The position numbers and the translations under genes were made by a program. Under the pieces are notes generated by a model. It did not search any database, was not told where the DNA came from, and was given only the letters and a program-made list of their open reading frames with translations. A DNA stretch of 64,000 nucleotides, taken from the NCBI GenBank assembly GCA_041662585.1, contig JBAZSG010000003.1, forward strand, positions 33,011-97,010, read 5' to 3'. This DNA comes from Patescibacteria group bacterium (lineage in GTDB: Bacteria > Patescibacteriota > Patescibacteriia > UBA1558 > GWA2-36-10). Below are positions 1 to 64,000 of this stretch, one piece after another. How positions within the stretch are numbered: position 1 is the stretch's first letter; each line of letters starts with the position of its first letter.

Positions 1-53
1 GCAATCTTTCTTTATTTACTTATAGTTGTGTAGCTCGGGCATACAGCTATAAT

Positions 54-1022
54 ATGATAGATTTTGTTAATGTTAGTTACGGCCCTATAGCTGCTTATGG
101 TAATAAAGATTATTGGTATTCTTTGTTGAATATGCAGTATTTGACTGATAGTATAGCTAAAAATATACTTGAAGATGATAAATGGTTGGATAAGGTAAGG
201 AAAAAATCCTTGGATAACTTTGAAAAGTTTAAGGAAAATTTTAATAGACAACTGAAGTTAGTAGAATCAAAACCAATAGATTTTTTAATTTGGGTTATAA
301 AAAATTATCCTGATTATTTTGCTAGTCTAGGTTTATATAATGGACTTTGGCGTTATATGGAATATAATAATAACAGCCAGAGAAATATGGCTGATGGCAG
401 TACTGACAAAATAGCTGATGAAAGAAGTCAAGTGGCGATACTTTATCCTTTGGTAGAAAAGTATCTCAAGAGTGCTATTAAATCGATGCTTTCGAGTCTT
501 AATTTGCCGAAAATAGATTATTTGTTATTAACTAGAGAAGAATTGCAAGATGTTTTGGAAAATAATATGGTAAATAAAGAATTACAAATCCTGATAAAGA
601 AAAGAAGTAAAGGTTATGTATATTTATACAAAGATAATATAGAGACCATTATTTTTGATAAAGATGTTTTGAATAAAGTCAAAGATTATGCTATTCCTAA
701 AGTAAAAAATTCAGACATTGTTTACGGCATAGCAGCCTATGGGGGGCTAGTTAAGGGTAAAGTAGTTTTGGATTTAAAAAACTTTGCATCTTATAAAGAG
801 CCAATTTATATTACAGCCATGACTCATCCAGATGAGGTTCCTTGGCTTAAAAAATGTTTAGCTATAGTAACTGATGAAGGAGGAGTATTGTCTCATGTAG
901 CAGTGATTGCCAGGGAATTTAAAATACCTGCGCTTATGGGTACTAAAGTAGCTACCCAAATATTTAAAGATGGCGATATGGTGGAGGTGGATGCTAATAA
1001 AGGGATTGTGAAGAAAATATGA
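54..1022 (+). CDS. PEP-utilizing-enzyme mobile (phosphohistidine swivel) domain protein, paralog 1; 5' end uncertain (frame open to window start)
   Basis: C-terminus ...IVTDEGGVLSHVAVIAREFKIPALMGTKVATQIFKDGDMVEVDANKGIVKKI matches the PEP-utilizers swivel domain (GGxTSHAAIxAREL in PpsA/PPDK/EI). The N-terminal part is unique. The stop overlaps the next start (ATGA). Confidence 0.6.
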   Translation: MIDFVNVSYGPIAAYGNKDYWYSLLNMQYLTDSIAKNILEDDKWLDKVRKKSLDNFEKFKENFNRQLKLVESKPIDFLIWVIKNYPDYFASLGLYNGLWRYMEYNNNSQRNMADGSTDKIADERSQVAILYPLVEKYLKSAIKSMLSSLNLPKIDYLLLTREELQDVLENNMVNKELQILIKKRSKGYVYLYKDNIETIIFDKDVLNKVKDYAIPKVKNSDIVYGIAAYGGLVKGKVVLDLKNFASYKEPIYITAMTHPDEVPWLKKCLAIVTDEGGVLSHVAVIAREFKIPALMGTKVATQIFKDGDMVEVDANKGIVKKI

Positions 1023-2035
1023 ATTTAGATTTTGATAAATCATTAAATTATGAAAGACACCAACGTGATTATTCTATTGTAGTCACTACCCTTGTGTTTA
1101 GAGGTTTGTACAATCAAAATGCCAAGTTTTTTGGTGTAGCTCCTACGGCTTGTTATCTAATAATTAAAAACGATGTTTTATATCATTATATGTCTAAGTA
1201 TGATGGTAAAAGGCGCATGGAAAATTGGCTTCAAAACAATAATATCAAATCTTTTAAAGATCAAGAAAAAATATATTCTGAAAAATTAGAAAAATTTAAT
1301 AAATTTTATAATCAGCAGCCAGATGATTTATTTTTAGCTTTAAAATTGAGCCACGATTTTTTTGTAGATTTCACAGAAATAATTTTATTGGGTTATGAAC
1401 TGCCTTTGTATATGAAAGATATTGCACCTAAAGAAATTATAGATTTTGCTTTTGCTATTAGGCATAAATACGAAGATGTTCACAAAAGAAATGTTGATAT
1501 AACACTAAAGATTTTAAATAAATTGGAAGAAAAGTATAAAATCGAGAAAAATACATTGTCTTATCTAACTATAGATGAGCTAGAAAAATTTTTAAAAACA
1601 GCCGAGTTGCCAGATATTGAAGATAGAAGAAAATATGTATTAATAAAATATGATGGTGATTATTCTTTTTTCTACGACCAAAAAACTTGGAATATTTTAA
1701 ACCCAAAAATAGCTAAAGAATTTGTCCGTGGTAGGACAGCTTTTAAGGGAAAAGTACAAGGCATAGTAAAAGTAATAAATAAGATAAAAGAGGCTGACGA
1801 TTTGAAAGAAGGAGAGATTTTAATTACCAGTATGACAGACCCTCGCTATGTACCAGCTATGAAAAGAGCCGGAGCTATTGTCACTGATGAAGGAGGTATT
1901 ACTTGTCATGCGGCTATAGTTTCTCGTGAGTTAAAAATTCCGTGTGTTATCGGCACAAAAGTTGCTACGGAGATTTTTAAAAATGGCGATATGGTCGAAG
2001 TCGATGCTAATAGTGGTATAGTTAGAAAAATATGA
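1019..2035 (+). CDS. PEP-utilizing-enzyme mobile domain protein, paralog 2 (unique N-terminal domain)
   Basis: C-terminus ...AIVTDEGGITCHAAIVSRELKIPCVIGTKVATEIFKNGDMVEVDANSGIVRKI. There is a 4-nt overlap with both neighbouring genes. Confidence 0.65.
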   Translation: MNLDFDKSLNYERHQRDYSIVVTTLVFRGLYNQNAKFFGVAPTACYLIIKNDVLYHYMSKYDGKRRMENWLQNNNIKSFKDQEKIYSEKLEKFNKFYNQQPDDLFLALKLSHDFFVDFTEIILLGYELPLYMKDIAPKEIIDFAFAIRHKYEDVHKRNVDITLKILNKLEEKYKIEKNTLSYLTIDELEKFLKTAELPDIEDRRKYVLIKYDGDYSFFYDQKTWNILNPKIAKEFVRGRTAFKGKVQGIVKVINKIKEADDLKEGEILITSMTDPRYVPAMKRAGAIVTDEGGITCHAAIVSRELKIPCVIGTKVATEIFKNGDMVEVDANSGIVRKI

Positions 2036-3438
2036 ATATTATGAAAGTAGATAAATATCAAAGAGTATTTGAAAATCAAAATGTAAGGCCATATTATTCT
2101 ATACCTCACAATCAAGGTTTTGGCGAGCCATTAAAAGAATTGGTTAACTATGAATATGATAGAGTAATATACGTGATTTCAGAATCATACGGTAATAAAG
2201 CATATATTCACGAAGATGAAATAAACAAAGGAGCTAATTATTTTTCTAAAATTTGGAAAGATTCAAAAAAGACTAAGGAGATTTTAGCCGAGATAAGAAA
2301 ACGTTTTTTAAATGCCAAAAAACTAGAATTCAATTTATGGAAAATAGATATAATAAATATCAAGGAAGAAAAATTGGTAAGTAAATTAAATAAAATACAA
2401 GACATGTTACTTAATATTTTAAGTGCTCATGTCATTAGCCAGCCACCTCATATAAAAAGTTTGGAAAAGGAGTTAAATAATAGCCTTGAAAAAATAAAAG
2501 ATGTTGATCAATCATTATTAATTAGATCTTTTACACATTTTGAGGGTGTTTTGCCACACGCAGAGGAAGAAAAAGAAATAGAAAAATATAATAAATTATG
2601 GTCAAATATAGACAGCGATAAGAGAGAGACTATATTAGAAGAGTTGGTAAAAAAATATGGTTGGATAAATGCTGTAGAGGGAGATAAACCATATTCTAAA
2701 GAACATTATAAAAATAAAATAGAAACATATAAAAAGTCTTCTGATATAGAATTGTTAGATTTGAGTAAGTATTCTGTACCGCAAGCAGTAAAAATTGGAA
2801 AACTAATTGGTGAATTAGGCTTTTTACGTTTTTGGTCTAGATTTCATATGTTGGCTCTACATTATCAAATGAAACGTATAGTAAAAGAATTAGCCATCAA
2901 AAAAGAAAATAATTTAATAAATTTAATGACCGTAAAAGAAATTACTAATTATATAAATGGAGATGAAATAAATCTTAAAGAGATAGAAAAAAGAAAGAAA
3001 GGTTATGTGGTTTATTTAAAAAATGGAAAAAGTCATTTAGTGTCTGGCCAAGAAACTGATAAATATATTAAACTTACCAAGGAAGATGAATTGTCTCAAA
3101 AACAGATATCTGGATTTGTAGCATGCAGAGGTTTAATAAAAGCTAAAGCTAGAATTATTGATTTTAATTCAAAAGATTATAATAAAGAAGTATCTCAGTT
3201 TAAAAAAGGAGAAATTCTAGTCACAGGTATGACCCGTCCACAAATTGTACATCTATGTAATAAAGCCTCAGCTATTGTAACTGATGAAGGAGGTATAACA
3301 AGCCATGCAGCGGTAGTCAGTAGAGAATTAAATATTCCTTGTGTAATAGGTACTAAAGATGCCACTAAAATTTTTAAAACGGGAGATTTTTTAGAAGTAG
3401 ATGCCAATAAAGGAATAATAACAAAGATTATTAATTAA
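2032..3438 (+). CDS. PEP-utilizing-enzyme mobile domain protein, paralog 3 (unique 380-aa N-terminal region)
   Basis: C-terminus ...AIVTDEGGITSHAAVVSRELNIPCVIGTKDATKIFKTGDFLEVDANKGIITKI. Confidence 0.65.
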   Translation: MNIMKVDKYQRVFENQNVRPYYSIPHNQGFGEPLKELVNYEYDRVIYVISESYGNKAYIHEDEINKGANYFSKIWKDSKKTKEILAEIRKRFLNAKKLEFNLWKIDIINIKEEKLVSKLNKIQDMLLNILSAHVISQPPHIKSLEKELNNSLEKIKDVDQSLLIRSFTHFEGVLPHAEEEKEIEKYNKLWSNIDSDKRETILEELVKKYGWINAVEGDKPYSKEHYKNKIETYKKSSDIELLDLSKYSVPQAVKIGKLIGELGFLRFWSRFHMLALHYQMKRIVKELAIKKENNLINLMTVKEITNYINGDEINLKEIEKRKKGYVVYLKNGKSHLVSGQETDKYIKLTKEDELSQKQISGFVACRGLIKAKARIIDFNSKDYNKEVSQFKKGEILVTGMTRPQIVHLCNKASAIVTDEGGITSHAAVVSRELNIPCVIGTKDATKIFKTGDFLEVDANKGIITKIIN

Positions 3439-3446
3439 TATAATTT

Positions 3447-4373
3447 ATGAGTGAAAAAGAAATGGAAATTATGCCTCAAGGGGGCATAGAAAAACAAAGC
3501 GAAAAGGAAAGAGGTCTAAATAATAGAATATTGCTTAAAATAATTCGTCATGGTGAAAAAACCCCCGAAGGTGCTTTAACTGATTATGGTAGAGAAAAAA
3601 CTAGAGAGACAGTAGCAAATGACAAAAAAATAATAGAAGGCATACAAAAAGTAAAAGTTATGGGTAGTAATGCTGGTCCTAAAAATGAAGCTGGACAAGC
3701 TAGAGCTTTGGAGACAGCTGATATTTATGCAAACACACTGGTTAATGAGGAATATTCTGATCCAGAAATAATAAAGTATGAATCTCGTGCTAGATCAATA
3801 TTGGAAGTGGTTGGTCAAAATACACAACCGCCTTTTAATTGGGGTAAGGAGTATAAAGAAAATTTACCTGAAAATTTTTCAGAATTATCTGATGAGGATA
3901 AAGCAATTGCATCAGCTGAAGCCAATGAAAAAAATCTGACAAAATTAATGACTATGCCCGAAGCAGAAGATTATCGTCAGGAAATATCAGCTAGGTATGC
4001 TATGTTTATAAATACCTATATCAAAATGATAGACCGTATAGAAAATGATCAAAAGATTATGTATCCAGTAGGGGCTCATGGTGGACAAATAGAATTGTTT
4101 TTACAAAAATGTTTAAAACGTAAAACAGAAGATGGTGATGAAATTATTGGTTTTAAGGATAGTAAAGAACTAGGAGGTTCTTTTAATCCTAGTGAAGGAT
4201 TTTTTATTGATATCACCACTGATCAAAATGGAGAAAAGAAAATAGAATTCAATTTTGATGATCCAAAAAGGTTTGAGGGTGAAGAATTGTCACTTGATTT
4301 AGATACTATGTATGAACTTATAGATAAATATAAAGAAAAGTATGGTTCTTTTTATGATAAACAAAACGATTAA
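3447..4373 (+). CDS. histidine phosphatase superfamily (phosphoglycerate-mutase-like) protein
   Basis: N-terminal LLKIIRHGEKTPEGALTDYGREKTRE carries the RHG catalytic motif. A later VGAHGG matches the second-His motif of the PGM-like fold. Confidence 0.5.
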   Translation: MSEKEMEIMPQGGIEKQSEKERGLNNRILLKIIRHGEKTPEGALTDYGREKTRETVANDKKIIEGIQKVKVMGSNAGPKNEAGQARALETADIYANTLVNEEYSDPEIIKYESRARSILEVVGQNTQPPFNWGKEYKENLPENFSELSDEDKAIASAEANEKNLTKLMTMPEAEDYRQEISARYAMFINTYIKMIDRIENDQKIMYPVGAHGGQIELFLQKCLKRKTEDGDEIIGFKDSKELGGSFNPSEGFFIDITTDQNGEKKIEFNFDDPKRFEGEELSLDLDTMYELIDKYKEKYGSFYDKQND

Positions 4374-4389
4374 TTATTATATAAATAAA

Positions 4390-4431
4390 ATAGAAGTAGA
4401 TGCCACAAAAGGTATAGTGAGGAAAGTATAA
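4390..4431 (+). pseudogene. orphan 3' relic of a PEP-utilizer swivel-domain paralog (..IEVDATKGIVRKV*)
   Basis: The in-frame translation of gaagtagatgccacaaaaggtatagtgaggaaagtataa is EVDATKGIVRKV-stop. That is nearly identical to the paralog C-termini VEVDANKGIVKKI and VEVDANSGIVRKI. A stop lies a few codons upstream. Confidence 0.55.
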
Positions 4432-4496
4432 AATAGGCATTAGACAATTTGGTTATTATTAGCTAAACTTTTAATATAATTATTTATATTTTAAAA

Positions 4497-5330
4497 ATGA
4501 AAATATTGATCATAGGCAAAGGCTATCTGGGTACTCGTTGTGCTGAGGCCTGGAAAAATGCTGTCATTAGCGACAAGATCGTAGTCACAGTCAAAGACGT
4601 GGAAGAGCTTATTGACCAACATCAGCCCGATGCTATTTTAAATGCGGCTGGTGTAGTGGGTAAACCAAATGTAGATTGGTGCGAAAACCATCAAATAGAA
4701 ACTATCAAAGGCAATACTATTTTGCCGTTGATTATAGCGGAAGCTTGTCAAAACAAGGGCGTTTATCTTTTACATATGGCCACCGGTTGTATTTTTTATG
4801 GACAGTCTCCTCACGGTGGTCCATGGACAGAAGAGGATTACGGCAATCCAACAGCGGTTTACACCAAATCAAAACTGGCGGCTGATTTAGCTCTGTCTAC
4901 TTTGCCCAATGTCGGTATTGCTCGTATTCGTATGCCTTTTGATAGCTGCTCTCATCCAGCTAATCTCATTGATAAGCTGGCTAAATATGAAAAAATAATT
5001 GATGTAGAAAATTCCATGACGGTAGTAGATGATATGATTGATGTTTTTTATCAATTACTTGAAAAGAAAGCTGAAGGGATATTTCATGTGACCAATCCAG
5101 GGTCCATCAAACACAAAGAAATAATGGAGCTTTACAAAAAATATGTAGATCCAAATCACAGAAATGAATGGATTACCGAAGAAGATTTGGTCAAGCTCGG
5201 GCTGGCCAATAAAAAAAGATCAAATAATATTATGACCTCTTTAAATCTGCCTAAATATGGTATTAAAATGCGGCCGATAAAAGAAGCCGTTGAAGAGGCT
5301 CTTAAAAAATACGCTAAAGGTAAAAAATAA
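4497..5330 (+). CDS. dTDP-4-dehydrorhamnose reductase-like (RmlD-family) sugar-nucleotide reductase
   Basis: MKILIIGKGYLGTRCAEAW Rossmann N-terminus, RmlD-like length and layout. GC is noticeably higher (~40-45%) than in the flanks. Confidence 0.5.
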   Translation: MKILIIGKGYLGTRCAEAWKNAVISDKIVVTVKDVEELIDQHQPDAILNAAGVVGKPNVDWCENHQIETIKGNTILPLIIAEACQNKGVYLLHMATGCIFYGQSPHGGPWTEEDYGNPTAVYTKSKLAADLALSTLPNVGIARIRMPFDSCSHPANLIDKLAKYEKIIDVENSMTVVDDMIDVFYQLLEKKAEGIFHVTNPGSIKHKEIMELYKKYVDPNHRNEWITEEDLVKLGLANKKRSNNIMTSLNLPKYGIKMRPIKEAVEEALKKYAKGKK

Positions 5331-5332
5331 TT

Positions 5333-6061
5333 ATGAGAGGAATAATTTTAGCCGGCGGAGCCGGTAATAGATTGAAACCCTTGACTAAAGTAACTTCTAA
5401 ACAGTTACTGCCTATTTATGATCAGCCGATGATCTATTATCCACTGCAGACTTTAATCAATGGCGGTATCCAAGATATTTTGGTGATTTCTGATCCTAAT
5501 AATATTGGCAATATTGTCCGGTTATTAGGTAGTGGTAAAGATTTTGGTGTCAGAATTCGCTATGAGGTCCAAGATAGTCCCGACGGTCTAGCTCAGGCAT
5601 TTTTGCTTGGTGAGATTTTTATCGGTGATGATGATGTAACTCTTATACTGGGCGACAATCTTTTTGTCGGCGATGGTAAATTTTTGGAGGAAGCGATTCG
5701 AAGTTTTAAGGGTGGTGGTCGGGTTTTTGCCAAGGAAGTGCCAGATCCAGAAAGATATGGTGTAGTAGATTTTGACAAAAAGGGGCAAGCCATTAGCATT
5801 GAAGAAAAACCAAAAAATCCCAAAAGTAATTATGCGGTCACTGGTTTATATATTTATGATAATGGTGTAATTGCCAAAGCCAAAAGTTTGAAACCTTCGG
5901 CTCGCGGAGAATTGGAAATTACCGATGTTAATAATCTTTACCTTAAAGAAGGAAGATTAGATGTCAGAATTTATAAAGATTATTGGCTAGACACCGGTAC
6001 TTTTGATGCTTTACTTGAAGCCGGAAATACTATTGCTAAATTGAGAAAAAATGCTAAATAA
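5333..6061 (+). CDS. glucose-1-phosphate thymidylyltransferase-like nucleotidyltransferase (RmlA family, short form)
   Basis: MRGIILAGGAGNRLKPLTKVTSKQLLPIYDQPMIYYPL is the canonical RmlA/RfbA N-terminus. Confidence 0.65.
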   Translation: MRGIILAGGAGNRLKPLTKVTSKQLLPIYDQPMIYYPLQTLINGGIQDILVISDPNNIGNIVRLLGSGKDFGVRIRYEVQDSPDGLAQAFLLGEIFIGDDDVTLILGDNLFVGDGKFLEEAIRSFKGGGRVFAKEVPDPERYGVVDFDKKGQAISIEEKPKNPKSNYAVTGLYIYDNGVIAKAKSLKPSARGELEITDVNNLYLKEGRLDVRIYKDYWLDTGTFDALLEAGNTIAKLRKNAK

Positions 6062-6063
6062 GT

Positions 6064-6833
6064 ATGAATTTTGAAAATGTTAATGCTAATCTAGAAAAAG
6101 AAAGTAAAGGTGAAAATGTAATTGTTCATTCTGTTTTTATTCGTCATGGAGAAAAATTTCATGATATAAATAATCCAGAAACAGAACTTACTCCTAAAGG
6201 GAGAGAGGCGAGTCGTGAAATTGGAAAAAATAGGCCGGAAGTTGATGCTATAAAAGGCTATAGTAGTGATACTCAAAGAACCCAAACTATGATCCAAATA
6301 ATGAATTTACCAAGAAATTGCAAGGGATAAAAGAAGAGTTGCTAGGAAAAGGATATGATGATTTATCAGAGAATCAAAAAGAAGCCAGGTTAGATGAATA
6401 CAACTCTGTTATTACTGATTGTTATTTAGCTTTGGGTGATCAGAGACCAGATCCAAATACTTATTCCCCAGTAGAAACAGCCGCTACTATGGCCAAGATA
6501 TTGGATAATAATATTAGGATGGCCGATAGATTAAAATCTAATTCAGAAGTTGATTTGGTCAATGCCACACATGATTTTAATATAGTAGCTTTCTTAAAGG
6601 AAGTCTTGGTAAGAAAAATAGATGATAAAAAAGTAGTTGGTTTTGATTCTGTTAAGGAAATAGGAGGAAGTATGGAATTTAATGGTGGTTTTGAAGTTTT
6701 AATAAAGACAGATAATGATGGGCACAAAACTCTAAAAATATTATTTAGAGGAGAAGAATACGAAATAGATGAGACAAGATTAACAGAATTAGTACAAATA
6801 GCCAAAGATTTAAAAAAGCAAGATGAAAAATAA
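6064..6833 (+). pseudogene. histidine phosphatase superfamily paralog, interrupted by a frameshift (ORFs 6064..6330 and 6318..6833)
   Basis: ORF1 has VFIRHGEKFHDINNPETELTPKGREASRE (RHG motif). ORF2 (KEIGGSMEFNGGFEVLIKTDNDGHKTLKILFRGEEYE, VNATHDFN) aligns to the C-terminal two-thirds of 3447..4373. The frame switch lies around 6300-6330. Confidence 0.5.
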
Positions 6834-6850
6834 TATAATAATTTATATAT

Positions 6851-7147
6851 ATGCCAAAATTAAATATAAAACCTTCAAGCAAGGCTAAGCTTAAGATTAA
6901 AAGGCCTATTAAAACAGAATCTAAGTTAGAAAAACTTAATAAAATATTAGATAGAGTACGTCCAGCACTAGAGCGAGATGGAGGCAATCTAGAGCTGATC
7001 AATTTTGATGAAAAAAATGGTTTAGTTGAAATTACATTTCAAGGTGCTTGCGCTCATTGTTCTTTGGCTGATGTTACATTAAAACATTTGATAGAATCTG
7101 AAATTAGAGCTCAAATGCCAGAAATAAAAGAAGTAAGATCTATATGA
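6851..7147 (+). CDS. NifU-like (Nfu-type) Fe-S cluster domain protein
   Basis: VRPALERDGGNLELINFDEKNGLVEITFQGACAHCSLADVTLKHLIESEI matches the NifU C-terminal / Nfu domain pattern (G-x-C-x-x-C ... TLK). The stop overlaps the start of the next gene. Confidence 0.6.
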   Translation: MPKLNIKPSSKAKLKIKRPIKTESKLEKLNKILDRVRPALERDGGNLELINFDEKNGLVEITFQGACAHCSLADVTLKHLIESEIRAQMPEIKEVRSI

Positions 7148-8502
7148 GTAGAAAGTATGATTTTATGTCAAAACCTTGGGTATATTCTATTTCTAGAAAT
7201 ATACATTTTTGGCACGATGAATTATCTATTAAATATAGTTATGCAGGTTGTAAGAAATTAAAATTACCTTCTTTTCATTATGCTCGGATTAATAATACAG
7301 GTCATGGAGATTTTTTTTATTTAGAAACAGGAGAGTATGGTAAGGATAAATTTAATAAAGCTTTAGAAGATAATTTTAAAGATAAAAAATATATTAATTT
7401 TTTAGAAAATTATTATATCAGTAATGGAGAAAAATTGGTTGAACATTCTAAAAAATTAAAATTAGATTATAAAGAATTTAAAGATTATTTTACAGAATAT
7501 GGAATAATGTGTCCTACTTTAGATGGTACTAACACAGGCAGTAAAATTATTACAGATTATTTATTAAATAAGTTATCTAGCTATCCTGATGCTACTGACA
7601 TTATTTCTTATTACTCTCAAATGCCTAAAAAAAGTCCCATGCAGAAGATGGATGAGGAGTTAGCTAAAGGCATTAAAAATAAAGTAGATAAAAAGAAATT
7701 AGCTAAAACATTATATAATAAGTATTGTTGGATACCAATTAGTTTTATTGGAGATCCTTGGGATTTAAAATATTTTGAAGATAAGATTAAAAAATATAGT
7801 CCAAATAAAGAACATAAATTATCTAAACCAAAAGTTCAAATAGCAGATAATTTAATGTATTACTTAAAATTATTAGGTAAAATAGCTTATTTAAATGAAT
7901 ATAGAAAATCTGTTTTTACTAGAGCCAATTATTATATTAGGCCGTTATTAGAAAAAATTGCTCAGGAGTATAATTTGGGTACTTGGAAAGAAATAAATCT
8001 TTTAGCTAGTAATGAGATATTAGATTTATTAGATGGTAAAGATGATTATCAAAAAAAATTGATAAAAGAGAGAAGAAAGGACTGGTTAATGTATGCGGTT
8101 GGTCGAGAGGGTATTGATTATGTCCATGGAAAGTTGGTAAAAGATTTTAGAAATAAATTTATGCCAAAAGCGAATGGTTTAAATTATGTTTCAGGTACAA
8201 TTGCCAATAAAGGTAAGGTCAGAGGTGTAGTAAAAATTATATATGAACCAAAAGATTTTAATAAGTTTAAGAAAGGGGATATATTAGTAGCTAAGATGAC
8301 CTCTATTGATTTTATACCAATAATGAAGCGTGCGGCAGCTTTTGTTACTAACGAAGGGGGTTTAGCATGTCATGCAGCTATAGTTTCTCGTGAATTAAAC
8401 ATCCCCTGTATAATAGGAGCTAAGATAGCTACCGAAGTTTTTAAAGACGGTGACAGAGTAGAAGTAGATGCTAATAGAGGTATAGTTAAGAAGATAAAAT
8501 AA
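7144..8502 (+). CDS. PEP-utilizing-enzyme mobile domain protein, paralog 4 (unique N-terminal domain)
   Basis: C-terminus ...AAFVTNEGGLACHAAIVSRELNIPCIIGAKIATEVFKDGDRVEVDANRGIVKKIK. Confidence 0.65.
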   Translation: MSRKYDFMSKPWVYSISRNIHFWHDELSIKYSYAGCKKLKLPSFHYARINNTGHGDFFYLETGEYGKDKFNKALEDNFKDKKYINFLENYYISNGEKLVEHSKKLKLDYKEFKDYFTEYGIMCPTLDGTNTGSKIITDYLLNKLSSYPDATDIISYYSQMPKKSPMQKMDEELAKGIKNKVDKKKLAKTLYNKYCWIPISFIGDPWDLKYFEDKIKKYSPNKEHKLSKPKVQIADNLMYYLKLLGKIAYLNEYRKSVFTRANYYIRPLLEKIAQEYNLGTWKEINLLASNEILDLLDGKDDYQKKLIKERRKDWLMYAVGREGIDYVHGKLVKDFRNKFMPKANGLNYVSGTIANKGKVRGVVKIIYEPKDFNKFKKGDILVAKMTSIDFIPIMKRAAAFVTNEGGLACHAAIVSRELNIPCIIGAKIATEVFKDGDRVEVDANRGIVKKIK

Positions 8503-8520
8503 TTTTAGACAAACGGAAAA

Positions 8521-8573
8521 GCGGCGACACGTTGTGTGTGTCGCCGCTTTGTTGTTAGTCCGTTGAGCGGACT
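8521..8573. terminator. pair of GC-rich hairpins (gcggcgacac..gtgtcgccgc and agtccgttgagcggact) acting as a bidirectional terminator
   Basis: Perfect inverted repeats, followed by a T-rich run on either strand. Confidence 0.55.
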
Positions 8574-9147
8574 ACTCTTCAATCCAGACGGCATCGATAC
8601 TGCCGTCGTCGTATAGGCGGAAGCGAATCGCTTCCATGGCATCGAGGCTGTGAGCATCGGTCATGCCGAGACACTTGGCCAGCATGGGGATGGTGGGATC
8701 GTGGAAGATCCCGACACCGTGCTGACCCGAATCCATCAGGTCGAACATCTGCTTGAGAGCATTGCGGGCTCCAATGTTGAAGTCAACGAGTACCTGCCGG
8801 TCGATGTTTACGAGCACGGCCTCCATATTGGAGAGGCCACCCTTGATGTCGGCCCGGACATGGTCGGTGATGATAGTGGCGAACAGTTCGCTACTACCGA
8901 GACCGTGGATCGGGTCATGCATCTTCACATGAGTGAAGGCCTGATTGGCTGTCATCATGGCGATGGCGGTTTCGCAGGTGCGGGCGAGAGGCCCCCAGAA
9001 GAGATGGTGAATATTCATGTTGCCTTCGTCGTAGCGCTCCGAGCCTATTTCGTAGGCGTAGGTGGCTCCGTCATAGGAGACATGATTGCCACCGGTATCT
9101 TTGTGCGTGTGGCGATACAAGTCTACGGTTTTGGTTATCTGGGCCAT
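8572..9147 (-). CDS. GC-rich histidine phosphatase superfamily-like protein (start placed at MAQITK..)
   Basis: Strong GC3 codon periodicity. The SD AGGGAGG lies 6 nt upstream of the ATG at 9147. DLYRHTHKD and later WGPLARTCETA resemble the RHG and S-x-L-x-RA-x-QTA motifs of the PGM/SixA fold. The ORF track's longer start at 9213 has no RBS. Confidence 0.45.
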   Translation of the reverse strand: MAQITKTVDLYRHTHKDTGGNHVSYDGATYAYEIGSERYDEGNMNIHHLFWGPLARTCETAIAMMTANQAFTHVKMHDPIHGLGSSELFATIITDHVRADIKGGLSNMEAVLVNIDRQVLVDFNIGARNALKQMFDLMDSGQHGVGIFHDPTIPMLAKCLGMTDAHSLDAMEAIRFRLYDDGSIDAVWIEE

Positions 9148-9222
9148 TTTGGGCCTCCCTGTTTTGGGTTTTGTATGGTACGCCCCTAAATATAGGGGAT
9201 TCTTGTATTTCAAGAATATATT

Positions 9223-9251
9223 AGTATAGCATATTTTTTATTTAATGTCAA
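9223..9251 (-). promoter_or_regulatory. sigma70-like promoter TTGACA-N17-(TGc)TATACT for 8572..9147
   Basis: The reverse complement reads ttgacattaaataaaaaatatgctatact, with an extended -10 TGn. Confidence 0.5.
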
Positions 9252-9292
9252 TATATATAATATATATTATATAGTAAAAAATACTATAAACA

Positions 9293-9321
9293 TTGACATT
9301 TATACTATATCATGCTAGACT
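9293..9321 (+). promoter_or_regulatory. sigma70-like promoter TTGACA-N17-(TGc)TAGACT for 9341..11149
   Basis: cattgacatttatactatatcatgctagact sits 20 nt before the ATG and is divergent from the minus-strand promoter. Confidence 0.45.
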
Positions 9322-9340
9322 GAGTAATTGATAAAAACAT

Positions 9341-11149
9341 ATGTTGGATAAAATTATAAATTCAAAAACTCGTCTAGCTATCTTGTCTTTATTTTTTAAA
9401 AATCAAGACAAAGAATTTTATGCTGGAGAGATTATCAAACAAAGCAATATGGATGCAGCTAATGTCCATAAAGAATTAAAAAATTTGGTAGCTGGTAAAT
9501 TTGTATTGCAAGAAGATAAATCAAGTAGAAAATATTTTTCTTTAAATAAAGATAATATTTTTTATAATGGTTTGGATAAGGTATTTAGTCAATATAAAGT
9601 ATCCATATCTGGAGATGTGTGGTTTTCTTTGGAATCAATGCCAAATTATTATCCTATGGTGGTGGCTTTTACTTGGAATGTAAAACGAGCCAATGATTTT
9701 TTACAAAGCCGTGGCTATAAAAATAAATTTACCAAACTACTCACTACCTATAACAATAATATCAATGATTTGCTTTTGATTAAAAAAGAATTTGACGACT
9801 TATCACAAGAAACTTTAGATAAGATTAATTCTGATCCAGATTGGGGGCATAGATATGTTGATGATTTATCACAAGCCATCCCTAAGTTGGTTAAAGCCAC
9901 TAAAGATTTGGAAAAAGTAAATTTGGGCAAATTATCCAATGAAGAATTATATAATTTATATCAGGAGTATTATGATGCTTATGGACGTCTTCATAGATTT
10001 CACTGGGTACAAACCATCGCTGATTTTGGTGACAATTTGTTTTCTAAATATCTAATGAATTATTTGCGTCATAAGGTCAAAGATAGCCAATATTCTTTGG
10101 GAGAAGTCTTTTCTACTTTGACAACTCCGATAGAAGACGGTCAAGCCGCTAAAGAGTATCAAAATTTATTAGGTATCTTAAAAAATATAATAGCTGATGA
10201 AAATCTAAAACAATATTTTAAAGATACCGAAACTCGTATTATTTACAGAGATTTAAAAAATGTTAATAAGGTTGTTGATGAACAAATTTCTGAACATACT
10301 GGGCTCTATGGTTATCTTGGTTATGGTATGGCCGGCCCTGGTTGGGGTAAAGACTATTTTATTGATATTTTAGGATCTTTGGTCAGACAGAATACCAATC
10401 CTAGTGAATTATTGGATAATTTACAAAAAGACAAAATAAACATTGAAGCCAAACAGCAGAAATTTATTAAACAACTAGAGGTAGATGAAAAACATCAGCA
10501 ATTGTTTGAAGTAGCTAGAGGTTTGGTTTTTACCAAAGGTACTCGCAAGGAATCTATGTTTTACAGTTATAGTGTTATAGAAAATTTGTTTAGAGAAATT
10601 GGTCGCCGTTATTATTTATCGGTCAATCAGGTGAGATATTTTTATCCCCATGAATTTGAAGATTTATTGCTTCACAATAAATTTAGTGCGGCTAAACTAA
10701 ATGAGCGTTATAAATTTAGTTTGCAATATTCAGTAGGTGATTATCATCAAGATAAATTATTAGAAGGTGAAGAAGCTAGAAAATTTTTAGAAAATTTTAA
10801 TATTGTCAAAGAGGAAATCGTTGATATTAAAGTAATGGAAGGAGATTGTGCTTCTCCTGGTCGAGCTCGTGGTAGTGCAAAAATTATCAATATTCCCAAA
10901 GATATGAGTAAAATGGAACAAGGCGATGTGCTTATATCTATCGCCACTACTCCGGATTTAGTACCAGCTATTAAAAAGGCTAGTGCTATTGTCACTGACG
11001 TCGGAGGTATTACTTGTCATGCTGCCATTGTTTCTCGTGAATTGGGCATTCCTTGTGTTATTGGTACTAAAATCGCTACCAAAGCCTTAAAAGATGGTGA
11101 TGTAGTAGATGTAGATGCTACGCATGGTAAAGTTACGATTGTCCGGTAG
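9341..11149 (+). CDS. winged-helix (ArsR/MarR-like) DNA-binding domain fused to a PEP-utilizing-enzyme mobile domain, paralog 5
   Basis: N-terminus KTRLAILSLFFKNQDKEFYAGEIIKQSNMDAANVHKELKNLVAGKFV is a wHTH pattern. C-terminus ...ASAIVTDVGGITCHAAIVSRELGIPCVIGTKIATKALKDGDVVDVDATHGKVTIVR. Confidence 0.6.
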   Translation: MLDKIINSKTRLAILSLFFKNQDKEFYAGEIIKQSNMDAANVHKELKNLVAGKFVLQEDKSSRKYFSLNKDNIFYNGLDKVFSQYKVSISGDVWFSLESMPNYYPMVVAFTWNVKRANDFLQSRGYKNKFTKLLTTYNNNINDLLLIKKEFDDLSQETLDKINSDPDWGHRYVDDLSQAIPKLVKATKDLEKVNLGKLSNEELYNLYQEYYDAYGRLHRFHWVQTIADFGDNLFSKYLMNYLRHKVKDSQYSLGEVFSTLTTPIEDGQAAKEYQNLLGILKNIIADENLKQYFKDTETRIIYRDLKNVNKVVDEQISEHTGLYGYLGYGMAGPGWGKDYFIDILGSLVRQNTNPSELLDNLQKDKINIEAKQQKFIKQLEVDEKHQQLFEVARGLVFTKGTRKESMFYSYSVIENLFREIGRRYYLSVNQVRYFYPHEFEDLLLHNKFSAAKLNERYKFSLQYSVGDYHQDKLLEGEEARKFLENFNIVKEEIVDIKVMEGDCASPGRARGSAKIINIPKDMSKMEQGDVLISIATTPDLVPAIKKASAIVTDVGGITCHAAIVSRELGIPCVIGTKIATKALKDGDVVDVDATHGKVTIVR

Positions 11150-11215
11150 ACAAAAGGTCCATTGGACTTTTTGTTTTAAGCATACTAAAATTAAGATAAA
11201 TATTAATTTATTACT

Positions 11216-12154
11216 ATGGAATTAGTCAGAGATTTTAAAAAAATAGATAAAAATCATGTCGCTTTGGCTGGAGGTAAGGGGGCATCTTTAGGAGAAATGA
11301 CCAAAGCGGGTATTCCTGTACCACCTGGTTTTGTGGTTTTATCTGGAGCTTTTGACAGATTTTTAGAAGAAACAGATTTGAATGTAGAAATAGAAGCTAT
11401 TTTAAAAACAGTTAAACATGAAGATGTTAATTCTGTGGAAAAGTCTTCTTTAAAAATAAGAGATTTAATTGCTGATGCTAAGATGCCAGAGGATATTGCC
11501 AAAGAAATTAAAGTATCTTTTAAAAAGCTTGATGCTAAATATGTAGCTGTGCGTTCTTCTGCTACAGCTGAGGATTCATCTATTGCATCTTGGGCCGGAG
11601 AATTGGAGTCATATCTTAATACCACAGATAAAGATTTGCTTGATAATGTCAAAAAATGTTGGTCATCACTTTTTACACCTCGGGCAATTTTTTATCGTTT
11701 TGAAAAAAAATTACATAACACTAAGGTATCTGTAGCTGTGGTAGTACAAGCAATGGTGCAGTCACAAGTGAGTGGTATTGTTTTTACTGTTCATCCAGTC
11801 ACAGAAGATCAGAAACAGATGATTATTGAAGCTGGTTGGGGATTGGGTGAAGCTATTGTTTCAGGTATGGTTACTCCCGATGCTTATGTTATAGATAAAA
11901 CAGATTTTTCTATTGTGGATATCAATATTTCAGATCAAGCCAAATACATTATCAAAACTAACAAAGGCAACAAATTTACAGATGTGCCTAGTGATAAACG
12001 TGAAGAGCAAAAATTGTCTGGTGCTCAGATTGTAGAGCTAGCCAAAATTTGTGTGGATATTGAAAAACACTACGGCTTTCCTTGTGATATAGAATGGGCT
12101 ATGGAAAAAAATAAATTTTATATTACCCAGTCCAGACCAATCACCACTTTATAA
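11216..12154 (+). CDS. free-standing PEP synthase / pyruvate phosphate dikinase N-terminal ATP-grasp (PPDK_N) domain protein
   Basis: VALAGGKGASLGEMTKAGIPVPPGFVVLSGAF matches the PpsA N-terminus (GGKGANLGEL..GxxVPxGF). Only 312 aa, with no swivel and no PEP-binding domain. Confidence 0.7.
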   Translation: MELVRDFKKIDKNHVALAGGKGASLGEMTKAGIPVPPGFVVLSGAFDRFLEETDLNVEIEAILKTVKHEDVNSVEKSSLKIRDLIADAKMPEDIAKEIKVSFKKLDAKYVAVRSSATAEDSSIASWAGELESYLNTTDKDLLDNVKKCWSSLFTPRAIFYRFEKKLHNTKVSVAVVVQAMVQSQVSGIVFTVHPVTEDQKQMIIEAGWGLGEAIVSGMVTPDAYVIDKTDFSIVDINISDQAKYIIKTNKGNKFTDVPSDKREEQKLSGAQIVELAKICVDIEKHYGFPCDIEWAMEKNKFYITQSRPITTL

Positions 12155-12171
12155 ATTTTATATAAAAGAAA

Positions 12172-12198
12172 AGAGCCCAGTTGTTTAGACAGGGCTCT
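12172..12198. terminator. bidirectional rho-independent terminator hairpin (agagccc..gggctct)
   Basis: The inverted repeat is flanked by an A-run upstream and a T-run downstream. Confidence 0.55.
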
Positions 12199-12221
12199 TT
12201 TAAATTCGCGGTGTTGGCGAA

Positions 12222-12719
12222 TTATACCTCGGTTTCGCCGAGTTGGTCGAGAATCGACCAGCCGATTTCACCGTTTTCGTCGATGGTGATCTCGATGACT
12301 GAGCCGCTTTTGGCGGCTTCTATACCCAGAGACTTGGCAAATGGTCTGCCGGTGCATAGCACAGCCCCATCGGGCAGAGACTCCAGGAAAGCAGGAATGG
12401 CGGGCGCCATATCAGCGATGCCGGTGTAGGCATCATAGGCACAGTGGTTGCCGTCGGCAAAGACGATGGTCGGCTGACCATCGATCATGTCGAGCGACGT
12501 GGCGTCACCCAGAAGCAGAGTTGAGCGGGTCATGGTCAGACCCAGTGTGGCAGCAACGTGCCGATGTCGGCGACCAGTGCCGCATATTACAGCCGCAGGA
12601 TTTTCAGGGAGGAGTCCCTTGAGGGACTCAATCTGATTTACTCCTTTGAGAGTCATCAGGGGGTCAGCCCCATCGCTCTTGTCGCCGTGCAATACGGCGA
12701 AAAATTGATTGACTTTCAC
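12222..12719 (-). CDS. GC-rich SixA-like (phosphohistidine phosphatase-type) histidine phosphatase family protein, GTG start
   Basis: GC3-rich codons. FFAVLHGDKSDGADPLMTLKG ... VICGTGRRHRHVAATLGL has the same layout as SixA (IMRHGDA...RPLT.NG ... VLVSPFLRAEQT), but with L in place of the catalytic R. Confidence 0.4.
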   Translation of the reverse strand: MKVNQFFAVLHGDKSDGADPLMTLKGVNQIESLKGLLPENPAAVICGTGRRHRHVAATLGLTMTRSTLLLGDATSLDMIDGQPTIVFADGNHCAYDAYTGIADMAPAIPAFLESLPDGAVLCTGRPFAKSLGIEAAKSGSVIEITIDENGEIGWSILDQLGETEV

Positions 12720-12766
12720 TTTTTAGCCTTTCTTTTGGGTTGTAGGGTACTTGATTTTAATATAAT

Positions 12767-12795
12767 ATTATAGCATATTTTTATACTTTTGTCAA
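12767..12795 (-). promoter_or_regulatory. sigma70-like promoter TTGACA-N17-(TGc)TATAAT for 12222..12719
   Basis: The reverse complement reads ttgacaaaagtataaaaatatgctataat. Confidence 0.5.
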
Positions 12796-12845
12796 TGATA
12801 GTATTTTTTTAAAAATAATTATTTTGAGGTGGTGTTTTATTGCTA

Positions 12846-12874
12846 TTGACAATAATCACTATATATGCTAATAT
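12846..12874 (+). promoter_or_regulatory. consensus sigma70 promoter TTGACA-N17-TAATAT
   Basis: ttgacaataatcactatatatgctaatat. It drives the GC-rich transcript that ends at the 13286-13319 terminator. Confidence 0.5.
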
Positions 12875-13027
12875 ACAAAATACTTTGATTTTGTAGTGTC
12901 TATCGCTTGTATAAGCAAGGACACTCAAGTCAGGGTAGTATCATTACAATCAAAAAAGGTTGCGACCAAAAGTTGGTTGCAACCAAACAAACACTGAAGT
13001 TGGCCAAGCAGGCCAAGGAGGTTCTTG

Positions 13028-13120
13028 ATGCGTACCTACAAGAAGCATCACTCGCCCCCGTCCGTGGTTTTTACGAATATTATCACCAAAAAGGCGAAGA
13101 AGACCGCCACGACGAGCTGA
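13028..13120 (+). CDS. small ORF MRTYKKHHSPPSVVFTNIITKKAKKTATTS with a perfect SD
   Basis: AAGGAGG lies 6 nt upstream of the ATG. The track's alternative 12907..13167 ORF starts with TTG inside the hairpins and lacks an RBS. Confidence 0.3.
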   Translation: MRTYKKHHSPPSVVFTNIITKKAKKTATTS

Positions 13121-13285
13121 CCGAGATCCGGCCGGCGGTCGTGATTCTGATGAGTATCAGAAAATAAGCTCAATCAGACAACGACCTGCCGAACGAACGA
13201 ACATCAAAAAACTGAATTCGCCGGCGCAAGCCGTACAAAAATGACGGCGATTTGCCGACGATTCAGCAGTGCTCTTCTGTGTATG

Positions 13286-13319
13286 CCGCCCCACCTAGCT
13301 AGGTCGGGGCGGTTTTTTA
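13286..13319 (+). terminator. strong rho-independent terminator (ccgccccacctag/ctaggtcggggcgg + T7)
   Basis: A 12-13-bp GC stem followed directly by TTTTTTATT. Confidence 0.7.
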
Positions 13320-13394
13320 TTGACATTTTTTCTTAAAATTGTTCAAATATTGGGTAGATTTTTTATAAATAATGTGTTAAAATAAGTACATAAT

Positions 13395-13754
13395 ATGTCT
13401 ATAATTCGCACCAGCAAAGTATTATATAAAGATAAATTAGCTTTTTGGCTAATTAATTTTTCTTTTTTGTCTATATTAGCCACTTGGTTTTTATTTTTTA
13501 TTAAAAGAATCAAATATGATCCTTTGGCTGTACTACATTACAATATTTACTCGGGGATTGATATTTTGGGTGCTTGGTACATACTTTTTATTATTCCGGT
13601 TTTAGTTTTAATTGTATCATTTTTAGATTTCTTTTTAGCGGTATTACTTTGGACTAAAGTAAGGGTCATGAGTTATTTTTTATTGCTTACTATTTTACTT
13701 ATAAATGTTTTTATGTTTTTATTTTTATATAATATATTAAATTACAATTTATAA
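13395..13754 (+). CDS. small integral membrane protein (3 predicted TM segments), unknown function
   Basis: Highly hydrophobic 119-aa ORF immediately upstream of mraY. Confidence 0.4.
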   Translation: MSIIRTSKVLYKDKLAFWLINFSFLSILATWFLFFIKRIKYDPLAVLHYNIYSGIDILGAWYILFIIPVLVLIVSFLDFFLAVLLWTKVRVMSYFLLLTILLINVFMFLFLYNILNYNL

Positions 13755-14806
13755 TGCCTTCATTTGAAATAATCAAAGTTTTGACTTTGGCCACCGTAGC
13801 TTTTGCTTTATCTATGTTGCTTACACCAGCTTGGACTCATTTTCTTTATAAGTACAAATTGGTCAAAAATGTTCGTGATGATAATACTACTCCAATATTT
13901 TCCAAATTACACAAAGGTAAATCAGGTACCCCTACTATGGGTGGAGTGCTTATTTGGTTGACGGTTTTGATTTTGGCTATTGTTTTTTGGCTTATTCATA
14001 TTTTTTGGCCAAATACTATATTGGCTGGTTTTGATTTTTTGACTCGTGAAGAAACATATTTGCCTTTAGGCGCTTTGGTAGCGTCAGCTATTGTTGGTTT
14101 GGTAGACGACTGGTTCAATGTTTCTCGTCAGGGAGGTGGAAAAGGTGGTGGTTTGACCGTCAAACACCGTCTTTTTATTTATACTTTGATCGCTTTATTT
14201 GGAGCAGGCTGGTTTTATTTCAAATTAGATTGGGATGTAATCCGTGTACCATTTTTAGGAGTTTTTGAAATGGGCTGGTGGTTTATCCCGTTTTTTGTTT
14301 TTGTGTTGGTAGCCACTGCTTTTTCAGTAAATGAAGCTGATGGTTTGGACGGCTTGGCTGGTGGTATAGTGTTGGCTGCTTTTTCAGCTTATGGCACGAT
14401 TTCTTTTGTGCAAGGAAACTACAATATGGCTGCGTTTTGTGGAGTAATCTCTGGAGCTTTACTTTCATTTTTATGGTTCAATATAAATCCAGCTAGATTT
14501 TTTATGGGTGATACTGGAGCCATGTCACTAGGAATTGTTTTGGGTATTGTAGCCATGTTGACAGGCTATCCATTACTTTTGCCAATCATTGGATTTTTAT
14601 TATTATTAGAATCTTTATCAGTTATTATTCAAATACTTTCTAAAAAAATTCGTCATAAAAAAGTTTTTTTATCTACACCAATTCATCATCACTTTGAAGC
14701 TCAAGGATGGCCAGAAACAAAAATTGTAATGAGGTTTTGGGTTATAGCTGGTGTTTTTGCAGTACTAGGACTTATTATTGCCATTATTGATTTATCTTTA
14801 TGGTAA
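13754..14806 (+). CDS. mraY: phospho-N-acetylmuramoyl-pentapeptide transferase
   Basis: Polytopic membrane protein with MraY motifs (GTPTMGG, VDDW, the D-rich loop ADGLDGLAGG) in the dcw gene order. Confidence 0.85.
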   Translation: MPSFEIIKVLTLATVAFALSMLLTPAWTHFLYKYKLVKNVRDDNTTPIFSKLHKGKSGTPTMGGVLIWLTVLILAIVFWLIHIFWPNTILAGFDFLTREETYLPLGALVASAIVGLVDDWFNVSRQGGGKGGGLTVKHRLFIYTLIALFGAGWFYFKLDWDVIRVPFLGVFEMGWWFIPFFVFVLVATAFSVNEADGLDGLAGGIVLAAFSAYGTISFVQGNYNMAAFCGVISGALLSFLWFNINPARFFMGDTGAMSLGIVLGIVAMLTGYPLLLPIIGFLLLLESLSVIIQILSKKIRHKKVFLSTPIHHHFEAQGWPETKIVMRFWVIAGVFAVLGLIIAIIDLSLW

Positions 14807-16212
14807 ATAGTTTTAAAGGAAAAAAAATATTGGTAATGGGGCTAGGTCTCCATGGTGGAGCTTTGTCGGTTGTAAAATGGTTATTAAAACACCAAGCCAT
14901 TATCACTATTACTGACCTTAAAAATAAAGCACAACTTCAGACAAGTTTAAAAAAATTATCTAAGTTGGCAGGAGCAAGTAGTATAAAATACACTTTGGGG
15001 CGTCATGATTTGGCTGATTTTATAAATCAAGATTTGATTATTCAAAATCCTGGAGTACCAAAAGATAATCAGTTTTTAAATCAAGCTAGAGCCAATAATA
15101 TACCAATTATCAATGAAGCGGTGATGTTTTTTGGGCTTTATCCAGGCTCAGCCATTGCTGTGACTGGTACTCGTGGCAAATCTACCGTCTCTACTTTGAT
15201 TCACAAAATAATCAAAACAACTATAAAAAGTAATGTAGTTACTGGTAATATTGCCACTACTCCTATGTTTGATGTTTTGAGCAAACTCAAGATAAATTCT
15301 TTACCAGTAATTGAGCTTTCTTCTTGGCATTTAGAAACAATGGATGATTATAAGATCTCCCCACATATTGCTGTAGTGACCAATGTTTTAAATGATCATT
15401 TAAATAGATACAAAAATTTTACTGATTATAAGCAAGCCAAAAGAGTAATTTTAAAATATCAAAGTAAAAAAGACAAAGTAATTTTAAATGCTGATAATCT
15501 TTTTAGTCGATCTTTTGCTAAACAGGCCAAAGCAAGTGTTTATTTTTATTCTCTAAATAAAAAAGTAAGAGGTGTTTATCTAAGTAAAAATAAAATTTAT
15601 TTTAAGGATAAAACTAAAGCATCTTTTGTAATGAGTATAGATTACATAAAGCTTTTAGGTAAACACAATTTATCAAATATTTTAGCAGCTATTTGCGTAG
15701 CTAAAATAGTGGGCATAAACAACAAAAATATTTCTAGAGCCGTTAATGCTTTTAAAGGTGTAGATTATAGATTAGAGTACAAAACAACTATAAATGGTAT
15801 TGATATTTATAATGATTCTACATCTACTACTCCAGATGCAAGTCTCGCAGCGATTGAAGCGATGGGTAACAAAAAAATTATTTTGTTGGCTGGTGGTGAA
15901 GATAAAAAATTGGATTATCAAAAATTGGCCAAGAAAATAAAAACAAGAGTAGCTTATACCGTGTTACTTGATGGTAGTGCTAGTAACAAACTCAAAAAAG
16001 CACTTAAAAAAATAAAATATCCACAAGACAAAATATTTTCAGATATAGCTACTTTGAAAAAAGCATTTGCTATAGCTTGGCAACAAAGAAGTAGAGGAGA
16101 TGTTATTTTATTTTCTCCTGGAGCAGCTAGTTTCAACATGTTTAAAAATGAGTTTGACAGAGCGCGTCAATTTGATGCTTTGATATATGCACAGCAGAAG
16201 AAGAAACAATAG
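14800..16212 (+). CDS. murD: UDP-N-acetylmuramoylalanine--D-glutamate ligase
   Basis: KKILVMGLGLHGG Rossmann motif and TGTRGKSTVS P-loop. Positioned after mraY as in the canonical dcw order. Confidence 0.8.
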   Translation: MVNSFKGKKILVMGLGLHGGALSVVKWLLKHQAIITITDLKNKAQLQTSLKKLSKLAGASSIKYTLGRHDLADFINQDLIIQNPGVPKDNQFLNQARANNIPIINEAVMFFGLYPGSAIAVTGTRGKSTVSTLIHKIIKTTIKSNVVTGNIATTPMFDVLSKLKINSLPVIELSSWHLETMDDYKISPHIAVVTNVLNDHLNRYKNFTDYKQAKRVILKYQSKKDKVILNADNLFSRSFAKQAKASVYFYSLNKKVRGVYLSKNKIYFKDKTKASFVMSIDYIKLLGKHNLSNILAAICVAKIVGINNKNISRAVNAFKGVDYRLEYKTTINGIDIYNDSTSTTPDASLAAIEAMGNKKIILLAGGEDKKLDYQKLAKKIKTRVAYTVLLDGSASNKLKKALKKIKYPQDKIFSDIATLKKAFAIAWQQRSRGDVILFSPGAASFNMFKNEFDRARQFDALIYAQQKKKQ

Positions 16213-17353
16213 TTTTATAGAATGGTTTTTACAGCCATTTACCAGCAGACGGACTGATGGGCATCAGCCAGATTTTGTTTTATTGATTATTATTGCTTTG
16301 CTATTATTTTTTGGTTTAGTATTTTTATCATCAGCTTCTTCTGTGTTGGCTTTTTATGAATATCAAGATACTTATCGTTTTGTAAAGCAACAAATTATCC
16401 ATGGTATTTTACCAGGTTTGTTGCTGTTTTATATAGCCATACGTATCAATTATATATATTACAAAAAATTAGCTTGGCTTGCTTTACTGGGATCTTTTGG
16501 ATTATTGATTTTAGTTTTTTTTACTAGCCTTGGAAGTTCTTATAGCGCTCAGTCTTGGATAGTTTTTGGTAGTATTTCTTTTCAACCTTCAGAATTGGTA
16601 AAATTATTTTTAATTATTTTTTTGGCAGCTTGGTTTGAAATAAAAGGCAATGACATAAAAGAATTTAAGAAGACAACTATACCTTTTATAATTATTATTG
16701 CTTGTATTGGTTTTTTAATTATCAAGCAGCCAGATATTGGTACTTTGAGTATTATTGGGATTACAGCCTTAGCTATGTATTATGTGGCTGGAGCTAGACT
16801 GACTCATTTAGGCCTAATACTAGCAGCTGCTTCTGTTACTTTTGTGGTTATGATTAAAGCAGCACCATATCGTATGAATAGAATAGTTGCTTGGCTCAAT
16901 CCCAATGTAGATCCACAGGGTATTGGTTGGCAAATAAAACAATCACTTATTGCTGTTGGTTCTGGTGGTTGGATGGGTTTGGGGATTGGATCTTCACGTC
17001 AAAAATCATATTTACCTCAACCAGCCAACGATTCTATATTTGCAATTATTGCCGAAGAGATTGGTTTTCTTTTTTCTTTAGCTTTTATTATTTTATTTAT
17101 AATTTTGATTCACCGTGGTTTTCAAATAGTCAGACAATCAGATGATACTTTTGCCAAACTATTAGCATTGGGCATTACGACTTGGATGGCTTTACAGATT
17201 TTTATAAATATTGGAGGCATGCTCAAATTAATGCCACTGACTGGCGTGACACTTCCTTTTATGTCACTAGGAGGAACCAATTTAGTGGTGACACTTTTGG
17301 CTATGGGTATTTTAGCCAATATTTCAAAATTTACAAACCAGCATAATAGATAA
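16187..17353 (+). CDS. ftsW: SEDS-family peptidoglycan glycosyltransferase FtsW/RodA
   Basis: 10-TM protein between murD and murG with the conserved SEDS blocks (PSELVK, IGTLSII, GGTNLVV). Confidence 0.8.
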   Translation: MHSRRRNNSFIEWFLQPFTSRRTDGHQPDFVLLIIIALLLFFGLVFLSSASSVLAFYEYQDTYRFVKQQIIHGILPGLLLFYIAIRINYIYYKKLAWLALLGSFGLLILVFFTSLGSSYSAQSWIVFGSISFQPSELVKLFLIIFLAAWFEIKGNDIKEFKKTTIPFIIIIACIGFLIIKQPDIGTLSIIGITALAMYYVAGARLTHLGLILAAASVTFVVMIKAAPYRMNRIVAWLNPNVDPQGIGWQIKQSLIAVGSGGWMGLGIGSSRQKSYLPQPANDSIFAIIAEEIGFLFSLAFIILFIILIHRGFQIVRQSDDTFAKLLALGITTWMALQIFINIGGMLKLMPLTGVTLPFMSLGGTNLVVTLLAMGILANISKFTNQHNR

Positions 17354-18385
17354 ATGCAAAATAAAAATCCAAAAATATTATTAGCAGGTGGAGGGACACT
17401 TGGGTCAGTATCTCCACTTTTGGCTATTGCTGCAAAATATAAAGCCGACTATCTTTTTGTAGGTAGTGAGCATGGTCCAGAGCAAGATTTTGTAATTTCT
17501 CAAGGTATAGCCAATTTTCAGTCTATAAAAAGTGGCAAATTACGTCGTTATTTTGACTGGCAAAATTTTGTAGATGTATATCGAATCAAGCTAGCTTTTT
17601 TTCAAAGTCTAAAAATAATTTGGCATTTTAAACCAGATATAGTGCTGACAGCTGGTTCTTTTGTCGCTGTACCAGTGGTGTGGGCTGCTTGGCTACTTGG
17701 CAAGCCAGTGGTTGTTCATCAACAAGATTTGGTAGTTGGTTTGGCCAATAAATTGATGGCACCTTTTGCAAAAAAAATTACAGTAGTATTTCCTGAGCAA
17801 ATAAAAGATTTTGATAATAAAAAAACTATAGTTACTGGTAATCCAGTTAGAGAAGCAAAAAGTAGCTTAGAAAAAACTTCTCCCCTTATAGTAATTACCG
17901 GTGGAGGATTAGGTGCTCGTTCTATGAATAAATTTGTTAAAGATTTTGTTCCCAGAATGTTAGAGGCTGGTTTTGAAGTTTATCATATACTTGGCAAAAA
18001 AAATCTAGATCAAGCCTTGGAGCTTCGTGGGTATCATAGCGACAAGTTTATAAAAAATGCTATGCTTGATATATTGGCTCAAGCTGATATTATCATATCT
18101 CGAGCTGGTATGTCTTTGATATCAGAGGCGGCGGCTTTAAAAAAAGCTCTGGTGCTTATTCCAATGGAAGACAGTCATCAAGAAAGAAATGCTGCTTTTT
18201 TGGCCAAGCACAATGCCGCAGTGATGATTAGGCAAGGAAATCATCATATAATGAATAGATATTTGGATAAATTATTAGTGAAAGAAGATTTAAGACAAGC
18301 TTTGGGCAACAATCTTTATAATCTCTTTCCAAAAAACGCTATAAATGATTATATTATACTGATAGATAAGATTTTGAATAAATAA
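17354..18385 (+). CDS. murG: UDP-GlcNAc:lipid I N-acetylglucosaminyltransferase
   Basis: ILLAGGGTLGSVSPLLAIA N-terminus and GT28 C-terminal fold. Confidence 0.8.
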   Translation: MQNKNPKILLAGGGTLGSVSPLLAIAAKYKADYLFVGSEHGPEQDFVISQGIANFQSIKSGKLRRYFDWQNFVDVYRIKLAFFQSLKIIWHFKPDIVLTAGSFVAVPVVWAAWLLGKPVVVHQQDLVVGLANKLMAPFAKKITVVFPEQIKDFDNKKTIVTGNPVREAKSSLEKTSPLIVITGGGLGARSMNKFVKDFVPRMLEAGFEVYHILGKKNLDQALELRGYHSDKFIKNAMLDILAQADIIISRAGMSLISEAAALKKALVLIPMEDSHQERNAAFLAKHNAAVMIRQGNHHIMNRYLDKLLVKEDLRQALGNNLYNLFPKNAINDYIILIDKILNK

Positions 18386-19740
18386 TGACCAAACTAAATT
18401 TAGACAAAATAAATAAAGTATACTTAGCTGGCATAGGTGGTATTGGTTTATCAGCTATTGCTTATTATTTTCAAAATTTAAACAAAGTTGTTGAAGGTTC
18501 AGATTTATTAGAGTCAGAAGTGACCAAAAGATTAGAGGCAGCAAACATTGATATAAGATTTAAACAAGTAGCCAAAAATATTACAGATGATATTGATTTA
18601 TTTATTTATTCTTCAGCTTTACCAGACACACATCCAGAGTTACTTCAAGCCAGAGAATTTAAAATTCCTACTTTGAGTTATTTTGAATTTTTGGGGTTGC
18701 TTTCCAAAAATTATAAAACAATTGCCGTGACTGGTACCAATGGTAAAACTAGCACCACCGCAATGTTGGGGCTGATATTAGAAAAAGCAGGTCTTGATCC
18801 GACAGTTATAGTTGGTTCTCTAGTACCTCAGTGGGGCAATAATTTTCGTTTGGGAAAATCAGATTTATTGGTAGTTGAGGCTTGTGAGTGGAGAGCTCAT
18901 ATGCTCAATCTTCATCCTAGTATTATAGTACTGACCAATGTTGCTGAAGATCATTTGGATTTTTATAAAAATTTAACAGATATTAAAAAACATTTTAAAA
19001 AATTTGTTCACAAGCTTCCTGAAGATGGTTTGTTTGTCAAAAATTTTGATGATCAAAATTCTAAAGAAATAAACTTTAAAAATACTATTACCTATGGTGT
19101 GAGTGAAGAAGCAGATTGTTTTTACAAAGATTTGAAAATAGAAGATAACAAACAAAAATTTAATACCAACAAATTTCAAAATATAGAATTATCAATACCT
19201 GGTAAATACAATATTTACAACGCTTTGGCAGCTATGTCGGTAGCTAATTATCTAGGAGTAAACAAGCATCAGATGTGGAATGCTTTAGCTGAATTTAAGA
19301 GTACTTGGCGTAGATTTGAAATTGTCGGTCAGATGAAATCAAATATTGTGATTTCTGATTATGCTCATCATCCTGATTCTATCAATATGTTGCTTCGAGC
19401 GACCAAAGATTTTTATCCAGACCAAAAAATTATTGCTGTTTTCCAGCCACATCATCATAATAGGACCAAGACTTTACTTGATGAATTTGCCAAAGCTTTT
19501 TATTTGGCTGATCAAGTCATTGTTTCTGAAATATATAATGTAGCTGGTCGAGAAGATAAAATAAAAGAAGATGTAAGTTCTGTTGATTTGGTAGATAAAA
19601 TGAATCACAAACACAAGTATTATGCCAATGATTTCAAAAGAATAAAAGAAATACTCAAAGATATAAATCCTATAAATTCAGTTATTATTTTTATCGGAGC
19701 AGGGGATATAGATAATTTAGCGCGAGAAATAATTGATTAA
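18385..19740 (+). CDS. murC: UDP-N-acetylmuramate--L-alanine ligase
   Basis: LAGIGGIGLSAIA and GTNGKTSTTAMLG motifs. Confidence 0.8.
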   Translation: MTKLNLDKINKVYLAGIGGIGLSAIAYYFQNLNKVVEGSDLLESEVTKRLEAANIDIRFKQVAKNITDDIDLFIYSSALPDTHPELLQAREFKIPTLSYFEFLGLLSKNYKTIAVTGTNGKTSTTAMLGLILEKAGLDPTVIVGSLVPQWGNNFRLGKSDLLVVEACEWRAHMLNLHPSIIVLTNVAEDHLDFYKNLTDIKKHFKKFVHKLPEDGLFVKNFDDQNSKEINFKNTITYGVSEEADCFYKDLKIEDNKQKFNTNKFQNIELSIPGKYNIYNALAAMSVANYLGVNKHQMWNALAEFKSTWRRFEIVGQMKSNIVISDYAHHPDSINMLLRATKDFYPDQKIIAVFQPHHHNRTKTLLDEFAKAFYLADQVIVSEIYNVAGREDKIKEDVSSVDLVDKMNHKHKYYANDFKRIKEILKDINPINSVIIFIGAGDIDNLAREIID

Positions 19741-19742
19741 AT

Positions 19743-20492
19743 ATGAAAATAGTTAATATAAAAAATTCCAGAAAGTTAAATCTAGTAGGTGATTTGTATA
19801 CTGCTGATTCAGCTAAGATAATTATCATGAGTCATGGTTTTGCTTATGACAGACATGAAAAAGAAAACAAGTTTGATAAAATAGCCGAAAGTTTTAATAA
19901 AGTAGGTTACAATGTATTAAAATATGATTTTTCTGGTAGTGGTGAAAGCGATGACAGTCCATTAACACTAGCCAACTACATAGCTGATTTAAAATCAGTA
20001 ATTAAATATGCTAGAGAAAATGGATATAAAGATATTATATTGTTTGGGGCTAGTTTGGGAGGTTTAGTATCATTATCGGCATACAACGAAGATATAAAAG
20101 CCATAGTATGTTTAGCACCAGTCAGTGATAAGGTAGATTCGCAGTGGCGCAGAAAAAATTTTAGTGAAGAAGATTTGCTAGAAATTAAAAAAACTGGCCA
20201 GGTGATGCACAAAGCTCATGGTTTTAGGGATAAAATAATAATAGATAGACAATATTTATTAGACAGAGAAGAGGTAAACCAAAAATTATTGTTGAGAAAT
20301 ATAAAATGTCCAGTTTTGATATTTCATTCCAATGATGATACTTATGTACCACTTAAGGTTTCTGAAAGAGCTGTCAAAATTCTTGGCAATAAAGGAGAGC
20401 TTTATTTTATAAAAGACGCTGGACATGCCTTTTTAAAGCATCTTGATACGGTGGTAAACAAAACAATCAATTGGTTAGCTAAAAAAAATTAA
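19743..20492 (+). CDS. alpha/beta-fold hydrolase
   Basis: GASLGG nucleophile elbow and an acidic/His triad region (HSNDD...GHAF). Confidence 0.55.
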   Translation: MKIVNIKNSRKLNLVGDLYTADSAKIIIMSHGFAYDRHEKENKFDKIAESFNKVGYNVLKYDFSGSGESDDSPLTLANYIADLKSVIKYARENGYKDIILFGASLGGLVSLSAYNEDIKAIVCLAPVSDKVDSQWRRKNFSEEDLLEIKKTGQVMHKAHGFRDKIIIDRQYLLDREEVNQKLLLRNIKCPVLIFHSNDDTYVPLKVSERAVKILGNKGELYFIKDAGHAFLKHLDTVVNKTINWLAKKN

Positions 20493-20496
20493 ACAT

Positions 20497-21417
20497 ATGC
20501 AAATAGAAAAAAATAAAAGTCTCAAAGAATATACCACTTTTAAAATCGGTGGTCCTGCTGAGTTTTTTGCAGATGTAAAAACTGTCGAAGATTTGCAAAT
20601 TGCTTTAAAGTGGGCCAAAGACAATCAGCAGCCTTTTAGAATCTTAGGTGGTGGTAGCAATATGCTGGTCTCTGACAATGGACTCAAAGGACTGATTGTC
20701 AAATTAAATTTTGATAAATTAGAATTTGATGGTACAAAAGTTATAGTTGGTCCCGGAGTATTATTGACTTATTTATTAAATAAAGCGCTAGAGCATAATT
20801 TAACCGGTTTAGAGTTTGCTGCTGGAGTACCAGGTACAGTTGGTGGGGCTATCCGTGGTAATGCTGGCACTTATGGAGTAGCAATGGATAGCGTAGTAAA
20901 AAAAATAAAATATCTTGATGAAAAATTAGGAGTTCAAGAAATGGACAATAATGAGGCAAATTTTGCCTATCGTCATAGTATATTTAAAGAAAAGACTTGG
21001 GTCATACTAGAAGCAGAAATGCAACTTGAACAAGGTGATATTAAAGCAGCTAGAGCCTTGGTTAAAGAAAGATTGATATATCGTCAAAATACTCAGCCAA
21101 ATTTACCATCAGCTGGTTGTATTTTTAAAAATATATTGTTTGAGCAAGTAGATTTAAATAAATTAAAAGAAAAGAACATAGATATTGATAAATTTTCCCA
21201 ATATAAAAAAATTCCAGCCGCTCATTTGATAGAAAAAGCTGGTTTGAAGGGCCATACTATTGGTGGAGCACAGGTTTCTGAATTACATGGTAACTATATT
21301 GTCAACAAAGGAGATGCTACAGCCGAACAAGTAATTATGCTTATTAGTTTTATAAAGCAGCAAGTTAGGGATAAGTATGGTGTCCAATTGCAAGAGGAAG
21401 TGCAATTATTGGTCTAA
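20497..21417 (+). CDS. murB: UDP-N-acetylenolpyruvoylglucosamine reductase
   Basis: YTTFKIGGPAEFF FAD-binding N-terminus and MurB C-terminal domain. Confidence 0.8.
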   Translation: MQIEKNKSLKEYTTFKIGGPAEFFADVKTVEDLQIALKWAKDNQQPFRILGGGSNMLVSDNGLKGLIVKLNFDKLEFDGTKVIVGPGVLLTYLLNKALEHNLTGLEFAAGVPGTVGGAIRGNAGTYGVAMDSVVKKIKYLDEKLGVQEMDNNEANFAYRHSIFKEKTWVILEAEMQLEQGDIKAARALVKERLIYRQNTQPNLPSAGCIFKNILFEQVDLNKLKEKNIDIDKFSQYKKIPAAHLIEKAGLKGHTIGGAQVSELHGNYIVNKGDATAEQVIMLISFIKQQVRDKYGVQLQEEVQLLV

Positions 21418-21461
21418 TATTAGCCAAAAAGCTTATTTTTTAGATATCTGGTCTATAATCA

Positions 21462-21490
21462 TTGACTTTTTGAAAAAAATCTGTATAATA
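21462..21490 (+). promoter_or_regulatory. sigma70-like promoter TTGACT-N16/17-TATAAT upstream of infA
   Basis: attgactttttgaaaaaaatctgtataata. Confidence 0.4.
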
Positions 21491-21595
21491 TAGGGGCATT
21501 GATTATTTATAGGATTTTTAAGTATTTATGCTTATTTAAAGGAAAATTCTTATGGTCAATTGATCATAGAAGAATTTCTTTTTTTATAGAAATAA

Positions 21596-21832
21596 ATGAC
21601 AGAACAAGAGCCGAAAGTAAACAAAAAAGGATTTTTGGAGATGGATGGAGAAGTGTTAGATCTTCTTCCTAATGCCAACTTTAAAGTGGTTTTGGAAAAC
21701 GGCCATGAGGTTTTGGCTCATTTAGCTGGTAAGATGCGTATGTTTAAGATAAGAATCTTACCTGGTGATAAAGTCACTATAGAAATGAGTCCCTATGATA
21801 TGAGTAAAGGAAGAATTATTTATAGAAAATAA
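21596..21832 (+). CDS. infA: translation initiation factor IF-1
   Basis: S1-like OB fold with IF-1 signatures. Confidence 0.9.
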
Positions 21833-21838
21833 TATAGT

Positions 21839-21952
21839 ATGAAAGTAAGATCATCAGTGAAAAAAATGTGCAAAGACTGCAAAATCACTCGTCGTAAGAA
21901 CAGAGTGGTTTGTATTTGTAAAAATCCTAAACATAAACAAAGACAAGGATAA
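21839..21952 (+). CDS. rpmJ: 50S ribosomal protein L36 (not in the ORF track, 38 aa)
   Basis: [37 protein letters not shown] is the canonical L36 zinc ribbon. Confidence 0.9.
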
Positions 21953-21989
21953 ATTAGTTAAAACTTTTAAACTTTATAAACTAAATTTT

Positions 21990-22376
21990 ATGGCCAGAAT
22001 CGCAGGTATAAATATTCCAAGTGAAAAAAGAGCTGAAATAGCCCTTACTTATATTTATGGTATTGGTTTGACAACTGCTCAAAAAATATTAAAAGAAGTA
22101 AAGCTTGACGCTAATAAAAAAATCAAAGATTTTAGTGATGAAGAAATCAATCTAATTAGAAAAAGATTAGAAACCATCAAAGTAGAAGGTGAACTTCGTC
22201 GTGATAAAATATCAAACATCAAGAGACTCAAAGAAATAAAATCATACCGTGGCTCTCGTCATGTAAAAAACTTACCTGCCCGAGGTCAAAGATCAAAAAC
22301 CAATTCTCGTACTATACGCGGTAACAAGCGTGTTACTATGGGAAGTGGTAAAGCCAAACCCGAACAAAAAACTTAA
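21990..22376 (+). CDS. rpsM: 30S ribosomal protein S13
   Basis: MARIAGINIPSEKRAEIALTYIYGIG. Confidence 0.92.
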   Translation: MARIAGINIPSEKRAEIALTYIYGIGLTTAQKILKEVKLDANKKIKDFSDEEINLIRKRLETIKVEGELRRDKISNIKRLKEIKSYRGSRHVKNLPARGQRSKTNSRTIRGNKRVTMGSGKAKPEQKT

Positions 22377-22397
22377 TTTAAATGATTTGTATATAAT

Positions 22398-22784
22398 ATG
22401 GTAAAGACAATAAAATCAAAAAAGAAAGTAAAAAAGAGTATTAAAAAAGGACAAGCTTATATTCAAGCTACCTACAATAATACTGTTGTTACTGTTACTG
22501 ATGAACAAGGTAATACTTTGGCTTGGTCATCTGCTGGTTTAAATGGTTTTAAAGGCCCTAAAAAAGCTACTCCTTATGCAGCTGGTATTATTGTTAGAAA
22601 TGTTTCTGACAAGGTAAAAGAAATGGGTTTGGCAACAGTAGATATTTTTGTAAAAGGAGTTGGAGCTGGTCGTGAAGCTGCAATTCGTGCTTTTCACGCC
22701 AATGGTTTAGCAATTGGCTCTATCAAAGATATGACTCCAATACCTCACAATGGTTGTAGACCAAGAAAACAAAGAAGAGTATAA
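22398..22784 (+). CDS. rpsK: 30S ribosomal protein S11
   Basis: AWSSAGLNGFKGPKKATPYAA. Confidence 0.92.
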   Translation: MVKTIKSKKKVKKSIKKGQAYIQATYNNTVVTVTDEQGNTLAWSSAGLNGFKGPKKATPYAAGIIVRNVSDKVKEMGLATVDIFVKGVGAGREAAIRAFHANGLAIGSIKDMTPIPHNGCRPRKQRRV

Positions 22785-22801
22785 ACTTTATAAACTAAAT
22801 T

Positions 22802-23410
22802 ATGGCTAGAAATTTAAAACCAAGACATAAAGCAAGTCGTAGATTTGGCGAAAACGTTGCTGATACTTTGAAGGAATCAAAGAAAAACTATCCTCCAGGA
22901 ATGCATGGTCCTAAAAAGACTTTTGCTAAAACCTCAGAATTTGGACGTCAGTTAAAAGAAAAGCAAAAGGCCAAAGCTATTTATGGTATTTTAGAAAAGC
23001 AATTTAGATTGACTTTTGAAGATGCTGCTAAATTATCAGGTGATTTGGGTCAAAATTTATTGATAACCCTTGAAAGTCGTTTGGATAATGTAATTCATCG
23101 TTCAGGACTGGCTCAAACTAGACGTTTGGCTCGTCAATTGGTGACTCATGGACATTTTACTGTAGATGGTGTAGCTACTGATATTCCTTCATATCGAGTT
23201 AAGGCAGGTCAAATTATTAAAGTAAAAGAAAATAAAACCAAAAAAGGTTATTGGGCAAATTTATTAGAGGGTATTGATAAAGTACAAACTGCTGGTTGGT
23301 TATCACTAGATGGTAAAAACCTAACCATTACTGTCAATTCTCTACCAAATAAAGAAGAATTGCCAAATAACATTGATACTCCACTAATAGTTGATTTTTA
23401 TTCTAGATAA
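22802..23410 (+). CDS. rpsD: 30S ribosomal protein S4
   Basis: MARNLKPRHKASRRFGENV with an S4 domain. Confidence 0.9.
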   Translation: MARNLKPRHKASRRFGENVADTLKESKKNYPPGMHGPKKTFAKTSEFGRQLKEKQKAKAIYGILEKQFRLTFEDAAKLSGDLGQNLLITLESRLDNVIHRSGLAQTRRLARQLVTHGHFTVDGVATDIPSYRVKAGQIIKVKENKTKKGYWANLLEGIDKVQTAGWLSLDGKNLTITVNSLPNKEELPNNIDTPLIVDFYSR

Positions 23411-23437
23411 TAATAAATAAAAATTAAAAATAGATTT

Positions 23438-24220
23438 ATGATTCAAATTACATTCCCAGATAAAACAAGTATAAAGGATTTAAAGGATAATCACTATCAA
23501 GTGGTCATTGAACCCTTTTTTCCTGGTTTTGGTGTAACAGTAGGCAATGCTCTTCGTAGAGTACTACTTTCATCACTTGAGGGTGCTGCTGTGACTTCTT
23601 TTAAAGTAGAAGGAGCTCAACACGAATTTGATTCTGTCGAGGGTGTTAAAGAAGACTTGGTAGAGATAATGTTAAATTTGAAACAGTTAAGAGTTAAATC
23701 TTTTTCTGAAGAACCTGTAAAATTGATTTTAGATGTTAAAGGCGAAAAAGTTGTAACGGCAGCTGATATTAAAAAGAATGCTGATGTAGAAATCATTAAT
23801 TCAGATTTAGTGATTGCTACCATTACTGATAAAAATACAAAATTTGGAATGGAAATAACGGTTGAACAAGGTAGAGGCTATGTGACTGTAGAACAACGTG
23901 ATGATAGTAAAAAATTGGAGATTTCTAATGTGGCTATTGATTCTAGTTTTTCACCAGTATTAAATGTAGGTTACAAAATAGACAATGTGCGTGTTGGTGA
24001 AATGACTAATTACGAAAGACTCACCATTGATATGTTAACCGATGGTACAATTGATGCTAAAGTAGCTATTTCTCGTGCGGCTAAGATTTTGGAAGATCAT
24101 TTTAAATTGTTTATTGAAGAAGAAATACCAGTAGTAAGCAAAAAGAAAGATAAAGATGTAGAAGAAAAACCAAAAAAAGTTACCAAAAAAGTAAGTACTA
24201 AAGACAAAGAAGATAAATAA
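23438..24220 (+). CDS. rpoA: DNA-directed RNA polymerase alpha subunit, N-terminal domain only (no recognisable alpha-CTD; Lys-rich tail)
   Basis: GNALRRVLLSSLEGAAVTSFKVEG... is the alpha-NTD. The protein ends after ~225 aa with KKKDKDVEEKPKKVTKKVSTKDKEDK, and rplQ starts 2 nt later. Confidence 0.8.
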   Translation: MIQITFPDKTSIKDLKDNHYQVVIEPFFPGFGVTVGNALRRVLLSSLEGAAVTSFKVEGAQHEFDSVEGVKEDLVEIMLNLKQLRVKSFSEEPVKLILDVKGEKVVTAADIKKNADVEIINSDLVIATITDKNTKFGMEITVEQGRGYVTVEQRDDSKKLEISNVAIDSSFSPVLNVGYKIDNVRVGEMTNYERLTIDMLTDGTIDAKVAISRAAKILEDHFKLFIEEEIPVVSKKKDKDVEEKPKKVTKKVSTKDKEDK

Positions 24221-24221
24221 T

Positions 24222-24572
24222 ATGAGACATAGAAAAGTAGGTAAAAAATTGGGCAGAGAAGCCGGACCACGCAAAGCTTTGACAGATAGCTTGGCTACTT
24301 CATTGGTATTGTATGAAAAAATAGTAACTACTGAAGCCAAGGCCAAAGCTATTCGTCCTATTGTAGAAAAACTTATTACACGTTCCAAAGTAAAGTCTGT
24401 ACACAATAAACAACAATTGGGTAGAGTTTTGGAAGACAAAAAAGCTGTACAAAAACTATTGGATGTTATTGGACCAAAATATAAAGATAGAAAAGGTGGC
24501 TATACTCGCATTATAAAAATGACTCGTCGTCAAGGTGATGGTGCTGCTATGGCTCAAATTGAACTGGTATAA
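24222..24572 (+). CDS. rplQ: 50S ribosomal protein L17
   Basis: MRHRKVGKKLGREAGPRKAL. Confidence 0.9.
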   Translation: MRHRKVGKKLGREAGPRKALTDSLATSLVLYEKIVTTEAKAKAIRPIVEKLITRSKVKSVHNKQQLGRVLEDKKAVQKLLDVIGPKYKDRKGGYTRIIKMTRRQGDGAAMAQIELV

Positions 24573-24576
24573 ATAT

Positions 24577-24924
24577 ATGGAAAGAACAACACACAAAATT
24601 GATGCAGAAGGTAAGATAGCTGGTAGATTGGCCAGTGAGATTGCTATGCTTTTGCAAGGTAAAAATAGAGTAGATTATCAAGCACATACAGATTGTGGTG
24701 AAATTGTTGAAGTAACAAATGTAGCTGGTATGAAATTTTCTGGTAAAAAACTAGAAAGCAAAGTTTATAATCGAGTTACCGGTTATCCAGGTGGTCTTCG
24801 TACCAAAAGAGTAAAAAATATGATGGCAGAAGAGCCTCAAGAAGTACTTCGTAAGATGGTTTATATGATGCTTCCAAAAAATAAACTTAGACCTAATATG
24901 ATTAAAAGATTAAAAGTAAGCTAA
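24577..24924 (+). CDS. rplM: 50S ribosomal protein L13 (start moved to MERTTHKIDAEGK)
   Basis: KIDAEGKIAGRLASEIAMLLQGK matches L13. The track start at 24535 lies inside rplQ. Confidence 0.85.
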   Translation: MERTTHKIDAEGKIAGRLASEIAMLLQGKNRVDYQAHTDCGEIVEVTNVAGMKFSGKKLESKVYNRVTGYPGGLRTKRVKNMMAEEPQEVLRKMVYMMLPKNKLRPNMIKRLKVS

Positions 24925-24925
24925 T

Positions 24926-25339
24926 ATGGCAGTTAATAAAGAAAACAAAGATTATATTCCAGCTGTTGGCAAAAGAAAAAGAGCCATTGCTAGAATTAGA
25001 ATCATCAAAAATAATGTTAAGGGTCTAAAGATTACCATCAATGACAAAGACTACAAAGAATATTTACCTTATTTAGAATGGCAAGAATTAATTTTGAGGT
25101 CATTAAAATTGGCCGGTAGAGATAATATTACTATTAGTATCAAAGTTGCTGGTGGTGGAATCAAAGGACAAGTAGATGCTATAAAACACGGTATTGCCAA
25201 AGCATTGCTTAAGACTGATGAAGATTTACGTTCTACTTTGAAAAAAGATGGTTTACTTACTAGAGATTCTCGTATAAAAGAAAGAAAGAAACCTGGTCTT
25301 AAAAAAGCTCGTAAAGCTCCACAATGGAGTAAGAGATAA
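24926..25339 (+). CDS. rpsI: 30S ribosomal protein S9
   Basis: C-terminus ...GLKKARKAPQWSKR. Confidence 0.9.
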   Translation: MAVNKENKDYIPAVGKRKRAIARIRIIKNNVKGLKITINDKDYKEYLPYLEWQELILRSLKLAGRDNITISIKVAGGGIKGQVDAIKHGIAKALLKTDEDLRSTLKKDGLLTRDSRIKERKKPGLKKARKAPQWSKR

Positions 25340-25365
25340 ACTTACGATAATATATAAATTATATA

Positions 25366-25392
25366 AAAATCTCGCTTTTAGCGAGATTTTTT
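25366..25392 (+). terminator. rho-independent terminator (aaaatctcgc tttta gcgagatttt + TT)
   Basis: Perfect 9-bp stem and T-run after rpsI. Confidence 0.7.
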
Positions 25393-25464
25393 GATTAAAT
25401 AAAGATAAAAGAGATGATGTTTTTGAGCCTTTATTTAGTGGGTTTTTTGTGATAAAATAGACTT

Positions 25465-26892
25465 ATGTTAACTAGTCAACGAATTACCAGTAATACTAGT
25501 TTTTTCATGTTAGCGCTGATTTTTCAGAAAGTGCTTTCTTTTGTTTATTTTACAATTTTGGCTCGTAATTTGGGATCTGAAAGTATGGGTCAGTATTTTT
25601 TTGCAGTTTCTTTTGCTTCCATGTTTTCAGTACTAATTGATCTTGGCCTTTCACCACTTTTGATAAGAGAAGTAGCCAAAGAGGAAGAATCAAATAAGTG
25701 GTTTGGACAGATTTTTACTATCAAACTTATACTGGCTTTGATTACAGCTTTTATTATTTTGGGTTTAGATTTAATTTTATTTTATAGTGATCCAGTTAGA
25801 AATCTAATATTTTTGACTACAGCTATTATAGTTATTGATAGTTTTACTTTATTTTTTTATGCCTTTATTCGAGGTAAACAAAATCTCAGGTTTGAATCTT
25901 TGGGAGTGATTATTTTTCAATTGATAGTAATAGTAATGGGACTTGCTTTATTAAATATAACTAGCAATGTATTTTTATTACTCACTGTGCTTTTTACTGC
26001 TAGTTTATTTAATTTGATTTACTCTGGTATTATTTTAAACAAAAAGTTTGCTATAAAATTAAAACTTTATTTTTCCAAAGATTTAGCCAAGAAAATCATG
26101 ATGATAGCCTTGCCTTTTGCTTTGGCTGCTATTTTTGCCAAAATTTATGCTTATATAGATACGGTTTTAATAAAATTATTTTTAGGTGACAAGGAGGTAG
26201 GTTTTTATAGTGTAGCTTATAAAATTACCTTTGCCTTGCAGTTTATTCCCTTGGCTTTTGTAGCAGCACTTTATCCAGCCTTTTCCAATTATTTCAAAAC
26301 AGATATTGAAAAATTAAAACGTACTTTTGCTAGGGCTTTCAACTATTTGGCTTTTATAGCTCTACCACTTAGCTTTGGTATTATTGCCCTGTCAGGAGAG
26401 ATAATAAACAAGCTGTATACTGATGATTTTGATTCTGTTTGGCCACTCAAAGTTTTGATTGCTTCCATACCATTTTTATTTATAAATTTTTCTTTGTCCA
26501 GCTTTTTAAACGCTAGTGAAAGACAAAAAATAAATACTAGAAATCTTGGTATTATAATGTTGTTTAATATTATTTTAAATTTGATTTTAATACCAAAGCT
26601 TGGTGTTTGGGGGGCTAGTTTGACATCCACTTTATCTACCTTGTTTTTATTTATATTAAATCTTAGAGAAGTAATGAGGGTGGTACATATGCCTATTATA
26701 TTTTTTAGACCAATACTCGGATCTTTGTTATCAGCCTTTATAATGTATTGGTCGGTTGTTTATAGCAAAGATATAGTAGGTTGGATTTTATCTATAATAG
26801 TAGGAGCTATAGTATATTTGTTGTTAATGCTTATTACTCGTACTGTAAAAATACAGGATTTGCTACAATTAAAAAAATCATTTAGATCATGA
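25465..26892 (+). CDS. polysaccharide biosynthesis / Wzx-like MOP-family flippase
   Basis: About 14 TM helices with the typical MOP/Wzx layout. It heads a glycosyltransferase cluster. Confidence 0.6.
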   Translation: MLTSQRITSNTSFFMLALIFQKVLSFVYFTILARNLGSESMGQYFFAVSFASMFSVLIDLGLSPLLIREVAKEEESNKWFGQIFTIKLILALITAFIILGLDLILFYSDPVRNLIFLTTAIIVIDSFTLFFYAFIRGKQNLRFESLGVIIFQLIVIVMGLALLNITSNVFLLLTVLFTASLFNLIYSGIILNKKFAIKLKLYFSKDLAKKIMMIALPFALAAIFAKIYAYIDTVLIKLFLGDKEVGFYSVAYKITFALQFIPLAFVAALYPAFSNYFKTDIEKLKRTFARAFNYLAFIALPLSFGIIALSGEIINKLYTDDFDSVWPLKVLIASIPFLFINFSLSSFLNASERQKINTRNLGIIMLFNIILNLILIPKLGVWGASLTSTLSTLFLFILNLREVMRVVHMPIIFFRPILGSLLSAFIMYWSVVYSKDIVGWILSIIVGAIVYLLLMLITRTVKIQDLLQLKKSFRS

Positions 26893-27974
26893 AAAAAACT
26901 TTAGTTTTAACACATGAATATTATCCTTTCAAAGGTGGAGTAGCTCGCTATTGCCACAATCTTTTTAAGTTTTTTAAAGAAGATCAATATTTGGTGATTA
27001 GTGACAATCAAGAAATAAAGTCTCATGACAATATCATACATACTAGATTAGTTTGGAAATGGATAAAGCCAGCTTGGCTGTTGGCTTATTTTAAATTAAA
27101 AAAATTAATCAAACAAAACAATATAAATCAGATATTTACTCCAAATATTTTGCCTTTGGGTAGTTTGGCTTATTTTTTAAAAATACCTTATATTATTTCT
27201 TTACATGGTTTAGATATTAATTTGGCTATCAAAAATAAACCAGCGCTTACCAAAAAAATATTAGTTAATGCCAAAGCCATAATTACCAATAGTCAAAATA
27301 CAGCTAAAATTTTTGATGCACTAGAAATTGATAAAACAAAAATATATATTATATATCCAGCCTTAGATTTTGATACTAGCTATGATGAAAGCAAATTAAA
27401 AGCTTTTCGTAGAAAACTGGATATAAATGACGAAAAAATAATTATTACTTTGGGGCGTCTAAATAAACGCAAAGCTCAAGATTTGGTAATAGAGGCTATC
27501 GCTGAAATAAAAAATGATTATAAACTAAAATATTTTATAATCGGCAGAGGGCAAGAAAAACAAAATTTAGAAATTTTAATTAAAAAATATAAACTAGAAA
27601 AAAGTGTTTTTATTTTTGATAATATAGAAGATGAAGAGTTGATTTATTTTTTTAAGATGGCGGATATTTTTGCTATGCCCTCTAGAAATATAGAGGCAGA
27701 CATAGAGGGTTTTGGTATAGTATTTTTGGAAGCGGCAATTTGTAAGTTAGCTATTATTGCTGGGGATAGTGGAGGTATCAAAGAGGTATTCAATGCTTCT
27801 GATCAAGCAATATTGGTCCCTGGAGACGATATACGAGCCCTAATCAATGCTTTGAAGTATTTATTGAACAATCCTAAAGAAGCTGATAAACTAGCACTCA
27901 ATGCTTATAAACGGGCCAAAGAATTTAAAAGTGCCCAAGAACAGTCATTAATTTTAAAAGAAATATTAAAATAG
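26889..27974 (+). CDS. glycosyltransferase family 4 (GT-B)
   Basis: C-terminal EGFGIVFLEAAICKLAIIAGDSGGIKEV has the GT4 E-x7-E region. Confidence 0.7.
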   Translation: MKKTLVLTHEYYPFKGGVARYCHNLFKFFKEDQYLVISDNQEIKSHDNIIHTRLVWKWIKPAWLLAYFKLKKLIKQNNINQIFTPNILPLGSLAYFLKIPYIISLHGLDINLAIKNKPALTKKILVNAKAIITNSQNTAKIFDALEIDKTKIYIIYPALDFDTSYDESKLKAFRRKLDINDEKIIITLGRLNKRKAQDLVIEAIAEIKNDYKLKYFIIGRGQEKQNLEILIKKYKLEKSVFIFDNIEDEELIYFFKMADIFAMPSRNIEADIEGFGIVFLEAAICKLAIIAGDSGGIKEVFNASDQAILVPGDDIRALINALKYLLNNPKEADKLALNAYKRAKEFKSAQEQSLILKEILK

Positions 27975-27975
27975 T

Positions 27976-29145
27976 ATGAAAAAATTTGATGTCATAATGC
28001 TCAATATGTCCAATTATTCAGAATGGGATGAAGGCGTTTCAAATCGTAATTATCATATATTACGTGAACTTTTAAATAGAGAAGACATTGGTAAAATATT
28101 GGCAGTTGATTATTTGCCACTCAATTTTAAAAGAGCCTTGCGCAATTATAAAGAAGGTATAGTTTTGAATATCAAGGATGCCAAAGTAATAAAAAGGGGA
28201 TTGACGCATAAAGTATCTAAGATTTCTGACAAACTATATGTTTATACAGATACAGATTTTTGGTTGAGACCAAATAGTAGTATAAAGCGTATCAAGCGTA
28301 CGGCTATTGATCTAAATTTTGGGGATTTTGTATTATGGTCCTATTATCCTTTTGCTGCTCCTTATTGGGACAATATGGGACAGAAAATGACAATTTTTGA
28401 TGCTGTAGATAATTGGTTACTCCATTCTTCTTATGCTAAATATACAGACAAATTAAAATTTGCTTATGAAAAAATAAAAAATGAAACAGATCTCATTTTT
28501 GTAGTTTCAAAAAATCTTACCAATTTTTTTGATGATCAACCAAATGTTTATTGGATACCAAATGGTGTAGATATAAAGCATTATAATAAAAAGTTTTCTT
28601 TAATCAATAGAGATATTTCAGATATCAGCAAACCAATTATTGGTTATATTGGAGTTGTTCAAGAAAAAGTAGATTTTAATTTGCTTAGATATCTGTCAGA
28701 AAAAAATCCAGACAAATCTATTGTAGTTGTTGGGCCAGTTTGGGCAGAACAAGAAAAAGCCAAAGAAGAATTGAATCAACAAAAAAATGTATATTTTTTG
28801 GGTTATAAAAAATATGCTGAAGCTCCACAATACATTCAACAATTTGACGTGGGTATTATACCTCATAAAACAGCTGGATTTTCTGCCACTACCAATCCAA
28901 TGAAAATGTATGAATATTTAGCTTGTGGTAAGCCAGTGGTGGCTACAAATAATATTGGTACAGAAAATGTAGCCGATATGATATCTTTGGCCAAAGATTA
29001 TGAGAGTTTTAATACTTTAATTAATCAAGCTATATTAGATGATAGTATAGCTGCTCAAGAAAATAGAAAAGAATTAGTAAAAAAGTTTTCTTGGTTTAAT
29101 ACGGTTACTAAGATGTTGGAATTGATTTCCAACAAATTCAATTAA
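27976..29145 (+). CDS. GT-B glycosyltransferase (GT4-like)
   Basis: TNPMKMYEYLACGKPVVATN motif. Confidence 0.55.
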   Translation: MKKFDVIMLNMSNYSEWDEGVSNRNYHILRELLNREDIGKILAVDYLPLNFKRALRNYKEGIVLNIKDAKVIKRGLTHKVSKISDKLYVYTDTDFWLRPNSSIKRIKRTAIDLNFGDFVLWSYYPFAAPYWDNMGQKMTIFDAVDNWLLHSSYAKYTDKLKFAYEKIKNETDLIFVVSKNLTNFFDDQPNVYWIPNGVDIKHYNKKFSLINRDISDISKPIIGYIGVVQEKVDFNLLRYLSEKNPDKSIVVVGPVWAEQEKAKEELNQQKNVYFLGYKKYAEAPQYIQQFDVGIIPHKTAGFSATTNPMKMYEYLACGKPVVATNNIGTENVADMISLAKDYESFNTLINQAILDDSIAAQENRKELVKKFSWFNTVTKMLELISNKFN

Positions 29146-29159
29146 TTTTTTATTTAAAA

Positions 29160-30029
29160 ATGGATAGACCAGACCTATCAGTTATTATTGTCAATTGGAA
29201 AGTTAAAAATTTATTACAAACTTGTATTAATTCTATTTTGGTTTACAAAGACAATTATAAGATAGAAATATTTGTGATAGACAACGACAGTGGTGATGGT
29301 AGTGTAGAGATGATAAATAAAAATTATCCAGAAGTAAAATTGATAGCTTTAGACAAAAATATTGGTTTTGGCGCGGCCAATAATTTGGCTATAAAACAAG
29401 CTAGAGCTGATTATATATTTTTATTAAATCCAGATACAGAACTTACTAAAGATTTTTTTACTAAAATATTTCAATATATTCAAAATAATCCAAATGTTGA
29501 TATTGTTGGTCCCAAAATCATAAATGATGATGGAAGTAAACAAGCTTCAGTAAGACGTAATCCGGATTTATTTTCTCAAATTTTGGTGTTATTAAAATTG
29601 ACAAACATAGCTGGCGCCAATAAATTTTTGGAGCATTATTTTTTTAAAGACTTTGATTATAGTCAGGAGCAAGATGTTGATCAGATTATGGGAGCAGCTA
29701 TGTTTATAAAAAGATCAGTTTTTAATAAAATAGCTGCTTTTGATGAAAATTTTTTTGTTTGGTTTGAAGAGGTAGATTTGTGTACTAGAGCTAAGGCATT
29801 TGGCTTAAATATAAGCTATTTTCCAGGTGCTTATATTATTCATCATGGGGGAGTGAGTTTTTCCAAAAGTAATATTTTGAAAAAACAAAAAATGTTTAAT
29901 AAGAGTCTGTTATATTATTTTTTTAAACACAAGCCTCTTTGGCAGACTATAATTATTTTATTATTACTTCCTATCAATATAATTTTGACACTGAGTTATG
30001 TCTTATTTCGCAAAGCAAAGACAAAATAA
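29160..30029 (+). CDS. glycosyltransferase family 2
   Basis: SVIIVNWKV...IFVIDNDSGDGS (DxD/DNxS) GT-A N-terminus. Confidence 0.7.
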   Translation: MDRPDLSVIIVNWKVKNLLQTCINSILVYKDNYKIEIFVIDNDSGDGSVEMINKNYPEVKLIALDKNIGFGAANNLAIKQARADYIFLLNPDTELTKDFFTKIFQYIQNNPNVDIVGPKIINDDGSKQASVRRNPDLFSQILVLLKLTNIAGANKFLEHYFFKDFDYSQEQDVDQIMGAAMFIKRSVFNKIAAFDENFFVWFEEVDLCTRAKAFGLNISYFPGAYIIHHGGVSFSKSNILKKQKMFNKSLLYYFFKHKPLWQTIIILLLLPINIILTLSYVLFRKAKTK

Positions 30030-31446
30030 TTTATTTTTTATATACTTGGGCATTTTTTTGCTTTTAGAATTTTTGTCTTGGCTAGCTTGGGGTTCACCAA
30101 ATATTTCTTGGATAATTTTAGTTATTATTTCTGTTTTTATATTGTTTTTATTGGTTAAAGATTCAAAATATTTATTATATATTCCTTTGGCAGAAATATT
30201 TTGGGGCTCACTTGGACATAGTTTTGAGTACAATATTTTTAACACTAGATTGGTTTTATTTTCTTTGGTAGTTTTGGTTTTTCTGATTAAAAATATTAGA
30301 CATTTTAATAAATTAAAAATATTAAAAGATAAAACCTTATTTTTTACTTATGTTTTTTTGTTATTTTTAATTTTGCTCGGTATAATAAATGGCTATTATA
30401 ATCAAGAGGATTTTAGAAAAGTTTTTTTAGATGCCAATGCTTATTTATATATTATATATTTACCTATTTGGTATCAAGTTTATGATAGTCAACAATTAAA
30501 AGATATTTTTGATATATTAAAAGCAGCTATTTTGCTAGTAGCTGTAAAAACCTTGATATTATTTAATATTTTTGCTCAAGATTATTCTTTTTTAAATATT
30601 GATAGTATATATCGATGGATTAGAGATACTAGGACAGGAGAAATAACAGCTTTCAAAGATTCCTTTTTTCGGATATTCATGCAATCTCAATTTTATTTAA
30701 TTTTAGCTTGGTTTTTATTATTTACCAAACAACTCAAAGATTTTAAGAATAAACATAATTTTTTATTAATTAGTTTTATTTCAGCAGCCTTGCTAGTTTC
30801 TTTATCTCGTAGTTTTTTCTTAGGAGTAGCTATGGGTTTATTATTTGTATTAGTAAATATATTTATTTATCAAAAACGATATATTTTTTTGTATGTATTT
30901 TTAAATTTAGTGGCAATAGGATTGGCTAGTATTTTGATAATTCAGATTTTTTATAATTTACCTACTTATAAAAATTTTAATATATTTACACAACGCAGCA
31001 TTGATAGTTCAGAAGCAGCCGCTAGCACACGTACACAGCTATGGGGACCAATGTGGCAGACAATAGCCCAGCGACCGATAGTTGGTCATGGATTTGGCAA
31101 AGAAATTAGTTATCAATCTTCAGACCCTCGGATTAAAAATATTAATAATCCAGATGGTTGGCATATTAGCTATGCTTTTGAATGGGGTTGGATGGATCAA
31201 TTGGTAAAAGGAGGGGGATTGTTGCTATTGATTTTTATTGTATGGATAATACAGATTTATCAACGGCTCTATGCCAAATTTTCAGAAGATCCTATACTTA
31301 GTTTGACTTTGGGAGCTACATTGACTAGTTTGCTAATTATTCATATATTTACACCATATATTAATCATCCTATAGGTTTGTCACTTTTGATGTTAATTAC
31401 TATAATTTTTGGACTTTATGCAAAAAAAACCAACAGTTACCATTAG
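29998..31446 (+). CDS. O-antigen ligase / Wzy-like polytopic membrane protein
   Basis: Multi-TM protein with a large periplasmic loop and an SRSFFLG motif, located within the glycan locus. Confidence 0.4.
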   Translation: MSYFAKQRQNNLFFIYLGIFLLLEFLSWLAWGSPNISWIILVIISVFILFLLVKDSKYLLYIPLAEIFWGSLGHSFEYNIFNTRLVLFSLVVLVFLIKNIRHFNKLKILKDKTLFFTYVFLLFLILLGIINGYYNQEDFRKVFLDANAYLYIIYLPIWYQVYDSQQLKDIFDILKAAILLVAVKTLILFNIFAQDYSFLNIDSIYRWIRDTRTGEITAFKDSFFRIFMQSQFYLILAWFLLFTKQLKDFKNKHNFLLISFISAALLVSLSRSFFLGVAMGLLFVLVNIFIYQKRYIFLYVFLNLVAIGLASILIIQIFYNLPTYKNFNIFTQRSIDSSEAAASTRTQLWGPMWQTIAQRPIVGHGFGKEISYQSSDPRIKNINNPDGWHISYAFEWGWMDQLVKGGGLLLLIFIVWIIQIYQRLYAKFSEDPILSLTLGATLTSLLIIHIFTPYINHPIGLSLLMLITIIFGLYAKKTNSYH

Positions 31447-32416
31447 TTTGCTTACTTGGAATGGTCAAAAATACTTACCTTGGCTACTCAAAAGCCTTTC
31501 TGAACAATCTTTTGTAGATTGGGAACTTTTGGTATTGGATAATGCTTCTACTGATAATTCAGTAGAAGTGGTTAGAGAATATTATCCCAAAGCTAGAATT
31601 ATAGGTCAAAAACAAAATATTGGTTTTGCCAAGGGGCACAATCTACTAATAAATTGGTCAAACTCAGATTATGTTTTTGTTTTAAATCAAGATGTGATAT
31701 TAGAGACAAATTATTTGAGAGAGTTGGTAGATTTTTTGGAGGACCATAAAAATGCAGCTTCTTGTGCTGGAAAATTGATGTATTGGGATTTTGAAAATGG
31801 ACTTAAAACCAAAACAATTGATTCTTATGGATTAAAAATAAATAGAAAACGAGAAGTGATGGACAATCATCAAGGAGAAACAGAATTTAGTATAGACAAT
31901 AAAGAGGTGTTTGGTTTGTCTGCCACAGCTACTTTGTATAGACGCAGGGCACTGGATATTGTAGCTGGGCAACCAAAAGAAAATCATTTGGAGTATTTTG
32001 ATGAAGATTTTTTTGCTTATAAAGAGGATATAGATTTGGCTTGGAGGCTTAGACTTTTTGGTTGGGAAAATTGGCTGGTCACTACCACCAAAGCATACCA
32101 TGATCGTAGTATAGCCAAAGGTAAAGATCTTAAAGAATCTCGTAAGCACAGAGGATTGGCCAACAAATTTTCTTATCGCAATCATTTTATGTTGCTTTAT
32201 AAAAATTCTTTTTATAAAAATTTATTTAGAGATTTTTTTGCTATTAAGTGGTATGAAATTAAAAAATTTTTATATTTACTTATTTTTGAAAGAAGTACAT
32301 TAGTAGGGATAAAAGAATATTTTTTAAATATCCCAAAGCTATATAAAAAAAGAAAATATACTATGAAACATAGAAAAATAAATGCTGATGATATATACAA
32401 ATGGTTTAAAAAATAA
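31409..32416 (+). CDS. glycosyltransferase family 2
   Basis: TISLLTWNGQKYL...LLVLDNASTDNS. Confidence 0.7.
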   Translation: MDFMQKKPTVTISLLTWNGQKYLPWLLKSLSEQSFVDWELLVLDNASTDNSVEVVREYYPKARIIGQKQNIGFAKGHNLLINWSNSDYVFVLNQDVILETNYLRELVDFLEDHKNAASCAGKLMYWDFENGLKTKTIDSYGLKINRKREVMDNHQGETEFSIDNKEVFGLSATATLYRRRALDIVAGQPKENHLEYFDEDFFAYKEDIDLAWRLRLFGWENWLVTTTKAYHDRSIAKGKDLKESRKHRGLANKFSYRNHFMLLYKNSFYKNLFRDFFAIKWYEIKKFLYLLIFERSTLVGIKEYFLNIPKLYKKRKYTMKHRKINADDIYKWFKK

Positions 32417-33224
32417 TATGGATTTATCAATTGTAATTTTAAATTATAAAACAAAAAATTTGGCCAAAGAATTATTAAAAAATTTGGCGGAATTAAATTT
32501 GCCATATCAGCATGAGATTATCGTAGTAGATAATGCATCTTATGATGGTCTCAAGGAAATAGTAACTGAAAAATTTCCACAAGTGAAGTTTGTTCAAAGT
32601 GACAAAAATGGTGGTTTTGCAGCTGGTAATAATATTGGCATAAGATTGGCCATGGGCAAATATATTATGATAATGAATCCAGATTTGGCCGTTTTATCAA
32701 AGGCCATACCGATTCTTTATGATTATATGGAAGTCAATCCTAGTGTTGGTTTGGCTGGTCCAAGACTTATAAATGCTGATAAGAGTGTGCAAGCGTCTTG
32801 TACAAATTGGCCAGATTGGAAATTGCCTTTTTATAGACGTACATCACTTGGCAATACCAAGGCTGGACAAAAATGGTTGGATAAATACACAATGAAAGAA
32901 CTAGATCATTACAAAAATAGCTATGTACCAACTTTGTTTGGTGCTTGTCTTATTTTTAGAAAAGCAGCAATAGAAAAAGTAGGCTTATTGGATGAAAGGT
33001 ATTTTATGTATTTTGAAGATTTGGATTGGTCTAGGCGTTTTTGGGAAAACGGCTTTAAGGTGTCTTATGTTGGTCAAGCTGAGATAATTCATTTGCATCG
33101 TCGTCAATCAGCCGCTGAAAACATTATGAAATCTTTATTGGATAGAACAGCCCGTTTTCATATTATTAGTTTTATTAAGTATTTATTAAAATTTAGAGGC
33201 AAAAAATTGCCAGAGATTAAATAG
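32382..33224 (+). CDS. glycosyltransferase family 2
   Basis: LSIVILNYKT...IIVVDNASYDG. Confidence 0.7.
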   Translation: MLMIYTNGLKNNMDLSIVILNYKTKNLAKELLKNLAELNLPYQHEIIVVDNASYDGLKEIVTEKFPQVKFVQSDKNGGFAAGNNIGIRLAMGKYIMIMNPDLAVLSKAIPILYDYMEVNPSVGLAGPRLINADKSVQASCTNWPDWKLPFYRRTSLGNTKAGQKWLDKYTMKELDHYKNSYVPTLFGACLIFRKAAIEKVGLLDERYFMYFEDLDWSRRFWENGFKVSYVGQAEIIHLHRRQSAAENIMKSLLDRTARFHIISFIKYLLKFRGKKLPEIK

Positions 33225-33295
33225 CTTTTACCTTGATTTTTAAGCTATTTTCTTGTATTATTATTTTATTAACGATATAAAAAAATTTTAAATTT

Positions 33296-34795
33296 ATGCT
33301 CAAAAAACCAAGTAAAGAGCCAGCAATAAATGATGAATATGGGCAGAGATTAGCCAAATTAGATAGTCTAAAACAAGCCAAAATAGAGCCTTATCCAGCC
33401 AGAAGCAAAAAAAATATTAGCGTGGCTGATTTTTTGAAAAATTTTGTTAAATTATTGAGCAGTAAGAAGCCAGTCATTAGCGCAGGCAGGATTACAAGTT
33501 TGCGTTTGCAAGGTGGATCTTGTTTTTTAAATTTAGAAGATTATTCTGGTAAGCTCCAAGTATTTTTGAGACGCGATGGTCTAGGAGAAAAAGATTATCA
33601 AATATTTAAAGACAATATTGATACCGGTGATTTTATAGAAGTGAGTGGTAGTGCTTTTGAAACCAAAACCAAAGAGCCAACTATCTTGGCTGATAGTTTT
33701 GAGATTTTATCTAAAACTTTATTACCTTTACCAGATCAATATTATGGACTTAAAGATCCTGATCTTAGATTTAGAAAAAGATATTTAGATTTATTGATTA
33801 ACCCCAAAGTAAAAGATACTTTTAAATTGCGTAGTGATATTATTAAACTGAGTCGTCAGTATTTTGATGATTATGGTTTTATAGAAGTAGATACGCCAGT
33901 ATTACAAGCTGTAGCTGGAGGAGCCACTGCTCAACCATTTATCACTCATCATAATGCATTGGATATTGATATGTATCTTCGAGTAGCTCCAGAGCTTTAT
34001 CTCAAACGTTTGATAGTTGGTGGTTATGATAAAGTTTATGAGATAGCCAGGTGTTTTAGAAACGAAGGTATAGATCATCAACATAATCCCGAATTTACGC
34101 AAATTGAAGCTTATTGGGCCTACAAGGATTATACATTTTTGATGGAATGGGTAGAAAAATATTTTGAATTTTTAGTTAAGAGTCTAAACAATGGAAATAC
34201 CAAAATAAAAAATGCTAAAGATGTTATTGATTTTAAAACTCCTTATAAGCGTCTTGATTTTAAAGAGGCATTAGATAAAGCTTTAAAAATTGATCTTGAT
34301 AAAACAAGTGATAATGAATTATTTAATATTGCTAAAAAATCAAAATTAAATCCTGATAAAACTTGGGGTAGAGGTAAGCTTTTGGATGAGCTATATAAAA
34401 AATTTGTAAGGTCTAAATTAATTCAGCCTACTTTTATAATCAATCATCCTTTGGAATTGTCACCACTATCCAAAAAAATACCAAATAGACCAAATTATGT
34501 AGAAAGATTTCAATTGGTCGTGAAAACAGCTGAAATGTGCAATGCCTTTTCTGAGCTCAATGATCCATTGGATCAAGAAGAGCGTTTTAGAGAACAAAAG
34601 AAACTTCGTGATGCTGGCGATGAAGAAGCTCAAGGAGCAGACGCTGATTTTGTCGAAGCTCTTAAACACGGCATGCCGCCGACAGTTGGTTTAGGTGTCG
34701 GTATTGATAGATTAGTAATGATGCTTGGTGATATAGAAAATATCAAAGAAGTTATTTTATTTCCTACCATGCGACCAAAAAATGAAGATAAATAA
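33296..34795 (+). CDS. lysS: lysine--tRNA ligase (class II)
   Basis: OB anticodon-binding domain plus class II motifs (FRNEG, GLGIDRLVM). Confidence 0.9.
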   Translation: MLKKPSKEPAINDEYGQRLAKLDSLKQAKIEPYPARSKKNISVADFLKNFVKLLSSKKPVISAGRITSLRLQGGSCFLNLEDYSGKLQVFLRRDGLGEKDYQIFKDNIDTGDFIEVSGSAFETKTKEPTILADSFEILSKTLLPLPDQYYGLKDPDLRFRKRYLDLLINPKVKDTFKLRSDIIKLSRQYFDDYGFIEVDTPVLQAVAGGATAQPFITHHNALDIDMYLRVAPELYLKRLIVGGYDKVYEIARCFRNEGIDHQHNPEFTQIEAYWAYKDYTFLMEWVEKYFEFLVKSLNNGNTKIKNAKDVIDFKTPYKRLDFKEALDKALKIDLDKTSDNELFNIAKKSKLNPDKTWGRGKLLDELYKKFVRSKLIQPTFIINHPLELSPLSKKIPNRPNYVERFQLVVKTAEMCNAFSELNDPLDQEERFREQKKLRDAGDEEAQGADADFVEALKHGMPPTVGLGVGIDRLVMMLGDIENIKEVILFPTMRPKNEDK

Positions 34796-35378
34796 ATTAT
34801 TGATTGCTACTCACAACCCTGGTAAGTTTGTAGAGATGAAAAGACAATTAAAAATCTTGGGTATAGAAGTATTGTCTTTAGATGATTTGAATATAAAAGA
34901 AGATTTTGAAGAAACAGCCAATACATATGAAGAAAACGCTCTAGGCAAAGCTAAATTTTATTATAATATTACTAAAATTCCCACCTTAGCAGATGATTCA
35001 GGCTTGTCAGTAGATGCTTTGGATGGTGCTCCAGGTATAAATTCACGTTCGTGGCCAGGTTATCGAGGTAGTGATGAAGAGCTGTTAAAAATGTTACTTG
35101 ATAAATTAAAAAATGTACCAAAAGAAAAAAGAACAGCCAAATTTATTAGTGTTATAGTATTATATAATGGTCAAGAAACATTGATTAGTAGAGGAGAGGA
35201 GCCAGGTATTATTGCTGAAAAACAAATTTCTAAACTAGAAAAAGGCTTGCCCTATAGTGCTGTTTTTTATCCAAGAGGTTATAATAAAGTTTTTTCAGAA
35301 TTAACTATTGATGAAAAAAATGCTATTAGTCATCGAGGCAGAGCACTAGATCAAATAATTAAACAAATTAAACAATAA
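34782..35378 (+). CDS. rdgB: non-canonical purine NTP pyrophosphatase (Ham1/RdgB family)
   Basis: [16 protein letters not shown] ... SHRGRALDQ. Confidence 0.8.
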
Positions 35379-35379
35379 T

Positions 35380-35949
35380 ATGGATAAAAAAAATCTTTTA
35401 ATCATGACTGGAGTAATTTTTGTGGCTCTAGTATTGATGCTGATTTTTCCAGCCAATAAAATTACTATGGAAGAAGCAATAATTAAAACAAATAAAGGGG
35501 ATATAAAAGTAGCTTTATATTATGATAAAACACCTATTACTGTAGAAAATTTTGTAAAGTTAGCTCAAGAAGGTTTTTATGATGATATAAAATTTCATAG
35601 AGTCATTGAAAATTTTATGATCCAAACAGGAGATCCACAAGCCAAAGGCGAAGAGGGTAAGGATTTTGTTTATGTACCAAATGGTAGCGCTTTGCCAATA
35701 GCCGGCACAGGTGGACCAGGTTATACTTTTCAAGATGAATTTCACCCCAATTTAAGACACAATATAACTGGTACTTTATCCATGGCCAACTCTGGTCCCA
35801 ATACAAATGGATCACAATTTTTTATAACCCATGTACCGACTCCATGGCTCGATGATAAGCATACGGTTTTTGGTAGAGTATTAGAAGGACAAGATGTTGT
35901 AAATTCTATAGTACAAGGTGATTATATAAAAAAAATAGTAATAAAATAA
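35380..35949 (+). CDS. cyclophilin-type peptidyl-prolyl cis-trans isomerase with an N-terminal TM/signal anchor
   Basis: [15 protein letters not shown]...[19 protein letters not shown]. Confidence 0.85.
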
Positions 35950-35950
35950 T

Positions 35951-37189
35951 ATGTTAGATATTAATTTGATTATAGAAGAGACAGATAAGATTAAAGAGTC
36001 TTTGGCCAAACGAGGTTTTAAGGCTGATTTTAAGAAAATAATAAAATTAGATAATCTTCGCAAAAAGCTCATTAACAAAAACGAAGATTTAAAAGCCGAG
36101 CGAAATAAATTTTCAAAATCTAAGCCAGATGCACAGACTATAAAGAGAATGAAAGCTTTGGGTACAGAGATCAAAGATTCTGATATCAATTTGTCTAAAA
36201 TCCAAGCAGATTTGGAAAAAGAGTTGGCTGCTTTACCAAATATTGTAGCTGACGATGTTGTAGCTGGCGATAAAGAAAACAATAAAATTATAAAGACTTT
36301 TAAAACCCAAATAAAATTTGGTTTTAAAATTAAAAATCATGTAGATTTGGCTACTGATTTAGCTTTGATTGATTATGAGCGAGCAGCAAAAATGTCTGGA
36401 GCTGGTTTTTGGGTTTATACTGGCCAAGGAGCATTACTAGAGTGGGCTTTGCTTCAATATTTTGTTGATTATCATCGGCAAAATAATTATACTTTTATAA
36501 TTCCACCTTTTTTGCTTACGGAAAAATCAGCTTATACTTCTGGTCATTTACCAAAATTTAGAGATGATCTTTTTTGGACTCAGGACAAGCTTTGTTTAAA
36601 TGCGACTAGCGAAATGATGCTTGGCAATTATCATCGTGATGAAATATTAAACAGCAAAACCTTGCCATTGAAATATTATGCATTTTCTACTTGCTTTCGT
36701 AGAGAAGCTGGTTCATATAGAGCAGAAGAGAGAGGTATGATTCGTGGACATCAATTCAACAAAATTGAAATGTTTCAATTTACTAAGCCAGAAAATTCTT
36801 GGGCTGCTTTTGACGAATTACTTGCTCACGCTCAAGCATTGGTTGAAGGCTTAGATTTACATTACAATACTGTACAACTAGCTGCTGGTGATTGTAGTGC
36901 TGCTATGGCCAAAACAGTAGATATAGAAGTGTGGATTCCATCTATGAATGGCTACAAAGAAGTATCTTCTGTTTCCAATGCTCTAGATTATCAAGCAAGA
37001 CGTGGAAATATAAAATTTAAACATGAAAGTGGGGATAACAAATTTGTACATACTTTAAATGCATCAGGATTGGCTACTAGTCGTATTTTGCCAGCAATAC
37101 TAGAACAAAATCAACAAGCTGATGGTTCGGTAAGAATACCAAAAGTATTACAAAAGTATATGGGTAATAAAGAATTTTTAGGAAAATAA
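35951..37189 (+). CDS. serS: serine--tRNA ligase
   Basis: N-terminal coiled coil plus class II core (FRREAGSYRAEERGMIRGHQF). Confidence 0.9.
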   Translation: MLDINLIIEETDKIKESLAKRGFKADFKKIIKLDNLRKKLINKNEDLKAERNKFSKSKPDAQTIKRMKALGTEIKDSDINLSKIQADLEKELAALPNIVADDVVAGDKENNKIIKTFKTQIKFGFKIKNHVDLATDLALIDYERAAKMSGAGFWVYTGQGALLEWALLQYFVDYHRQNNYTFIIPPFLLTEKSAYTSGHLPKFRDDLFWTQDKLCLNATSEMMLGNYHRDEILNSKTLPLKYYAFSTCFRREAGSYRAEERGMIRGHQFNKIEMFQFTKPENSWAAFDELLAHAQALVEGLDLHYNTVQLAAGDCSAAMAKTVDIEVWIPSMNGYKEVSSVSNALDYQARRGNIKFKHESGDNKFVHTLNASGLATSRILPAILEQNQQADGSVRIPKVLQKYMGNKEFLGK

Positions 37190-38290
37190 ATGGCACTAAC
37201 TTGGATTGAAATAAACAAAAAAGATATTCTACACAATATTAGGCAGTTCAAAAATTTGGCGCCTAATTCTGAATTTTGGCCAGTAGTCAAAAGTAATGCC
37301 TATGGGCATGGTAGTAAAGAAATAGTTACTTTTCTTAAAGATAATGAAGATGTAGCTGGTTTTATGGTGGCTAGTTTAGAGGAAGCTCTAGAAATAAAAT
37401 CTTTGACAAAAAAGTTAATTATAGTACTTTCTTATTTTGATAGAGAAGACACAAAGTCGCTAGAAAAAGTAGATAAGCAAATTTCTTTGCCAATTTATGA
37501 TTTAGAAACTATTGATTATTTAGCAGCTTTCAATAAAAGTTTTTTATTGAATATAAAGATTGACACTGGCACAGCTCGTCTTGGTTTTGCAGTAGAGGAT
37601 TTGCCACTGGCGGTAGACAAAATTGAAAATACCAAGAATTTAAAAATATTTAGTATTTTTACGCATTATGCTGAATCTGAATCAGAAGATCAAAATTTTA
37701 GCAAACAGCAATTAGCTATTTTTAATAAAGCGACTAAAGATTATAAACAATATAAACTTCATAGTGCTTGTAGTGCAGCAACAATAGCTTTGCCAGAAGC
37801 ACAGAGCAATATTATAAGGATTGGCTTGTCTTTTTATGGTTTGTGGCCAAGCGAAGCTACCAAAAGACGAGCTTGGATGTCCAAAATGTGTTTACAGCCA
37901 TTATTGACTTGGAAAACAAAAGTAATTCAAATTAAGCAACTTAAAAAAGGAGCTAGCATAGGTTATAATAGGACTTATAAGTGCGTTAAAGATTGTAAAA
38001 TAGCCGTTTTGCCAATTGGTTATAATGAAGGCTATGGAAGATTACTTTCCAATAGTGGAGAAGTATTGATAAAAGGACAGAGATGTCCAATACGTGGAAA
38101 TATTTGTATGAATCTTAGTATGGTAGAAATTCCAGATGACCTGGATATACAAATAGGGGAGATAGTGACACTCATAGGCACAGATAGTGGTCAAAATATA
38201 AGCGTAGATGATATAGCAAAAAAATGTCAGACTATCAATTATGAAATAGTAACCAAAATAAAACATAGTTTACCAAGGGTACTTGTTTAA
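37190..38290 (+). CDS. alr: alanine racemase
   Basis: PVVKSNAYGHG PLP-lysine motif. Confidence 0.8.
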   Translation: MALTWIEINKKDILHNIRQFKNLAPNSEFWPVVKSNAYGHGSKEIVTFLKDNEDVAGFMVASLEEALEIKSLTKKLIIVLSYFDREDTKSLEKVDKQISLPIYDLETIDYLAAFNKSFLLNIKIDTGTARLGFAVEDLPLAVDKIENTKNLKIFSIFTHYAESESEDQNFSKQQLAIFNKATKDYKQYKLHSACSAATIALPEAQSNIIRIGLSFYGLWPSEATKRRAWMSKMCLQPLLTWKTKVIQIKQLKKGASIGYNRTYKCVKDCKIAVLPIGYNEGYGRLLSNSGEVLIKGQRCPIRGNICMNLSMVEIPDDLDIQIGEIVTLIGTDSGQNISVDDIAKKCQTINYEIVTKIKHSLPRVLV

Positions 38291-38339
38291 TATTCAATGT
38301 TTTACGACACATAATATATCGACTTATTTAGAGTAGAGT

Positions 38340-39164
38340 ATGGCAGCCTTAATCAAAACAACCAAAACATGGAAAAGACATTTTCCACAAAAACCCCAAA
38401 AGGTCAAAAGGGGTTATTATGGTAAGCAAAAAAGTATCCAGAAGAAAACAATTATTAGAATTATTTTTATAATTTTTATTTTATTATTATTACAAAGTAT
38501 TTTTCAAATAAACTATTTTAAAATAACTAAGATAAATTTGAGTGGTCAAAAAGACCTCAATGTTGAAGAAGTACAAGAATTTGTATTAAATGAACTTACA
38601 GTCAATAAATATATATTTTTTGAAGCTAGTAATTATTTTTTGGCACCTGTAGATGATATAAATTTTAAATTAATTAATAAATACAACTTAGATTCAGTCA
38701 GTATAGAAAAAAAATGGCCAGCTGTATTAAATATTAGCGTCAAAGAAAAAAGTTCACACTTTATTTGGAAGAAAGATGACTCAATATACCTACTTAACGC
38801 TAAAGGGCTCTTAAATCGCCAAATCAGCATTTTGGACGATAAATACTTGGTTTTAGACGATAGGCGTGAGCAAAGACCAGAAGGTGAACAAATTTTTAAT
38901 GAAGAAGAGATAGACATCATAAATCAAATATATTTAAATTGGATTGACCTGATAAGTACTAGGTCCAAATTGGAACGCATTACTATTTACAATGATTGGG
39001 TTATTGAATTGAATACGCAAACTGGTTTTTATGTAAAGATAGATAAAGATCAGGATATCAGGGAACAGCTAAATAATCTAAAGACAGTACTAGAAGAAAA
39101 TATAACCGGAGTAGATATTGATTATATTGATATTAGATTTGGGGATAAGGTCTATTTTAAGTAA
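38340..39164 (+). CDS. FtsQ/DivIB-like cell division protein (TM + POTRA)
   Basis: Single N-terminal TM segment followed by a POTRA-like ITKINLSGQKDLNVEEVQEFV. Confidence 0.45.
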   Translation: MAALIKTTKTWKRHFPQKPQKVKRGYYGKQKSIQKKTIIRIIFIIFILLLLQSIFQINYFKITKINLSGQKDLNVEEVQEFVLNELTVNKYIFFEASNYFLAPVDDINFKLINKYNLDSVSIEKKWPAVLNISVKEKSSHFIWKKDDSIYLLNAKGLLNRQISILDDKYLVLDDRREQRPEGEQIFNEEEIDIINQIYLNWIDLISTRSKLERITIYNDWVIELNTQTGFYVKIDKDQDIREQLNNLKTVLEENITGVDIDYIDIRFGDKVYFK

Positions 39165-39177
39165 TAGATATTAATAT

Positions 39178-39206
39178 TTGACATATGTGTGGTTATTATA
39201 TAGACT
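39178..39206 (+). promoter_or_regulatory. sigma70-like promoter TTGACA-N17-TAGACT
   Basis: ttgacatatgtgtggttattatatagact upstream of the first recombinase gene. Confidence 0.4.
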
Positions 39207-39257
39207 TAATAAAGGTTCGCATAATATAGGTTAAGCGAAGTAATAATATATATAACA

Positions 39258-40229
39258 ATGGAAAAGTCAAAAAAGACAATAATTAAGCACATCCCCCATT
39301 TCTTAGAATATTGTGAAGTTGCTAAAGGTTTAGCTAATTTAACTGTTAAAAATTATGATAGATTTTTATCACCATTTCAAAAATGGTTGAATAAAAATAA
39401 ATTATCAGACCTTCTCCCCCATGAATTATCGCAACAGCATATTTGGGATTATCGTTTGTATTTATCTAGGTATGTAAATCCTAATTTAAAAGCTAATCTC
39501 TTAAAAACAACTCAAAATTATTATTTAATTGCTTTGAGAAGTTTATTGTCTTATTTTGCTGAAAAAGATATATCCTCTCTCCCCCCAGAAAAGATTAAAC
39601 TTAGTAAAGATAAAAAAGGTCGCGTGGTAAAATTTTTATCACTAGATCAAATTGAAAAACTATTGTTAGCACCTGATATTGAAAAATTTTCAGGTCTTCG
39701 AGATAGAGCTATTTTAGAAACATTGTTTAGTACTGGTTTAAGGGTATCAGAGCTTATTGCTCTTAATACAGATGTAATCAATTTAGAAATATTAAATAAA
39801 AATAAAAAAAAGGATTTAGAATTAGTAATAATTGGCAAGGGAAGACAACCACGAACAGTATATTTATCAGAAAGAACTATAAATTGGTTAATAAAATATT
39901 TAAATAAAAGGCAAGACAGTGATTCAGCTTTATTTATTAATGCTCTTCAACATAAAATTACTTCATCTAAACGTCTTTCGGTGCGAGCGGTGGAAATAAT
40001 GATTAAAAAGTATTGCAAATTAACTGGATTGCCCATTACTACCACTCCTCATACTATACGACACTCCTATGCAACAGATTTATTAGAACAAGGAGTAGAT
40101 TTAAGAACTATACAGGAATTTCTTGGCCATCGTAATATTGTAACTACACAAGTTTATACGCATGTTACTAATAAACATTTAAGAGATGTCCATAGAGCAT
40201 TTCATAGTGGAAGAAATTTAAAAAATTAA
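39258..40229 (+). CDS. tyrosine site-specific recombinase (XerC/XerD family)
   Basis: R..HxxR..Y catalytic box HTIRHSYATDLLEQGVDLRTIQEFLGHRNIVTTQVYTHV. Confidence 0.8.
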   Translation: MEKSKKTIIKHIPHFLEYCEVAKGLANLTVKNYDRFLSPFQKWLNKNKLSDLLPHELSQQHIWDYRLYLSRYVNPNLKANLLKTTQNYYLIALRSLLSYFAEKDISSLPPEKIKLSKDKKGRVVKFLSLDQIEKLLLAPDIEKFSGLRDRAILETLFSTGLRVSELIALNTDVINLEILNKNKKKDLELVIIGKGRQPRTVYLSERTINWLIKYLNKRQDSDSALFINALQHKITSSKRLSVRAVEIMIKKYCKLTGLPITTTPHTIRHSYATDLLEQGVDLRTIQEFLGHRNIVTTQVYTHVTNKHLRDVHRAFHSGRNLKN

Positions 40230-40233
40230 TAAA

Positions 40234-40734
40234 ATGAAAAAAAGCGAAAATTTACCATGGCATATTGTAGAAAAAGAAATACATAAGGAAATAGAATGGT
40301 TGACAAAATCTATTGATATTATGGGTAAAGCAGAGAATTCACCAATACCTAGTGAATATTATTTGTATAGGTTAATTGCTATTTTAATTGTGGGTGGACA
40401 AATTAAAGCTAGGGAAATAACTTCTAATGATTTATGGGGTAAATTAAGTAATAATAAAGTTGAAAAAGTACATAAACATGGAAAAGATTGGCATAGAAAT
40501 ATGATGAATATTATTGATAAGTATTTTAAGGATCAAGATTACGATATTATCACAGAGCCTAATTTACATAATGGTCGAGCAGATTTAGGAGTTTTTAAAA
40601 CAGGAAAAAAAGATTTATATATTGAAGTTGGTACTACTTCTATTTATAAATTATGCCTTAATCTTCATTTTATGAAAGACATGATTATTTTAATAGTTCC
40701 ATCTAATAATAAAGTAATAGAATTTGAAAAATAA
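40234..40734 (+). CDS. hypothetical protein between the two recombinases
   Basis: ORF with a 4-nt overlap into the next gene and no recognisable motif. GRADLGVF...LYIEVG is weakly reminiscent of a restriction-endonuclease-like fold. Confidence 0.35.
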   Translation: MKKSENLPWHIVEKEIHKEIEWLTKSIDIMGKAENSPIPSEYYLYRLIAILIVGGQIKAREITSNDLWGKLSNNKVEKVHKHGKDWHRNMMNIIDKYFKDQDYDIITEPNLHNGRADLGVFKTGKKDLYIEVGTTSIYKLCLNLHFMKDMIILIVPSNNKVIEFEK

Positions 40735-41668
40735 CATGCTCCCTAATTTTAAAGAATTTTTATTATACTTAGAAAAAAAGGATTATTCTATTCAGACTAT
40801 CCATAGTTATGAAAGAGATCTAAATACTTTTGAAAATTTTTTAGAGGAAGATATTAAAATAGGTTTTGATCAATTGAATAAAAGACACATTATCAAATTT
40901 CAAACTTATCTCTCCTCTGCTTCCAGACAGACTGCTGCTCATGAGCAGGGCGAAAAAAAATTATCTAGCCAAAGTATCAATCGTATGCTTTCAAGTTTAC
41001 GGTCTTATATTAAATTTTTAATAGATGTGAATTATAAATCTCCAATTGATTCTGATTCTATCAAACTACTAAAAATTGAAAAGGAGTATGGCCAAGTTCC
41101 AGAAATGCCTGACTTGATAAGACTAATAGAATGTCCTACTAAGTTTGAAACTGATCTCACTATCAAGCTTCGCAATCGTGCCATGCTCGAGACATTATTT
41201 TCTACTGGTATGCGTATTTCCGAATTACTTTCTTTGAAGCGTGAACAACTAGACAATACTGGACGTATTTATGTCATGGGTAAAGGCAAAAAACAACGCT
41301 TTGTTTATCTTACTCCTCGAGCTATCAAACATATCAAAGATTATTTACTCACTCGTCATGATCAAGCTCCTTATCTTTTTATACCGTATCGTGGCTTAAA
41401 TAATGCTGATAAAAATAAAAAAATCTCTACCAATTATTTGCAAGCAAAAATAAAAAAATATAGAGAGCTTCTCTCTATCAATATCCCTATTTCAGCTCAC
41501 TCTATAAGACATTCTTTTGCTACTTATTTGGCAGAAAATGGTGCCAATCCAGCCGCTATTCAAATATTACTTGGTCATGAGTCTTTAGATACTACCACTC
41601 GTTATGTACATACTAGTGATCGTTATGCTGAAAAAATGCATACAGATTTTTATCCTCTTAAAAAATAA
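40724..41668 (+). CDS. tyrosine site-specific recombinase (XerC/XerD family)
   Basis: HSIRHSFATYLAENGANPAAIQILLGHESLDTTTRYVHT. Confidence 0.8.
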   Translation: MKNNMLPNFKEFLLYLEKKDYSIQTIHSYERDLNTFENFLEEDIKIGFDQLNKRHIIKFQTYLSSASRQTAAHEQGEKKLSSQSINRMLSSLRSYIKFLIDVNYKSPIDSDSIKLLKIEKEYGQVPEMPDLIRLIECPTKFETDLTIKLRNRAMLETLFSTGMRISELLSLKREQLDNTGRIYVMGKGKKQRFVYLTPRAIKHIKDYLLTRHDQAPYLFIPYRGLNNADKNKKISTNYLQAKIKKYRELLSINIPISAHSIRHSFATYLAENGANPAAIQILLGHESLDTTTRYVHTSDRYAEKMHTDFYPLKK

Positions 41669-41938
41669 ACTATAAAATTTATTATTTTTTGTAAAAAAAA
41701 CGGACATCCTCTCAGGTGCGAAAAGGATGTCCATCAGAGCTGATTTGTTCCAGTATTTTGAAAAGCTAGTATCAGCCGCAACCTATATTAAGATGGTTGT
41801 GCTCGTTGTATGGGTAGGTTTTTTTGTTGTGGAGAGTTCCTACACCAAAGAGCTCTTAAATAGGTTACTAACTATTCAAAGAACAAATCAGATTAAGCTG
41901 ATATTAGCAAACTAAAAATATATTGTCAAATAAAAAAA

Positions 41939-41953
41939 GCCCCTAAACGGGGC
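41939..41953. terminator. bidirectional terminator hairpin gcccctaaacggggc flanked by A-run and T-run
   Basis: Inverted repeat with aaaaaaa upstream and taatttt downstream. Confidence 0.6.
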
Positions 41954-41969
41954 TAATTTTAGTTTAATT

Positions 41970-43223
41970 TTATGGTAAGTAGTTTAATGGATCTACAGGG
42001 ACTCCATTGAGACGAATTTCTAAGTGAAGATGAGGTCCGGTAGTCAGTGGTCCAGCTCCTCTGGTTCCTGGCATACCACCACTATAGCCTATAATATCAC
42101 CTTTGGATACAAATTGATCAGCACTAACATTTATTTTATTGACGTGTCCATAGACAGTAGAAAGACCGTCGGCATGAACTATCATAATATAGCTATAACC
42201 AGTAGATCCTCCATCTTTGGCTTTGGCCACATAGCCAGAGTCAGCTGCTCTAAGAGCAGTGCCTTGTGGTGTAGCAATGTCTATCGCTGGATGTTCAAAA
42301 ATATAACGGTATGGATAATCAGCATCGTGGAAATAAGAGGTAATCCTTTGAGAAGCCACTGGCCACATCAGACCATCACTAGAGATGTTTTCTAATTCCA
42401 ATTGTCGGTTTACTTTTTCACGAGCTACTTTTTCTAGATAAACAATGTCATTATTTATATCTTCTTGTTCTTGTTTGGCTTGGCGTAAAAGTTCTTGATA
42501 TTTAGATTCTTGTCCTTGGGTAGCTGCCATCAAAGAAAATTTGACTGTTTTTTGTCCATCTAGGTTATCTTTTTTACTGTCTAGAATATTATTTAAAGTA
42601 TTAAGCTCGTTTATTTTATTTTCTATAGAAGATTTATCAGTATCAAGAGCCAATTTTATTTCATATAATTGTTCTACTCCGTCAAATAAATTATCTCTCA
42701 TATCTTCTAGACGACTAAGATCGGCCAAGAAGTCACTAAAATTATTATTTAGTATTACTATTTCTAATAAACTATTTTGTTGCTGTTGTCTATGTAGTGA
42801 TCTGATAATACCAGCCAGTATTTCTTTTTGCTCGCTTATTTCTTTTTCTTTAGCATCAATTTTTAATTGAGTATTTTCTATTTGAAGATCCAGCTCTTCA
42901 ATTTCTAGCTGGGTTGATTCTATTTCTAGATTTATTTTGGCTATACTATCATTGAGAGTACTTACTTGGTTGTTTAGATTGCCAATTTCTCTTTGTTTGG
43001 CAGATATATTTTTTTGATAGATATCAATTTGACGTTTTAATTCTTGAATTTCAGAGCGTTTTTCATTGATATCTTGGTTTATTTGCCATGTTTCTACGGT
43101 ATTTAGGTTGTCTAGTTTGTATTCAACAGCCTTAGTATTATAAGGGAAAAAAATAAAGCCAAATATGGCTATCGACAATATACTAGCTAATATTTTGATA
43201 GTTTTTATTTTTATTTGTAGCAT
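41970..43223 (-). CDS. M23-family metallopeptidase with a long N-terminal coiled coil (EnvC-like)
   Basis: Signal/TM N-terminus, ~250 aa of heptad-rich sequence, and a C-terminal LytM/M23 domain (HxxxD ... GPHLHLE). Confidence 0.75.
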   Translation of the reverse strand: MLQIKIKTIKILASILSIAIFGFIFFPYNTKAVEYKLDNLNTVETWQINQDINEKRSEIQELKRQIDIYQKNISAKQREIGNLNNQVSTLNDSIAKINLEIESTQLEIEELDLQIENTQLKIDAKEKEISEQKEILAGIIRSLHRQQQQNSLLEIVILNNNFSDFLADLSRLEDMRDNLFDGVEQLYEIKLALDTDKSSIENKINELNTLNNILDSKKDNLDGQKTVKFSLMAATQGQESKYQELLRQAKQEQEDINNDIVYLEKVAREKVNRQLELENISSDGLMWPVASQRITSYFHDADYPYRYIFEHPAIDIATPQGTALRAADSGYVAKAKDGGSTGYSYIMIVHADGLSTVYGHVNKINVSADQFVSKGDIIGYSGGMPGTRGAGPLTTGPHLHLEIRLNGVPVDPLNYLP

Positions 43224-43277
43224 GGTTTTTTCAATATAGCTATATTATAGCATATTTATAGCTTCTTGGCAAGAAAA

Positions 43278-44705
43278 TTAGCCCAATTTTTTAATTGCTT
43301 TATTAATTCTAAGTAAAGCTTCTTCTTTGCCTAAAAATTCTAGTAACTCTCCTGGTGATGGAGAGCGTTCTAGACCAGAACAAGCTACTCTTAGTGGCCA
43401 AAAAATGTCTCCCGGACTAAGTGATCTTTTGGCTATTATATTTTTTATAGAATTATCAATAGTATTTTGGTCCCATTCACTATGATGTATTTTGGCCAGA
43501 GTGCCCAAGGCTAGGTTTAAAGCCTCTTTGGTTTTGGCTAAATCGGATTTTTTAAAAATTAGCATTTCTGCTTGATAATCTGGCAATTCAAATAAAAATT
43601 TACTATCTTCAGCTAGTTGAGCTAAGTTTTCTATACGGCTATTGAATAATCTTAAAACTTTTTTGGCTTGATGAGAGTTTTTGCCCAAAAATTTTTCTGT
43701 TTCACTTATCAGCTGTTCAAATCTTTTGTCATTTTGGGTTATTATTTTTTTGATATATTCAGCATTAAACCAATTTAGTTTTGTAATATCAAATACAGCT
43801 CCAGCTTTATTTATTTTTTCCAAAGAAAATTCTTTGATCAATTCTTTGGTCAAGAAAAATTCTTGATTGTTACCAGGATTCCACCCTAGCAGGGCTATAT
43901 AATTTATCAAAGCTTCTACAACATAACCTTTGTTGAGATAATCCTCTACAGCTACATCCCCTTGTCTTTTGGATAGTTTGGACCTATCAGGATTGAGCAA
44001 TAGTGGTAGATGTACAAAAATAGGTAAATGATAATTTAGAGCATTATAAATTAAAAGATGTTTGGGAAAAGATGGCATCCACTCCTCTCCTCTTATGACA
44101 TGACTAATACGCATATCATGATCGTCTACGACACTAGCTAGATGATAAGTAGGATATTTATTTGATTTTAAAATAACAAAATCATCCAAATCTTTGCTTT
44201 TAACAGAAATTTTTCCATAAACAATATCTTGTCCACTTATGATTTGCTCGTCTGGAATTTTAAAACGGACTACAAATTTTTCACCAGCTTTTATTTTTTG
44301 GGCTATTTCTTCTTTGCTAAGATTCAAGCAATGGCGATCATATTTGGGTACTTGTTTATTTTTTTGTTGTTCGTCCCGTATTTTATCCAATCTTTCCTGA
44401 GAGCAAAAGCATCTATAGGCATGGTTGTTGTCTAGTAGTTTGTCACTAGCTTTTTGATAAAGTTTTATTCTATTTGATTGATGTTGTATATCTTTGTCTG
44501 AGTTTATGTCAAATTTTGATAAAGTATCTATGAGTTGTTTGTCAGCACCTTCTATATATCTAGCTCTATCGGTATCCTCTATTCTAATGATAAATTCACC
44601 TTTATTTTTTTTGGCCCACAAATAAGAAAACAAAGCTGTACGAAGACCACCAATGTGAAGGTATCCAGTTGGACTGGGAGCAAATCTAGTTCTCACTTTT
44701 TCCAT
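43278..44705 (-). CDS. gltX: glutamate--tRNA ligase
   Basis: RFAPSPTGYLHIGGLRTALF (HIGH) and KLSKR motifs. Confidence 0.9.
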   Translation of the reverse strand: MEKVRTRFAPSPTGYLHIGGLRTALFSYLWAKKNKGEFIIRIEDTDRARYIEGADKQLIDTLSKFDINSDKDIQHQSNRIKLYQKASDKLLDNNHAYRCFCSQERLDKIRDEQQKNKQVPKYDRHCLNLSKEEIAQKIKAGEKFVVRFKIPDEQIISGQDIVYGKISVKSKDLDDFVILKSNKYPTYHLASVVDDHDMRISHVIRGEEWMPSFPKHLLIYNALNYHLPIFVHLPLLLNPDRSKLSKRQGDVAVEDYLNKGYVVEALINYIALLGWNPGNNQEFFLTKELIKEFSLEKINKAGAVFDITKLNWFNAEYIKKIITQNDKRFEQLISETEKFLGKNSHQAKKVLRLFNSRIENLAQLAEDSKFLFELPDYQAEMLIFKKSDLAKTKEALNLALGTLAKIHHSEWDQNTIDNSIKNIIAKRSLSPGDIFWPLRVACSGLERSPSPGELLEFLGKEEALLRINKAIKKLG

Positions 44706-45432
44706 GTTTTTGTTGTTTTTTAGCTTTTTTATATACCAAGTAAGGAAAGATAAATATAGCTCTGTTGATGCGTAACAGTCTTTTTGGCTGTAATATTAGC
44801 CTCCAAAGCCATTCTAAACCAAGACTTTGTAAAAGCTTGGGAGCTCTTTTTATTTTACCAGACATAAAGTCAAAAGTCCCGCCTATGCCAGCAGCTATTT
44901 TGACATTTGGTATTTGCTGTATATTTTCTGAAATCCAAATATCTTGAGTCGGCGCTCCAAGACCAACTAGTATTATATCTGGAGCAAACATTTTTCCTTT
45001 GGCTAGAGCTGTATGCTCATCTGATACTTGAAAGTCTAGAGCTGGATATTTATTTTTTATCGCTACAAAAAAATTGTCAGTCTTGGTCATTCCTTTACTA
45101 TATAAACAAAACATTATTTTTAAATTTTTGTTTATAGCCAAATCAATTAATATTTCACTTAATCTGACTCCGGTTATTCTATCATCCAATGATATGCTAT
45201 GACCCAAATATTGTAGGGCTTTTATAATACCAGCGCCATCAATAAGAGAGATACTGGCTTTATTTATTATTTCCAAAAACTTTTTATTGTTTTGACTTTG
45301 CACTATAAATTCTGGATTGACCGTAGCTATTTGATGTTGTTTTTGAGAATCCAAAAATTCAAACAATTTATTTTTTAGTTTGTGTTCTGCTAGTGTGTTT
45401 AATTTTACGCCCAAAAGATTGTATTCGTTCAT
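44686..45432 (-). CDS. WecB/TagA/CpsF-family glycosyltransferase (GT26)
   Basis: Family-typical layout with C-terminal GIGGTFDFMSGKIKRAP. Confidence 0.7.
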   Translation of the reverse strand: MNEYNLLGVKLNTLAEHKLKNKLFEFLDSQKQHQIATVNPEFIVQSQNNKKFLEIINKASISLIDGAGIIKALQYLGHSISLDDRITGVRLSEILIDLAINKNLKIMFCLYSKGMTKTDNFFVAIKNKYPALDFQVSDEHTALAKGKMFAPDIILVGLGAPTQDIWISENIQQIPNVKIAAGIGGTFDFMSGKIKRAPKLLQSLGLEWLWRLILQPKRLLRINRAIFIFPYLVYKKAKKQQKHGKSEN

Positions 45433-45980
45433 AGATCAAAAACTTGCAAGGTTGTATATTCTGAGCCAGCTTTGGTCAACTCACTTTCTTTTAATTCAAA
45501 ATAAGAAACAAAAAATGATTTTTTAATTTGCCAATTATTAAATTCTTCAAATTCTTCAAAATCAGCTTTTTGTTTTACTCTAGCTAAAGTAAGATGAGCA
45601 GAAAAGCGTCTAACTTCTTTGTGCGATAAACCATCATCAAATAGTACTTGATCTATTTCATCATACAATTTTTGTAAGTCATTGTTTTTTTTGATGGCTA
45701 GAGCCAATACTTTTGGTTGTTGGATATTAAATATTTCACTTTGATTTATTTCTAATTCAAGATCACTAATGCCTATATCTATCCTAGACAAGCTGTTTAA
45801 TAAATCAGGAATTTTGTCTATAGGAAAATCGCCCAAAAATTTTAGGGTCAAATGCATTTGTTCTAAATTTGCTTTTTTCAATTTTTCCCAAGGTAAATTT
45901 AGATTAGAAAATTTTTTGATTATATCCTTGCTAAGCATTGGATCAACTGGCAATGATATAAACAATCTTTTAGTTTCCAT
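45429..45980 (-). CDS. RNA 2',3'-cyclic phosphodiesterase / 2'-5' RNA ligase (2H family, LigT-like)
   Basis: Two H-x-T-x motifs, HLTLKF and HLTLAR. Confidence 0.7.
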   Translation of the reverse strand: METKRLFISLPVDPMLSKDIIKKFSNLNLPWEKLKKANLEQMHLTLKFLGDFPIDKIPDLLNSLSRIDIGISDLELEINQSEIFNIQQPKVLALAIKKNNDLQKLYDEIDQVLFDDGLSHKEVRRFSAHLTLARVKQKADFEEFEEFNNWQIKKSFFVSYFELKESELTKAGSEYTTLQVFDL

Positions 45981-46080
45981 AGCTTAATTTTATCTTAAAT
46001 ATACCCAAAAATCAATGGTAAAAATATAAAAATTTTGCTATAATAGATAAACTAAAATAAAAAATAAACTTTAAATTTAT

Positions 46081-47559
46081 ATGTCTAGCTATTATAAGCG
46101 TAAAATCGCAATTTTTACTTTACTTTCTATACTTATCCCCAACCTAGTATATGGTGCTGAGGTAGATTATAATCATATAATCTCTGATCAAGAGGCAGAA
46201 GACTATCAATCTATGACAATGTTTGAAATTAGGGATTTTTTACGTTCTCAAAATTCTTATTTAGCAGATTATGAATATAGTGGAAACAATCCCTCTCTTG
46301 CTCAGTTGGCTCTTGATCCAGCCAAAAAATATATTCAGACTAGAGGTGCTGCCGAAATAATCTATAATGCTGCTCAAGAGGCAAAAATAAATCCTCAATT
46401 TTTATTAACTTTATTACAAAAAGAGCAAGGCTTGATAGAAAATTCAGATCCTTCGGAGAGAAATTTAAATTTTGCTATGGGTTATTATTGTTATGATGGA
46501 AATTATTGTAATGTTGCTTATAAAGGATTTGGCAAGCAAATTAGAGGTGCTGCTCTTCAATTTCGTTGGTATATGGATAATATCTATTCATACAATTGGC
46601 AACCAAACAAAGCCGCTTGTGCTGATGATCCAAATACATCGCTACCTTGTACTTCCAAAGGAACTGTAGTTACTCCAGCCAACAAAATTACAGCCGCTAT
46701 GTATATTTACACGCCTCATCTTCATGGAAATAAATTGTTTTTTACGCTTTGGAATAAATATGGCTTTGGTGGAGAAATTGACGAAGTGGAAAATGATATT
46801 CCTGTTGTCAAAACTGGCTTCTTTCCGGAAGGTGCTTTAGTAAAAGCCAAAGACAGTGAAGCGGGCACTATTTATTTGATCAGCAATGAGCAAAAAAGAG
46901 CTTTTGCAAATATGAATGCTTTGGTGTCACGCTTTGATCCAGATAAAGTCTTGTTAGTAGATCAAAAAGATTTAGCAAATTATGACAATGGTCCTGTGAT
47001 TGCGCATGCTAATTATTCAGTCTTGGAAGATTTGAGTGCTAAGAGATATTTGATAGATGGCGTGACCAAGAGGCTTATCACCTCAGATGAAGCTTTTCGT
47101 CAACTTGGCTATAGTCTTGAAGAAATAGAAAAAGTAAGTGACACTGATTTAAATGCTTATCAGACAGGTGAACCATTGGATGAATCTTCTAGTCCTTTTG
47201 CAGAGCTTTGGAAAGATATGACTAGTGCTGAGGTTTACCTTGTAAAAGATGGTCAAAAACACACAATAATTGATCAATTTATTTTGAATGCCAATTTTGC
47301 TGACATGAAAATAAAAGAAGTAACTGCTAAAACATTGGAAAATTTGAGTAGTGGAACACCAATCAAATTACTAGATGGTACTTTGATCAAAAAAGATTTA
47401 GATGCCAGAGTTTATGTAATATCCAATGGACAAAGACGTCTTATTTCCGACGGAGCTACTTTTGAAAAATTGGGCTACAATTGGTCTCAAATATACACTG
47501 TCAGTAGTAAAATAATGAATTTTCATGTTCTAGGTGAGCCAATTTTAAGTCAAGAATAA
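46081..47559 (+). CDS. secreted protein with four C-terminal ~45-aa repeats, unknown function
   Basis: Signal peptide with a Cys-containing N-terminal domain. The repeats are TIYLISNEQKRAF.., KRYLIDGVTKRLITSDEAFRQLGY.., EVYLVKDGQKHTII.., RVYVISNGQRRLISDGATFEKLGY. Confidence 0.45.
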   Translation: MSSYYKRKIAIFTLLSILIPNLVYGAEVDYNHIISDQEAEDYQSMTMFEIRDFLRSQNSYLADYEYSGNNPSLAQLALDPAKKYIQTRGAAEIIYNAAQEAKINPQFLLTLLQKEQGLIENSDPSERNLNFAMGYYCYDGNYCNVAYKGFGKQIRGAALQFRWYMDNIYSYNWQPNKAACADDPNTSLPCTSKGTVVTPANKITAAMYIYTPHLHGNKLFFTLWNKYGFGGEIDEVENDIPVVKTGFFPEGALVKAKDSEAGTIYLISNEQKRAFANMNALVSRFDPDKVLLVDQKDLANYDNGPVIAHANYSVLEDLSAKRYLIDGVTKRLITSDEAFRQLGYSLEEIEKVSDTDLNAYQTGEPLDESSSPFAELWKDMTSAEVYLVKDGQKHTIIDQFILNANFADMKIKEVTAKTLENLSSGTPIKLLDGTLIKKDLDARVYVISNGQRRLISDGATFEKLGYNWSQIYTVSSKIMNFHVLGEPILSQE

Positions 47560-47563
47560 TTAT

Positions 47564-48376
47564 ATGATTACCTTTGCTTGTTTTGTACCTCACTCACCAA
47601 TTCTTATACCAGAGGTAGGTAAAGAAAATTTGGATAAATTAAAAACAACTGTAGATGCTTATAAAAATCTAGAGCAGGATTTGTATTCTGCTAAGCCAGA
47701 TATTATTATTGTGATTTCTCCACATGCTAATGCTCAAGGAGGTAATTTTTTTACCATAAATCAACAACCAAAGTTATTGGCCAATTTTAAAAAATTTGGT
47801 GATTTGGTCACTAAATTACAATTTAATAATGAAATTGGTTTTGGTTATAAAATAAAAGAATCTTGTGAAGATTATTTTCCGATTATGCTGACAGCCGAAC
47901 AAGAGCTTGATTATGGTAGCGCTGTACCTCTCCTCTATTTGACTGAACATTTACCAAATATCAAAATTGTTAGTATTGGTTATGCTGATTTGTCTTATCA
48001 AGAGCATATAAAATTTGGTGAGCTTATTCGTAAACAAACGAATTTGATTGACAAAAGGATAGCTATTGTTGCTTCTGGAGATTTGTCTCACAAATTACAC
48101 AAAGATTCTCCAGCTGGCTATTCATCACGAGCTCAAGAATTTGATCAAGAAATAATCAAATTACTAAATGATACTTCGTCTACCAATAGACAAAACAAAA
48201 TAGACAAACTTGTTGATTTGGATCCAAAGCTTATAGCCGAATCTGGCGAATGTGGCATGCGTTCACTTTTGATACTTTTGGGTATTATCAAAGAACTAAA
48301 CTATCAAGCCAGTAAGCTCAGCTATCAAGCACCTTTTGGTATAGGCTATCTGGTACAAAATTTTGAAATAAAATAA
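47564..48376 (+). CDS. class III extradiol dioxygenase (LigB) / MEMO1-like family protein
   Basis: Family-like N-terminus FACFVPHSPILIPEVG...IIIVISPHA. Low-specificity call. Confidence 0.35.
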   Translation: MITFACFVPHSPILIPEVGKENLDKLKTTVDAYKNLEQDLYSAKPDIIIVISPHANAQGGNFFTINQQPKLLANFKKFGDLVTKLQFNNEIGFGYKIKESCEDYFPIMLTAEQELDYGSAVPLLYLTEHLPNIKIVSIGYADLSYQEHIKFGELIRKQTNLIDKRIAIVASGDLSHKLHKDSPAGYSSRAQEFDQEIIKLLNDTSSTNRQNKIDKLVDLDPKLIAESGECGMRSLLILLGIIKELNYQASKLSYQAPFGIGYLVQNFEIK

Positions 48377-48399
48377 GCTCCTAAACGGAGCTTTTTTTG
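48376..48399. terminator. terminator hairpin agctcctaaacggagct + T7
   Basis: Perfect 6-bp stem followed by TTTTTTTG. It overlaps the stop of the minus-strand ORF. Confidence 0.55.
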
Positions 48400-48647
48400 T
48401 TTTCTGATATTAGCTTGAAAAAATAGCGCCAACGACCAGATCCTTGAGCCAATTCTTTGGTATCATCTAGGCATTTTTCTACAAAATTTCTATTGTAATC
48501 TTTACATACTTTGAATACTGAGTTGCGTTTTGATTGAGGAATAGCCAGCTCTTCTATAATACGCAAAGCCAAATCTTGCCACTGATAAGCTGGTGCTTTA
48601 TTGATGGTATCTTTTTTATTTTTGAATATATCGGCTATTTGTTGCAT
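48381..48647 (-). CDS. hypothetical protein (88 aa)
   Basis: ORF only. Confidence 0.3.
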   Translation of the reverse strand: MQQIADIFKNKKDTINKAPAYQWQDLALRIIEELAIPQSKRNSVFKVCKDYNRNFVEKCLDDTKELAQGSGRWRYFFKLISENKKSSV

Positions 48648-48687
48648 ACATATATACTAGCAAATATATATATATTAGTCATTAGCA

Positions 48688-48716
48688 TTGACAAAATAGA
48701 TAAAATATAGTATTAT
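48688..48716 (+). promoter_or_regulatory. consensus promoter TTGACA-N17-TATTAT (copy 1 of a duplicated promoter)
   Basis: agcattgacaaaatagataaaatatagtattat. An SD AAGGA precedes the ATG at 48753. Confidence 0.5.
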
Positions 48717-48752
48717 ACTCTATAAATAATAAAGCTCTTTCAAGGAATTTAT

Positions 48753-48947
48753 ATGAAACGACTTAAGATCTTTATCTTTATTCTCGTTATTTTGATATTA
48801 TTGCCATTTACTTGTAGCATTTGTAAAAAGAAAAGCAATATTATCATAGATAAAAAATGCCTATTGTCAAACGACTTAGGCTTTTTTAAAAAAAATAATA
48901 TAGCATTGACAAAACAGATAAAATATAGTATATTATATTTATGTTAA
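48753..48947 (+). CDS. small hydrophobic Cys-containing peptide (64 aa); its 3' end runs into the duplicated promoter
   Basis: Own promoter and SD. N-terminal signal/TM segment, CSICKKK...KKC. Confidence 0.35.
   Translation: MKRLKIFIFILVILILLPFTCSICKKKSNIIIDKKCLLSNDLGFFKKNNIALTKQIKYSILYLC
48906..48934 (+). promoter_or_regulatory. consensus promoter TTGACA-N17-TATATT (copy 2), 6 nt before the def ATG (near-leaderless)
   Basis: agcattgacaaaacagataaaatatagtatatt is a 33-bp near-identical repeat of 48684-48716. Confidence 0.5.
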
Positions 48948-49441
48948 AAATAGCCAAATATCCAGATTCAATACTTCGTAAAACTGCTAAAACAATTAGC
49001 GTTTTTGATGCTGAGCTCAAAAAAATGGCTGATGATATGGCCAAAGCTATGTACGATGATGATGGGATTGGTTTGGCCGCTCCCCAAGTCAGTAAAAGTA
49101 TTAGATTGATAGTAATTGGTTTGGGACACGGAGAGTATAAAGCTTATGTAAATCCTAAAATTACTTTTTCTTCTAAAGAAAAAACCACTACCGATGAAGG
49201 CTGTTTATCTATTCCAAAAGTATTTGCCAATGTGATTAGACCAAAAAAAATTAATCTAAAATATCATGATCTTGATGGTAATTTACAAAAAGAAAAATTA
49301 AAAGGTATGAGCGCAGTAGTGGTGCAACATGAAATAGATCATCTAAATGGTATTTTATTTATAGATAGAGCGGAGAAAATAACACAAGGGCAAGAGTTAT
49401 TGGATGCTATGAGAAAACAACTTGATGACCAAGCAAAATAA
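48941..49441 (+). CDS. def: peptide deformylase
   Basis: GIGLAAPQV, EGCLS and HEIDHLNG motifs. Confidence 0.9.
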   Translation: MLKIAKYPDSILRKTAKTISVFDAELKKMADDMAKAMYDDDGIGLAAPQVSKSIRLIVIGLGHGEYKAYVNPKITFSSKEKTTTDEGCLSIPKVFANVIRPKKINLKYHDLDGNLQKEKLKGMSAVVVQHEIDHLNGILFIDRAEKITQGQELLDAMRKQLDDQAK

Positions 49442-50354
49442 ACATATTATATTTTGGGGTACACCAGATTTTTCTGTACCCTCTTTAAATATTCTAAATA
49501 ATTTAAATTTAGTTTCTTTGCTTGTTACTCAGCCCGATAGACCAGCTGGGCGTAATAAAAAATTGTCAGCTAGCCCAGTAAAAATTTATGCTGAGCAAAA
49601 TAATATAGATATTTTAACTCCTGAAAAACTGGATCAAGATTTTATACAAGCTTTAAAAAAATATTTGCCAGCCACTTTTGTAGTAGTAGCCTATGGTAAA
49701 ATAATACCCCAAGAAGTGTTGGATTTATCTGAACTCAGAGCTATAAATATTCATCCATCTTTATTACCAGTATTACGTGGGCCATCTCCGATACAAACAG
49801 CTATTTTAGAGGGTTTTGAATCTACAGGAGTATCTTTGATGCAACTCGATAAAAAGATGGACCATGGGCCCATTTTGGGGCAAATAGAGGCTAAAATAGG
49901 CCCAAATGAGGACTATATTAGTTTGTCTGAGCGTCTATCCAAATTGGGGGCTGACATTTTAGCTAAAAACATCCATAAGTATTTAGATGCTGATATCAGT
50001 CCTCTAGCTCAAGATGATAGCCGTGCTACTTTTTGTAAGCTGATTAGCAAAGAAGATGGTAAGATAGATTGGCAAAAATCAGCTCAAGAAATACACAATC
50101 AAGTACGAGCATATCGAGAATGGCCTGGTGCTTATACCAAGCTAGATGATTTGGCTATAAAGATTTTGCAAACGGAAGTAGTTTTGGAAAATATAAAAAC
50201 TGGCCAAATAAAATTTGATAAAAATAATTTACTAGTTGGTACAGCTAAAGATAGTTTAAAAATATTAGAGCTTCAAGTGGCTGGTAAAAAACCAATGACA
50301 GCTTCAGAATTTATACGTGGTTATCAAAAATATTTAGCCAAATATTTTCAATAA
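49422..50354 (+). CDS. fmt: methionyl-tRNA formyltransferase
   Basis: Formyltransferase N-domain (HPSLLPVLRGPSPIQ) plus C-terminal domain, directly downstream of def. Confidence 0.85.
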   Translation: MMTKQNKHIIFWGTPDFSVPSLNILNNLNLVSLLVTQPDRPAGRNKKLSASPVKIYAEQNNIDILTPEKLDQDFIQALKKYLPATFVVVAYGKIIPQEVLDLSELRAINIHPSLLPVLRGPSPIQTAILEGFESTGVSLMQLDKKMDHGPILGQIEAKIGPNEDYISLSERLSKLGADILAKNIHKYLDADISPLAQDDSRATFCKLISKEDGKIDWQKSAQEIHNQVRAYREWPGAYTKLDDLAIKILQTEVVLENIKTGQIKFDKNNLLVGTAKDSLKILELQVAGKKPMTASEFIRGYQKYLAKYFQ

Positions 50355-50394
50355 AAAACACTCTAATTTATTTAAAGTGTTTTTTTATTTTTAA

Positions 50395-51912
50395 TTAATT
50401 ATTTTTTTTTGGAGTTACATTAAAGCCCAGATATTTACCAAGCATTAGTCTAGTTTGAGCATCTATAGCTGGGATAGAACCAAATAAAATCATGGTAATT
50501 GGGAAAATGGCCCATTGTAAAAGCATTAGTAAATATTTAAATGGCAAAGTGATTTTTGTATTACGATATTTTGTAGGTATGGGTGGCAAGATAATAACAC
50601 TCATAAACGCAATAAGTATCATGCCAATCATACCTGAACGCATCAAATTTTCTAGCATCAAAGGAGCGTTTTGAGTAAGGACGCTGGTTACATTTTGTTT
50701 TTCAGCTAGATACAATGGTAAATAACCCATAAAAAATATCAGTATTGGCGCAGTTGCCCAAGTGTAGATACCTTCAGTTTGATTCCAGATATAAACCCAT
50801 TTTTTATTTTTAGGTATTTTGTTATTTTTGGAAAACTGCCAAACCATATAAGGAAAATGTTCTACTCCATAAGCCCAACGACGCATTTGTTTATATTGAT
50901 TTATCAAACTACGTCTTAGATTGCCTACATGTACAGTATTCATAGATACTGGTATATGCATCGGCATTACTTCATAGTCTCCATCATAGTGAATCAGACA
51001 TTGTAAAAATATACGAGAATCTTCAGTGACTATATTGTTTTGCCAAAAACCAATTTCTACTAGTGCTTGCCAACTCATCGAATGAGATGAAAAAGTAAAT
51101 AGTCTTTCAGGACGAGCCAAATCAGTGAGCAACCAAAAAGTAGTACCATTGGCTACTATTCTGGTGATTATATCTGATTCCCAAATATTGTTGTGGTAAA
51201 AAGCCATTGGTTGAAAACTAGCTCTATATGGATTTTTATGGGATATAAATTTGTGTGTAAGATAAGCAAAATAATCTGGATGAGAAATGGTATCTATGTC
51301 AAAAGTTGAAACAATTATTTTTTTGTAATCAAGACCTTGAGTATCGATATATTTTTTTACTTCATAACCAGCATGATAAAGATTTGAGCCCTTGCCTTTT
51401 ATCTCCCCTTTTAGATTATCTGGATGGAGAGTGATGATGATATTGTAAAAAATATTGTTATATTTTTGTTTTATTTGTTCAGCAATTTTAGCAAATTGAT
51501 CTTGATAGCGCTCTTCACCAGCCAAAACAATTATCATTTTTTGTTTATCGTATTTTGTTTTAAAGCTAAGGTTATCAAAAGTATTGTCTACTACTTCAAA
51601 AGGTTCTCCAGCTGTAGGTAAAAATACTACATGATAATATTCAGACCAATGTTTATTGTGAGTATGTTGAAGAAAATTCCACCAATCTATCTTACGGGCT
51701 TTAAGATATTTAAACCATGAAATAAGTAAAAAGATGAGCATATAAGTAATGCGTAAGACAAAATAAATATCAAAAATAATCACAAAATAGATACCATAAA
51801 GTGGTGATATTAAAGAAAGTAAAATAGTAAAAATAAAAGTAAACCAAACAGCCAAGCCTGGTATTATTTCTAAACTTCTGTATTTATAATAATCTTTTTG
51901 TGCTTTATTCAT
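50395..51912 (-). CDS. membrane-embedded processive family-2 glycosyltransferase (cellulose/chitin-synthase-like)
   Basis: N- and C-terminal TM bundles with a cytoplasmic GT-A domain carrying DxD, TED (VTEDSRIF) and QxxRW (QYKQMRRWAYG) motifs. Confidence 0.6.
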   Translation of the reverse strand: MNKAQKDYYKYRSLEIIPGLAVWFTFIFTILLSLISPLYGIYFVIIFDIYFVLRITYMLIFLLISWFKYLKARKIDWWNFLQHTHNKHWSEYYHVVFLPTAGEPFEVVDNTFDNLSFKTKYDKQKMIIVLAGEERYQDQFAKIAEQIKQKYNNIFYNIIITLHPDNLKGEIKGKGSNLYHAGYEVKKYIDTQGLDYKKIIVSTFDIDTISHPDYFAYLTHKFISHKNPYRASFQPMAFYHNNIWESDIITRIVANGTTFWLLTDLARPERLFTFSSHSMSWQALVEIGFWQNNIVTEDSRIFLQCLIHYDGDYEVMPMHIPVSMNTVHVGNLRRSLINQYKQMRRWAYGVEHFPYMVWQFSKNNKIPKNKKWVYIWNQTEGIYTWATAPILIFFMGYLPLYLAEKQNVTSVLTQNAPLMLENLMRSGMIGMILIAFMSVIILPPIPTKYRNTKITLPFKYLLMLLQWAIFPITMILFGSIPAIDAQTRLMLGKYLGFNVTPKKNN

Positions 51913-52988
51913 AAAATATATTGATCACTTTCTATGCCGACTGCTTCAGAGATATTTTTAAAATTGTCTTGTTTCAACAAATTTTCTAGTTGTTTATTTA
52001 TAATATTTATGGCTTTTGGTCCATTATAGATCAAACCAGTAATCAACTGTACTAGATTTGCTCCAGCTTTTATTTTTTTGTAAGCATCATAGCCTGAAAA
52101 GACGCCTCCTGTGCCGATAATTTTATATTTACCTTCGCTATTTTTGTAAAGATAAGCAATTATTTTATCTACTCTATCTGTGAGTGCTTGCCCAGATACA
52201 CCACCTGGCTTGTCTTTGTGTTTTGATTTTAAATTCAAAACACTTCTTTCTTTGGCTAGGTTACAGGCAATGATAGCAGAAATTTGGTATTTTTTAGCCA
52301 AATAAATAATATCATCTATTTCCTCTTTTAATAAATCTTGTCCAATTTTTAGCCAAATAGGTTTTTGTTGGATATTTATAGATTGGACTCTGTCTAAAAT
52401 TGGTTCTAGTAATATTTTTGATTGTAAACCAGAAAAGTTTTTGACATTTGGACAACTCAAGTTGATAGTGATGATATCAGCATATTCAGACAAAAGATCA
52501 AAACTAGCTTGATAATCATCAGCAGCCTGCTCCATAGCTACAGCATTACTTTTGGCAATACTAGCAGAGATTATACCGGTTTTTTTCTTGAGTTGTTCTA
52601 CTATTTTTTTAGCACCTTTATTACATAATCCATAATAAACCACCAAACCTTTATCCTGGGGCAATCTCCATAGTCTTGGTTTTGGATTGCCACTTTGCTC
52701 TTGATAAGTGATAGAACCGATTTCAGCCCAAGAAAATCCCATAGCTGACCAAGTATTTATAGCTTGTCCATTTTTGTCGAGTCCTGCTGCTAGACCAATT
52801 GGATTTTTGAAATACAAAGAAAATAATTTTTGACTTAGTACAGGTGAAGTATAATCTAATGCAGATTTTAATATTTTGTTTAGTGTTTTTGATTTACTAA
52901 AAAAAGATAAACCCCATAGAGTAAAATTGTGTATTTTTTCTGGGTCAATTAGAAATAAAATTGGTCGGACCATCCTTTGATAAAACAT
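51909..52988 (-). CDS. pyrD: dihydroorotate dehydrogenase (class 2, quinone-type)
   Basis: MFYQRMVRPILFLIDPEKIH...NPIGLAAGLDKNG...PRLWRL... matches class 2 DHODH. Confidence 0.7.
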   Translation of the reverse strand: MFYQRMVRPILFLIDPEKIHNFTLWGLSFFSKSKTLNKILKSALDYTSPVLSQKLFSLYFKNPIGLAAGLDKNGQAINTWSAMGFSWAEIGSITYQEQSGNPKPRLWRLPQDKGLVVYYGLCNKGAKKIVEQLKKKTGIISASIAKSNAVAMEQAADDYQASFDLLSEYADIITINLSCPNVKNFSGLQSKILLEPILDRVQSINIQQKPIWLKIGQDLLKEEIDDIIYLAKKYQISAIIACNLAKERSVLNLKSKHKDKPGGVSGQALTDRVDKIIAYLYKNSEGKYKIIGTGGVFSGYDAYKKIKAGANLVQLITGLIYNGPKAINIINKQLENLLKQDNFKNISEAVGIESDQYIL

Positions 52989-52989
52989 T

Positions 52990-53265
52990 TTATTTTTGTA
53001 ATATATTTTTTAAGTGCTGTTTAGATTCTTTTAATATTTCTAAGTATAAATTTTTTATAAATTTTGGATCCAAATCATTATCTATAGCTTTTTGTTTTAC
53101 ATTTTTTAATATTTGTTTTTCTCTTTTAGAATCATAAATTTTATTGATATCTTTGAAAGTAGCTATTTCTTTTAGCAAGCTAAATCTACTAGCTAAGGCA
53201 TCAATAATGTTTTTGTCAGCTAGGTCTATTTTTTGTCTAATTTTGGCTAGTTTATCTTTGGGCAT
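52990..53265 (-). CDS. monofunctional chorismate mutase (AroQ class)
   Basis: 91-aa all-helical protein with the LAKIRQKIDLADKNIIDALASRFSLLKEIA pattern. Confidence 0.5.
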   Translation of the reverse strand: MPKDKLAKIRQKIDLADKNIIDALASRFSLLKEIATFKDINKIYDSKREKQILKNVKQKAIDNDLDPKFIKNLYLEILKESKQHLKNILQK

Positions 53266-53327
53266 AGTGATTTATCAGCTATAACATAGCAGAAAATTGT
53301 TTATTTTTCAAGGCTAAAAAAGACTCT

Positions 53328-53789
53328 TTAAAGAGTCTCTAGATCTAGCTTATGTTTAATTACTTTATTGTGTTTGTCAAAAAGAAAAGAAGCCTTAAAA
53401 CTTTGTCCTTTTAGAAATATAGGCAGCCAATACTTATCAGCATCCCACATTTTTTTATAGGGAATATTGTCTATATTATACCACTCGGGTTTCATTTCTT
53501 CGCTCTCTTGTTCTTGACCAACAAAATTATCACAATGAAAAACATGCACCTCAGAATCTTGATTTTTATCTTGCCAAGCAAAATCTATTATAGCCAGCTT
53601 TTTTATAGTTTTAAGCTCTAGTGAACTTTCTTCAAAAACTTCTCTTATTGCTGATTCTTCTACAGTTTCTCCAGTTTCAAGTTTGCCACCAAAACCATTG
53701 AGTTTGCCCATACCAAAACCTCTCTTTTTAAAACCAAGAAGTATTTTATTATCTTTAGTTATCAAAACTAATGTTAAGATTGTTTTCAT
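53328..53789 (-). CDS. NUDIX hydrolase
   Basis: Nudix box GFGGKLETGETVEESAIREVFEESSL. Confidence 0.8.
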   Translation of the reverse strand: MKTILTLVLITKDNKILLGFKKRGFGMGKLNGFGGKLETGETVEESAIREVFEESSLELKTIKKLAIIDFAWQDKNQDSEVHVFHCDNFVGQEQESEEMKPEWYNIDNIPYKKMWDADKYWLPIFLKGQSFKASFLFDKHNKVIKHKLDLETL

Positions 53790-53904
53790 AAATATATTAT
53801 ATAAAGCGTATAATATTTTGCTTAATTAAGCAATAAATATTTAAATAGCCGGGCTATATTTAATATTTATTTGGCTAATATTAGCTAAGTAATATATCTT
53901 ACTC

Positions 53905-53933
53905 TTGACAAAATATAAAATAAGGTGTATAAT
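53905..53933 (+). promoter_or_regulatory. consensus promoter TTGACA-N17-TATAAT, about 170 nt upstream of the GC-rich gene at 54108
   Basis: cttgacaaaatataaaataaggtgtataat. Confidence 0.5.
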
Positions 53934-54107
53934 AATACATTAAATAAAATAGTTTTGTGCTTGCCCATTACTTTATATCCTATTTTATATCGTTAGTGTG
54001 TAAACATAAAACCTTTTTATAGGTTTGTACCATAACAACAAATCGAAGAAAAAAGATCAAAGAATAAGCTAAAGTTTCTAACCACACTTTTAGGAAGGGG
54101 TACGAAA

Positions 54108-54974
54108 ATGCGTACACGTAATTTCAGTTTTTTGGCGATGGCTTTCGTAGCCATCATGCTCACTGTCGTTTCTACTCAGGCTAAGGTGGTCCTCACGCCG
54201 ACCACAGTTGACTCTGTCGGAGTCGAAAGAGTCGGAGACAGCACCTTGCTCAAGGTGCCGGCGACAATAGAGGTCTACGATTCCTTATTTGTTGACAGCG
54301 TCAACACTTATCGAATCAATGATTTGGTTGAAGCTATTAAGCAAGTCGATTCGACTTTCGATGGTAGCGAAGCCGCCGTCAAGGCTCGCATCACACAGCG
54401 CGAAGCTCGGGCCAAGGCCGAGGCCGACAGTCTGGCAGCTGCTGAAGCCGCCGAATTGAAGAAGCTTCACAAGCAGTGGAGCAAAGAAGTGAAACCGCTG
54501 TCGTATGACAGCGTCTGGGTATGGGCTTTGATTCCTGATAACGATACCGCTTATATGAAAGCGGAATGGTTGGCCGAGCGTTATAGCTTGACACTGAGTC
54601 AAGCTGACATCTACAACCTTGATTCGAAAGAGATCATTGAAGAGCTCAAAGCTCAACTTCGGCAGCGACAGAAAATCAATGCCACAGTCGATACTCGCAT
54701 CGCCAAATCAATCGCTGGACTGCAAAGTCAGCTCAACGCTTTGAGCGATACCCTGTCTCAGACCCGGGCCGGCGTGGAGCTCGCATACAAGTTGGCGGAT
54801 GAAGCCAATTGCAAGGCCGAGGCCAATACGGCCGAAATATCAAGGCTCTGGAGCGTTTGGGAAGCGCTCGAAGTACAGGACAGTGTTTCCACTGTCCCTA
54901 ACCCCGAGACCACCACACCTCCCCCCGCTCCCGACTCTTCCAATGCATCTTTGGTCAAAAACGACGGCAAATAA
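54108..54974 (+). CDS. GC-rich secreted protein (signal peptide, central coiled coil, Pro/Thr-rich C-terminus), unknown function
   Basis: MRTRNFSFLAMAFVAIMLTVVSTQA signal peptide. Codon GC3 bias and GC content are sharply different from the flanks. SD GGAAGGGG. Confidence 0.5.
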   Translation: MRTRNFSFLAMAFVAIMLTVVSTQAKVVLTPTTVDSVGVERVGDSTLLKVPATIEVYDSLFVDSVNTYRINDLVEAIKQVDSTFDGSEAAVKARITQREARAKAEADSLAAAEAAELKKLHKQWSKEVKPLSYDSVWVWALIPDNDTAYMKAEWLAERYSLTLSQADIYNLDSKEIIEELKAQLRQRQKINATVDTRIAKSIAGLQSQLNALSDTLSQTRAGVELAYKLADEANCKAEANTAEISRLWSVWEALEVQDSVSTVPNPETTTPPPAPDSSNASLVKNDGK

Positions 54975-54997
54975 ACGCCATCAAGCTTTCTTCGATT

Positions 54998-55036
54998 GGA
55001 GGCCTGCTATCCATTAGCGGGCCTCCTTTCTTTTAC
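54998..55036 (+). terminator. GC-rich hairpin terminator (ggaggcc...ggcctcc + TTTCTTTT)
   Basis: Inverted repeat followed by a T-run. Convergent with the end of the giant gene. Confidence 0.55.
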
Positions 55037-55091
55037 AAAAAAACAGAGCTGATAAATATAGCCCTATTTTTTTAAACTATTTTTTAGAAAT

Positions 55092-58000
55092 TTATTTGGC
55101 TAATTGTTTATCTATTTTGGATATAATATTAGCATTTTCTTCAACAGCTTTGTTTATTTTATCAAGCGAAAAATTTGAATTGTTTGGAGGACCCTCTTTT
55201 AAGATTGTTTGCATTTTTGCCAATTCTGTTTTTAAATTCTGTAATTCAGTATGGTCCATCTGATCAAATTCACTGGTGGAAACTAATTCTTTATTGTAAA
55301 AGCCTTTGTACAATTCATTCATCGTAATGCTATTAATTTCAGCTACAGGAGTTTCTTCGTCAGGACTTAAGGCATAATCTTCAATATTATCAAGTTGGTC
55401 GTCAGTTGACATTTCATTGGTACTTGGTGGAAGCTGATCTATTTCTTCACCTTGAGCTTCTAGTTGTTTTACTAAGTCAGTGATTCTCTCCAATCTTTCT
55501 TGCTCAGTGCCTTCATTACTAATATTATATTTTTCAAACAAATCAGCTCTTTCAGTCAATACATTGTTGGCTAGACCAATGGCTATTTCTTCATAATCTG
55601 GCCGGCTAGTGTCAATATCAGGATTCCAAGATTTTAATAGTTCCATAGCTGTTTCTGGCTTAATATTGGAAACATTTTCTATTTCAGGATTTATTGTAGT
55701 TTCTGGCATAGCTTTTTCTACAACAGCCGCTTCTTCATCGTTTGCTACTGTTTCAGCTTTTGAAGAGTTTTTTTCCATGTTGTTTACTTTGATTTCAGCT
55801 ACATCCATATCATGGCGTAATTTTTCTATAGTATTTTTTGTAGCCAATTCTTTGATAGCTTCCTCTATAGTTATGGATTTGTCATGAACATCACCTTTAT
55901 TGATAGCCTCTTGAATAAATTCTTGCATGTGACTTCTATGGTGTCTTTCTAGTAGCTGGTTATTTTGTTCAGAATAACCTTCTATTTTTTCATCTAGTAA
56001 ATCAGAGACACTTTCTTTTTTAAGAAAATCCCACTCAGCTTTACCATAGTCATCAACAAAACCAAGCTTGGTTAGAGTAGTTTCTAGCTCGGTATTAATA
56101 TCATATTCTGGAGTAGCCAATGCCGGAATATTTTCTATTATTTTTTGTGATTCAAAATTGGCTAGCTGTGTATTTAATCGTTCTGTCATCTCAGCCTTAG
56201 TATCTTCTATTAGTGATAAAAGTTTTTCAGCTTTTACTTCAGAAACTCTGTCAATCAATTCTTCACCAGCTTCTTTATTGTTCAAAATAATTGGATTCTC
56301 TAGATTTGTGTCACCTACTCTGACTACCTCATTGTCTTTAATCAGGATTTCTTCATTATCAATCACAAAAGTGCCAGAATCTTCATCTTTAAATGCTAGG
56401 TCAGTAGCTAGTTCACCGAGCTCAGTATTATTTAAGGTAGCTTGAAACAATCTATTTTCAGCGGCATCTATTTGTTGTTGATCTAGCTTTATCTGTTCGG
56501 CAGCTATATTTTCTGGTTTGAGCATGTCACCCCAAGTTGCATCTTTGATATTGTCAATATAGGCTACTGCCCCTGAATTTTCAATATTTTCTGTAGTAAT
56601 AGTTTCTTCAGCATGAGCGACTAAAACGCGGACAATATTGTCTTGAAAACCATCATAATCATTTACCACTACCTTACCATTTTCAACAGAAACATATTTT
56701 TGAAAATCTTCGGCACTAATACCAGCGATATCATGACCTTCAGACAATTTTGTCATGTTGGCTCCAATATTTAATATTTGAGCTGCTTCTACATTGGTGA
56801 TTTCGTCGCCAAAATGCATACTATCAATACCTACTCGATAAAATACTTGCTCTAGATGTTTTGGGGCACCATCTTTAGCAAGCTCCAAAGATAAATTACG
56901 TTTTATGGATTCTCCAGTTTTGGTTTCTGGTTCATCTTTTTCAATTTCTTTAAATCCAGTATGCTTTATAGATGCGTGTTCAATGGAAAATTTTTGTTCA
57001 TCGTTTATGAGACCAGATTGGTACAATTTTTCAAGCAAAGCAGTAGCTTCTCCAGCTTTGGCTCCGTGTATTTGCTCAGCAATTTTATTTAATTCTTCGC
57101 TTGTAATATCTCCATCAAATGAGTTGATACCAAACTCTTTTTCAAGCTCCAATCTGTCTTGAACTTCTATGACAGTTTTGATATCAATTTGACTGTTTTC
57201 AATGGCATTTTTAGCTATTTCTTCATTACTAAGGTTTAATTCTTGACCAACATGCGTTGCTATTGCTTGTTTGTATTGTTCCAAGGTCAAAGTACCATCA
57301 TCTAATAAATGATTTAAAGCGTGACGAGCATTGATTGCTTCTTGAGATTTTGGGTCATTGTCTAATTCACAAACCACCTTATCCAAATCTTCAATCGTTA
57401 CTCCTTTTTCAAAGATATTTATTATTTTTTCAACTTCTGGATTGATTGTTTCTTCGGTTTTTTGTTCATTAGTGGTATCTGGCTGAGTCGTTTGCGTAGT
57501 ATCTATATGTTCAAGATTATTCCAATCTGGAGGTGAAGATTTTTGATTTTCTAATTTATAAAATAGCTTACTTTCTTCATTTGCAGTTTCGTGTATTGGA
57601 TTTTTAATTTCAGGAGATTGTGTTGTAGTATCTGACTGATTAGTTTCAGTATTTTGTGTTGTATCTGAAGTAATTATTTTTTCTTCAAGTTCTTCTTTGG
57701 TTTCTGAAACTGGTTTTGGTATTTCTACATGAGAAGTATTAGTAGTTGCTGTGTCTTGATTTTCGTCAGCGTCAGTAACAATATTTTTAATATCTTCTAC
57801 TATTGTTTCTGTACGAGCTGCAGCAGCTCCTGCATTTAAAGTAACCCTATTAAGTACATTATCAAGACCGGCATTTATATCATAGCTTCCTCCATTCATA
57901 GTTGTGCTACCAAAACTAACCAATTCACTACCAATGGCACCAGCCAAAGCTCCTTTTGCTCCTTCGTAGCCAGCTTTAGCAAAAACTTTGAGTTTTTCTT

Positions 58001-61000
58001 CGCGACTTAAGTTCCAAAAAGCTTTTGATAAACCTATCAAACTTTTTCTTTTTCTTTCTTTCTCAGCAATATCGGCAGCTTCAGCTATTTGCATTGCTCT
58101 AGCTCCTACTATCTTTTGAGCAAAATCATCTTTTTCCATAGCATCATCCATTCCAGCAAGCTGTGCCTCTTGTATCATTTTGACTTCCAAAGCATCAATT
58201 TTTAATTCAATTTTGGCTCTTTCAGTTTCTTTGATATCAGGTAATTTTATTCTAGCTCTAGCTTCATGAATCAATGTTTCAGCTTGAGCAAAAGTATCTG
58301 TAGTTAATTCAAATTGCTCAAATTCACCAAGAATTTCTCTGGTAGTTTTGACTTCGCTTTTACTTTTGGCAAGTATTTCAGACCTCAGAGAACCAAGCAT
58401 TCTTTGAGAACCCATGTAAGCAGCGCCTATTAAAACATCAGTATTAGCAGTTCCAGCGATGGCACCAGAAGTAAAACCTTTGGCCAAGGCCTGCATAAAG
58501 CTTTCTGGTGGAGTTGTACCAAATATTTTTGATACATAAGACATTCCATATGAGCTTTTGGCTTTATCATCAATTTCATCAAACTTTTCTTGAGCCACTA
58601 CATCACCTAAAATGACATTCATTTCACGAGCTACCATCAAATGTGCTCTGGTTATTAATTCTTTTTTTCCATCTTCATTTAATACTTCACCATCTTTTAG
58701 TGTTTCTAGTGTCTTTTCTATTTGATAGGAAACATATTCTTCAAGGGCATTATTTTCACTAAGATTTTTTATTAACTCTTGTCTTTTTTTTATCTTATCT
58801 TTTTTCAAAGAACCTTCATTCTCTCTAGCACTTTGTGTTATTCTAAGTAACTCCTGGATTGCTTCAAGCTTGGCTTTTTTTTCTTCAAAGTTTTCTCCAC
58901 TAAATGTCCTATTTATGGCTTCATCATTAAATGACAATTCATAAGATTTAGCACTCTGTATTTTTAATTTTTCTTTTTGACTGATATCAAATTCAATCAA
59001 ATCAGACATATCACTTTTTAATTGAGCAAATAGATCTGTTTCACTAAGTCCCTTGTCTGTCAATTTTTCAGCTTTTTTTGCCAAATTTTTCATACCCTTG
59101 GCATTGAATTTTTCAAAGCCTTTACCAAGTGCGTAATTTAAACCAGATGAAAAAGCACCAGCAGCTCCACCAACAGCCATTTTTATAAACAAAGCAGAAC
59201 TACTCATTGTTTTTGCTACCAGCATAGTACCCTTCATAATTATTGCATATTGAGCACCACCTAGTATTCCTTTGGCAAATTTTTTGCCTTCTTTTTTTAG
59301 AGTAGATTCAGGATCTTTATTGGCTGCAATATGTTCTTGCATGATTACTTCTGATTGTAAACAAAAATTTTCAAAGTATTTGTTGATAGCATCTTGCTTA
59401 TAAAGCTCACTAATGTGCATTTCTTGCAATAATTCATCTGTCATCATAGCATTAAATTTTTCTTTTAATGCGTCAATATCTTTTAAGTCTTCTAAAGTCA
59501 AATTTGCAAAAAATTCATTAAATTCTTTGCTTTTAATTCTTTCTGCCTGATTATCTATTTTAAATAATTCAGCTATCTTATCACGAAATCCAGCTGATCT
59601 TGTAGCCACATCCAAAGTTTCTTCCCCACTTTGTATTTTAGTAATAACATTTTTTAATATTTCTGGTGTAAAAAGTTGTTCTGATCCTTGAATAGATATA
59701 TTTTCGCTATCTATTATAGCTATAAGTTCTTCCAAAGATTTGGCGTTTTCAATCAATGCTCTAGCTTTTTCCTCTTCCATTATTGCTTCAGGCTTTGTTT
59801 CAGCTGCAGGAGTTTCTTCAATCTTTTGTGTATCTTCTGTTTTTGGTGTTTCTTCAGGTGCTGGTATTTCAAAAGTTTCTGATGTTTCTTCAAGCAATTT
59901 TTCGGTAGGTCTTTTTGTATTTAAAATTGCTGATAAGGGGTATATAACTTCTCTGTATCTTGCAATTTCTTTTTCTGAAGATGCTTTTTCTTCCCCAGTT
60001 TTTTCTTTTGGTTTACCATAAGTATCATTGTTATCATCAGGTTCATAAGAATAGTCTAATTCACCATTTAGATTGTTAACAAAATAAGTTAAAACAGCCT
60101 CCATTTCTTGGAAATTGCCAGATTCCAATTGTTTTATTTGAGTATTAACTTGTTTTTCCATTGCTTGATAAAAATCTAGAGCACCTTCTTTATATGGTTC
60201 TTTACTTTTTAAAATATCTTTTAAGAGGTTAACGCCTTTTTGTATTATTTCCTGATCTGTCTGTTCACTTTCTGTTGGAGTTTCGATAAGAGGTCTTTTT
60301 GTATTTAAAATTGCTGATAAGGGGTATATAACTTCTCTGTATCTTGCAATTTCTTTTTCTGAAGATGCTTTTTCTTCAGGATTGTAAGAGTAATGCAATT
60401 CATTATCTAAGTTGTTAATAAAATAAGTTAAAACAGCTTCCATTTCATTAAAATCATCAGACTCTAGTTGTTTGATTAGAGTATTGATTTCTCTTTCCCT
60501 TTCTTTATAAAAATTTGGGTCTTGTTCTTTATATTGCTCTGCACTTTTTAAAATATCTTTTAAGAGGTCAACACCTTTTTGTATTATTTCTTGATCTGTT
60601 TTCTCAACTTCAATATTTTCAGAGCTTGTTTCAACTACTGGTGTTTTTAGAACATCTGGTGTCTCGGGTATTTCAGGGGTTTCTGGAGTTTTTTCGTCAG
60701 GTGTTATATTTTCTAAAACTGGCTCTGAATTTTTTTGGGTTTTTGTTTTCAAGTATCCTCCTTTTTTTCTTTTACTTTGTTCAACAAAACCATCAACTAA
60801 ATCCTCAACTAACCTATCGGTAGCTGGTATTTTTGATTTATTGGGTATTTTTGGTACTGTAAGTGGAGTTTGATAATCAACATTTTCAGAATCAATAACT
60901 TGTCCAGAAGCTGGCTCATAGTGGTGGTGGTCAGTAACTTTTTTAGAACTTCTACCATATGTCATAGCAACTTCACCTATAGCTTTTTTAGCTTCCATAG

Positions 61001-61241
61001 CAGCTATTTCAGCACCTTGATTGATGTTGTCTAGAGCAATTTTTTCTGTATCATCAAGCCCAGATTTAATATCTTCGGGTAATTGTTTTAAATTAAGAAT
61101 TTCATCATCAATATTTTGAGTTGTTTCTGTGACAACTGTTTCTAAACTAGGAATAGTTTTTTCATCTTCATAATTTCCTGATAGAAGTTCTCTTAACTCG
61201 TCATCTGGTAATAGACCAGTCTTTATTTTTTTTCTAGTCAT
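55092..61241 (-). CDS. giant (2049 aa) acidic repeat-containing protein, unknown function
   Basis: Single uninterrupted ORF. There is an internal ~120-aa tandem repeat (DQEIIQKGV(D/N)LLKDILKS...EKASSEKEIARYREVIYPLSAILNTKRP) with an 88-nt stretch identical at 59907-59994 and 60293-60380. Gly/Ala-rich hydrophobic segments occur mid-protein. Confidence 0.65.
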   Translation of the reverse strand: MTRKKIKTGLLPDDELRELLSGNYEDEKTIPSLETVVTETTQNIDDEILNLKQLPEDIKSGLDDTEKIALDNINQGAEIAAMEAKKAIGEVAMTYGRSSKKVTDHHHYEPASGQVIDSENVDYQTPLTVPKIPNKSKIPATDRLVEDLVDGFVEQSKRKKGGYLKTKTQKNSEPVLENITPDEKTPETPEIPETPDVLKTPVVETSSENIEVEKTDQEIIQKGVDLLKDILKSAEQYKEQDPNFYKEREREINTLIKQLESDDFNEMEAVLTYFINNLDNELHYSYNPEEKASSEKEIARYREVIYPLSAILNTKRPLIETPTESEQTDQEIIQKGVNLLKDILKSKEPYKEGALDFYQAMEKQVNTQIKQLESGNFQEMEAVLTYFVNNLNGELDYSYEPDDNNDTYGKPKEKTGEEKASSEKEIARYREVIYPLSAILNTKRPTEKLLEETSETFEIPAPEETPKTEDTQKIEETPAAETKPEAIMEEEKARALIENAKSLEELIAIIDSENISIQGSEQLFTPEILKNVITKIQSGEETLDVATRSAGFRDKIAELFKIDNQAERIKSKEFNEFFANLTLEDLKDIDALKEKFNAMMTDELLQEMHISELYKQDAINKYFENFCLQSEVIMQEHIAANKDPESTLKKEGKKFAKGILGGAQYAIIMKGTMLVAKTMSSSALFIKMAVGGAAGAFSSGLNYALGKGFEKFNAKGMKNLAKKAEKLTDKGLSETDLFAQLKSDMSDLIEFDISQKEKLKIQSAKSYELSFNDEAINRTFSGENFEEKKAKLEAIQELLRITQSARENEGSLKKDKIKKRQELIKNLSENNALEEYVSYQIEKTLETLKDGEVLNEDGKKELITRAHLMVAREMNVILGDVVAQEKFDEIDDKAKSSYGMSYVSKIFGTTPPESFMQALAKGFTSGAIAGTANTDVLIGAAYMGSQRMLGSLRSEILAKSKSEVKTTREILGEFEQFELTTDTFAQAETLIHEARARIKLPDIKETERAKIELKIDALEVKMIQEAQLAGMDDAMEKDDFAQKIVGARAMQIAEAADIAEKERKRKSLIGLSKAFWNLSREEKLKVFAKAGYEGAKGALAGAIGSELVSFGSTTMNGGSYDINAGLDNVLNRVTLNAGAAAARTETIVEDIKNIVTDADENQDTATTNTSHVEIPKPVSETKEELEEKIITSDTTQNTETNQSDTTTQSPEIKNPIHETANEESKLFYKLENQKSSPPDWNNLEHIDTTQTTQPDTTNEQKTEETINPEVEKIINIFEKGVTIEDLDKVVCELDNDPKSQEAINARHALNHLLDDGTLTLEQYKQAIATHVGQELNLSNEEIAKNAIENSQIDIKTVIEVQDRLELEKEFGINSFDGDITSEELNKIAEQIHGAKAGEATALLEKLYQSGLINDEQKFSIEHASIKHTGFKEIEKDEPETKTGESIKRNLSLELAKDGAPKHLEQVFYRVGIDSMHFGDEITNVEAAQILNIGANMTKLSEGHDIAGISAEDFQKYVSVENGKVVVNDYDGFQDNIVRVLVAHAEETITTENIENSGAVAYIDNIKDATWGDMLKPENIAAEQIKLDQQQIDAAENRLFQATLNNTELGELATDLAFKDEDSGTFVIDNEEILIKDNEVVRVGDTNLENPIILNNKEAGEELIDRVSEVKAEKLLSLIEDTKAEMTERLNTQLANFESQKIIENIPALATPEYDINTELETTLTKLGFVDDYGKAEWDFLKKESVSDLLDEKIEGYSEQNNQLLERHHRSHMQEFIQEAINKGDVHDKSITIEEAIKELATKNTIEKLRHDMDVAEIKVNNMEKNSSKAETVANDEEAAVVEKAMPETTINPEIENVSNIKPETAMELLKSWNPDIDTSRPDYEEIAIGLANNVLTERADLFEKYNISNEGTEQERLERITDLVKQLEAQGEEIDQLPPSTNEMSTDDQLDNIEDYALSPDEETPVAEINSITMNELYKGFYNKELVSTSEFDQMDHTELQNLKTELAKMQTILKEGPPNNSNFSLDKINKAVEENANIISKIDKQLAK

Positions 61242-61256
61242 ATAATTAAAATATAA

Positions 61257-61442
61257 TTAATATCTATCTTTTAACTCTTGAAGTTTTTCAGCTATTTTTT
61301 GATCATCAATTCTTTGAGCAATGGCTTTAACTATTTTATCCTTGTCTTGTCTTAATCTATTCAATTTGATAACAAATAAATCATAAATCTGCTGGATTTC
61401 TATAATGCTATCTTGAGTTGATTTATTATTAGTTTGTGGCAT
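61257..61442 (-). CDS. hypothetical small protein (61 aa)
   Basis: ORF immediately upstream of the giant gene on the same strand. Confidence 0.3.
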   Translation of the reverse strand: MPQTNNKSTQDSIIEIQQIYDLFVIKLNRLRQDKDKIVKAIAQRIDDQKIAEKLQELKDRY

Positions 61443-61447
61443 ATTTT

Positions 61448-61783
61448 TTATTTACTCAAAGCGTCTTTCATTTTAGCTGTACGATCAAAAAAGTTATAGG
61501 CATAGTCATCCAAAAACTTTTTTTGTTCTTCAGCAAAGTTGGGTATTTTTTTAATAAAGAATTGATTTAATTCTTCACCTGAGGCTTTATTATCTACTTT
61601 TTCATAGTAAGCTTCTAATTGTTCGGTAGATAGTTTGGCTAGTAAAAATAAACCCATTTTTTTCTCTAGTTGCTCTGCCAATCTATCTACATAGTCAGTA
61701 TCTATCTTACCATCAGCATTTGTTAAATTTGCCTTGCTAAGTAAGGCCGTAATAAATTCTTGAGCAAATGATTGTTTTGTCAT
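61448..61783 (-). CDS. hypothetical protein (111 aa)
   Basis: ORF only. Confidence 0.35.
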   Translation of the reverse strand: MTKQSFAQEFITALLSKANLTNADGKIDTDYVDRLAEQLEKKMGLFLLAKLSTEQLEAYYEKVDNKASGEELNQFFIKKIPNFAEEQKKFLDDYAYNFFDRTAKMKDALSK

Positions 61784-61836
61784 ATTTTTATAGTTATTGT
61801 TAGTTTTAATATATATTATATTATACCAAAAAAAGC

Positions 61837-62421
61837 CTAAGTATCAAACTTGGCTAATAATTTTTTGGTTAATTTAACTGGCAAACCAAGTACACTATCC
61901 TCTTCACCTTGTATTTTCAGTATATAAGGCTTTATTAGCGGATCATTGGTTGAAAATCCCCCAGCTTGTGTAAATACATTTCCTTCAGCTATCAACTTGT
62001 CTATAATATTATCAGGAATGCTTTTAAAATATACTTTTTTAGAATCAGAAGCCTCTACTCTTTTTCCTGTACTAGTATCAGTGACTACTATGGTATTGAT
62101 AGCCTCAGCTGGATATTTTGCATAGCTTTTTAAAAACTCTCTAGCTTCTTGTGGTGTCTCTGGTTTTTCACGTATTGTACCATTATAATTTATTACTTGA
62201 TCAGCAGTAATAAGTAATGCTACTTCGTTTATTTTTTTTATTAAAGCATCGGCTTTGGCGTTAGCCAATTTGCTAGTCAGTATTTGAGGATTGTCGTCTC
62301 TGATAGCTTTTTCATCAATATCAGCTGTCAGTACTTCAAAATCATAGCCCATTTTTTCTAGCACCGCTTTTCTTCCTTTAGACGCACTACCTAGTATAAT
62401 TTTATATTTTTTAAGCCCCAT
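61837..62421 (-). CDS. maf: Maf-family nucleoside triphosphate pyrophosphatase (start moved to [14 protein letters not shown])
   Basis: [22 protein letters not shown] is a Maf N-terminal motif. The track start at 62466 would overlap secA by 56 nt. Confidence 0.75.
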
Positions 62422-64000
62422 GACATTTTTTATATTTTTTACCAGATCCGCAGTAGCAGGGATCATTGCGACCTATGCGTTGACCAGAGGCATCAGTTGG
62501 TTTGTTGGATACAGCAGTATTTTTGGCCTCGCGATTGGTCACCTGTTTTTGAAATGGTTGATAGCCTTGTTTTTGTTCTTCAAAAACTTTTTGACTTTCT
62601 CCTGGTCTAGGAGCCTTGTTCCCTCCACTGACAGTATTTCTTTTTAGACTTATCTTAAATACAGAATAAACTATTTGTTTGCGAATAGCATCAAGTAAAG
62701 TATTAAACAAAGTAAAGGCTTCGCGTTTGTATTCTACTAGAGGATCTCTTTGTCCATAACCTTGTAAGCCAATACCAGTACGGAGTTTATCCATAGCTGT
62801 CAGGTGCTCTACCCATAATGTATCTATACTTTTGAGTACAATACTACGCTCTATAATTTGCATCGGTGTCCATGTCTTATCATCCATGGTGACATGGGTA
62901 TTGATGTCTTCTGTTAGTTTTAAATATTTTTCTTTGGCAATAGAATCTATATATTCAATCAAAGTATCTCTATTGACATGACTATTTGTTTTGCCGTTGA
63001 TGTCCAAAAGTTCTTTTAGCTTATTTTCTTCAGCAGATTCTAATAGAAAAATAGATTTTATAGTTTCCAATATTTCCTTGGGGTCAAAGTCAGAAGTATT
63101 TTTTCCACTTAAAGTATGAAAGGATACTACATTTTCAATTTCTTTGTTTACATATTCAAGTACTATATCTTGGGAAGTGCGTTCAGATTTGTGCTCTTTA
63201 TCAGAAAAAATTTCTAAGAGTTGTTGGCGTGAGCCATAGACTACTTGGCGATGTTTATTGATAATATCATCATATTCTACCAAATGTTTTCTAATATCAA
63301 AGTTGTGTCCTTCTACTTTCTTTTGGGCAGATTCTATAGAGTTGGAAATAATCTTATTTTCTATGGGCACATCTTCAGCCAAACCTAGTTTGTCCATCAC
63401 ATTTTTCATACGATCTGAACCAAAAACACGCATCAGATCATCTTCCATGGAAATATAAAATCTAGAAGAACCTATATCACCTTGACGACCAGACCTACCT
63501 CTGAGCTGATTGTCTATACGACGTGATTCGTGACGCTCAGTACCCAAAACATGCAAACCACCTAGTTTGATAATTTCCTCATACTTAGCTTTGTCATATG
63601 GTGCACCGCCCAAGATAATATCCACACCACGACCAGCCATATTGGTAGCCACAGTTACAGCTCCTTTGCGTCCAGCTTGAGCGATTATTTCGGCTTCTTT
63701 TTCATGAAATTTGGCATTAAGTAGATTATGAGGAATACCAGCTTTGTCTAGTAAATTGCCTAGTTCTTCATTTTTTTCAATAGAAATAGTACCAACTAAT
63801 ACTGGCTGTCCTTTTTCATGACGGGCTTTTATTTCTCGAACAATAGCCTTGAGCTTGCCTCGATAGTTTTTGTAGATTCTATCCCCTTGATCATCTCTAG
63901 CAAAAGGCTTGTTGGTAGGGATTACAGTCACATCCAAGCTATATATTTTGGCCATTTCTTCAGCTTCAGTAGCTGCTGTACCTGTCATACCAGCTAGTTT
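62411..64000 (-). CDS. secA: protein translocase ATPase SecA, C-terminal ~530 aa (5' end beyond the window)
   Basis: DEAD-like helicase C-domain motifs ([10 protein letters not shown]) and a C-terminal zinc-binding tail [15 protein letters not shown]. Confidence 0.9.

Follow-up and report, generated by a model that had tools for sequence, protein, structure and literature searches.

Two-component dikinases divide a chemistry in which phosphate passes from ATP to a histidine and then to an acceptor between the products of adjoining genes. HpeHI (hydroxyphenylethanone kinase) is a biochemically proven split enzyme of this type, and in HpeHI, CreHI and PpsAB (phenylphosphate synthase) alike a separate ATP-grasp subunit is partnered by a subunit in which an RPH-type substrate-binding domain precedes a C-terminal His swivel. 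These enzymes are 1:1 pairs that act on phenolics in the aromatic catabolism of Actinobacteria and Proteobacteria, and the phosphatase of the Hpe pathway belongs to the HAD family and not to His_Phos. Rifampin phosphotransferase (RPH; PDB 5hv1, 5fbs) carries its ATP-grasp domain fused within one chain and is described as belonging to a large family whose substrates have yet to be explored; an Arg666-Glu667-Lys670 network serves its second phosphotransfer, and Glu667 and Lys670 are catalytically essential (PMC4844700). PEP synthase (PEPS) and pyruvate phosphate dikinase (PPDK) have a TIM barrel and a central swivel. TalE, a PEPS/PPDK-like kinase that forms the N-P bond in phosphoramidon biosynthesis, is a single protein from a Streptomyces natural-product cluster; its partners are a source of dTDP-6-deoxysugar and a glycosyltransferase that attaches the sugar to the newly installed phosphate.

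The locus described here, from an ultra-small CPR/Patescibacteria bacterium, is probably a split RPH-type dikinase with six carrier genes (P0-P5) to one ATP-grasp gene (AG), in a family of which split versions are already known. Our view of it covers a window of 64 kb, the whole stretch of DNA that was analysed, and a further 9 kb out of a 702-kb contig, the rest of which may hold a second ATP-grasp gene or a TIM-barrel protein. As in HpeHI, CreHI and PpsAB, the ATP-grasp subunit, a homolog of the N-terminal domain of RPH and PEPS, is a protein of its own encoded beside carriers that end in a His swivel, and the dikinase chemistry is probably the same. Unlike these pairs, the locus does not have one carrier per ATP-grasp gene but a ratio of 6:1, which elsewhere reaches 13:0-1; it also differs in occurring in CPR and DPANN organisms, in its short-class and winged-helix-fused carriers, and in having histidine phosphatases dedicated to it. 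Against the PRK08296 models, taken here to represent PpsA-like proteins, scores reach at most 97 bits, with cut-offs of at least 578. RPH differs in its fused ATP-grasp domain, since AG is separate here and fused forms occur only in some other loci; identity to the RPH sequence stands at 17%, the counterpart of Arg666 is another residue or is displaced, and the substrate is surely different.

The original prediction of one stand-alone ATP-grasp gene with many His-carrier genes, whose substrate-side domains are divergent, was borne out. Five ORFs on the forward strand of the window end in a C-terminal phospho-His swivel that is significant in a Pfam search (PF00391), and a sixth paralog, P0 (333 aa; L083 7915-8916), lies outside the window, just upstream of P1. 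P1 (1-1022 in the window; L083 8913-10004; PF00391 7e-21), which had been counted as one of five complete ORFs, is truncated by the window edge, with its frame open to base 1; its start lies 70 nt before the window and its true length is 363 aa. P1, with an RPH-like core and the swivel, and P2 (1019-2035; 338 aa; PF00391 2.7e-26) are short-class carriers, as is P0. The long class comprises P3 (2032-3438; 468 aa; PF00391 4e-25), P4 (7144-8502; 452 aa), with a RIF-binding-like domain and the swivel, and P5 (9341-11149), with an additional winged helix at its N-terminus. The first three carrier genes are indeed coupled by ATGA overlaps, P2 having one on each side, and another joins P0 to P1. AG (11216-12154, forward strand) follows P5 by 66 nt and encodes an intact 312-aa protein that is, as predicted, the PPDK_N ATP-grasp domain alone (PF01326 1e-100). 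The PEP/pyruvate TIM barrel (PF02896) was not found in the window, also as predicted, and an RPH-type substrate-binding domain precedes the swivel; the ancestor was therefore an RPH-type dikinase and not the PEP synthase that had been proposed as the enzyme split.

The six swivels score 74-91 bits against PF00391 (gathering threshold 23.1) and all hold the catalytic His in a T/S-x-x-GG-x-x-x-H loop, as TDEGG(I/V/L)xxH, TNEGGLACH or TDVGGITCH; a GGxT[CS]HAAI motif is common to PEPS and the swivels of the locus. They had been described as almost identical, which overstates identities of 45-67% by local alignment and of 37-55% when 115 aa are compared. The DNA-level similarity of their 3' ends, which had been thought to permit cassette-like recombination, is accounted for by protein conservation and AT-biased codons, and the longest exact match is at most 20 nt. 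Gene conversion or cassette exchange is undetectable as an ongoing process: the fraction of identical codons is the same in within-genome pairs as in between-genome non-orthologous pairs, and the swivel sequences group by orthology. Two paralogs of a relative have an identical 51-nt 3' end in common, and tblastn found a relic of a swivel-gene 3' end at 4384-4431 on the forward strand (KIEVDATKGIVRKV, then a stop). Together with the spacer that follows it, this relic matches the 3' end of S4 and the RmlD promoter spacer of the relative at 33/51 nt, where the other paralogs give 14-23/51 nt. The relic and the shared 51-nt end show occasional rearrangement at carrier 3' ends.

The N-terminal domains, said to be mutually unrecognisable, are so in pairwise BLAST with the exception of P3-P4 (1e-7), but not in profile comparison. 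With the swivels removed, hhalign relates P3, P4 and P5 to one another at E-values of 1e-57 to 1e-67, P0 to P1 at 1e-16, P1 to P2 at 1e-6, and P1 to the long class at 1e-8 to 1e-9; P0 and P2 link to the RPH-like long class weakly, with hhalign probabilities of 30-75%. Profile methods and structure prediction thus overturn the BLAST view, and what had been taken for interchangeable, unrelated substrate domains are diverged paralogs of one domain. The predicted structures of P4 (pLDDT 93.6) and P5 (pLDDT 90.7) match RPH 5hv1 over 379 and 436 residues respectively; the predicted fold is that of RPH, which agrees with the suggested likeness to RPH-type enzymes, and the RIF-binding-domain fold stands directly before the C-terminal swivel. 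The invariant E252 and K255 of the P4 family fall on RPH Glu667 and Lys670 when aligned, with an invariant Arg one helical turn from the pair. The P4-family N-E-Y-R-K, aligned to R-E-Y-P-K of RPH, keeps the Glu and Lys and has the Arg shifted by three positions, the Arg666 position being Asn in P4. Across the family the columns at this site read K/R, D/E, x, R, K. Of 241 array proteins, 196 have R in the Arg column and 229 have E/D in a downstream LTxxE column, and all six paralogs conform at both positions. Because all NCBIfam equivalog scores are far under their cut-offs, homology does not allow a substrate to be assigned.

Among PDB chains AG matches PEPS at 1.6e-72, RPH at 1e-61 and a 387-aa stand-alone chain, 9goj, at 3e-53. 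Its ortholog in a Komeilibacteria relative is 83% identical and that of P2, kS4, 68% identical; orthologs in this relative span 68-83% identity, and the genes are therefore under purifying selection. A search of related genomes for the architecture showed that carrier arrays recur in CPR and DPANN: 56 of the 79 fetched loci hold same-strand arrays of 2-13 carriers, and no locus has more than one AG match against up to 13 carriers. Where AG stands alone it is -4 to +31 nt from a carrier in 11/19 cases. Natural fusions elsewhere join AG to one carrier (796 and 854 aa) or, in single ORFs, to two or three carrier units (1197 and 1617 aa), and library proteins with 2-4 tandem units were found. No AG lies within the fetched 10-kb flanks of 56/79 loci, arrays of 7-13 carriers included, so the carriers there may be charged by an AG in trans or by a different phosphodonor. 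We infer that in the present locus a single AG is shared by the six carriers. Existing annotation names the carrier family "PEP-utilizing enzyme" or miscalls it PEP synthase, and in the literature on PEP-utilizer and swivel proteins in CPR, DPANN and Patescibacteria we found no description of the layout of one ATP-grasp gene with many carriers.

The sole recurrent companions of the arrays are histidine-phosphatase-like genes. His_Phos_1 is the top family among intercalated array genes (9/75), such genes are present in 21/43 loci with at least three core genes, and 57% of them are no more than 150 nt away from a core gene, a proximity seen for 19% of other ORFs. In our locus H1 (3447-4373, forward strand; 308 aa) begins 8 nt after P3 and encodes a divergent member; H1 has no direct Pfam match, and its placement comes from homology to its paralog H2 and from a jackhmmer family that takes in Pfam His_Phos_1 members and is co-directional in the arrays of at least 11 loci. 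H2 (6064-6833, forward strand) is split by a frameshift into ORFs 6064-6330 and 6318-6833; H2a scores 24.9 bits against PF00300 (cut-off 21.7), and an intact 280-aa ortholog with 86-92% identity is present in L086. G1 (8572-9147, reverse strand; likely start ATG at 9147, with the ORF reaching 9213) belongs, like H1 and H2, to branch 1 of the histidine phosphatase superfamily, whose signature is an RHG motif, a second Arg and a catalytic His. The RH..R..H signature of its family is invariant (R12-H13, R56, H149), and it matches PGAM/PhoE/SixA-type PDB chains at 1e-7. Its promoter (9251 to 9223) is near consensus, and a terminator-like hairpin with a 15-bp stem (8518-8550) separates the convergent P4 and G1.

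G1 is GC-rich (54%, GC3 0.70), as is G2 (12222-12719, reverse strand; 165 aa; GC 56%), which is convergent with AG and has a consensus promoter (12795 to 12767). G2 has no Pfam match and a best PDB family match of E 1.8, and we rejected it as a histidine phosphatase, since the first Arg and second His are missing. Its six homologs are all antisense with core genes on their flanks, and its mRNA has a folding z of -6.5; the G1 and G2 companion families are always antisense and GC-rich, with unusually structured mRNAs. These patches are not RNA genes, as there is no Rfam match at E ≤0.1 in 1-14000 and the codon-position divergence is that of protein-coding sequence; the window holds no tRNA. Recent horizontal transfer is rejected as the source of the composition because syntenic orthologs retain the same high GC3 although they differ at 47% of third positions, and 17/17 homologs in other lineages are GC3-enriched. 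A fourth GC island (54108-54974) has no relation to G1 or G2. The GC-rich antisense phosphatase genes present a separate puzzle of gene-level base composition.

In the present lineage the array lies within a string of nucleotide-deoxysugar, glycosyltransferase and mur genes, and two genes assigned by Pfam family sit inside it: an RmlD-like reductase (4497-5330, forward strand) and an RmlA-like sugar-1-phosphate nucleotidylyltransferase (5333-6061, forward strand), with Komeilibacteria orthologs of 91% and 99% identity. The carriers stand among RmlA/RmlB/RmlD-like and glycosyltransferase genes, a parallel to TalE in gene context. This setting is lineage-specific and was rejected as a general one; flanks elsewhere are heterogeneous, with no family in more than 4/142 flanking genes. 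The proposed coupling of P4 to a NifU-like gene (6851-7147, forward strand; PF01106 5e-22) is real in that the two share an ATGA overlap, but it is not conserved, as the Komeilibacteria relative has NifU without P4.

We think it probable that these genes specify an RPH-type, two-component small-molecule dikinase with multiple carriers. AG would bind ATP and place the beta-phosphate on the swivel His of a carrier, with release of AMP and Pi; the charged swivel would swing back to the RIF-binding-like domain of the same carrier, where the conserved Arg/Glu/Lys site would hand it on to an acceptor bound there. The six anciently diverged carriers differ in predicted N-terminal "arm" regions and would therefore have different acceptors, most likely sugar or envelope precursors given the surrounding gene string. 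H1, H2 and G1 might strip the phosphate from either the product or the phospho-His carrier, or they might serve as mutases. The model builds on domain identities, folds, motif conservation, linkage and recurrence, and proposes from these the sharing of AG, the role of the phosphatases, regulation by P5 and the substrates.

The same mechanism could serve defence, each carrier phosphorylating a different antibiotic or toxin from a host or neighbour. RPH on rifampin and ZPH on zearalenone are models for such a battery, and the closest solved fold is that of a resistance enzyme. Membership varies between close relatives: P3, H1 and P4 occur here alone, the Komeilibacteria relative having no P3, and S3 occurs in the relative alone. 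The relic gene end fits such turnover, and CPR and DPANN organisms are episymbionts. However, the paralog types are old, conserved orthogroups, with more than 100 full-length homologs of the P4 type and about 50% full-length identity for the P5 type across many Patescibacteria, which fits fixed metabolic substrates better; dedicated phosphatases beside the carriers would reverse the phosphorylation; and no resistance model matched above cut-off, nor did a PADLOC defence-system search find anything apart from the winged helix. We therefore regard a detoxification role as unlikely.

The winged helix predicted in P5 occupies approximately residues 1-90 (9341-9610) and has the ArsR/MarR/HxlR-type H-H-H-beta-beta order; its DNA binding is putative. 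Its candidate operator is the conserved control region between the divergent G1 and P5 (9199-9288), with two inverted repeats, ATTCTTG-N5-CAAGAAT (9199-9217) and TATAGTA-N5-TACTATA (9270-9288), the second beside the P5 -35 box. The region aligns with that of the relative, with one compensatory change. The palindrome is found in all orthologous loci and its exact match is unique in the window, with one other match at one mismatch (48706-48724). P5 probably autoregulates the divergent G1 and P5-AG promoters.

This palindrome and the conserved P5-type fusion would also suit phospho-His relay or sensor proteins in a PTS-Ntr-like network, in which AG charges the carriers, ligands bound by the N-domains gate their phospho-His state, SixA-like phosphatases reset them and the P5 winged helix is the output. 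G1, its catalytic residues intact, is divergently paired with AG, a winged-helix carrier or a carrier in 7/7 close homologs, and the SixA-type chain 4hbz is among its PDB matches (E 0.0035). The swivel is also common to Enzyme I of the PTS relays (EI/NPr/SixA), where, as here, a histidine-phosphatase gene is coupled to phospho-His carriers. Yet the donor here is an ATP-grasp and not a PEP-binding TIM barrel, and phospho-His is a putative target of G1 and H1. The carriers have an enzyme-like acceptor site, and the apparently retained RPH second-phosphotransfer site (Glu/Lys and the invariant Arg) would imply transfer to a bound acceptor; only 5/260 carriers have a DNA-binding domain, and HpeH alone moves phosphate between small molecules. 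A relay is thus quite improbable. Duplicated or fragmented ppsA genes, as a broken gluconeogenic PEP synthase or pseudogenes, are refuted for the genes in view and scarcely credible otherwise: PEPS/PPDK proteins match best in sequence to both the swivel (1e-42) and the ATP-grasp, true PEP synthases being nearer than RPH in each case, but PF02896 is absent from all 260 carriers as from the window, the swivel is C-terminal, the N-domains have the RPH fold, the orthologs are under purifying selection, and TIGR01418/PRK06464, for which the cut-off is 740 bits, give scores of 88-336 bits.

Read as split RPH-type dikinases that probably share an ATP-grasp, these genes offer a biochemical model open to direct testing, and they carry the two-component dikinase subfamily, itself defined only recently, far past aromatic catabolism. 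The PEP synthase label can distort metabolic reconstructions, for example where gluconeogenesis is inferred from it. Much of microbial diversity belongs to CPR and DPANN organisms, whose genomes are tiny and whose processing of host-derived material is poorly understood; a family that expands to 6-13 tandem copies where the whole genome measures 0.7-1 Mb must matter to them. More speculatively, these lineages may have in common a modular toolkit, in which one ATP-grasp "charger" and arrays of carriers with dozens of specificities would take over from conventional kinases the phosphorylation of envelope precursors or of metabolites that the cell has scavenged, checked by phosphatases whose antisense, GC-rich, RNA-structured genes would provide built-in expression control.

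The five ORFs originally predicted to end in a phosphohistidine swivel are present in this DNA of about 30% GC, each with a C-terminal PF00391 domain (E 7e-21 to 3e-26) and its catalytic histidine, and the 312-residue product of 11216-12154 (+), here AG, is the ATP-grasp half only, matching PPDK_N at 1e-100 with no other domain. The predicted ATGA overlaps, NifU gene and winged helix on the fifth carrier are all real, and no PF02896 PEP/pyruvate TIM barrel was found in the carriers or the large ORFs scanned. Searches of the 64 kb with tblastn gave no further swivel or ATP-grasp copy except a 15-codon relic. The DNA is part of a 702-kb metagenomic contig, which its NCBI-named relatives assign to Patescibacteria (CPR), near Komeilibacteria. 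The first carrier gene, P1 (54-1022), had been called complete; its reading frame is open to base 1 and encodes 363 residues on the source contig, where a sixth paralog, P0 (333 residues), precedes it, and P0-P1-P2-P3 are therefore four genes linked by ATGA overlaps.

The swivels, described beforehand as almost identical, share 45-67% identity when aligned locally and 37-55% over 115 residues. The N-terminal domains had been thought mutually unrecognisable, and pairwise searches with the swivel removed are indeed mostly blank; however, P3 and P4, the sole pair detected in this way, match at 1e-7, and profiles link the others. In profile-profile comparisons of the N-domains alone, P3, P4 and P5 match at E 1e-57 to 1e-67 over 300-340 columns, P0 matches P1 at 1e-16, P1 matches P2 at 1e-6, and P1 matches the long class at 1e-8 to 1e-9 over 70-90 columns adjoining the swivel. 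These matches indicate one diverged family with two classes, long (P3, P4, P5) and short (P0, P1, P2).

The AlphaFold models of P4 and P5, with 48 and 43 homologs as input, have high confidence (pLDDT 93.6 and 90.7). An HMM alignment places the invariant N251-E252-Y-R254-K255 of the P4 family onto R666-E667-Y-P-K670 of rifampin phosphotransferase (RPH), where the second phosphotransfer requires Glu667 and Arg666, and Lys670 lies in the same network (PMC4844700). Across 241 array proteins the columns matching this network read K/R, D/E, any residue, R (196/241) and K, and further downstream the glutamate position of LTxxE is acidic (E or D) in 229/241; the arginine and the acidic residue are kept in all six window paralogs. 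Taken together, the models and motifs identify the carriers as subunits of the HpeH/CreH/PpsA type, in which a RIF-binding-like substrate domain is joined to a swivel. The likeness to RPH and its modular logic in the original prediction were thus correct, while the split PEP synthase and the unrelated N-domains are not borne out. AG is the counterpart of HpeI or PpsB, and its best matches among solved structures are to PEP synthases (1.6e-72), RPH (1e-61) and a 387-residue stand-alone chain, 9goj (3e-53). Two-component dikinases of the HpeHI type are established biochemically (PMC12167813).

A scan of one genome per species yielded 79 loci chosen by similarity to P4 and belonging to CPR phyla and DPANN archaea by their record labels, although some of the MAG labels look unreliable. 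At least two same-strand carrier genes are found in 56 of these loci and at least four in 32, the largest array holding 13 carriers in 21 kb; ATP-grasp matches never exceed one per locus, and one is present in 23/79. Because many contigs end within arrays, these counts are lower bounds. The swivel is terminal in all 260 carrier ORFs (tail of at most 18 residues), and for 11 of the 19 AG genes that stand alone, the distance to a carrier gene is -4 to +31 nt. Natural fusions join AG to one carrier (796 and 854 residues), and single ORFs of 1197 and 1617 residues encode AG and, after it, two or three full carrier units (L025 829-4422 (+) and L038 8192-13045 (+)). An exhaustive search with the P5 N-domain alone returned 938 cluster representatives, 470 of them at 1e-10, and some matches are 1000-2300 residues long with 2-4 tandem units. 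Some library proteins of 1500-2300 residues carry 3-4 tandem carrier N-domain units (P0211, P0219 and P0228). Recurrence, adjacency and fusions support one ATP-grasp protein charging many carriers, short of proof.

We conclude that the locus probably encodes a multi-carrier two-component dikinase, on the strength of its folds, motifs, linkage, recurrence and purifying selection. AG with ATP would load the swivel histidine of a carrier, which would then hand the phosphate to an acceptor bound in the RIF-binding-like domain of the same carrier; all six carriers probably use the single AG. A second reading, in which the carriers are a battery inactivating antibiotics or toxins, we consider unlikely. 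A phospho-His regulatory relay seems slightly less probable again. A fragmented ppsA is refuted for the genes in view, with their HpeH-type carriers and no TIM barrel, and is very improbable.

The dikinase arrays have phosphatase companions. His_Phos_1 is the commonest Pfam family among 75 genes intercalated in arrays (9/75), and low-molecular-weight, HD and purple-acid phosphatases also occur there. With jackhmmer, His_Phos-like genes were found in 24/79 loci and in 21/43 loci with at least three core genes (carriers and AG), and 57% of them are no more than 150 nt away from a core gene, compared with 19% of other ORFs. The window has H1 (3447-4373, +), a His_Phos-like gene, and H2 (6064-6833, +), a His_Phos gene split between overlapping ORFs at 6064-6330 and 6318-6833. 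The H2 ortholog in a syntenic Komeilibacteria relative (locus L086) is one intact 280-residue protein, 86-92% identical, and the split marks a frameshift pseudogene, or else an assembly error that recurs in two further assemblies, from other samples, covering these bases. The antisense gene G1 (8572-9213, -) also belongs to the histidine phosphatase family; its own family keeps an invariant RH..R..H and matches PGAM/PhoE/CobC/SixA-type chains (best 1e-7). A second antisense gene, G2 (12222-12719, -), represents a small gene family within carrier arrays, for which no relatives of known fold were detected. The phosphatases may act on the products or on phospho-His.

G1 and G2 have a GC content of 54-56% and a GC3 of 0.61-0.70, against a genome GC3 of about 0.2. 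Divergence of 0.47 at third positions versus 0.13-0.31 at positions 1 and 2 marks both as coding, and their syntenic orthologs keep a GC3 of 0.74 and 0.56 despite 47% third-position divergence. Homologs of the two genes occur in loci L004, L006, L008, L009, L021, L025, L033, L042, L055, L058, L068, L082 and L086. Of those examined in other CPR lineages, 17 of 17 are GC3-enriched, exceeding nearby carrier genes by 0.13-0.44, and every one of the 17 is antisense to the array; H1/H2-type genes are of ordinary composition and co-directional with the array in 10/11 examined. Among G1 homologs, the closest seven each have AG, a wHTH-carrier or a carrier as their divergent partner, and G2 homologs are flanked by core genes in 6/6. 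The mRNAs fold more stably than dinucleotide shuffles, which do not preserve codon periodicity (z of -6.5 for the window G2; family means of -3.2 and -2.8 versus -0.7 for controls). Each gene has its own near-consensus promoter.

Other GC-rich segments were observed in the window. A patch at 12846-13310 (+), of about 51% GC, has a promoter-like site (12846-12874) and ends near 13290 in a GC-rich hairpin and then a T-run; its 86-residue ORF (12907-13167) has no Pfam match and the patch no Rfam match, and in the Komeilibacteria relative the corresponding interval is a gap of just 204 nt. A gene at 54108-54974 (+), of 52% GC and GC3 0.58, runs antisense to its neighbours and adjoins a 2049-residue ORF (55092-61241, -) with no Pfam match. 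Its 288-residue product, unrelated to G1 or G2 and with no Pfam or PDB match, seems on visual inspection to combine a signal-peptide-like segment at its N-terminus with a body rich in Ala, Glu and Lys, possibly coiled-coil. Genes for two tyrosine recombinases of the phage-integrase family are near neighbours at 39258-40229 and 40724-41668 (+).

The N-terminus of P5 is an ArsR/HxlR/MarR-like winged helix; this architecture is kept in about 80 homologs of about 604 residues, and the order of wHTH-carrier then AG also occurs in a Falkowbacteria chromosome. The G1/P5 divergent intergenic region (9199-9288) is well conserved between genomes and holds two inverted repeats. TATAGTA-N5-TACTATA adjoins the P5 -35 box, is the sole exact match in the window (one match with a single mismatch lies at 48706-48724) and is present at all orthologous sites; ATTCTTG-N5-CAAGAAT shows a compensatory change in the relative. 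These repeats may serve as operators bound by the P5 winged helix, or may form an RNA hairpin at the 5' end of G1, and P5 may autoregulate.

The Komeilibacteria relative (GCA_001818445.1) has the order HIT, RmlB-like, four short carriers (S1-S4), RmlD, RmlA, the intact His_Phos gene, NifU, G1 homolog, P5, AG, G2 homolog and MraY. Orthologs are 77% (P0-S1), 70% (P1-S2), 68% (P2-S4), 80% (P5) and 83% (AG) identical. The relative is without P3, H1 and P4, and the window is without S3; the predicted coupling of NifU to P4 exists in the window but is lineage-specific. The relic (4384-4431, +), the end of a swivel gene between H1 and the RmlD promoter, aligns together with its downstream spacer to the S4 3' end and RmlD promoter spacer of the relative at 33/51 nt, versus 14-23/51 for other paralogs. 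This implies that a carrier gene once ended there and that P3 and H1 now lie between P2 and the old end. The adjacent S2 and S3 have an identical 51-nt 3' end (L086 14544-14594 and 15607-15657), and both this and the relic record rearrangement or local conversion at the 3' ends of carriers. The cassette exchange proposed through conserved 3' DNA is wrong, since the swivels group by orthology and window paralogs match exactly over 20 nt at most; the identical-codon fraction at identical residues is the same within and between genomes. Array turnover occurs, at times at conserved 3' ends; concerted evolution does not. The RmlA-like protein (5333-6061, +) is 99% identical to its Komeilibacteria ortholog, where neighbouring genes show 58-92%; its third positions differ at 31%, which argues for very strong purifying selection and not recent transfer.

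Genes flanking the arrays are heterogeneous, with no family above 4/142, and the nucleotide-sugar, glycosyltransferase and mur context seen in the window lineage and Komeilibacteria is therefore lineage-specific. A second envelope-polysaccharide cluster lies downstream of the mur genes (25465-32416, +: flippase, two GT1, GT2, Wzy-like, GT2); taken with the GT2/GT4 genes that precede the window on the source contig (L083 1-4245), it indicates that glycan synthesis dominates the array region. The acceptors in this lineage may be sugar or envelope precursors. The TalE system, whose sugar-phosphate bridge is the work of a PEPS-like kinase, dTDP-rhamnose and a glycosyltransferase, is a precedent by context, and the Hpe pathway likewise couples its kinase to a later phosphatase, but of the HAD family. 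We found no description of the carrier expansion in CPR/DPANN in the literature searched or in the Southlakia genetics paper (main text). The enzyme class is already known; what is distinctive here is the one-to-many array, its spread in CPR/DPANN, its phosphatase companions and the wHTH fusion.

Follow-up and report, generated by a model that had tools for sequence, protein, structure and literature searches.

Reduced genomes such as those of Rickettsia, Mycobacterium leprae and insect endosymbionts are known to carry gene remnants left behind by deletions. Islands that integrate into tRNA or tmRNA genes, for their part, restore the 3' end of their target, and illegitimate recombination facilitated by homology has also been described. 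Here we analyse a locus of a tiny, uncultured member of the Patescibacteria, contained in a stretch of 64,000 nt (the window), in which 42 bases reading as the tail of a phosphohistidine swivel-domain gene stand between a histidine-phosphatase-like gene (HisP1) and the genes rmlD and rmlA (Table 1). Are these bases the residue of a lost gene, or did some other event put them there? Judging from its sequence, we take this stub to be what is truly left of a swivel-domain paralog that was lost, and as such an ordinary gene-loss scar.

Table 1. Features at and around the stub; positions are those of the window
Feature	Position	Strand	Description
g2, swivel paralog	1019..2035	+	Ortholog of L007 gene d, 68% identity
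g3, swivel paralog	2032..3438	+	Directly upstream of HisP1
HisP1	3447..4373	+	Intact, 308 aa, histidine-phosphatase-like, RHGE motif, paralog of HisP2
Spacer TTATTATATAAATAAA	4374..4389	+	16 nt, 100% A+T, from HisP1 stop to stub; holds the left breakpoint of the rearrangement
Orphan swivel-domain (PF00391-type) 3' stub	4390..4431	+	13 codons IEVDATKGIVRKV + TAA; 42 bases
Conserved rmlD upstream region	4432..4496	+	AAAATAGGCAT-TAGACAATT...ATTATTAG...TTTTAATATAATT aligns with L007 block
RmlD-like SDR	4497..5330	+	Pfam RmlD_sub_bind; 91% identical to L007 ortholog; GC 38.5%, GC3 0.34
RmlA-type glucose-1-phosphate thymidylyltransferase, short form	5333..6061	+	GC 37.7%, GC3 0.28
HisP2 pseudogene	6064..6833	+	Two ORFs, 6064-6330 and 6318-6833

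The stub reads ATA GAA GTA GAT GCC ACA AAA GGT ATA GTG AGG AAA GTA TAA, and its homology possibly begins one codon further left, at 4387. In the right frame, and with its stop at the canonical place, it fits the signature ..(V/I)EVDAxxGxVxx(I/L/V) that PF00391 family members carry near their stop codon, and all 13 residues are states present in about 100 members of the family in databases. On a tail profile built on the C-terminal 14 residues of the five paralogs in the window it scores 43.8, more than the true paralog g5 (34.0). Chance was gauged with 200 order-2 Markov simulations of the 64-kb window, in which the best score of each run averaged 20.1 (sd 2.3) and never exceeded 26.6. Alignment to the paralog 3' ends gave 28/36 identical nucleotides with the best tail, against 24/36 at the next-best unrelated site in the window and a maximum of 25/36 over 100 simulations. 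Both tests bear out the proposal, made in an earlier note on this DNA, that the bases carry the C-terminal signature of the paralog family. The note was also right that the rest of the gene is gone: tblastn with all paralogs detected no further swivel sequence in 4374-4496. The stub comprises only the last 13 residues of a domain that when complete spans ~72 residues with a TDxGGxxxHAAI phosphohistidine loop, and the frame upstream of it is HisP1 coding sequence. Less exact was the note's placing of a stop codon just before the relic. A TAA does stand at 4371-4373, but it ends HisP1 in another frame; the in-frame stop lies at 4321-4323, which leaves 21 open codons of the relic frame across the 3' end of HisP1. 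With family homology, truncation, no start of its own and no conservation as such in relatives, the stub has the marks of a gene remnant. Assemblies from three samples agree in every base of its junction, which is therefore not an assembly artefact.

Nucleotide identity was tried as a guide to the parent paralog and carries no signal. The stub matches every extant tail, in the window and in relatives, at 26-28/36, so its parent gene cannot be named. The tail of g2 and the stub were also compared as candidate orthologs of the tail of gene d in the nearest relative (L007), where gene d directly abuts rmlD; the counts, 30/36 and 27/36, do not differ significantly.

The spacer to the left of the stub shows no similarity, by eye, to the spacer downstream of HisP1 (HisP1-q) in the relative L005. 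An 8-nt direct repeat, TAAAATAG, stands on either side of the stub and is uninterpretable in its 100% AT context. To the right, the stub directly adjoins the conserved rmlD promoter region, the promoter itself starting ~10 nt past the stub's stop codon. The promoter-like sequence there, TAGACA-17-TAAACT at 4441-4469, is only a 9/12 match, and the overall count of the promoter scan did not exceed that of shuffles; we call it the rmlD promoter because it is conserved in L007, L044, L047 and L050, not because of the scan. Transcription of rmlD would be predicted to start ~7 nt beyond 4469. The first 11 nt of the region resemble the 3' arm of a two-hairpin element at the same place in L007. An Rfam search of window positions 1-14,000 and of a hairpin element from L046 (see below) returned nothing relevant.

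The array genes have in common only their conserved C-terminal phosphohistidine swivel domain, and histidine-phosphatase-like genes stand among them. Six complete swivel paralogs are present at the locus in this genome, one of them located before the window begins, which would make the stub the seventh and not, as the earlier note counted, the sixth. HisP1 has no Pfam or NCBIfam match, but RHGEK is present and it aligns by eye with HisP2, the N-terminal fragment of which scores 24.9 against histidine phosphatase branch 1 (PF00300; gathering threshold 21.7). HisP2 has lost 79 internal nt in a clean deletion that splits it, as comparison with the intact 280-aa gene of L007 shows; this is a second decay event at the locus. 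The pair downstream of the stub is RmlD-like and RmlA-like, as the note had it. The first protein scores 75.7 with Pfam RmlD_sub_bind (threshold 27) and 80.3 bits with TIGR01214 (cut-off 224), and it is a member at family level only, with dTDP-4-dehydrorhamnose reductase as a putative activity. The second, predicted to be RmlA-like, is a short 242-aa form that matches TIGR01207 over its full length, just under the equivalog cut-off (329.4 bits against 360.65), and Pfam NTP_transferase with 223 bits (threshold 21.2). RmlB, encoded upstream of the array in the source contig (L001:3362-4402), scores 450.2 bits with TIGR01181, above the cut-off of 365.1.

Comparison with relatives shows which part of the locus is old. 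HIT-rmlB-rmlD-rmlA-NifU is the usual gene order in some 80 related Patescibacteria loci, and swivel genes (one to five) stand between rmlB and rmlD only in a Komeilibacteria-like subgroup, the others having none. Since the order is common and the insertions are confined to one subgroup, the swivel array is what varies at a site where rmlD and rmlA are resident. The widespread order rmlB-rmlD-rmlA-NifU is accordingly the ancestral one in Patescibacteria, and the swivel genes are lineage-specific insertions into it. The five-gene order is contiguous in L044 and L049, whose RmlB proteins are as close to that of the window as is the RmlB of L007. In L007 itself rmlD-rmlA-HisP2-NifU lies at the same place behind the same promoter block. 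A complete swivel gene directly abuts rmlD in L007, L045, L048 and L053, and the 65 nt that follow the stub can be aligned with the promoter block of L007; the stub therefore lies where the tail of a swivel gene is expected. At the stub position itself L007, L005, L045, L053 and L048 have full genes or nothing. A HisP1-family gene followed 14-40 nt on by a swivel gene of 503-508 aa occurs in L005, where the former is an 81% identical ortholog of equal length, and in L093, where it is a 40% homolog. Searches of protein, genome and metagenome collections yielded no genome closer than ~80% protein identity, at which pS is saturated, and a literature search on swivel-domain arrays in Patescibacteria/CPR found nothing relevant.

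The swivel/His-phosphatase array is dynamic, and its turnover is real, as the earlier note had supposed. No two relatives have the same gene content and order, a 72-nt gene-conversion tract joins two paralogs in L007, and HisP2 is a pseudogene. A second orphan tail occurs in L046, and its left end agrees with that of the window stub (the E of EVDA) to within 3 nt. There a complete gene with a different tail is followed by a 65-nt hairpin element and then by the orphan tail, the last 30 nt of which are identical to the 3' end of a neighbouring paralog. This case looks more like the insertion of a replacement tail than like a deletion.

How, then, did the stub in the window arise? The explanation that we favour, and consider somewhat more probable than the sum of its competitors, is that it is the non-functional 3' remnant of a swivel gene that formerly separated HisP1 from the resident rmlD-rmlA pair. 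As the comparison of loci shows, an ancestral dTDP-rhamnose operon (rmlB-rmlD-rmlA, then NifU) has been split by the variable array in the Komeilibacteria-like lineage. A recent deletion of ~1-1.5 kb would have taken out the body of the last array member. The gene lost was probably a swivel gene of ~500 aa after HisP1, as in the relatives. The deletion would have run from near its start codon to codon -14, ending short of the rmlD promoter, and the stub, which would do nothing now, may simply not have decayed yet. In a crude neutral-decay simulation a tail this good had P < 0.03 after 0.15 substitutions per site, and synonymous differences between this genome and its nearest relatives amount to 0.5-0.7; the loss would therefore be recent. 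The nearest comparators are saturated at synonymous sites, and none is close enough to show the state before the event. Random deletion end points leave the shared start of the window and L046 stubs, at the E of EVDA, unexplained.

An explanation without any gene loss is unlikely but has several observations on its side. A block made up of a swivel tail and HisP1 might have entered, by recombination, a resident swivel gene that then abutted rmlD (g3 or its predecessor), one junction being homologous, within the conserved swivel-coding region, and the other illegitimate; with a new tail supplied by the insert, the original one, pushed downstream, would be the stub. An inserted replacement tail would be expected to leave just the arrangement seen in L046, and the two known stubs begin at the same codon. 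The last codon and stop of g3 and the spacer up to the start of HisP1 are homologous to the corresponding junction in L005, formed there by gene p, although g3 and p are not orthologs; HisP1 would therefore travel with a piece of swivel tail. Both of these tails have unusual C-terminal extensions (IIN* and IVVLNN*), and the longest exact run of the stub, 15 nt, is shared with g3. Against all this, the first 36 nt of the p tail match g3 at 0.78 and p's own ortholog in this genome (s1) at 0.81, which lends no support to a tail swap; for a swap upstream of HisP1, tail identities do not discriminate. Nor is HisP1 a recent mobile arrival, an idea that we rejected since its pS against L005, at 0.60, does not stand out among its neighbours. 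Relatives have a swivel gene after HisP1, and deletion is the simpler fit.

Going further, one might speculate, with much doubt, that the swivel 3' end is a portable recombination handle. Exchange would resolve repeatedly at GAAGTNGATGC (EVDA) and leave orphan tails, of which the window and L046 stubs would be footprints. Such cassette exchange would swap array members and small hairpin elements in and out, and so bring diversity to the variable N-terminal domains that a multi-paralog phosphotransfer system of Patescibacteria carries.

Quite doubtful, too, is an exchange of alleles, in which the block from the promoter through rmlD and rmlA to HisP2 was swapped in from an L007-like relative and the stub marks the edge of the tract inside the donor's swivel tail. 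The composition of the pair gives some reason to consider it. Its GC3 values (Table 1) match those of the L007 orthologs (rmlD 0.32, rmlA 0.28) and not the host median of 0.22, native genes lying at 0.15-0.26 and the host rmlB, at 0.21, being host-like; the GC3 of HisP2 in the window, however, is low. Divergence from L007 points the same way: pS is 0.47 in rmlD, 0.53 in rmlA and 0.28 in HisP2, as against 0.59-0.68 in rmlB, HIT, g2/d, NifU, PPDK_N and MraY. That said, g5 and g1/b also have pS of ~0.5 although they lie outside the block. RmlA is 99% and RmlD 91% identical to L007 and only 78-83% to L044 and L049, which is incongruent with RmlB and NifU, these being about equally distant from all three; in nucleotides rmlA is only 87% identical to L007, with pN/pS of 0.02. 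Along the DNA, identity to L007 falls at two places, the HisP2/NifU boundary and the stub. In very conserved genes, however, pS can be lowered and GC3 raised by strong purifying selection and by codon preference. Moreover, a pS of ~0.5 is still very high, so that any exchange would be old, while the stub looks young. A recent transfer tract was sought within rmlD-rmlA and rejected: sliding identity to L007 is a uniform 83-93%, and 4-fold sites differ at 0.43-0.46. Since synonymous divergence from the nearest relative is this high, near saturation, rmlD and rmlA are not a recent import. The above-background GC3, the somewhat lower pS and the incongruent identities are a residual hint of a separate history for the pair, and would allow at most an old allelic exchange, not an insertion. 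Under a purely vertical history, the mildly atypical GC3 of rmlD and rmlA and their pS below that of most flanking genes remain as oddities.

The view advanced in the earlier note, that a foreign cassette of higher GC carrying rmlD and rmlA was inserted and replaced a paralog, is very improbable. The stub does lie at the left edge of the pair, and the pair's GC is modestly above the genome average; the excess, however, is smaller than claimed, 38.5% and 37.7% having been measured where the note gave 40-45% (the window averages 32%, and its GC islands reach 52-56%). Synteny contradicts an incoming pair, rmlD-rmlA being resident phylum-wide and in the nearest relative, and the promoter block shared with L007, the partner rmlB on the other side of the array, the lack of mobility genes in the pair and a synonymous divergence near background all speak against it. 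Hardly credible, finally, is a chance match, or a part of a functional small ORF or regulatory leader (the 29-codon ORF at 4345-4431, MVLFMINKTINYYINKIEVDATKGIVRKV*), for although the open frame contains ATG codons and the tail a purine-rich GAGGAAA run, the match is far above chance, the upstream part of the ORF overlaps the 3' end of HisP1 in another frame, 13 residues cannot form a 72-residue swivel domain, and no relative compared carries a homolog of the ORF or the stub as a small ORF, the check that had been proposed.

The value of the stub, read as the remnant of a deleted gene, is that of a dated marker: it would indicate that genes still enter and leave the swivel/His-phosphatase array inside the rhamnose operon of ultra-small bacteria, and that they do so much faster than the known relatives have diverged from one another. 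Which way the event ran also matters for annotating the locus, since the array has invaded a site to which the sugar genes are native. If a shared breakpoint of independent stubs proved general, a specific recombination mechanism diversifying an uncharacterised family of swivel proteins would be implied.

How does the locus compare with described systems? Like PEP synthase, PPDK and rifampicin phosphotransferase, the paralogs have a complete C-terminal PF00391 domain, whose last strand the stub matches, itself without the catalytic histidine region; unlike those enzymes they lack ATP-grasp and PEP-binding domains, and a separate PPDK_N gene is nearby. The rml (dTDP-L-rhamnose) operon is matched by rmlB, rmlD and rmlA, contiguous in most relatives but here split by 4-5 unrelated genes, and no rmlC was seen; the RmlD-like protein falls well short of the equivalog cut-off and is listed in some sources as a 3,5-epimerase/4-reductase. 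Islands that restore a 3' end resemble the L046 case, and would resemble the window if the old tail was pushed downstream, in that the insert brings a new 3' end and the original is left as a direct-repeat stub; here, however, there is no integrase, att site or mobility gene, and what is inserted is either ordinary array genes or a 65-nt hairpin element. With the remnants of reduced genomes the stub has in common that it is a short, in-frame, promoterless fragment of a family gene in an intergenic spacer of a small AT-rich genome, next to the decaying HisP2. It differs from them in that only the last 13 codons are left, almost undecayed, and in that its parent came from a tandem array with gene conversion.

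The histidine-phosphatase-like gene HisP1 and rmlD are separated by a 123-nt spacer (HisP1 stop at 4373, rmlD start at 4497), in which positions 4390-4431 encode IEVDATKGIVRKV, then TAA. The five swivel paralogs of the window end in VEVDAN(K/S/R)GIV(K/R)KI or near variants, and the stop of this 13-codon stub is at the canonical position. Is the likeness accidental? Scored against a position-specific profile of the five in-window tails, the stub reaches 43.8 and the next real non-paralog site 23.4; in 200 order-2 Markov simulations the best score per 64-kb sequence averaged 20.1 (sd 2.3) with a maximum of 26.6. In the nucleotide alignment to the paralog 3' ends, the stub and the best tail are identical at 28 of 36 positions, compared with 24 for the best unrelated window site and 25 for the best of 100 simulations. 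At each of the 13 positions, the residue is one that also occurs there among about 100 database homologs. The match thus exceeds chance at both protein and nucleotide level, and the proposal of the earlier note that this is a C-terminal remnant of the swivel family holds. The junction is identical across assemblies from three samples, and the window is located within a 702-kb Patescibacteria contig (ERZ27249449 k141_305749).

Apart from the stub, the spacer contains no recognizable swivel-gene sequence. The stop codon said to precede the relic (4371-4373) is that of HisP1 and lies in a different frame; in the frame of the stub the preceding stop is 4321-4323, and the open frame upstream of the stub overlaps the HisP1 coding sequence. 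As a small ORF the stub is conserved in no relative examined, and no Rfam family matches the region. Its 13 residues are too few for the 72-residue swivel domain; the phosphohistidine loop is absent, and we propose no function for it. The lost gene would be a seventh paralog rather than a sixth: the locus already has six complete ones, five in the window and one farther upstream.

Swivel-domain genes, rml genes and their neighbors (window positions unless stated otherwise)
Feature	Position	Evidence
Swivel genes	54-1022, 1019-2035, 2032-3438, 7144-8502, 9341-11149	Pfam PF00391 at C-terminus in 5/5
HisP1	3447-4373	308 aa; histidine-phosphatase-like, RHGEK motif, paralogous to HisP2
RmlD-like (family level only)	4497-5330	Pfam RmlD_sub_bind 76 bits; TIGR01214 80 bits (cut-off 224)
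RmlA, short form	5333-6061	TIGR01207 329 bits (cut-off 361); Pfam NTP_transferase 223 bits
HisP2	6064-6833	Histidine-phosphatase-like, RHGEK motif; N-terminal fragment passes PF00300
PPDK_N (ATP-grasp), separate gene	11216-12154	
RmlB, bona fide	Source contig, upstream of entire swivel array	TIGR01181 450 bits (cut-off 365)

The earlier note took rmlD and rmlA for an incoming pair that replaced a paralog. About 80 related loci, gathered via rmlD and HisP1 homologs and annotated by BLAST against the window proteins, indicate the opposite polarity. HIT-rmlB-rmlD-rmlA-NifU is contiguous in most Patescibacteria (e.g. L017, L020-L022, L037, L039, L044, L049, L071), and swivel genes interrupt this order in a Komeilibacteria-like subgroup alone (the L007 group, L013/L043, L029/L053, L045, L046, L048, L005 and the window), where one to five of them occupy the rmlB-rmlD and rmlA-NifU intervals. 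Loci L044 and L049 have no swivel genes; their RmlB proteins are 82% and 85% identical to that of the window, as against 82% for L007. The latter, of Komeilibacteria RIFOXY type, is the nearest relative with rmlD context (RmlD 91%, RmlA 99%), and its order, a-b-c-d-(85-nt element)-rmlD-rmlA-HisP2(intact)-NifU-...-g5-PPDK_N, has the same frame as the window. The 65 nt 5' of window rmlD also align with L007: ...AAAAT(A/T)GGCA(T/G)TAGACAATT...ATTATTAG...TATAATT. By synteny and this conserved upstream block, rmlD and rmlA are the ancestral occupants of the site, and the variable insert is the swivel array. Of the supposed gene-replacement scar, the lost paralog is supported and the replacement by rmlD/rmlA is not.

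By orthology the window genome reads rmlB-s1-g1-g2-g3-HisP1-stub-rmlD, L007 reads rmlB-a(=s1)-b(=g1)-c-d(=g2)-element-rmlD, and L005 reads rmlB-p(=s1)-HisP1-q(508 aa)-r(=g2)-s-t... Synonymous sites are saturated between all three (pS 0.6-0.78), and gene order is reshuffled in each. The stub adjoins the conserved rmlD promoter block, the very place taken by the tail of the final array gene in L007, L045, L048 and L053, and a 503-508-aa swivel gene lies 14-40 nt 3' of HisP1-family genes in L005 and in the distant L093. The simplest history would be an ancestral order HisP1-X-rmlD, X being a swivel gene and last array member, whose body was deleted from about the start codon to codon -14, leaving the tail. 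Identity does not single out a candidate for the parent X, as all extant tails match the stub at 26-28 of 36 positions. In a crude AT-biased neutral-decay simulation a tail this good survived with P < 0.03 at 0.15 substitutions per site and P = 0.005 at 0.20, so that survival through 0.15 or more appears unlikely. Such fast decay would make the event much younger than the splits among the three genomes, and the state just before it is visible in no available relative.

The main rival to deletion of X comes from the one further orphan tail in 1.14 Mb of related loci, (A)EVDANNGIIKKL plus stop at L046 12414-12455. It lies directly 3' of a GC-rich two-hairpin element, and its stop codon shares bases with the start of a P-loop gene; over its last 30 nt it matches the 3' end of a neighboring paralog (9645-10985) without a difference. 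This arrangement (complete gene with a different tail, element, old tail) points to an inserted replacement tail more than to a deletion. An analogous insertion of a tail+HisP1 block into a gene then adjoining rmlD is an unlikely account of the window. Both orphan tails begin, within 3 nt, at the E of EVDA, a coincidence improbable if breakpoints are evenly spread over 1-1.5 kb genes, with n = 2 and shorter stubs undetectable; that a recombination hot spot or cassette exchange lies behind it we consider quite improbable.

The element (~65-85 nt) follows a swivel-gene stop at L007 9863-9939 and L046 12352-12416; the two copies are 90% identical, with two compensatory base-pair changes in the second hairpin, and have no Rfam match. 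Of this element the window retains no more than 11 nt that resemble the 3' arm (AAAATAGGCAT, 4431-4441). In L048 (~1738-1812) the swivel tail just 5' of rmlD continues through GC-rich hairpin sequences (ending ...KILSPKGRPASGWNK and a stop), so small GC-rich insertions recur at the swivel/rmlD junction.

The GC of the rml pair is 38.5% (rmlD) and 37.7% (rmlA), not the 40-45% of the earlier note; GC3 (0.34 and 0.28, equal to the L007 orthologs) exceeds the host median of 0.22; host rmlB has 0.21. Four-fold sites differ from L007 by 0.46 (rmlD) and 0.43 (rmlA), with flanking genes at 0.41-0.67. Nei-Gojobori pS is 0.47 for rmlD, 0.53 for rmlA, 0.49-0.51 for g5 and g1/b, 0.59-0.68 for rmlB, HIT, g2/d, NifU, PPDK_N and MraY, and 0.28 for HisP2. 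Any import of the pair would thus not have been recent, and the 99% identity of RmlA to L007 reflects purifying selection of great strength (pN/pS 0.02; 87% identity in nucleotides). The window and L007 group far more tightly by RmlA and RmlD than by RmlB or NifU, an apparent phylogenetic incongruence within the locus. Window RmlA and RmlD are 99% and 91% identical to L007 but 76-83% to L044 and L049; RmlB and NifU are about equidistant (70-85%) among all four. The GC3 and the grouping are compatible with a minor rival, in which the rmlD-rmlA-HisP2 block was exchanged for another allele long ago; neither supports insertion of novel genes.

That the array is dynamic, as first proposed, is borne out beyond the L046 tail. 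Every relative compared has its own set and order of array genes. Adjacent L007 paralogs b (6693-7766) and c (7777-8829) share an exact 72-nt 3' end and only ~58% identity just upstream (-91 to -210), evidently a recent gene conversion. The stop-spacer-start junction 5' of HisP1 is homologous in the window and L005, and the upstream gene bodies are non-orthologous. Window HisP2 is a pseudogene: compared with its L007 ortholog, which is intact at 280 aa, it has lost 79 internal nt in a clean deletion and is split into ORFs 6064-6330 and 6318-6833. Its pS is about half that of all neighboring genes, which suggests more recent exchange ahead of inactivation.

The overall locus (window 1-12154 and, upstream of it, source contig L001 3362-5438) has six genes with a common swivel domain and differing N-terminal regions; with PPDK_N and the His-phosphatase-like genes, all lie within the rmlB-rmlD-rmlA-NifU operon. 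The locus resembles a split phosphotransfer system serving multiple substrates. In L093 a >2152-aa protein with PPDK_N and several swivel domains adjoins a HisP homolog. Three ORFs of 52-56% GC (GC3 0.58-0.70) stand out in this 32% GC genome (8572-9213 and 12222-12719, minus strand; 54108-54974, plus strand); none has a Pfam match above the gathering score. L007 has unannotated minus-strand genes at corresponding positions (12794-13372, 16456-16947), and a GC-rich stretch exactly at the swivel/rmlD junction of L046 (~7330-7900) may encode another.

The stub would matter more only if the common breakpoint proved a general recombination mechanism. It is a real, ordinary but neatly datable gene remnant, a further instance of a kind already known.

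Follow-up and report, generated by a model that had tools for sequence, protein, structure and literature searches.

A GC-rich gene for a predicted histidine phosphatase-like protein, long associated with a split dikinase operon in AT-rich Patescibacteria

Background

The protein encoded by the GC-rich gene analyzed here (island 1) is closest in its predicted alpha/beta fold to branch 1 of the histidine phosphatase superfamily (PF00300), which includes cofactor-dependent phosphoglycerate mutase (PGAM), PhoE, CobC, SixA, and PGAM5. It shares with these proteins an N-terminal Arg-His pair, a second Arg (in a PLxRTxET motif), and a second His (in an FHDP motif), but differs in having RH[S/T] for the usual RHG and in the fixed position of its gene family beside a split dikinase operon. 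SixA is a small single-domain phospho-histidine phosphatase that acts on a phospho-histidine carrier domain. Like SixA, the island 1 product appears to be a small single-domain protein of this fold, encoded beside a phospho-histidine carrier (a PEP-utilizer swivelling domain). However, it lacks sequence-level membership, and its target might just as well be what the dikinase produces, whether a small molecule or a protein. SixA-type action is a plausible working analogy for its role.

The adjacent dikinase resembles PEP synthase, PPDK, and rifampicin phosphotransferase in combining a PPDK_N ATP-grasp domain with a C-terminal swivelling histidine domain and an RPH/PigC-like central part. In contrast to PEP synthase and PPDK, it is split into two polypeptides, its swivel protein carries an N-terminal winged helix-turn-helix (HTH) domain, and no PEP/pyruvate-binding TIM-barrel domain was detected in it. 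As a genetic unit, island 1 is reminiscent of genomic islands and phage morons, in that one gene of deviant GC content carries a sigma-70 promoter and an intrinsic terminator of its own and lies between resident genes in the opposite orientation. Unlike these elements, it is not part of a prophage and is accompanied by neither mobility genes nor a tRNA gene or repeats; moreover, it occupies the same locus in related genera, matches its flanks in synonymous divergence (dS), and has a composition that is not decaying. Because of this last property, the recent acquisition that is the hallmark inference for such elements does not follow for island 1.

Results

Base composition of island 1

The window, i.e. 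the whole 64,000-nt stretch of DNA analyzed, comes from a Patescibacteria genome with 32% GC. A previous sequence-only reading of it described about 700 bp of about 55% GC with strong GC3 bias, encoded on the strand opposite to the neighbouring genes. Both the GC profile and the codon-position GC bear out this description. Island 1 (8510-9200) has 55% GC; in 500-nt windows, the GC fraction reaches 0.562 at 8501-9000, the mean for the window being 0.322, and in 100-nt windows it is 0.48-0.60 over 8500-9199 and then 0.14-0.18 at 9200-9349. The rise has sharp edges, starting at the ribosome-binding site and ending at the terminator. The coding sequence (CDS) has a GC fraction of 0.56, GC4 of 0.78, and GC1/GC2/GC3 of 0.58/0.37/0.72, while the native genes flanking it have GC3 of 0.16-0.26. 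Across all window ORFs of at least 90 aa, GC3 is 0.15-0.34 in the 58 native ones and 0.58-0.72 in the three island ORFs. Thus island 1 shows the deviant composition typical of genomic islands (GC 0.56 vs. 0.32; GC3 0.72 vs. 0.15-0.34). The strand assignment was also right, as all ORFs from 54 to 41668 are on the plus strand except islands 1 and 2.

The shift extends to the amino acid composition, with GARP and FYMINK fractions of 0.24 and 0.28 in the island 1 protein and about 0.18 and 0.36 in native proteins. The genes read from their sequences as encoding S13, S11, S4, RpoA, L17, L13, and S9 have GC3 of 0.15-0.23 and C3 of 0.05-0.16. At 4-fold degenerate sites, the island 1 gene keeps the native pyrimidine preference (C:G 3.8 vs. 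2.7). A bias specific to C-ending codons was considered and dropped, since native genes nearly match the island 1 gene in their C:G and T:A ratios at these sites. The native-like ratios in the island 1 gene indicate that the shift is from AT to GC in general.

Product of the island 1 gene

The CDS lies at 8572-9147 on the minus strand (ATG at 9145-9147) and encodes 191 aa followed by a TAG stop, one residue fewer than the 192 aa given before. Searches of the protein against Pfam and NCBIfam (E <= 0.01) and PADLOC returned no match, and a PDB sequence search with the family profile gave only noise. In contrast to these sequence searches, an AF2 model (pLDDT 81, pTM 0.81) compared by Foldseek had PGAM, CobC, PhoE, and PGAM5 as best matches (E 3.5e-6; TM 0.57-0.62), and the 50 best PDB structure matches listed (TM 0.5-0.62) all belong to the histidine phosphatase superfamily, at 10-17% identity to the solved structures. 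Among the relatives collected by HMMER (186 clusters), PF00300 is matched by 5 of 34 (best E 3.8e-8), and one carries the NCBI name histidine phosphatase. Conservation across the 34 relatives is at least 90% for six residues (R12, H13, K16, R56, T57, and H149). They include the N-terminal Arg-His pair, R12-H13 in YRHTHK, where Thr or Ser takes the place of the Gly in RHG (most relatives have RHSxK in place of RHTHK), as well as the second Arg and His of the phosphate pocket, R56 in GPLARTCET and H149 in FHDPT. By position only, D78 or E59 is the putative proton donor. The dN/dS of the gene is 0.26-0.31, indicating a real, fast-evolving protein. According to the model, the product is a protein of the histidine phosphatase (PGAM-like) fold with a catalytic R-H...R...H core; given the lack of a curated HMM match, we filed it as a divergent offshoot of the superfamily.

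Transcription and translation signals

The sequence-only reading had placed an AT-rich promoter, TTGACA-N14-TGC-TATACT, upstream of the gene, with a core that recurs at native genes. This sigma-70-type promoter (TTGACA-17-TATACT with an extended -10 TGC; 11/12 match) was found at 9251-9223 on the minus strand, and its -35 and -10 elements are kept in orthologues. Exact copies of its 12-mer, AAATATGCTATA, occur at 12769-12780, within the island 2 promoter, and at 43246-43257, within the promoter of a native-composition gene that reads as encoding an M23-type peptidase-like protein. Allowing one mismatch, the 12-mer alone is not significantly enriched in the window (5 sites vs. 2.2 expected), whereas enrichment is significant for the extended promoter pattern as a whole (4 sites vs. 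0.11 expected). Three of the ten window promoters that score at least 11/12 drive islands 1-3, and both perfect 12/12 sites are among these three. A 38-nt segment of the island 1 promoter is 79% identical to that of island 2.

A few nucleotides from the predicted transcription start, the 5' leader begins with two hairpins (9183-9217, minus strand), AUUCUUG-AAAUA-CAAGAAU at 9199-9217 and CCCCUA-UAUU-UAGGGG at 9183-9198, which also fold within the full transcript. In five orthologues, double-sided compensatory changes affect 5 of their 15 predicted pairs. The leader, about 37% GC as counted from the sequence, further contains the motif GTACCATACAA (9171-9181, minus strand), common to the leaders of islands 2 and 3. 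Its pattern GTACC-N-TA-(N)-CAA, defined post hoc, occurs three times in the window vs. 0.2 expected, always in an island-gene leader. A Shine-Dalgarno sequence, GGGAGG (9154-9159, minus strand), is located 6 nt 5' of the ATG and appears as GGAGG or GGGAGG in orthologues.

Two GC-rich perfect hairpins had been reported at the other end of the unit (8521-8547 and 8557-8573), and both stems are present. The latter is the AGTCCG/CGGACT core of a stop-codon hairpin, UAGUCC-GCUCAAC-GGACUA (8556-8574, minus strand), whose extended 5' arm takes in the TAG stop. This hairpin is kept in all orthologues with compensatory changes (e.g. GUAGCC/GGCUAC in L009), and TAG is the stop codon in all of them. The former is a bidirectional intrinsic terminator (8510-8550, both strands) serving the island 1 gene on the minus strand and the convergent PEP-utilizer gene (7144-8502) on the plus strand. 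Its 10-bp perfect G+C stem, GCGGCGACAC/GTGTCGCCGC (8521-8530/8538-8547), is extendable to 13 bp (8518-8550) and is accompanied by T runs on both strands. The terminator was predicted with 15 pairs, 8 of them G-C, and its G+C-rich stem-loop and U run 3' of the stop codon are those of Rho-independent termination. The stem covaries among orthologues (GCGGCGACAC, GCGGCACCAC, GCGGCGGTCCC), and orthologues can be aligned base for base in both leader and terminator. Taken together, the island 1 gene is a self-contained transcription unit with a promoter of the genome's own type.

We compared the predicted folding of the CDS with that of synonymous shuffles. The z-score is -4.3 for the window gene, -1.2 to -3.3 for its orthologues, two of which overlap the native controls (-0.8 to -2.4), and -3.2 to -4.7 for islands 2 and 3. 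For the full island 1 transcript z = -7.4, to which the terminal hairpins contribute much.

The dikinase operon and other GC-rich units

Divergently from island 1, the partner operon has its own promoter (TTGACA-17-TAGACT with TG; 9293-9321, plus strand). The first partner gene (9341-11149, plus strand; native GC) encodes a 602-aa protein whose N-terminal winged HTH is followed by a central domain and, at the C-terminus, by a swivelling phospho-histidine domain of the PEP-utilizer type. The second (11216-12154, plus strand; native GC) encodes a PPDK_N protein (E 1.3e-100), i.e. the ATP-grasp nucleotide-binding half of a dikinase of the PEP-synthase/rifampicin-phosphotransferase type. The gene for the 602-aa protein and the phosphatase-like gene keep their divergent arrangement in relatives with as little as 28% identity. 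Judged solely by this conserved neighbourhood, the island 1 product probably opposes the adjacent dikinase.

The operon is closed by island 2 (12222-12719, minus strand; GC 0.56, 165 aa), which is head-on to it and has a perfect 12/12 promoter at 12767-12795. The island 2 protein probably also has a histidine phosphatase fold, with LHG replacing RHG, as a low-confidence single-sequence model has CobC, SixA, and PGAM5 among its Foldseek matches. The hhalign comparison of the island 1 and island 2 families was not significant, and so we make no sequence-based claim of paralogy. Syntenic GC-rich orthologues of island 2 are present in L001 and L018. Among the genomes compared, a GC-rich unit at 12882-13322 is present only in the window, an extra gene of 161-181 aa is confined to L018 and L019, and island 3 is an orphan. 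Rfam searches of the whole window (gathering threshold) and of 12740-13400 (E <= 1) gave nothing credible, and a tRNA scan of the window found none.

Orthologues, synteny, and age of the gene

Eight AT-rich CPR lineages have orthologues of the island 1 gene, either at the same locus or within the same dikinase neighbourhood. In Komeilibacteria and their relatives, the cassette lies between the gene for the 602-aa protein and either NifU or the convergent PEP-utilizer gene, opposite to its neighbours. In three further lineages, the gene adjoins PEP-utilizer, PPDK_N, or p119 genes, and in distant relatives (28-31% identity) it is divergent from an HTH-PEP-utilizer/HD/PPDK_N operon. Thus the absence from close relatives, or insertion at a different site, that marks genomic islands was not observed in Komeilibacteria and their relatives. 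The orthologous unit in related CPR genomes comprises the promoter, structured leader, CDS, stop hairpin, and terminator.

For the island 1 gene dS is 1.0-1.3, and for the flanks 0.8-2.0, indicating that they have co-diverged. In addition, its pairwise identities rank in the same order as those of PPDK_N. The CDS has a non-synonymous rate 2-5 times that of the neighbours, and the genomes hardly differ in leader and terminator. We conclude that the gene is old and vertically inherited.

A check of the taxonomic affinity of the product by BLASTP had been proposed. All named family members are CPR bacteria, bar two that are probably mis-binned, and no donor-like homologue emerged; among the named relatives no homologue from a donor lineage was found, most of the 186 clusters having no taxonomic label. 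A search of GTDB representatives with an 11-sequence profile recovered two true loci and two marginal actinobacterial matches. The Actinomyces and Pauljensenia matches were rejected, as they cover only 35-43 residues around the generic FHDP motif. Phage, plasmid, and IMG/VR viral collections contained no homologue. There are no direct or inverted repeats bounding island 1 and no mobility function among the annotated flanking genes (NifU, PEP-utilizer, PPDK_N). A diversity-generating retroelement and a transposon were ruled out, as no repeats were found. An integron gene cassette was likewise rejected: unlike such cassettes, the gene is not promoterless; of its hairpins, one is a terminator and the other a stop-codon stem, neither being a repeated attC site; no array is present, and there is no integrase among the annotated neighbours.

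Maintenance of the GC-rich composition

Across the eight AT-rich lineages, GC4 is 0.70-0.92 in the gene and 0.22-0.46 in its flanks, with the highest values in L009, L020, and L006 (0.81-0.92) and lower ones in the Komeilibacteria-like clade (0.70-0.78). We calculated the neutral expectation with an F81 clock from native 4-fold sites, which assumes that the gene mutates like its neighbours. Per-lineage retention is 0.35-0.51, giving a GC4 ceiling of 0.57-0.66 even for a gene with 100% GC at the split. Seven of the eight lineages lie above this neutral ceiling, L009 by about 6 standard errors. The value for L001 (0.69-0.70, from about 50-80 sites) does not differ from the 0.66 ceiling beyond sampling error, and partial decay from a very GC-rich ancestor is therefore possible for that clade.

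Polarised 4-fold changes point in the same direction, with GC-to-AT vs. AT-to-GC ratios of 1.6-3.5:1 in the island 1 gene and 11:11 in island 2, whereas neutral decay predicts about 8:1; since parsimony polarisation involves small counts and is biased in native controls, these ratios are used only qualitatively. In relatives with 42-45% GC, the island 1 gene has GC3 of only 0.54-0.62, and thus the GC3 of the AT-rich lineages is above the likely ancestral state. Amelioration, as expected of a genomic island, was not seen in these lineages, with L001 borderline. With the same qualification for L001, 55% GC is a gene-specific composition near equilibrium in the AT-rich lineages and no fresh foreign signature.

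Discussion

The locus had initially been read as a compositionally foreign coding cassette under a host promoter. Its atypical composition, its organization as a unit of its own, and its genome-type promoter hold; its imported origin does not, in view of the syntenic orthologues, a dS equal to that of the flanks, the persistent GC-richness, and the lack of a donor, mobility gene, or repeats. We consider it probable that island 1 is a genuine, vertically inherited single-gene unit, a partner of the dikinase, whose GC content is maintained, perhaps by selection on the mRNA. Located on the lagging strand of a Patescibacteria (Komeilibacteria-like) chromosome, it would be a long-standing partner of the split PEP-synthase-like dikinase formed by the winged HTH-swivel protein and the PPDK_N ATP-grasp protein. 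The dikinase would transfer a phosphate from ATP to the swivel histidine and then onto a further substrate, and the phosphatase-like protein would take the phosphate off the product or the phospho-histidine itself, the two forming a kinase/phosphatase pair. The GC-raising force would presumably target the transcribed coding region as such, with selection for a G+C-rich, highly structured, long-lived mRNA as the most likely candidate, which fits the design of the transcript: a top-class promoter, 5' stem-loops, a strong Shine-Dalgarno sequence, a stop hairpin, and a strong terminator. As counterpoints, the raised GC1 and GC2 are equally compatible with mRNA selection, a nucleotide-level force, or a foreign origin, and keeping about 100 synonymous sites in place would take per-site selection of unusual strength for a genome without codon bias in its ribosomal-protein genes.

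A cassette acquired from a GC-rich donor and placed under a host-type promoter appears unlikely, as does its weaker form, a still slowly ameliorating copy from a GC-richer CPR lineage that replaced the resident gene before the sampled lineages split. It would account for the atypical state of all three codon positions and of the amino acid composition, and the GC4 values of 0.81-0.92 (L009, L020, L006) vs. 0.70-0.78 can be read as stages of decay; L001 is within error of the neutral ceiling. In addition, neighbouring GC-rich units were gained and lost among related genomes, and island 3 is an orphan. Recent transfer, however, is excluded by the syntenic orthologues, the flank-like dS, and the conservation of an AT-rich leader and of the terminator. 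The older variants are opposed by the seven of eight lineages above the ceiling and by the modest GC3 (0.54-0.62) in the 42-45% GC relatives; nor was a homologue found in a clearly GC-rich organism, phage, plasmid, or viral contig, or any tRNA gene, bounding repeat, or annotated mobility function at the locus. Less probable still is GC-biased gene conversion at a recombination hot spot, in which alleles would be swapped between strains via the conserved flanks with an AT-to-GC repair bias and no selection on the mRNA. The general, not codon-specific, weak-to-strong shift with its retained pyrimidine preference, the rise in GC1 and GC2, and the fast non-synonymous change between nearly identical leaders and terminators would all suit it. 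Yet the rise is limited to the CDS and terminator, although the leader, at about 37% GC, would be inside any conversion tract. Also, the flank-like dS and the identity order shared with PPDK_N argue against frequent allele exchange, and we know of no bacterial precedent for a conversion-driven GC3 gain of 0.5 in single genes.

Translational selection, under which G- or C-ending codons would be optimal in a very highly expressed gene, is very improbable. Consistent with it are the near-consensus promoter, the strong Shine-Dalgarno sequence, and, in the 42-45% GC relatives, a C3-rich codon usage similar to that of the adjacent YebC gene. Ordinary codon adaptation nonetheless fails to explain the bias, given the fully native usage of the ribosomal-protein and rpoA genes in the window, and GC1 and GC2, i.e. 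the amino acid composition, are shifted as well. Finally, there is next to no likelihood that island 1 is an artefact (an assembly chimera or a contaminating read pile-up) or a structured RNA instead of a protein gene. The sharp composition edges and the very stable transcript fold, much of it due to the terminal hairpins, might have suggested so. However, the same junction architecture recurs in more than 20 independent contigs, drawn from ENA, JGI, NCBI, and Logan assemblies, which excludes a chimera, and the dN/dS of 0.26-0.31, the regular codon-position GC, the 186-cluster family, the conserved catalytic residues, and the confident fold prediction are those of a protein.

Returning to the vertically inherited, maintained unit that we favour, the gene is a counter-example to the equation of atypical GC with recent horizontal transfer, being as old as its neighbours and near compositional equilibrium. 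Some force, be it selection on mRNA or DNA or biased conversion, would thus be able to hold single genes 25-30 GC points above a reduced, AT-drifting genome without codon bias in its ribosomal-protein genes, which is hard to square with the usual view of weak selection in ultra-small symbiont-like genomes. More speculatively, and with low confidence, islands 1-3 and perhaps the 12882-13322 RNA may form a co-regulated "hard-wired" class defined by the best promoters of the region, the GTACC-N-TA-(N)-CAA leader, head-on orientation, strong terminators, and a G+C-rich, over-structured CDS, with a composition selected over tens of millions of years for stable or nuclease-resistant mRNAs. If so, gene-specific base composition would have a regulatory role instead of being a relic of history, and mRNA stability might serve, for example, dormancy or protection against AU-specific RNases or toxins.

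The locus also represents a conserved, unstudied CPR module, in which a split dikinase with a DNA-binding domain is flanked by proteins with a predicted histidine phosphatase fold; a literature search returned no precedent and nothing on such a dikinase/phosphatase module. Its expression signals (promoter, 5' stabiliser-like hairpins, Shine-Dalgarno sequence, and terminators) are well-defined CPR examples with support from covariation. Four more PEP-utilizer paralogues are encoded within the window.

A GC-rich gene in an AT-rich genome

A GC-rich island within the AT-rich genome is confirmed by the composition of the window. Against a window mean of 32.2%, GC content reaches 56.2% in the 500-nt interval 8501-9000 and, at 100-nt resolution, 0.48-0.60 over 8500-9199, with 0.14-0.18 directly upstream (9200-9349). 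The sole credible ORF there (island 1) is a minus-strand gene at 8572-9147 that ends in TAG and encodes 191 aa, one codon fewer than the 192-aa product given in the sequence-only reading. Its GC content per codon position is 0.58/0.37/0.72, so that the strong third-position (GC3) bias noted earlier holds against 0.16-0.26 in the native neighbours, and it runs counter to every neighbouring gene, as had been stated. Among 61 non-overlapping ORFs of at least 90 aa in the window, GC3 was 0.15-0.34 in 58 and 0.58-0.72 in the other three, with nothing between these ranges. The proposal of a foreign cassette wired to host signals is only partly supported: the atypical composition and native-type promoter stand, but the cassette failed the tests for recent acquisition. 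The actual situation is more interesting than plain horizontal transfer.

Inheritance of island 1

The island 1 gene is old and vertically inherited. Its product is identical to a hypothetical protein of the Patescibacteria MAG GCA_041667165.1, and in Komeilibacteria contigs (ENA, JGI, NCBI, Logan) an orthologue with 58% identity occupies the corresponding position, likewise counter to its neighbours. These contigs carry, in order, MurD, MraY, a 119-aa gene (p119), the island 2 orthologue, PPDK_N, the 602-aa PEP-utilizer gene, the island 1 orthologue, NifU and His_Phos_1. In five more lineages, 40-59%-identical orthologues adjoin PEP-utilizer, PPDK_N or p119 genes. Identity across these genomes is 73-91% for the flanking proteins and only 56-59% for the island 1 protein. 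Synonymous divergence is alike (dS 1.0-1.3 for island 1, 0.8-2.0 for the flanks) and dN/dS is 0.26-0.31 versus 0.05-0.16 in the flanks, which together indicate that the sequence is truly coding and has diverged in step with its neighbours, though less constrained than they are.

Outwardly, the cassette resembles a textbook compositional island or phage ‘moron’. Unlike a recently acquired island, however, it showed no patchy distribution, mobility signatures, donor or amelioration in the comparisons made. More than 20 independent contigs share these junctions, which rules out an assembly chimera. We rejected a mobile element, since neither bounding nor retroelement-type repeats were found at island 1, no tRNA gene in the window, and no relatives in the phage, plasmid or viral collections searched. 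A GC-rich donor was also rejected, as the named relatives of the protein belong without exception to the candidate phyla radiation (CPR).

Persistence of the GC-richness

The GC-richness of the gene is conserved and shows no decay, with one borderline lineage. Throughout the eight AT-rich lineages, values for the gene are GC 0.55-0.64, GC3 0.71-0.90 and GC at 4-fold sites (GC4) 0.70-0.92, versus a GC4 of 0.22-0.46 in the flanks. According to a decay clock based on native 4-fold sites and the F81 model, each lineage would have retained 35-51% of an initial compositional deviation since the splits, giving a neutral ceiling today of GC4 0.57-0.66 even from 100% GC at the split. Seven of the eight lineages exceed this ceiling, one of them (L009) by about 6 standard errors; the borderline case, the Komeilibacteria locus L001 (GC4 0.69-0.70), differs from it by no more than sampling error. 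Polarised 4-fold changes from GC to AT relative to the reverse were 1.6-3.5:1 in the island 1 gene and 11:11 in island 2, against about 8:1 expected from neutral decay; these counts are qualitative only, because native controls show parsimony polarisation to be biased toward common-to-rare changes. Relatives with 42-45% GC genomes have a GC3 of only 0.54-0.62 in this gene, so the AT-rich lineages are likely above the ancestral value. Our literature searches found no account of GC-rich genes that are inherited vertically and stationary in composition within AT-rich CPR genomes.

Expression signals

The promoter at 9251-9223 (minus strand) is of the sigma-70 type, TTGACA-N14-TGC-TATACT. The core of this sequence is also present in the island 2 promoter and at 43244-43272, where the driven gene has native composition and looks like an M23-type peptidase by sequence; the island 1 promoter is thus of the genome's own type, in agreement with the sequence-only reading. 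Each of the three islands is driven by a promoter that ranks among the window's ten best, and both perfect 12/12 matches are among these three. Two leader hairpins start within a few nucleotides of the predicted transcription start, with double compensatory changes in 5 of 15 pairs (among only five sequences), and the Shine-Dalgarno sequence is GGGAGG. The two downstream hairpins reported earlier lie exactly where placed. The stem at 8518-8550 (10-13 bp of G+C) has T runs on either side and hence constitutes a bidirectional intrinsic terminator, which is strong and covaries among orthologues. The second (8556-8574, minus strand) has a 6-7-bp stem taking in the TAG. Promoter, leader, stop hairpin and terminator are all alignable among the orthologues.

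The stop-codon hairpin carries TAG in its 5' arm, shows compensatory changes and is kept in all orthologues, every one of which ends in TAG; it may serve to stabilise the 3' end or form part of the termination context. A further motif, GTACC-N-TA-(N)-CAA, has just three copies on the two strands of the 64 kb (0.2 expected, for a pattern defined post hoc), at 9171-9181 (-), 12740-12750 (-) and 54027-54038 (+). Each of the three GC-rich genes has one copy in its 5' leader, on the sense strand, and leaders of orthologues keep variants of it; the motif may be a shared regulatory site.

Possible causes of the GC-richness

The rise in GC starts at the ribosome-binding site and ends at the terminator, so its cause probably acts on the transcribed coding region. 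Translational selection was rejected, as the S13-S11-S4-RpoA-L17-L13-S9 cluster of the window (identified by reading the sequences) has fully native usage (GC3 0.15-0.23). An effect of C-ending codons was discarded as well: C:G and T:A ratios at 4-fold sites are nearly equal in native genes, and the shift is therefore a general one from AT to GC.

We prefer, with modest confidence, selection for a structured, long-lived mRNA that would keep the coding region GC-rich; from its sequence, the entire transcript looks built for strong, durable expression. Compared with its own synonymous-codon shuffles, the coding region folds more stably, with z = -4.3 (orthologues -1.2 to -3.3), islands 2 and 3 with -3.2 to -4.7, and six native genes with -0.8 to -2.4. 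This excess folding is suggestive only. The full island 1 transcript has z = -7.4 against dinucleotide shuffles versus -0.9 for the S4 gene, a difference that stems in large part from the terminal hairpins. The alternatives to mRNA selection are GC-biased conversion, with the gene being recombination-prone, and ancient replacement of the gene from a GC-richer CPR lineage.

A divergent phosphatase-like protein in a dikinase neighbourhood

A HMMER search of 1.84 billion representatives yielded 186 clusters of related proteins of about 190 aa, in which R12, H13, K16, R56, T57 and H149 are nearly invariant. The AF2 model (pLDDT 81, pTM 0.81) matches phosphoglycerate mutases, CobC, PhoE and PGAM5 (best E 3.5e-6, TM about 0.6). 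The protein itself falls below every curated Pfam and NCBIfam threshold, and 5 of 34 relatives reach PF00300. Residue conservation, fold match and these relatives together mark the protein as a new and divergent member of the known histidine phosphatase superfamily, with a predicted intact catalytic core. In the 2516-aa JGI metagenome protein P0095, the C-terminal half of the island 1 family profile has 18 separate matches, and this giant protein appears to be a tandem-repeat derivative of the domain.

In relatives down to 28% identity, the gene is divergently oriented relative to a two-protein operon. The first protein combines an N-terminal winged HTH with a C-terminal PEP-utilizer swivelling-histidine domain and the second is a separate PPDK_N ATP-grasp protein, a pair resembling a split dikinase of the PEP-synthase or rifampicin-phosphotransferase type. 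From the conserved neighbourhood and the fold, we infer that the island 1 protein may be the phosphatase arm of a kinase/phosphatase pair, acting on either the product or the phospho-histidine of the dikinase. The latter action would be like that of SixA, which acts on histidine phosphotransfer domains. No report of such a dikinase/phosphatase-like module was found in the literature.

The local concentration of phospho-histidine chemistry is unusual. Four more genes paralogous to the 602-aa partner gene lie at 54-3438 and 7144-8502 (+); the 452-aa paralogue at 7144-8502 carries the PEP-utilizer swivel domain, and the other three probably do so, judging from their syntenic counterparts in L001, which carry that domain. 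A second, native histidine-phosphatase-like gene with an RHGEK motif is located at 3447-4373. The His_Phos_1-like gene adjoining NifU, of native composition, consists of two overlapping ORFs (6064-6330 and 6318-6833, +); in Komeilibacteria (L001) it is a single 280-aa ORF, and the window copy lacks about 25 residues at the join. A pseudogene, gene splitting or a sequencing error could account for the break.

Other GC-rich units and organisation of the window

Besides island 1, the window holds two or three GC-rich units. Island 2 (12222-12719, minus strand; 165 aa, GC 0.56), with a perfect 12/12 sigma-70 promoter at 12767-12795, closes the far end of the partner operon. It has GC-rich syntenic orthologues in L001 and one further related locus (L018), with 69-77% identity and dN/dS 0.17. 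The structural matches of its model, which is of low confidence, are CobC, SixA and PGAM5. They suggest a histidine-phosphatase fold for the product, in which LHG stands where RHG would be expected; with the catalytic Arg thus lost, the product may be a pseudo-phosphatase. Sequence comparison between the island 1 and island 2 families was not significant.

Between island 2 and the 119-aa gene lies a GC-elevated unit of 440 nt (12882-13322, plus strand), with a promoter at 12846-12874 and a terminator at 13287-13320. It folds far more stably than dinucleotide shuffles (MFE -164.5 versus -117.7 +/- 5.5, z = -8.5). Rfam gave no match, and the unit is missing from the orthologous loci L001 and L018, which share only the terminator. 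It is a candidate for a structured RNA specific to this lineage. Alternatively, the unit may be read as a 30-codon ORF, with AAGGAGG-N7-ATG at 13029. Two related genomes carry an extra GC-elevated gene directly downstream of the phosphatase-like gene (L018 6729-7214, L019 3351-3896; GC 0.46-0.47, 161-181 aa) that is lacking in the window and L001, so GC-rich units are gained or lost at this locus; the L018 copy has no Pfam hit.

Island 3 (54108-54974, plus strand; 288 aa, GC 0.52) has a perfect 12/12 promoter at 53905-53933 and runs counter to both neighbours. Its protein has a signal-peptide-like N-terminus and a coiled-coil-like body, and no homologue except its own record was found among 5.8 billion proteins. 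In contrast to islands 1 and 2, this gene may truly have been acquired recently, or else be young. It adjoins a 2049-aa acidic, repeat-containing ORF of native composition (55092-61241, -).

Each island gene is opposed to all of its neighbours. Both the GC skew and the direction of the genes change over in the interval from about 41 to 52 kb, making these three the only head-on genes in the window, and they stand out since gene-strand bias is otherwise nearly total. The cumulative skew peak and the flip from + to - at about 41000-52000 suggest a replication terminus, and an ORF at 40736-41668 (+) looks, by its sequence motifs, like a Xer-like tyrosine recombinase. Finally, three 11/12 near-consensus sigma-70 promoters on both strands (48688-48934) lie inside a 560-bp AT-rich gap without any ORF of at least 90 aa, which may hold a small RNA or small gene.
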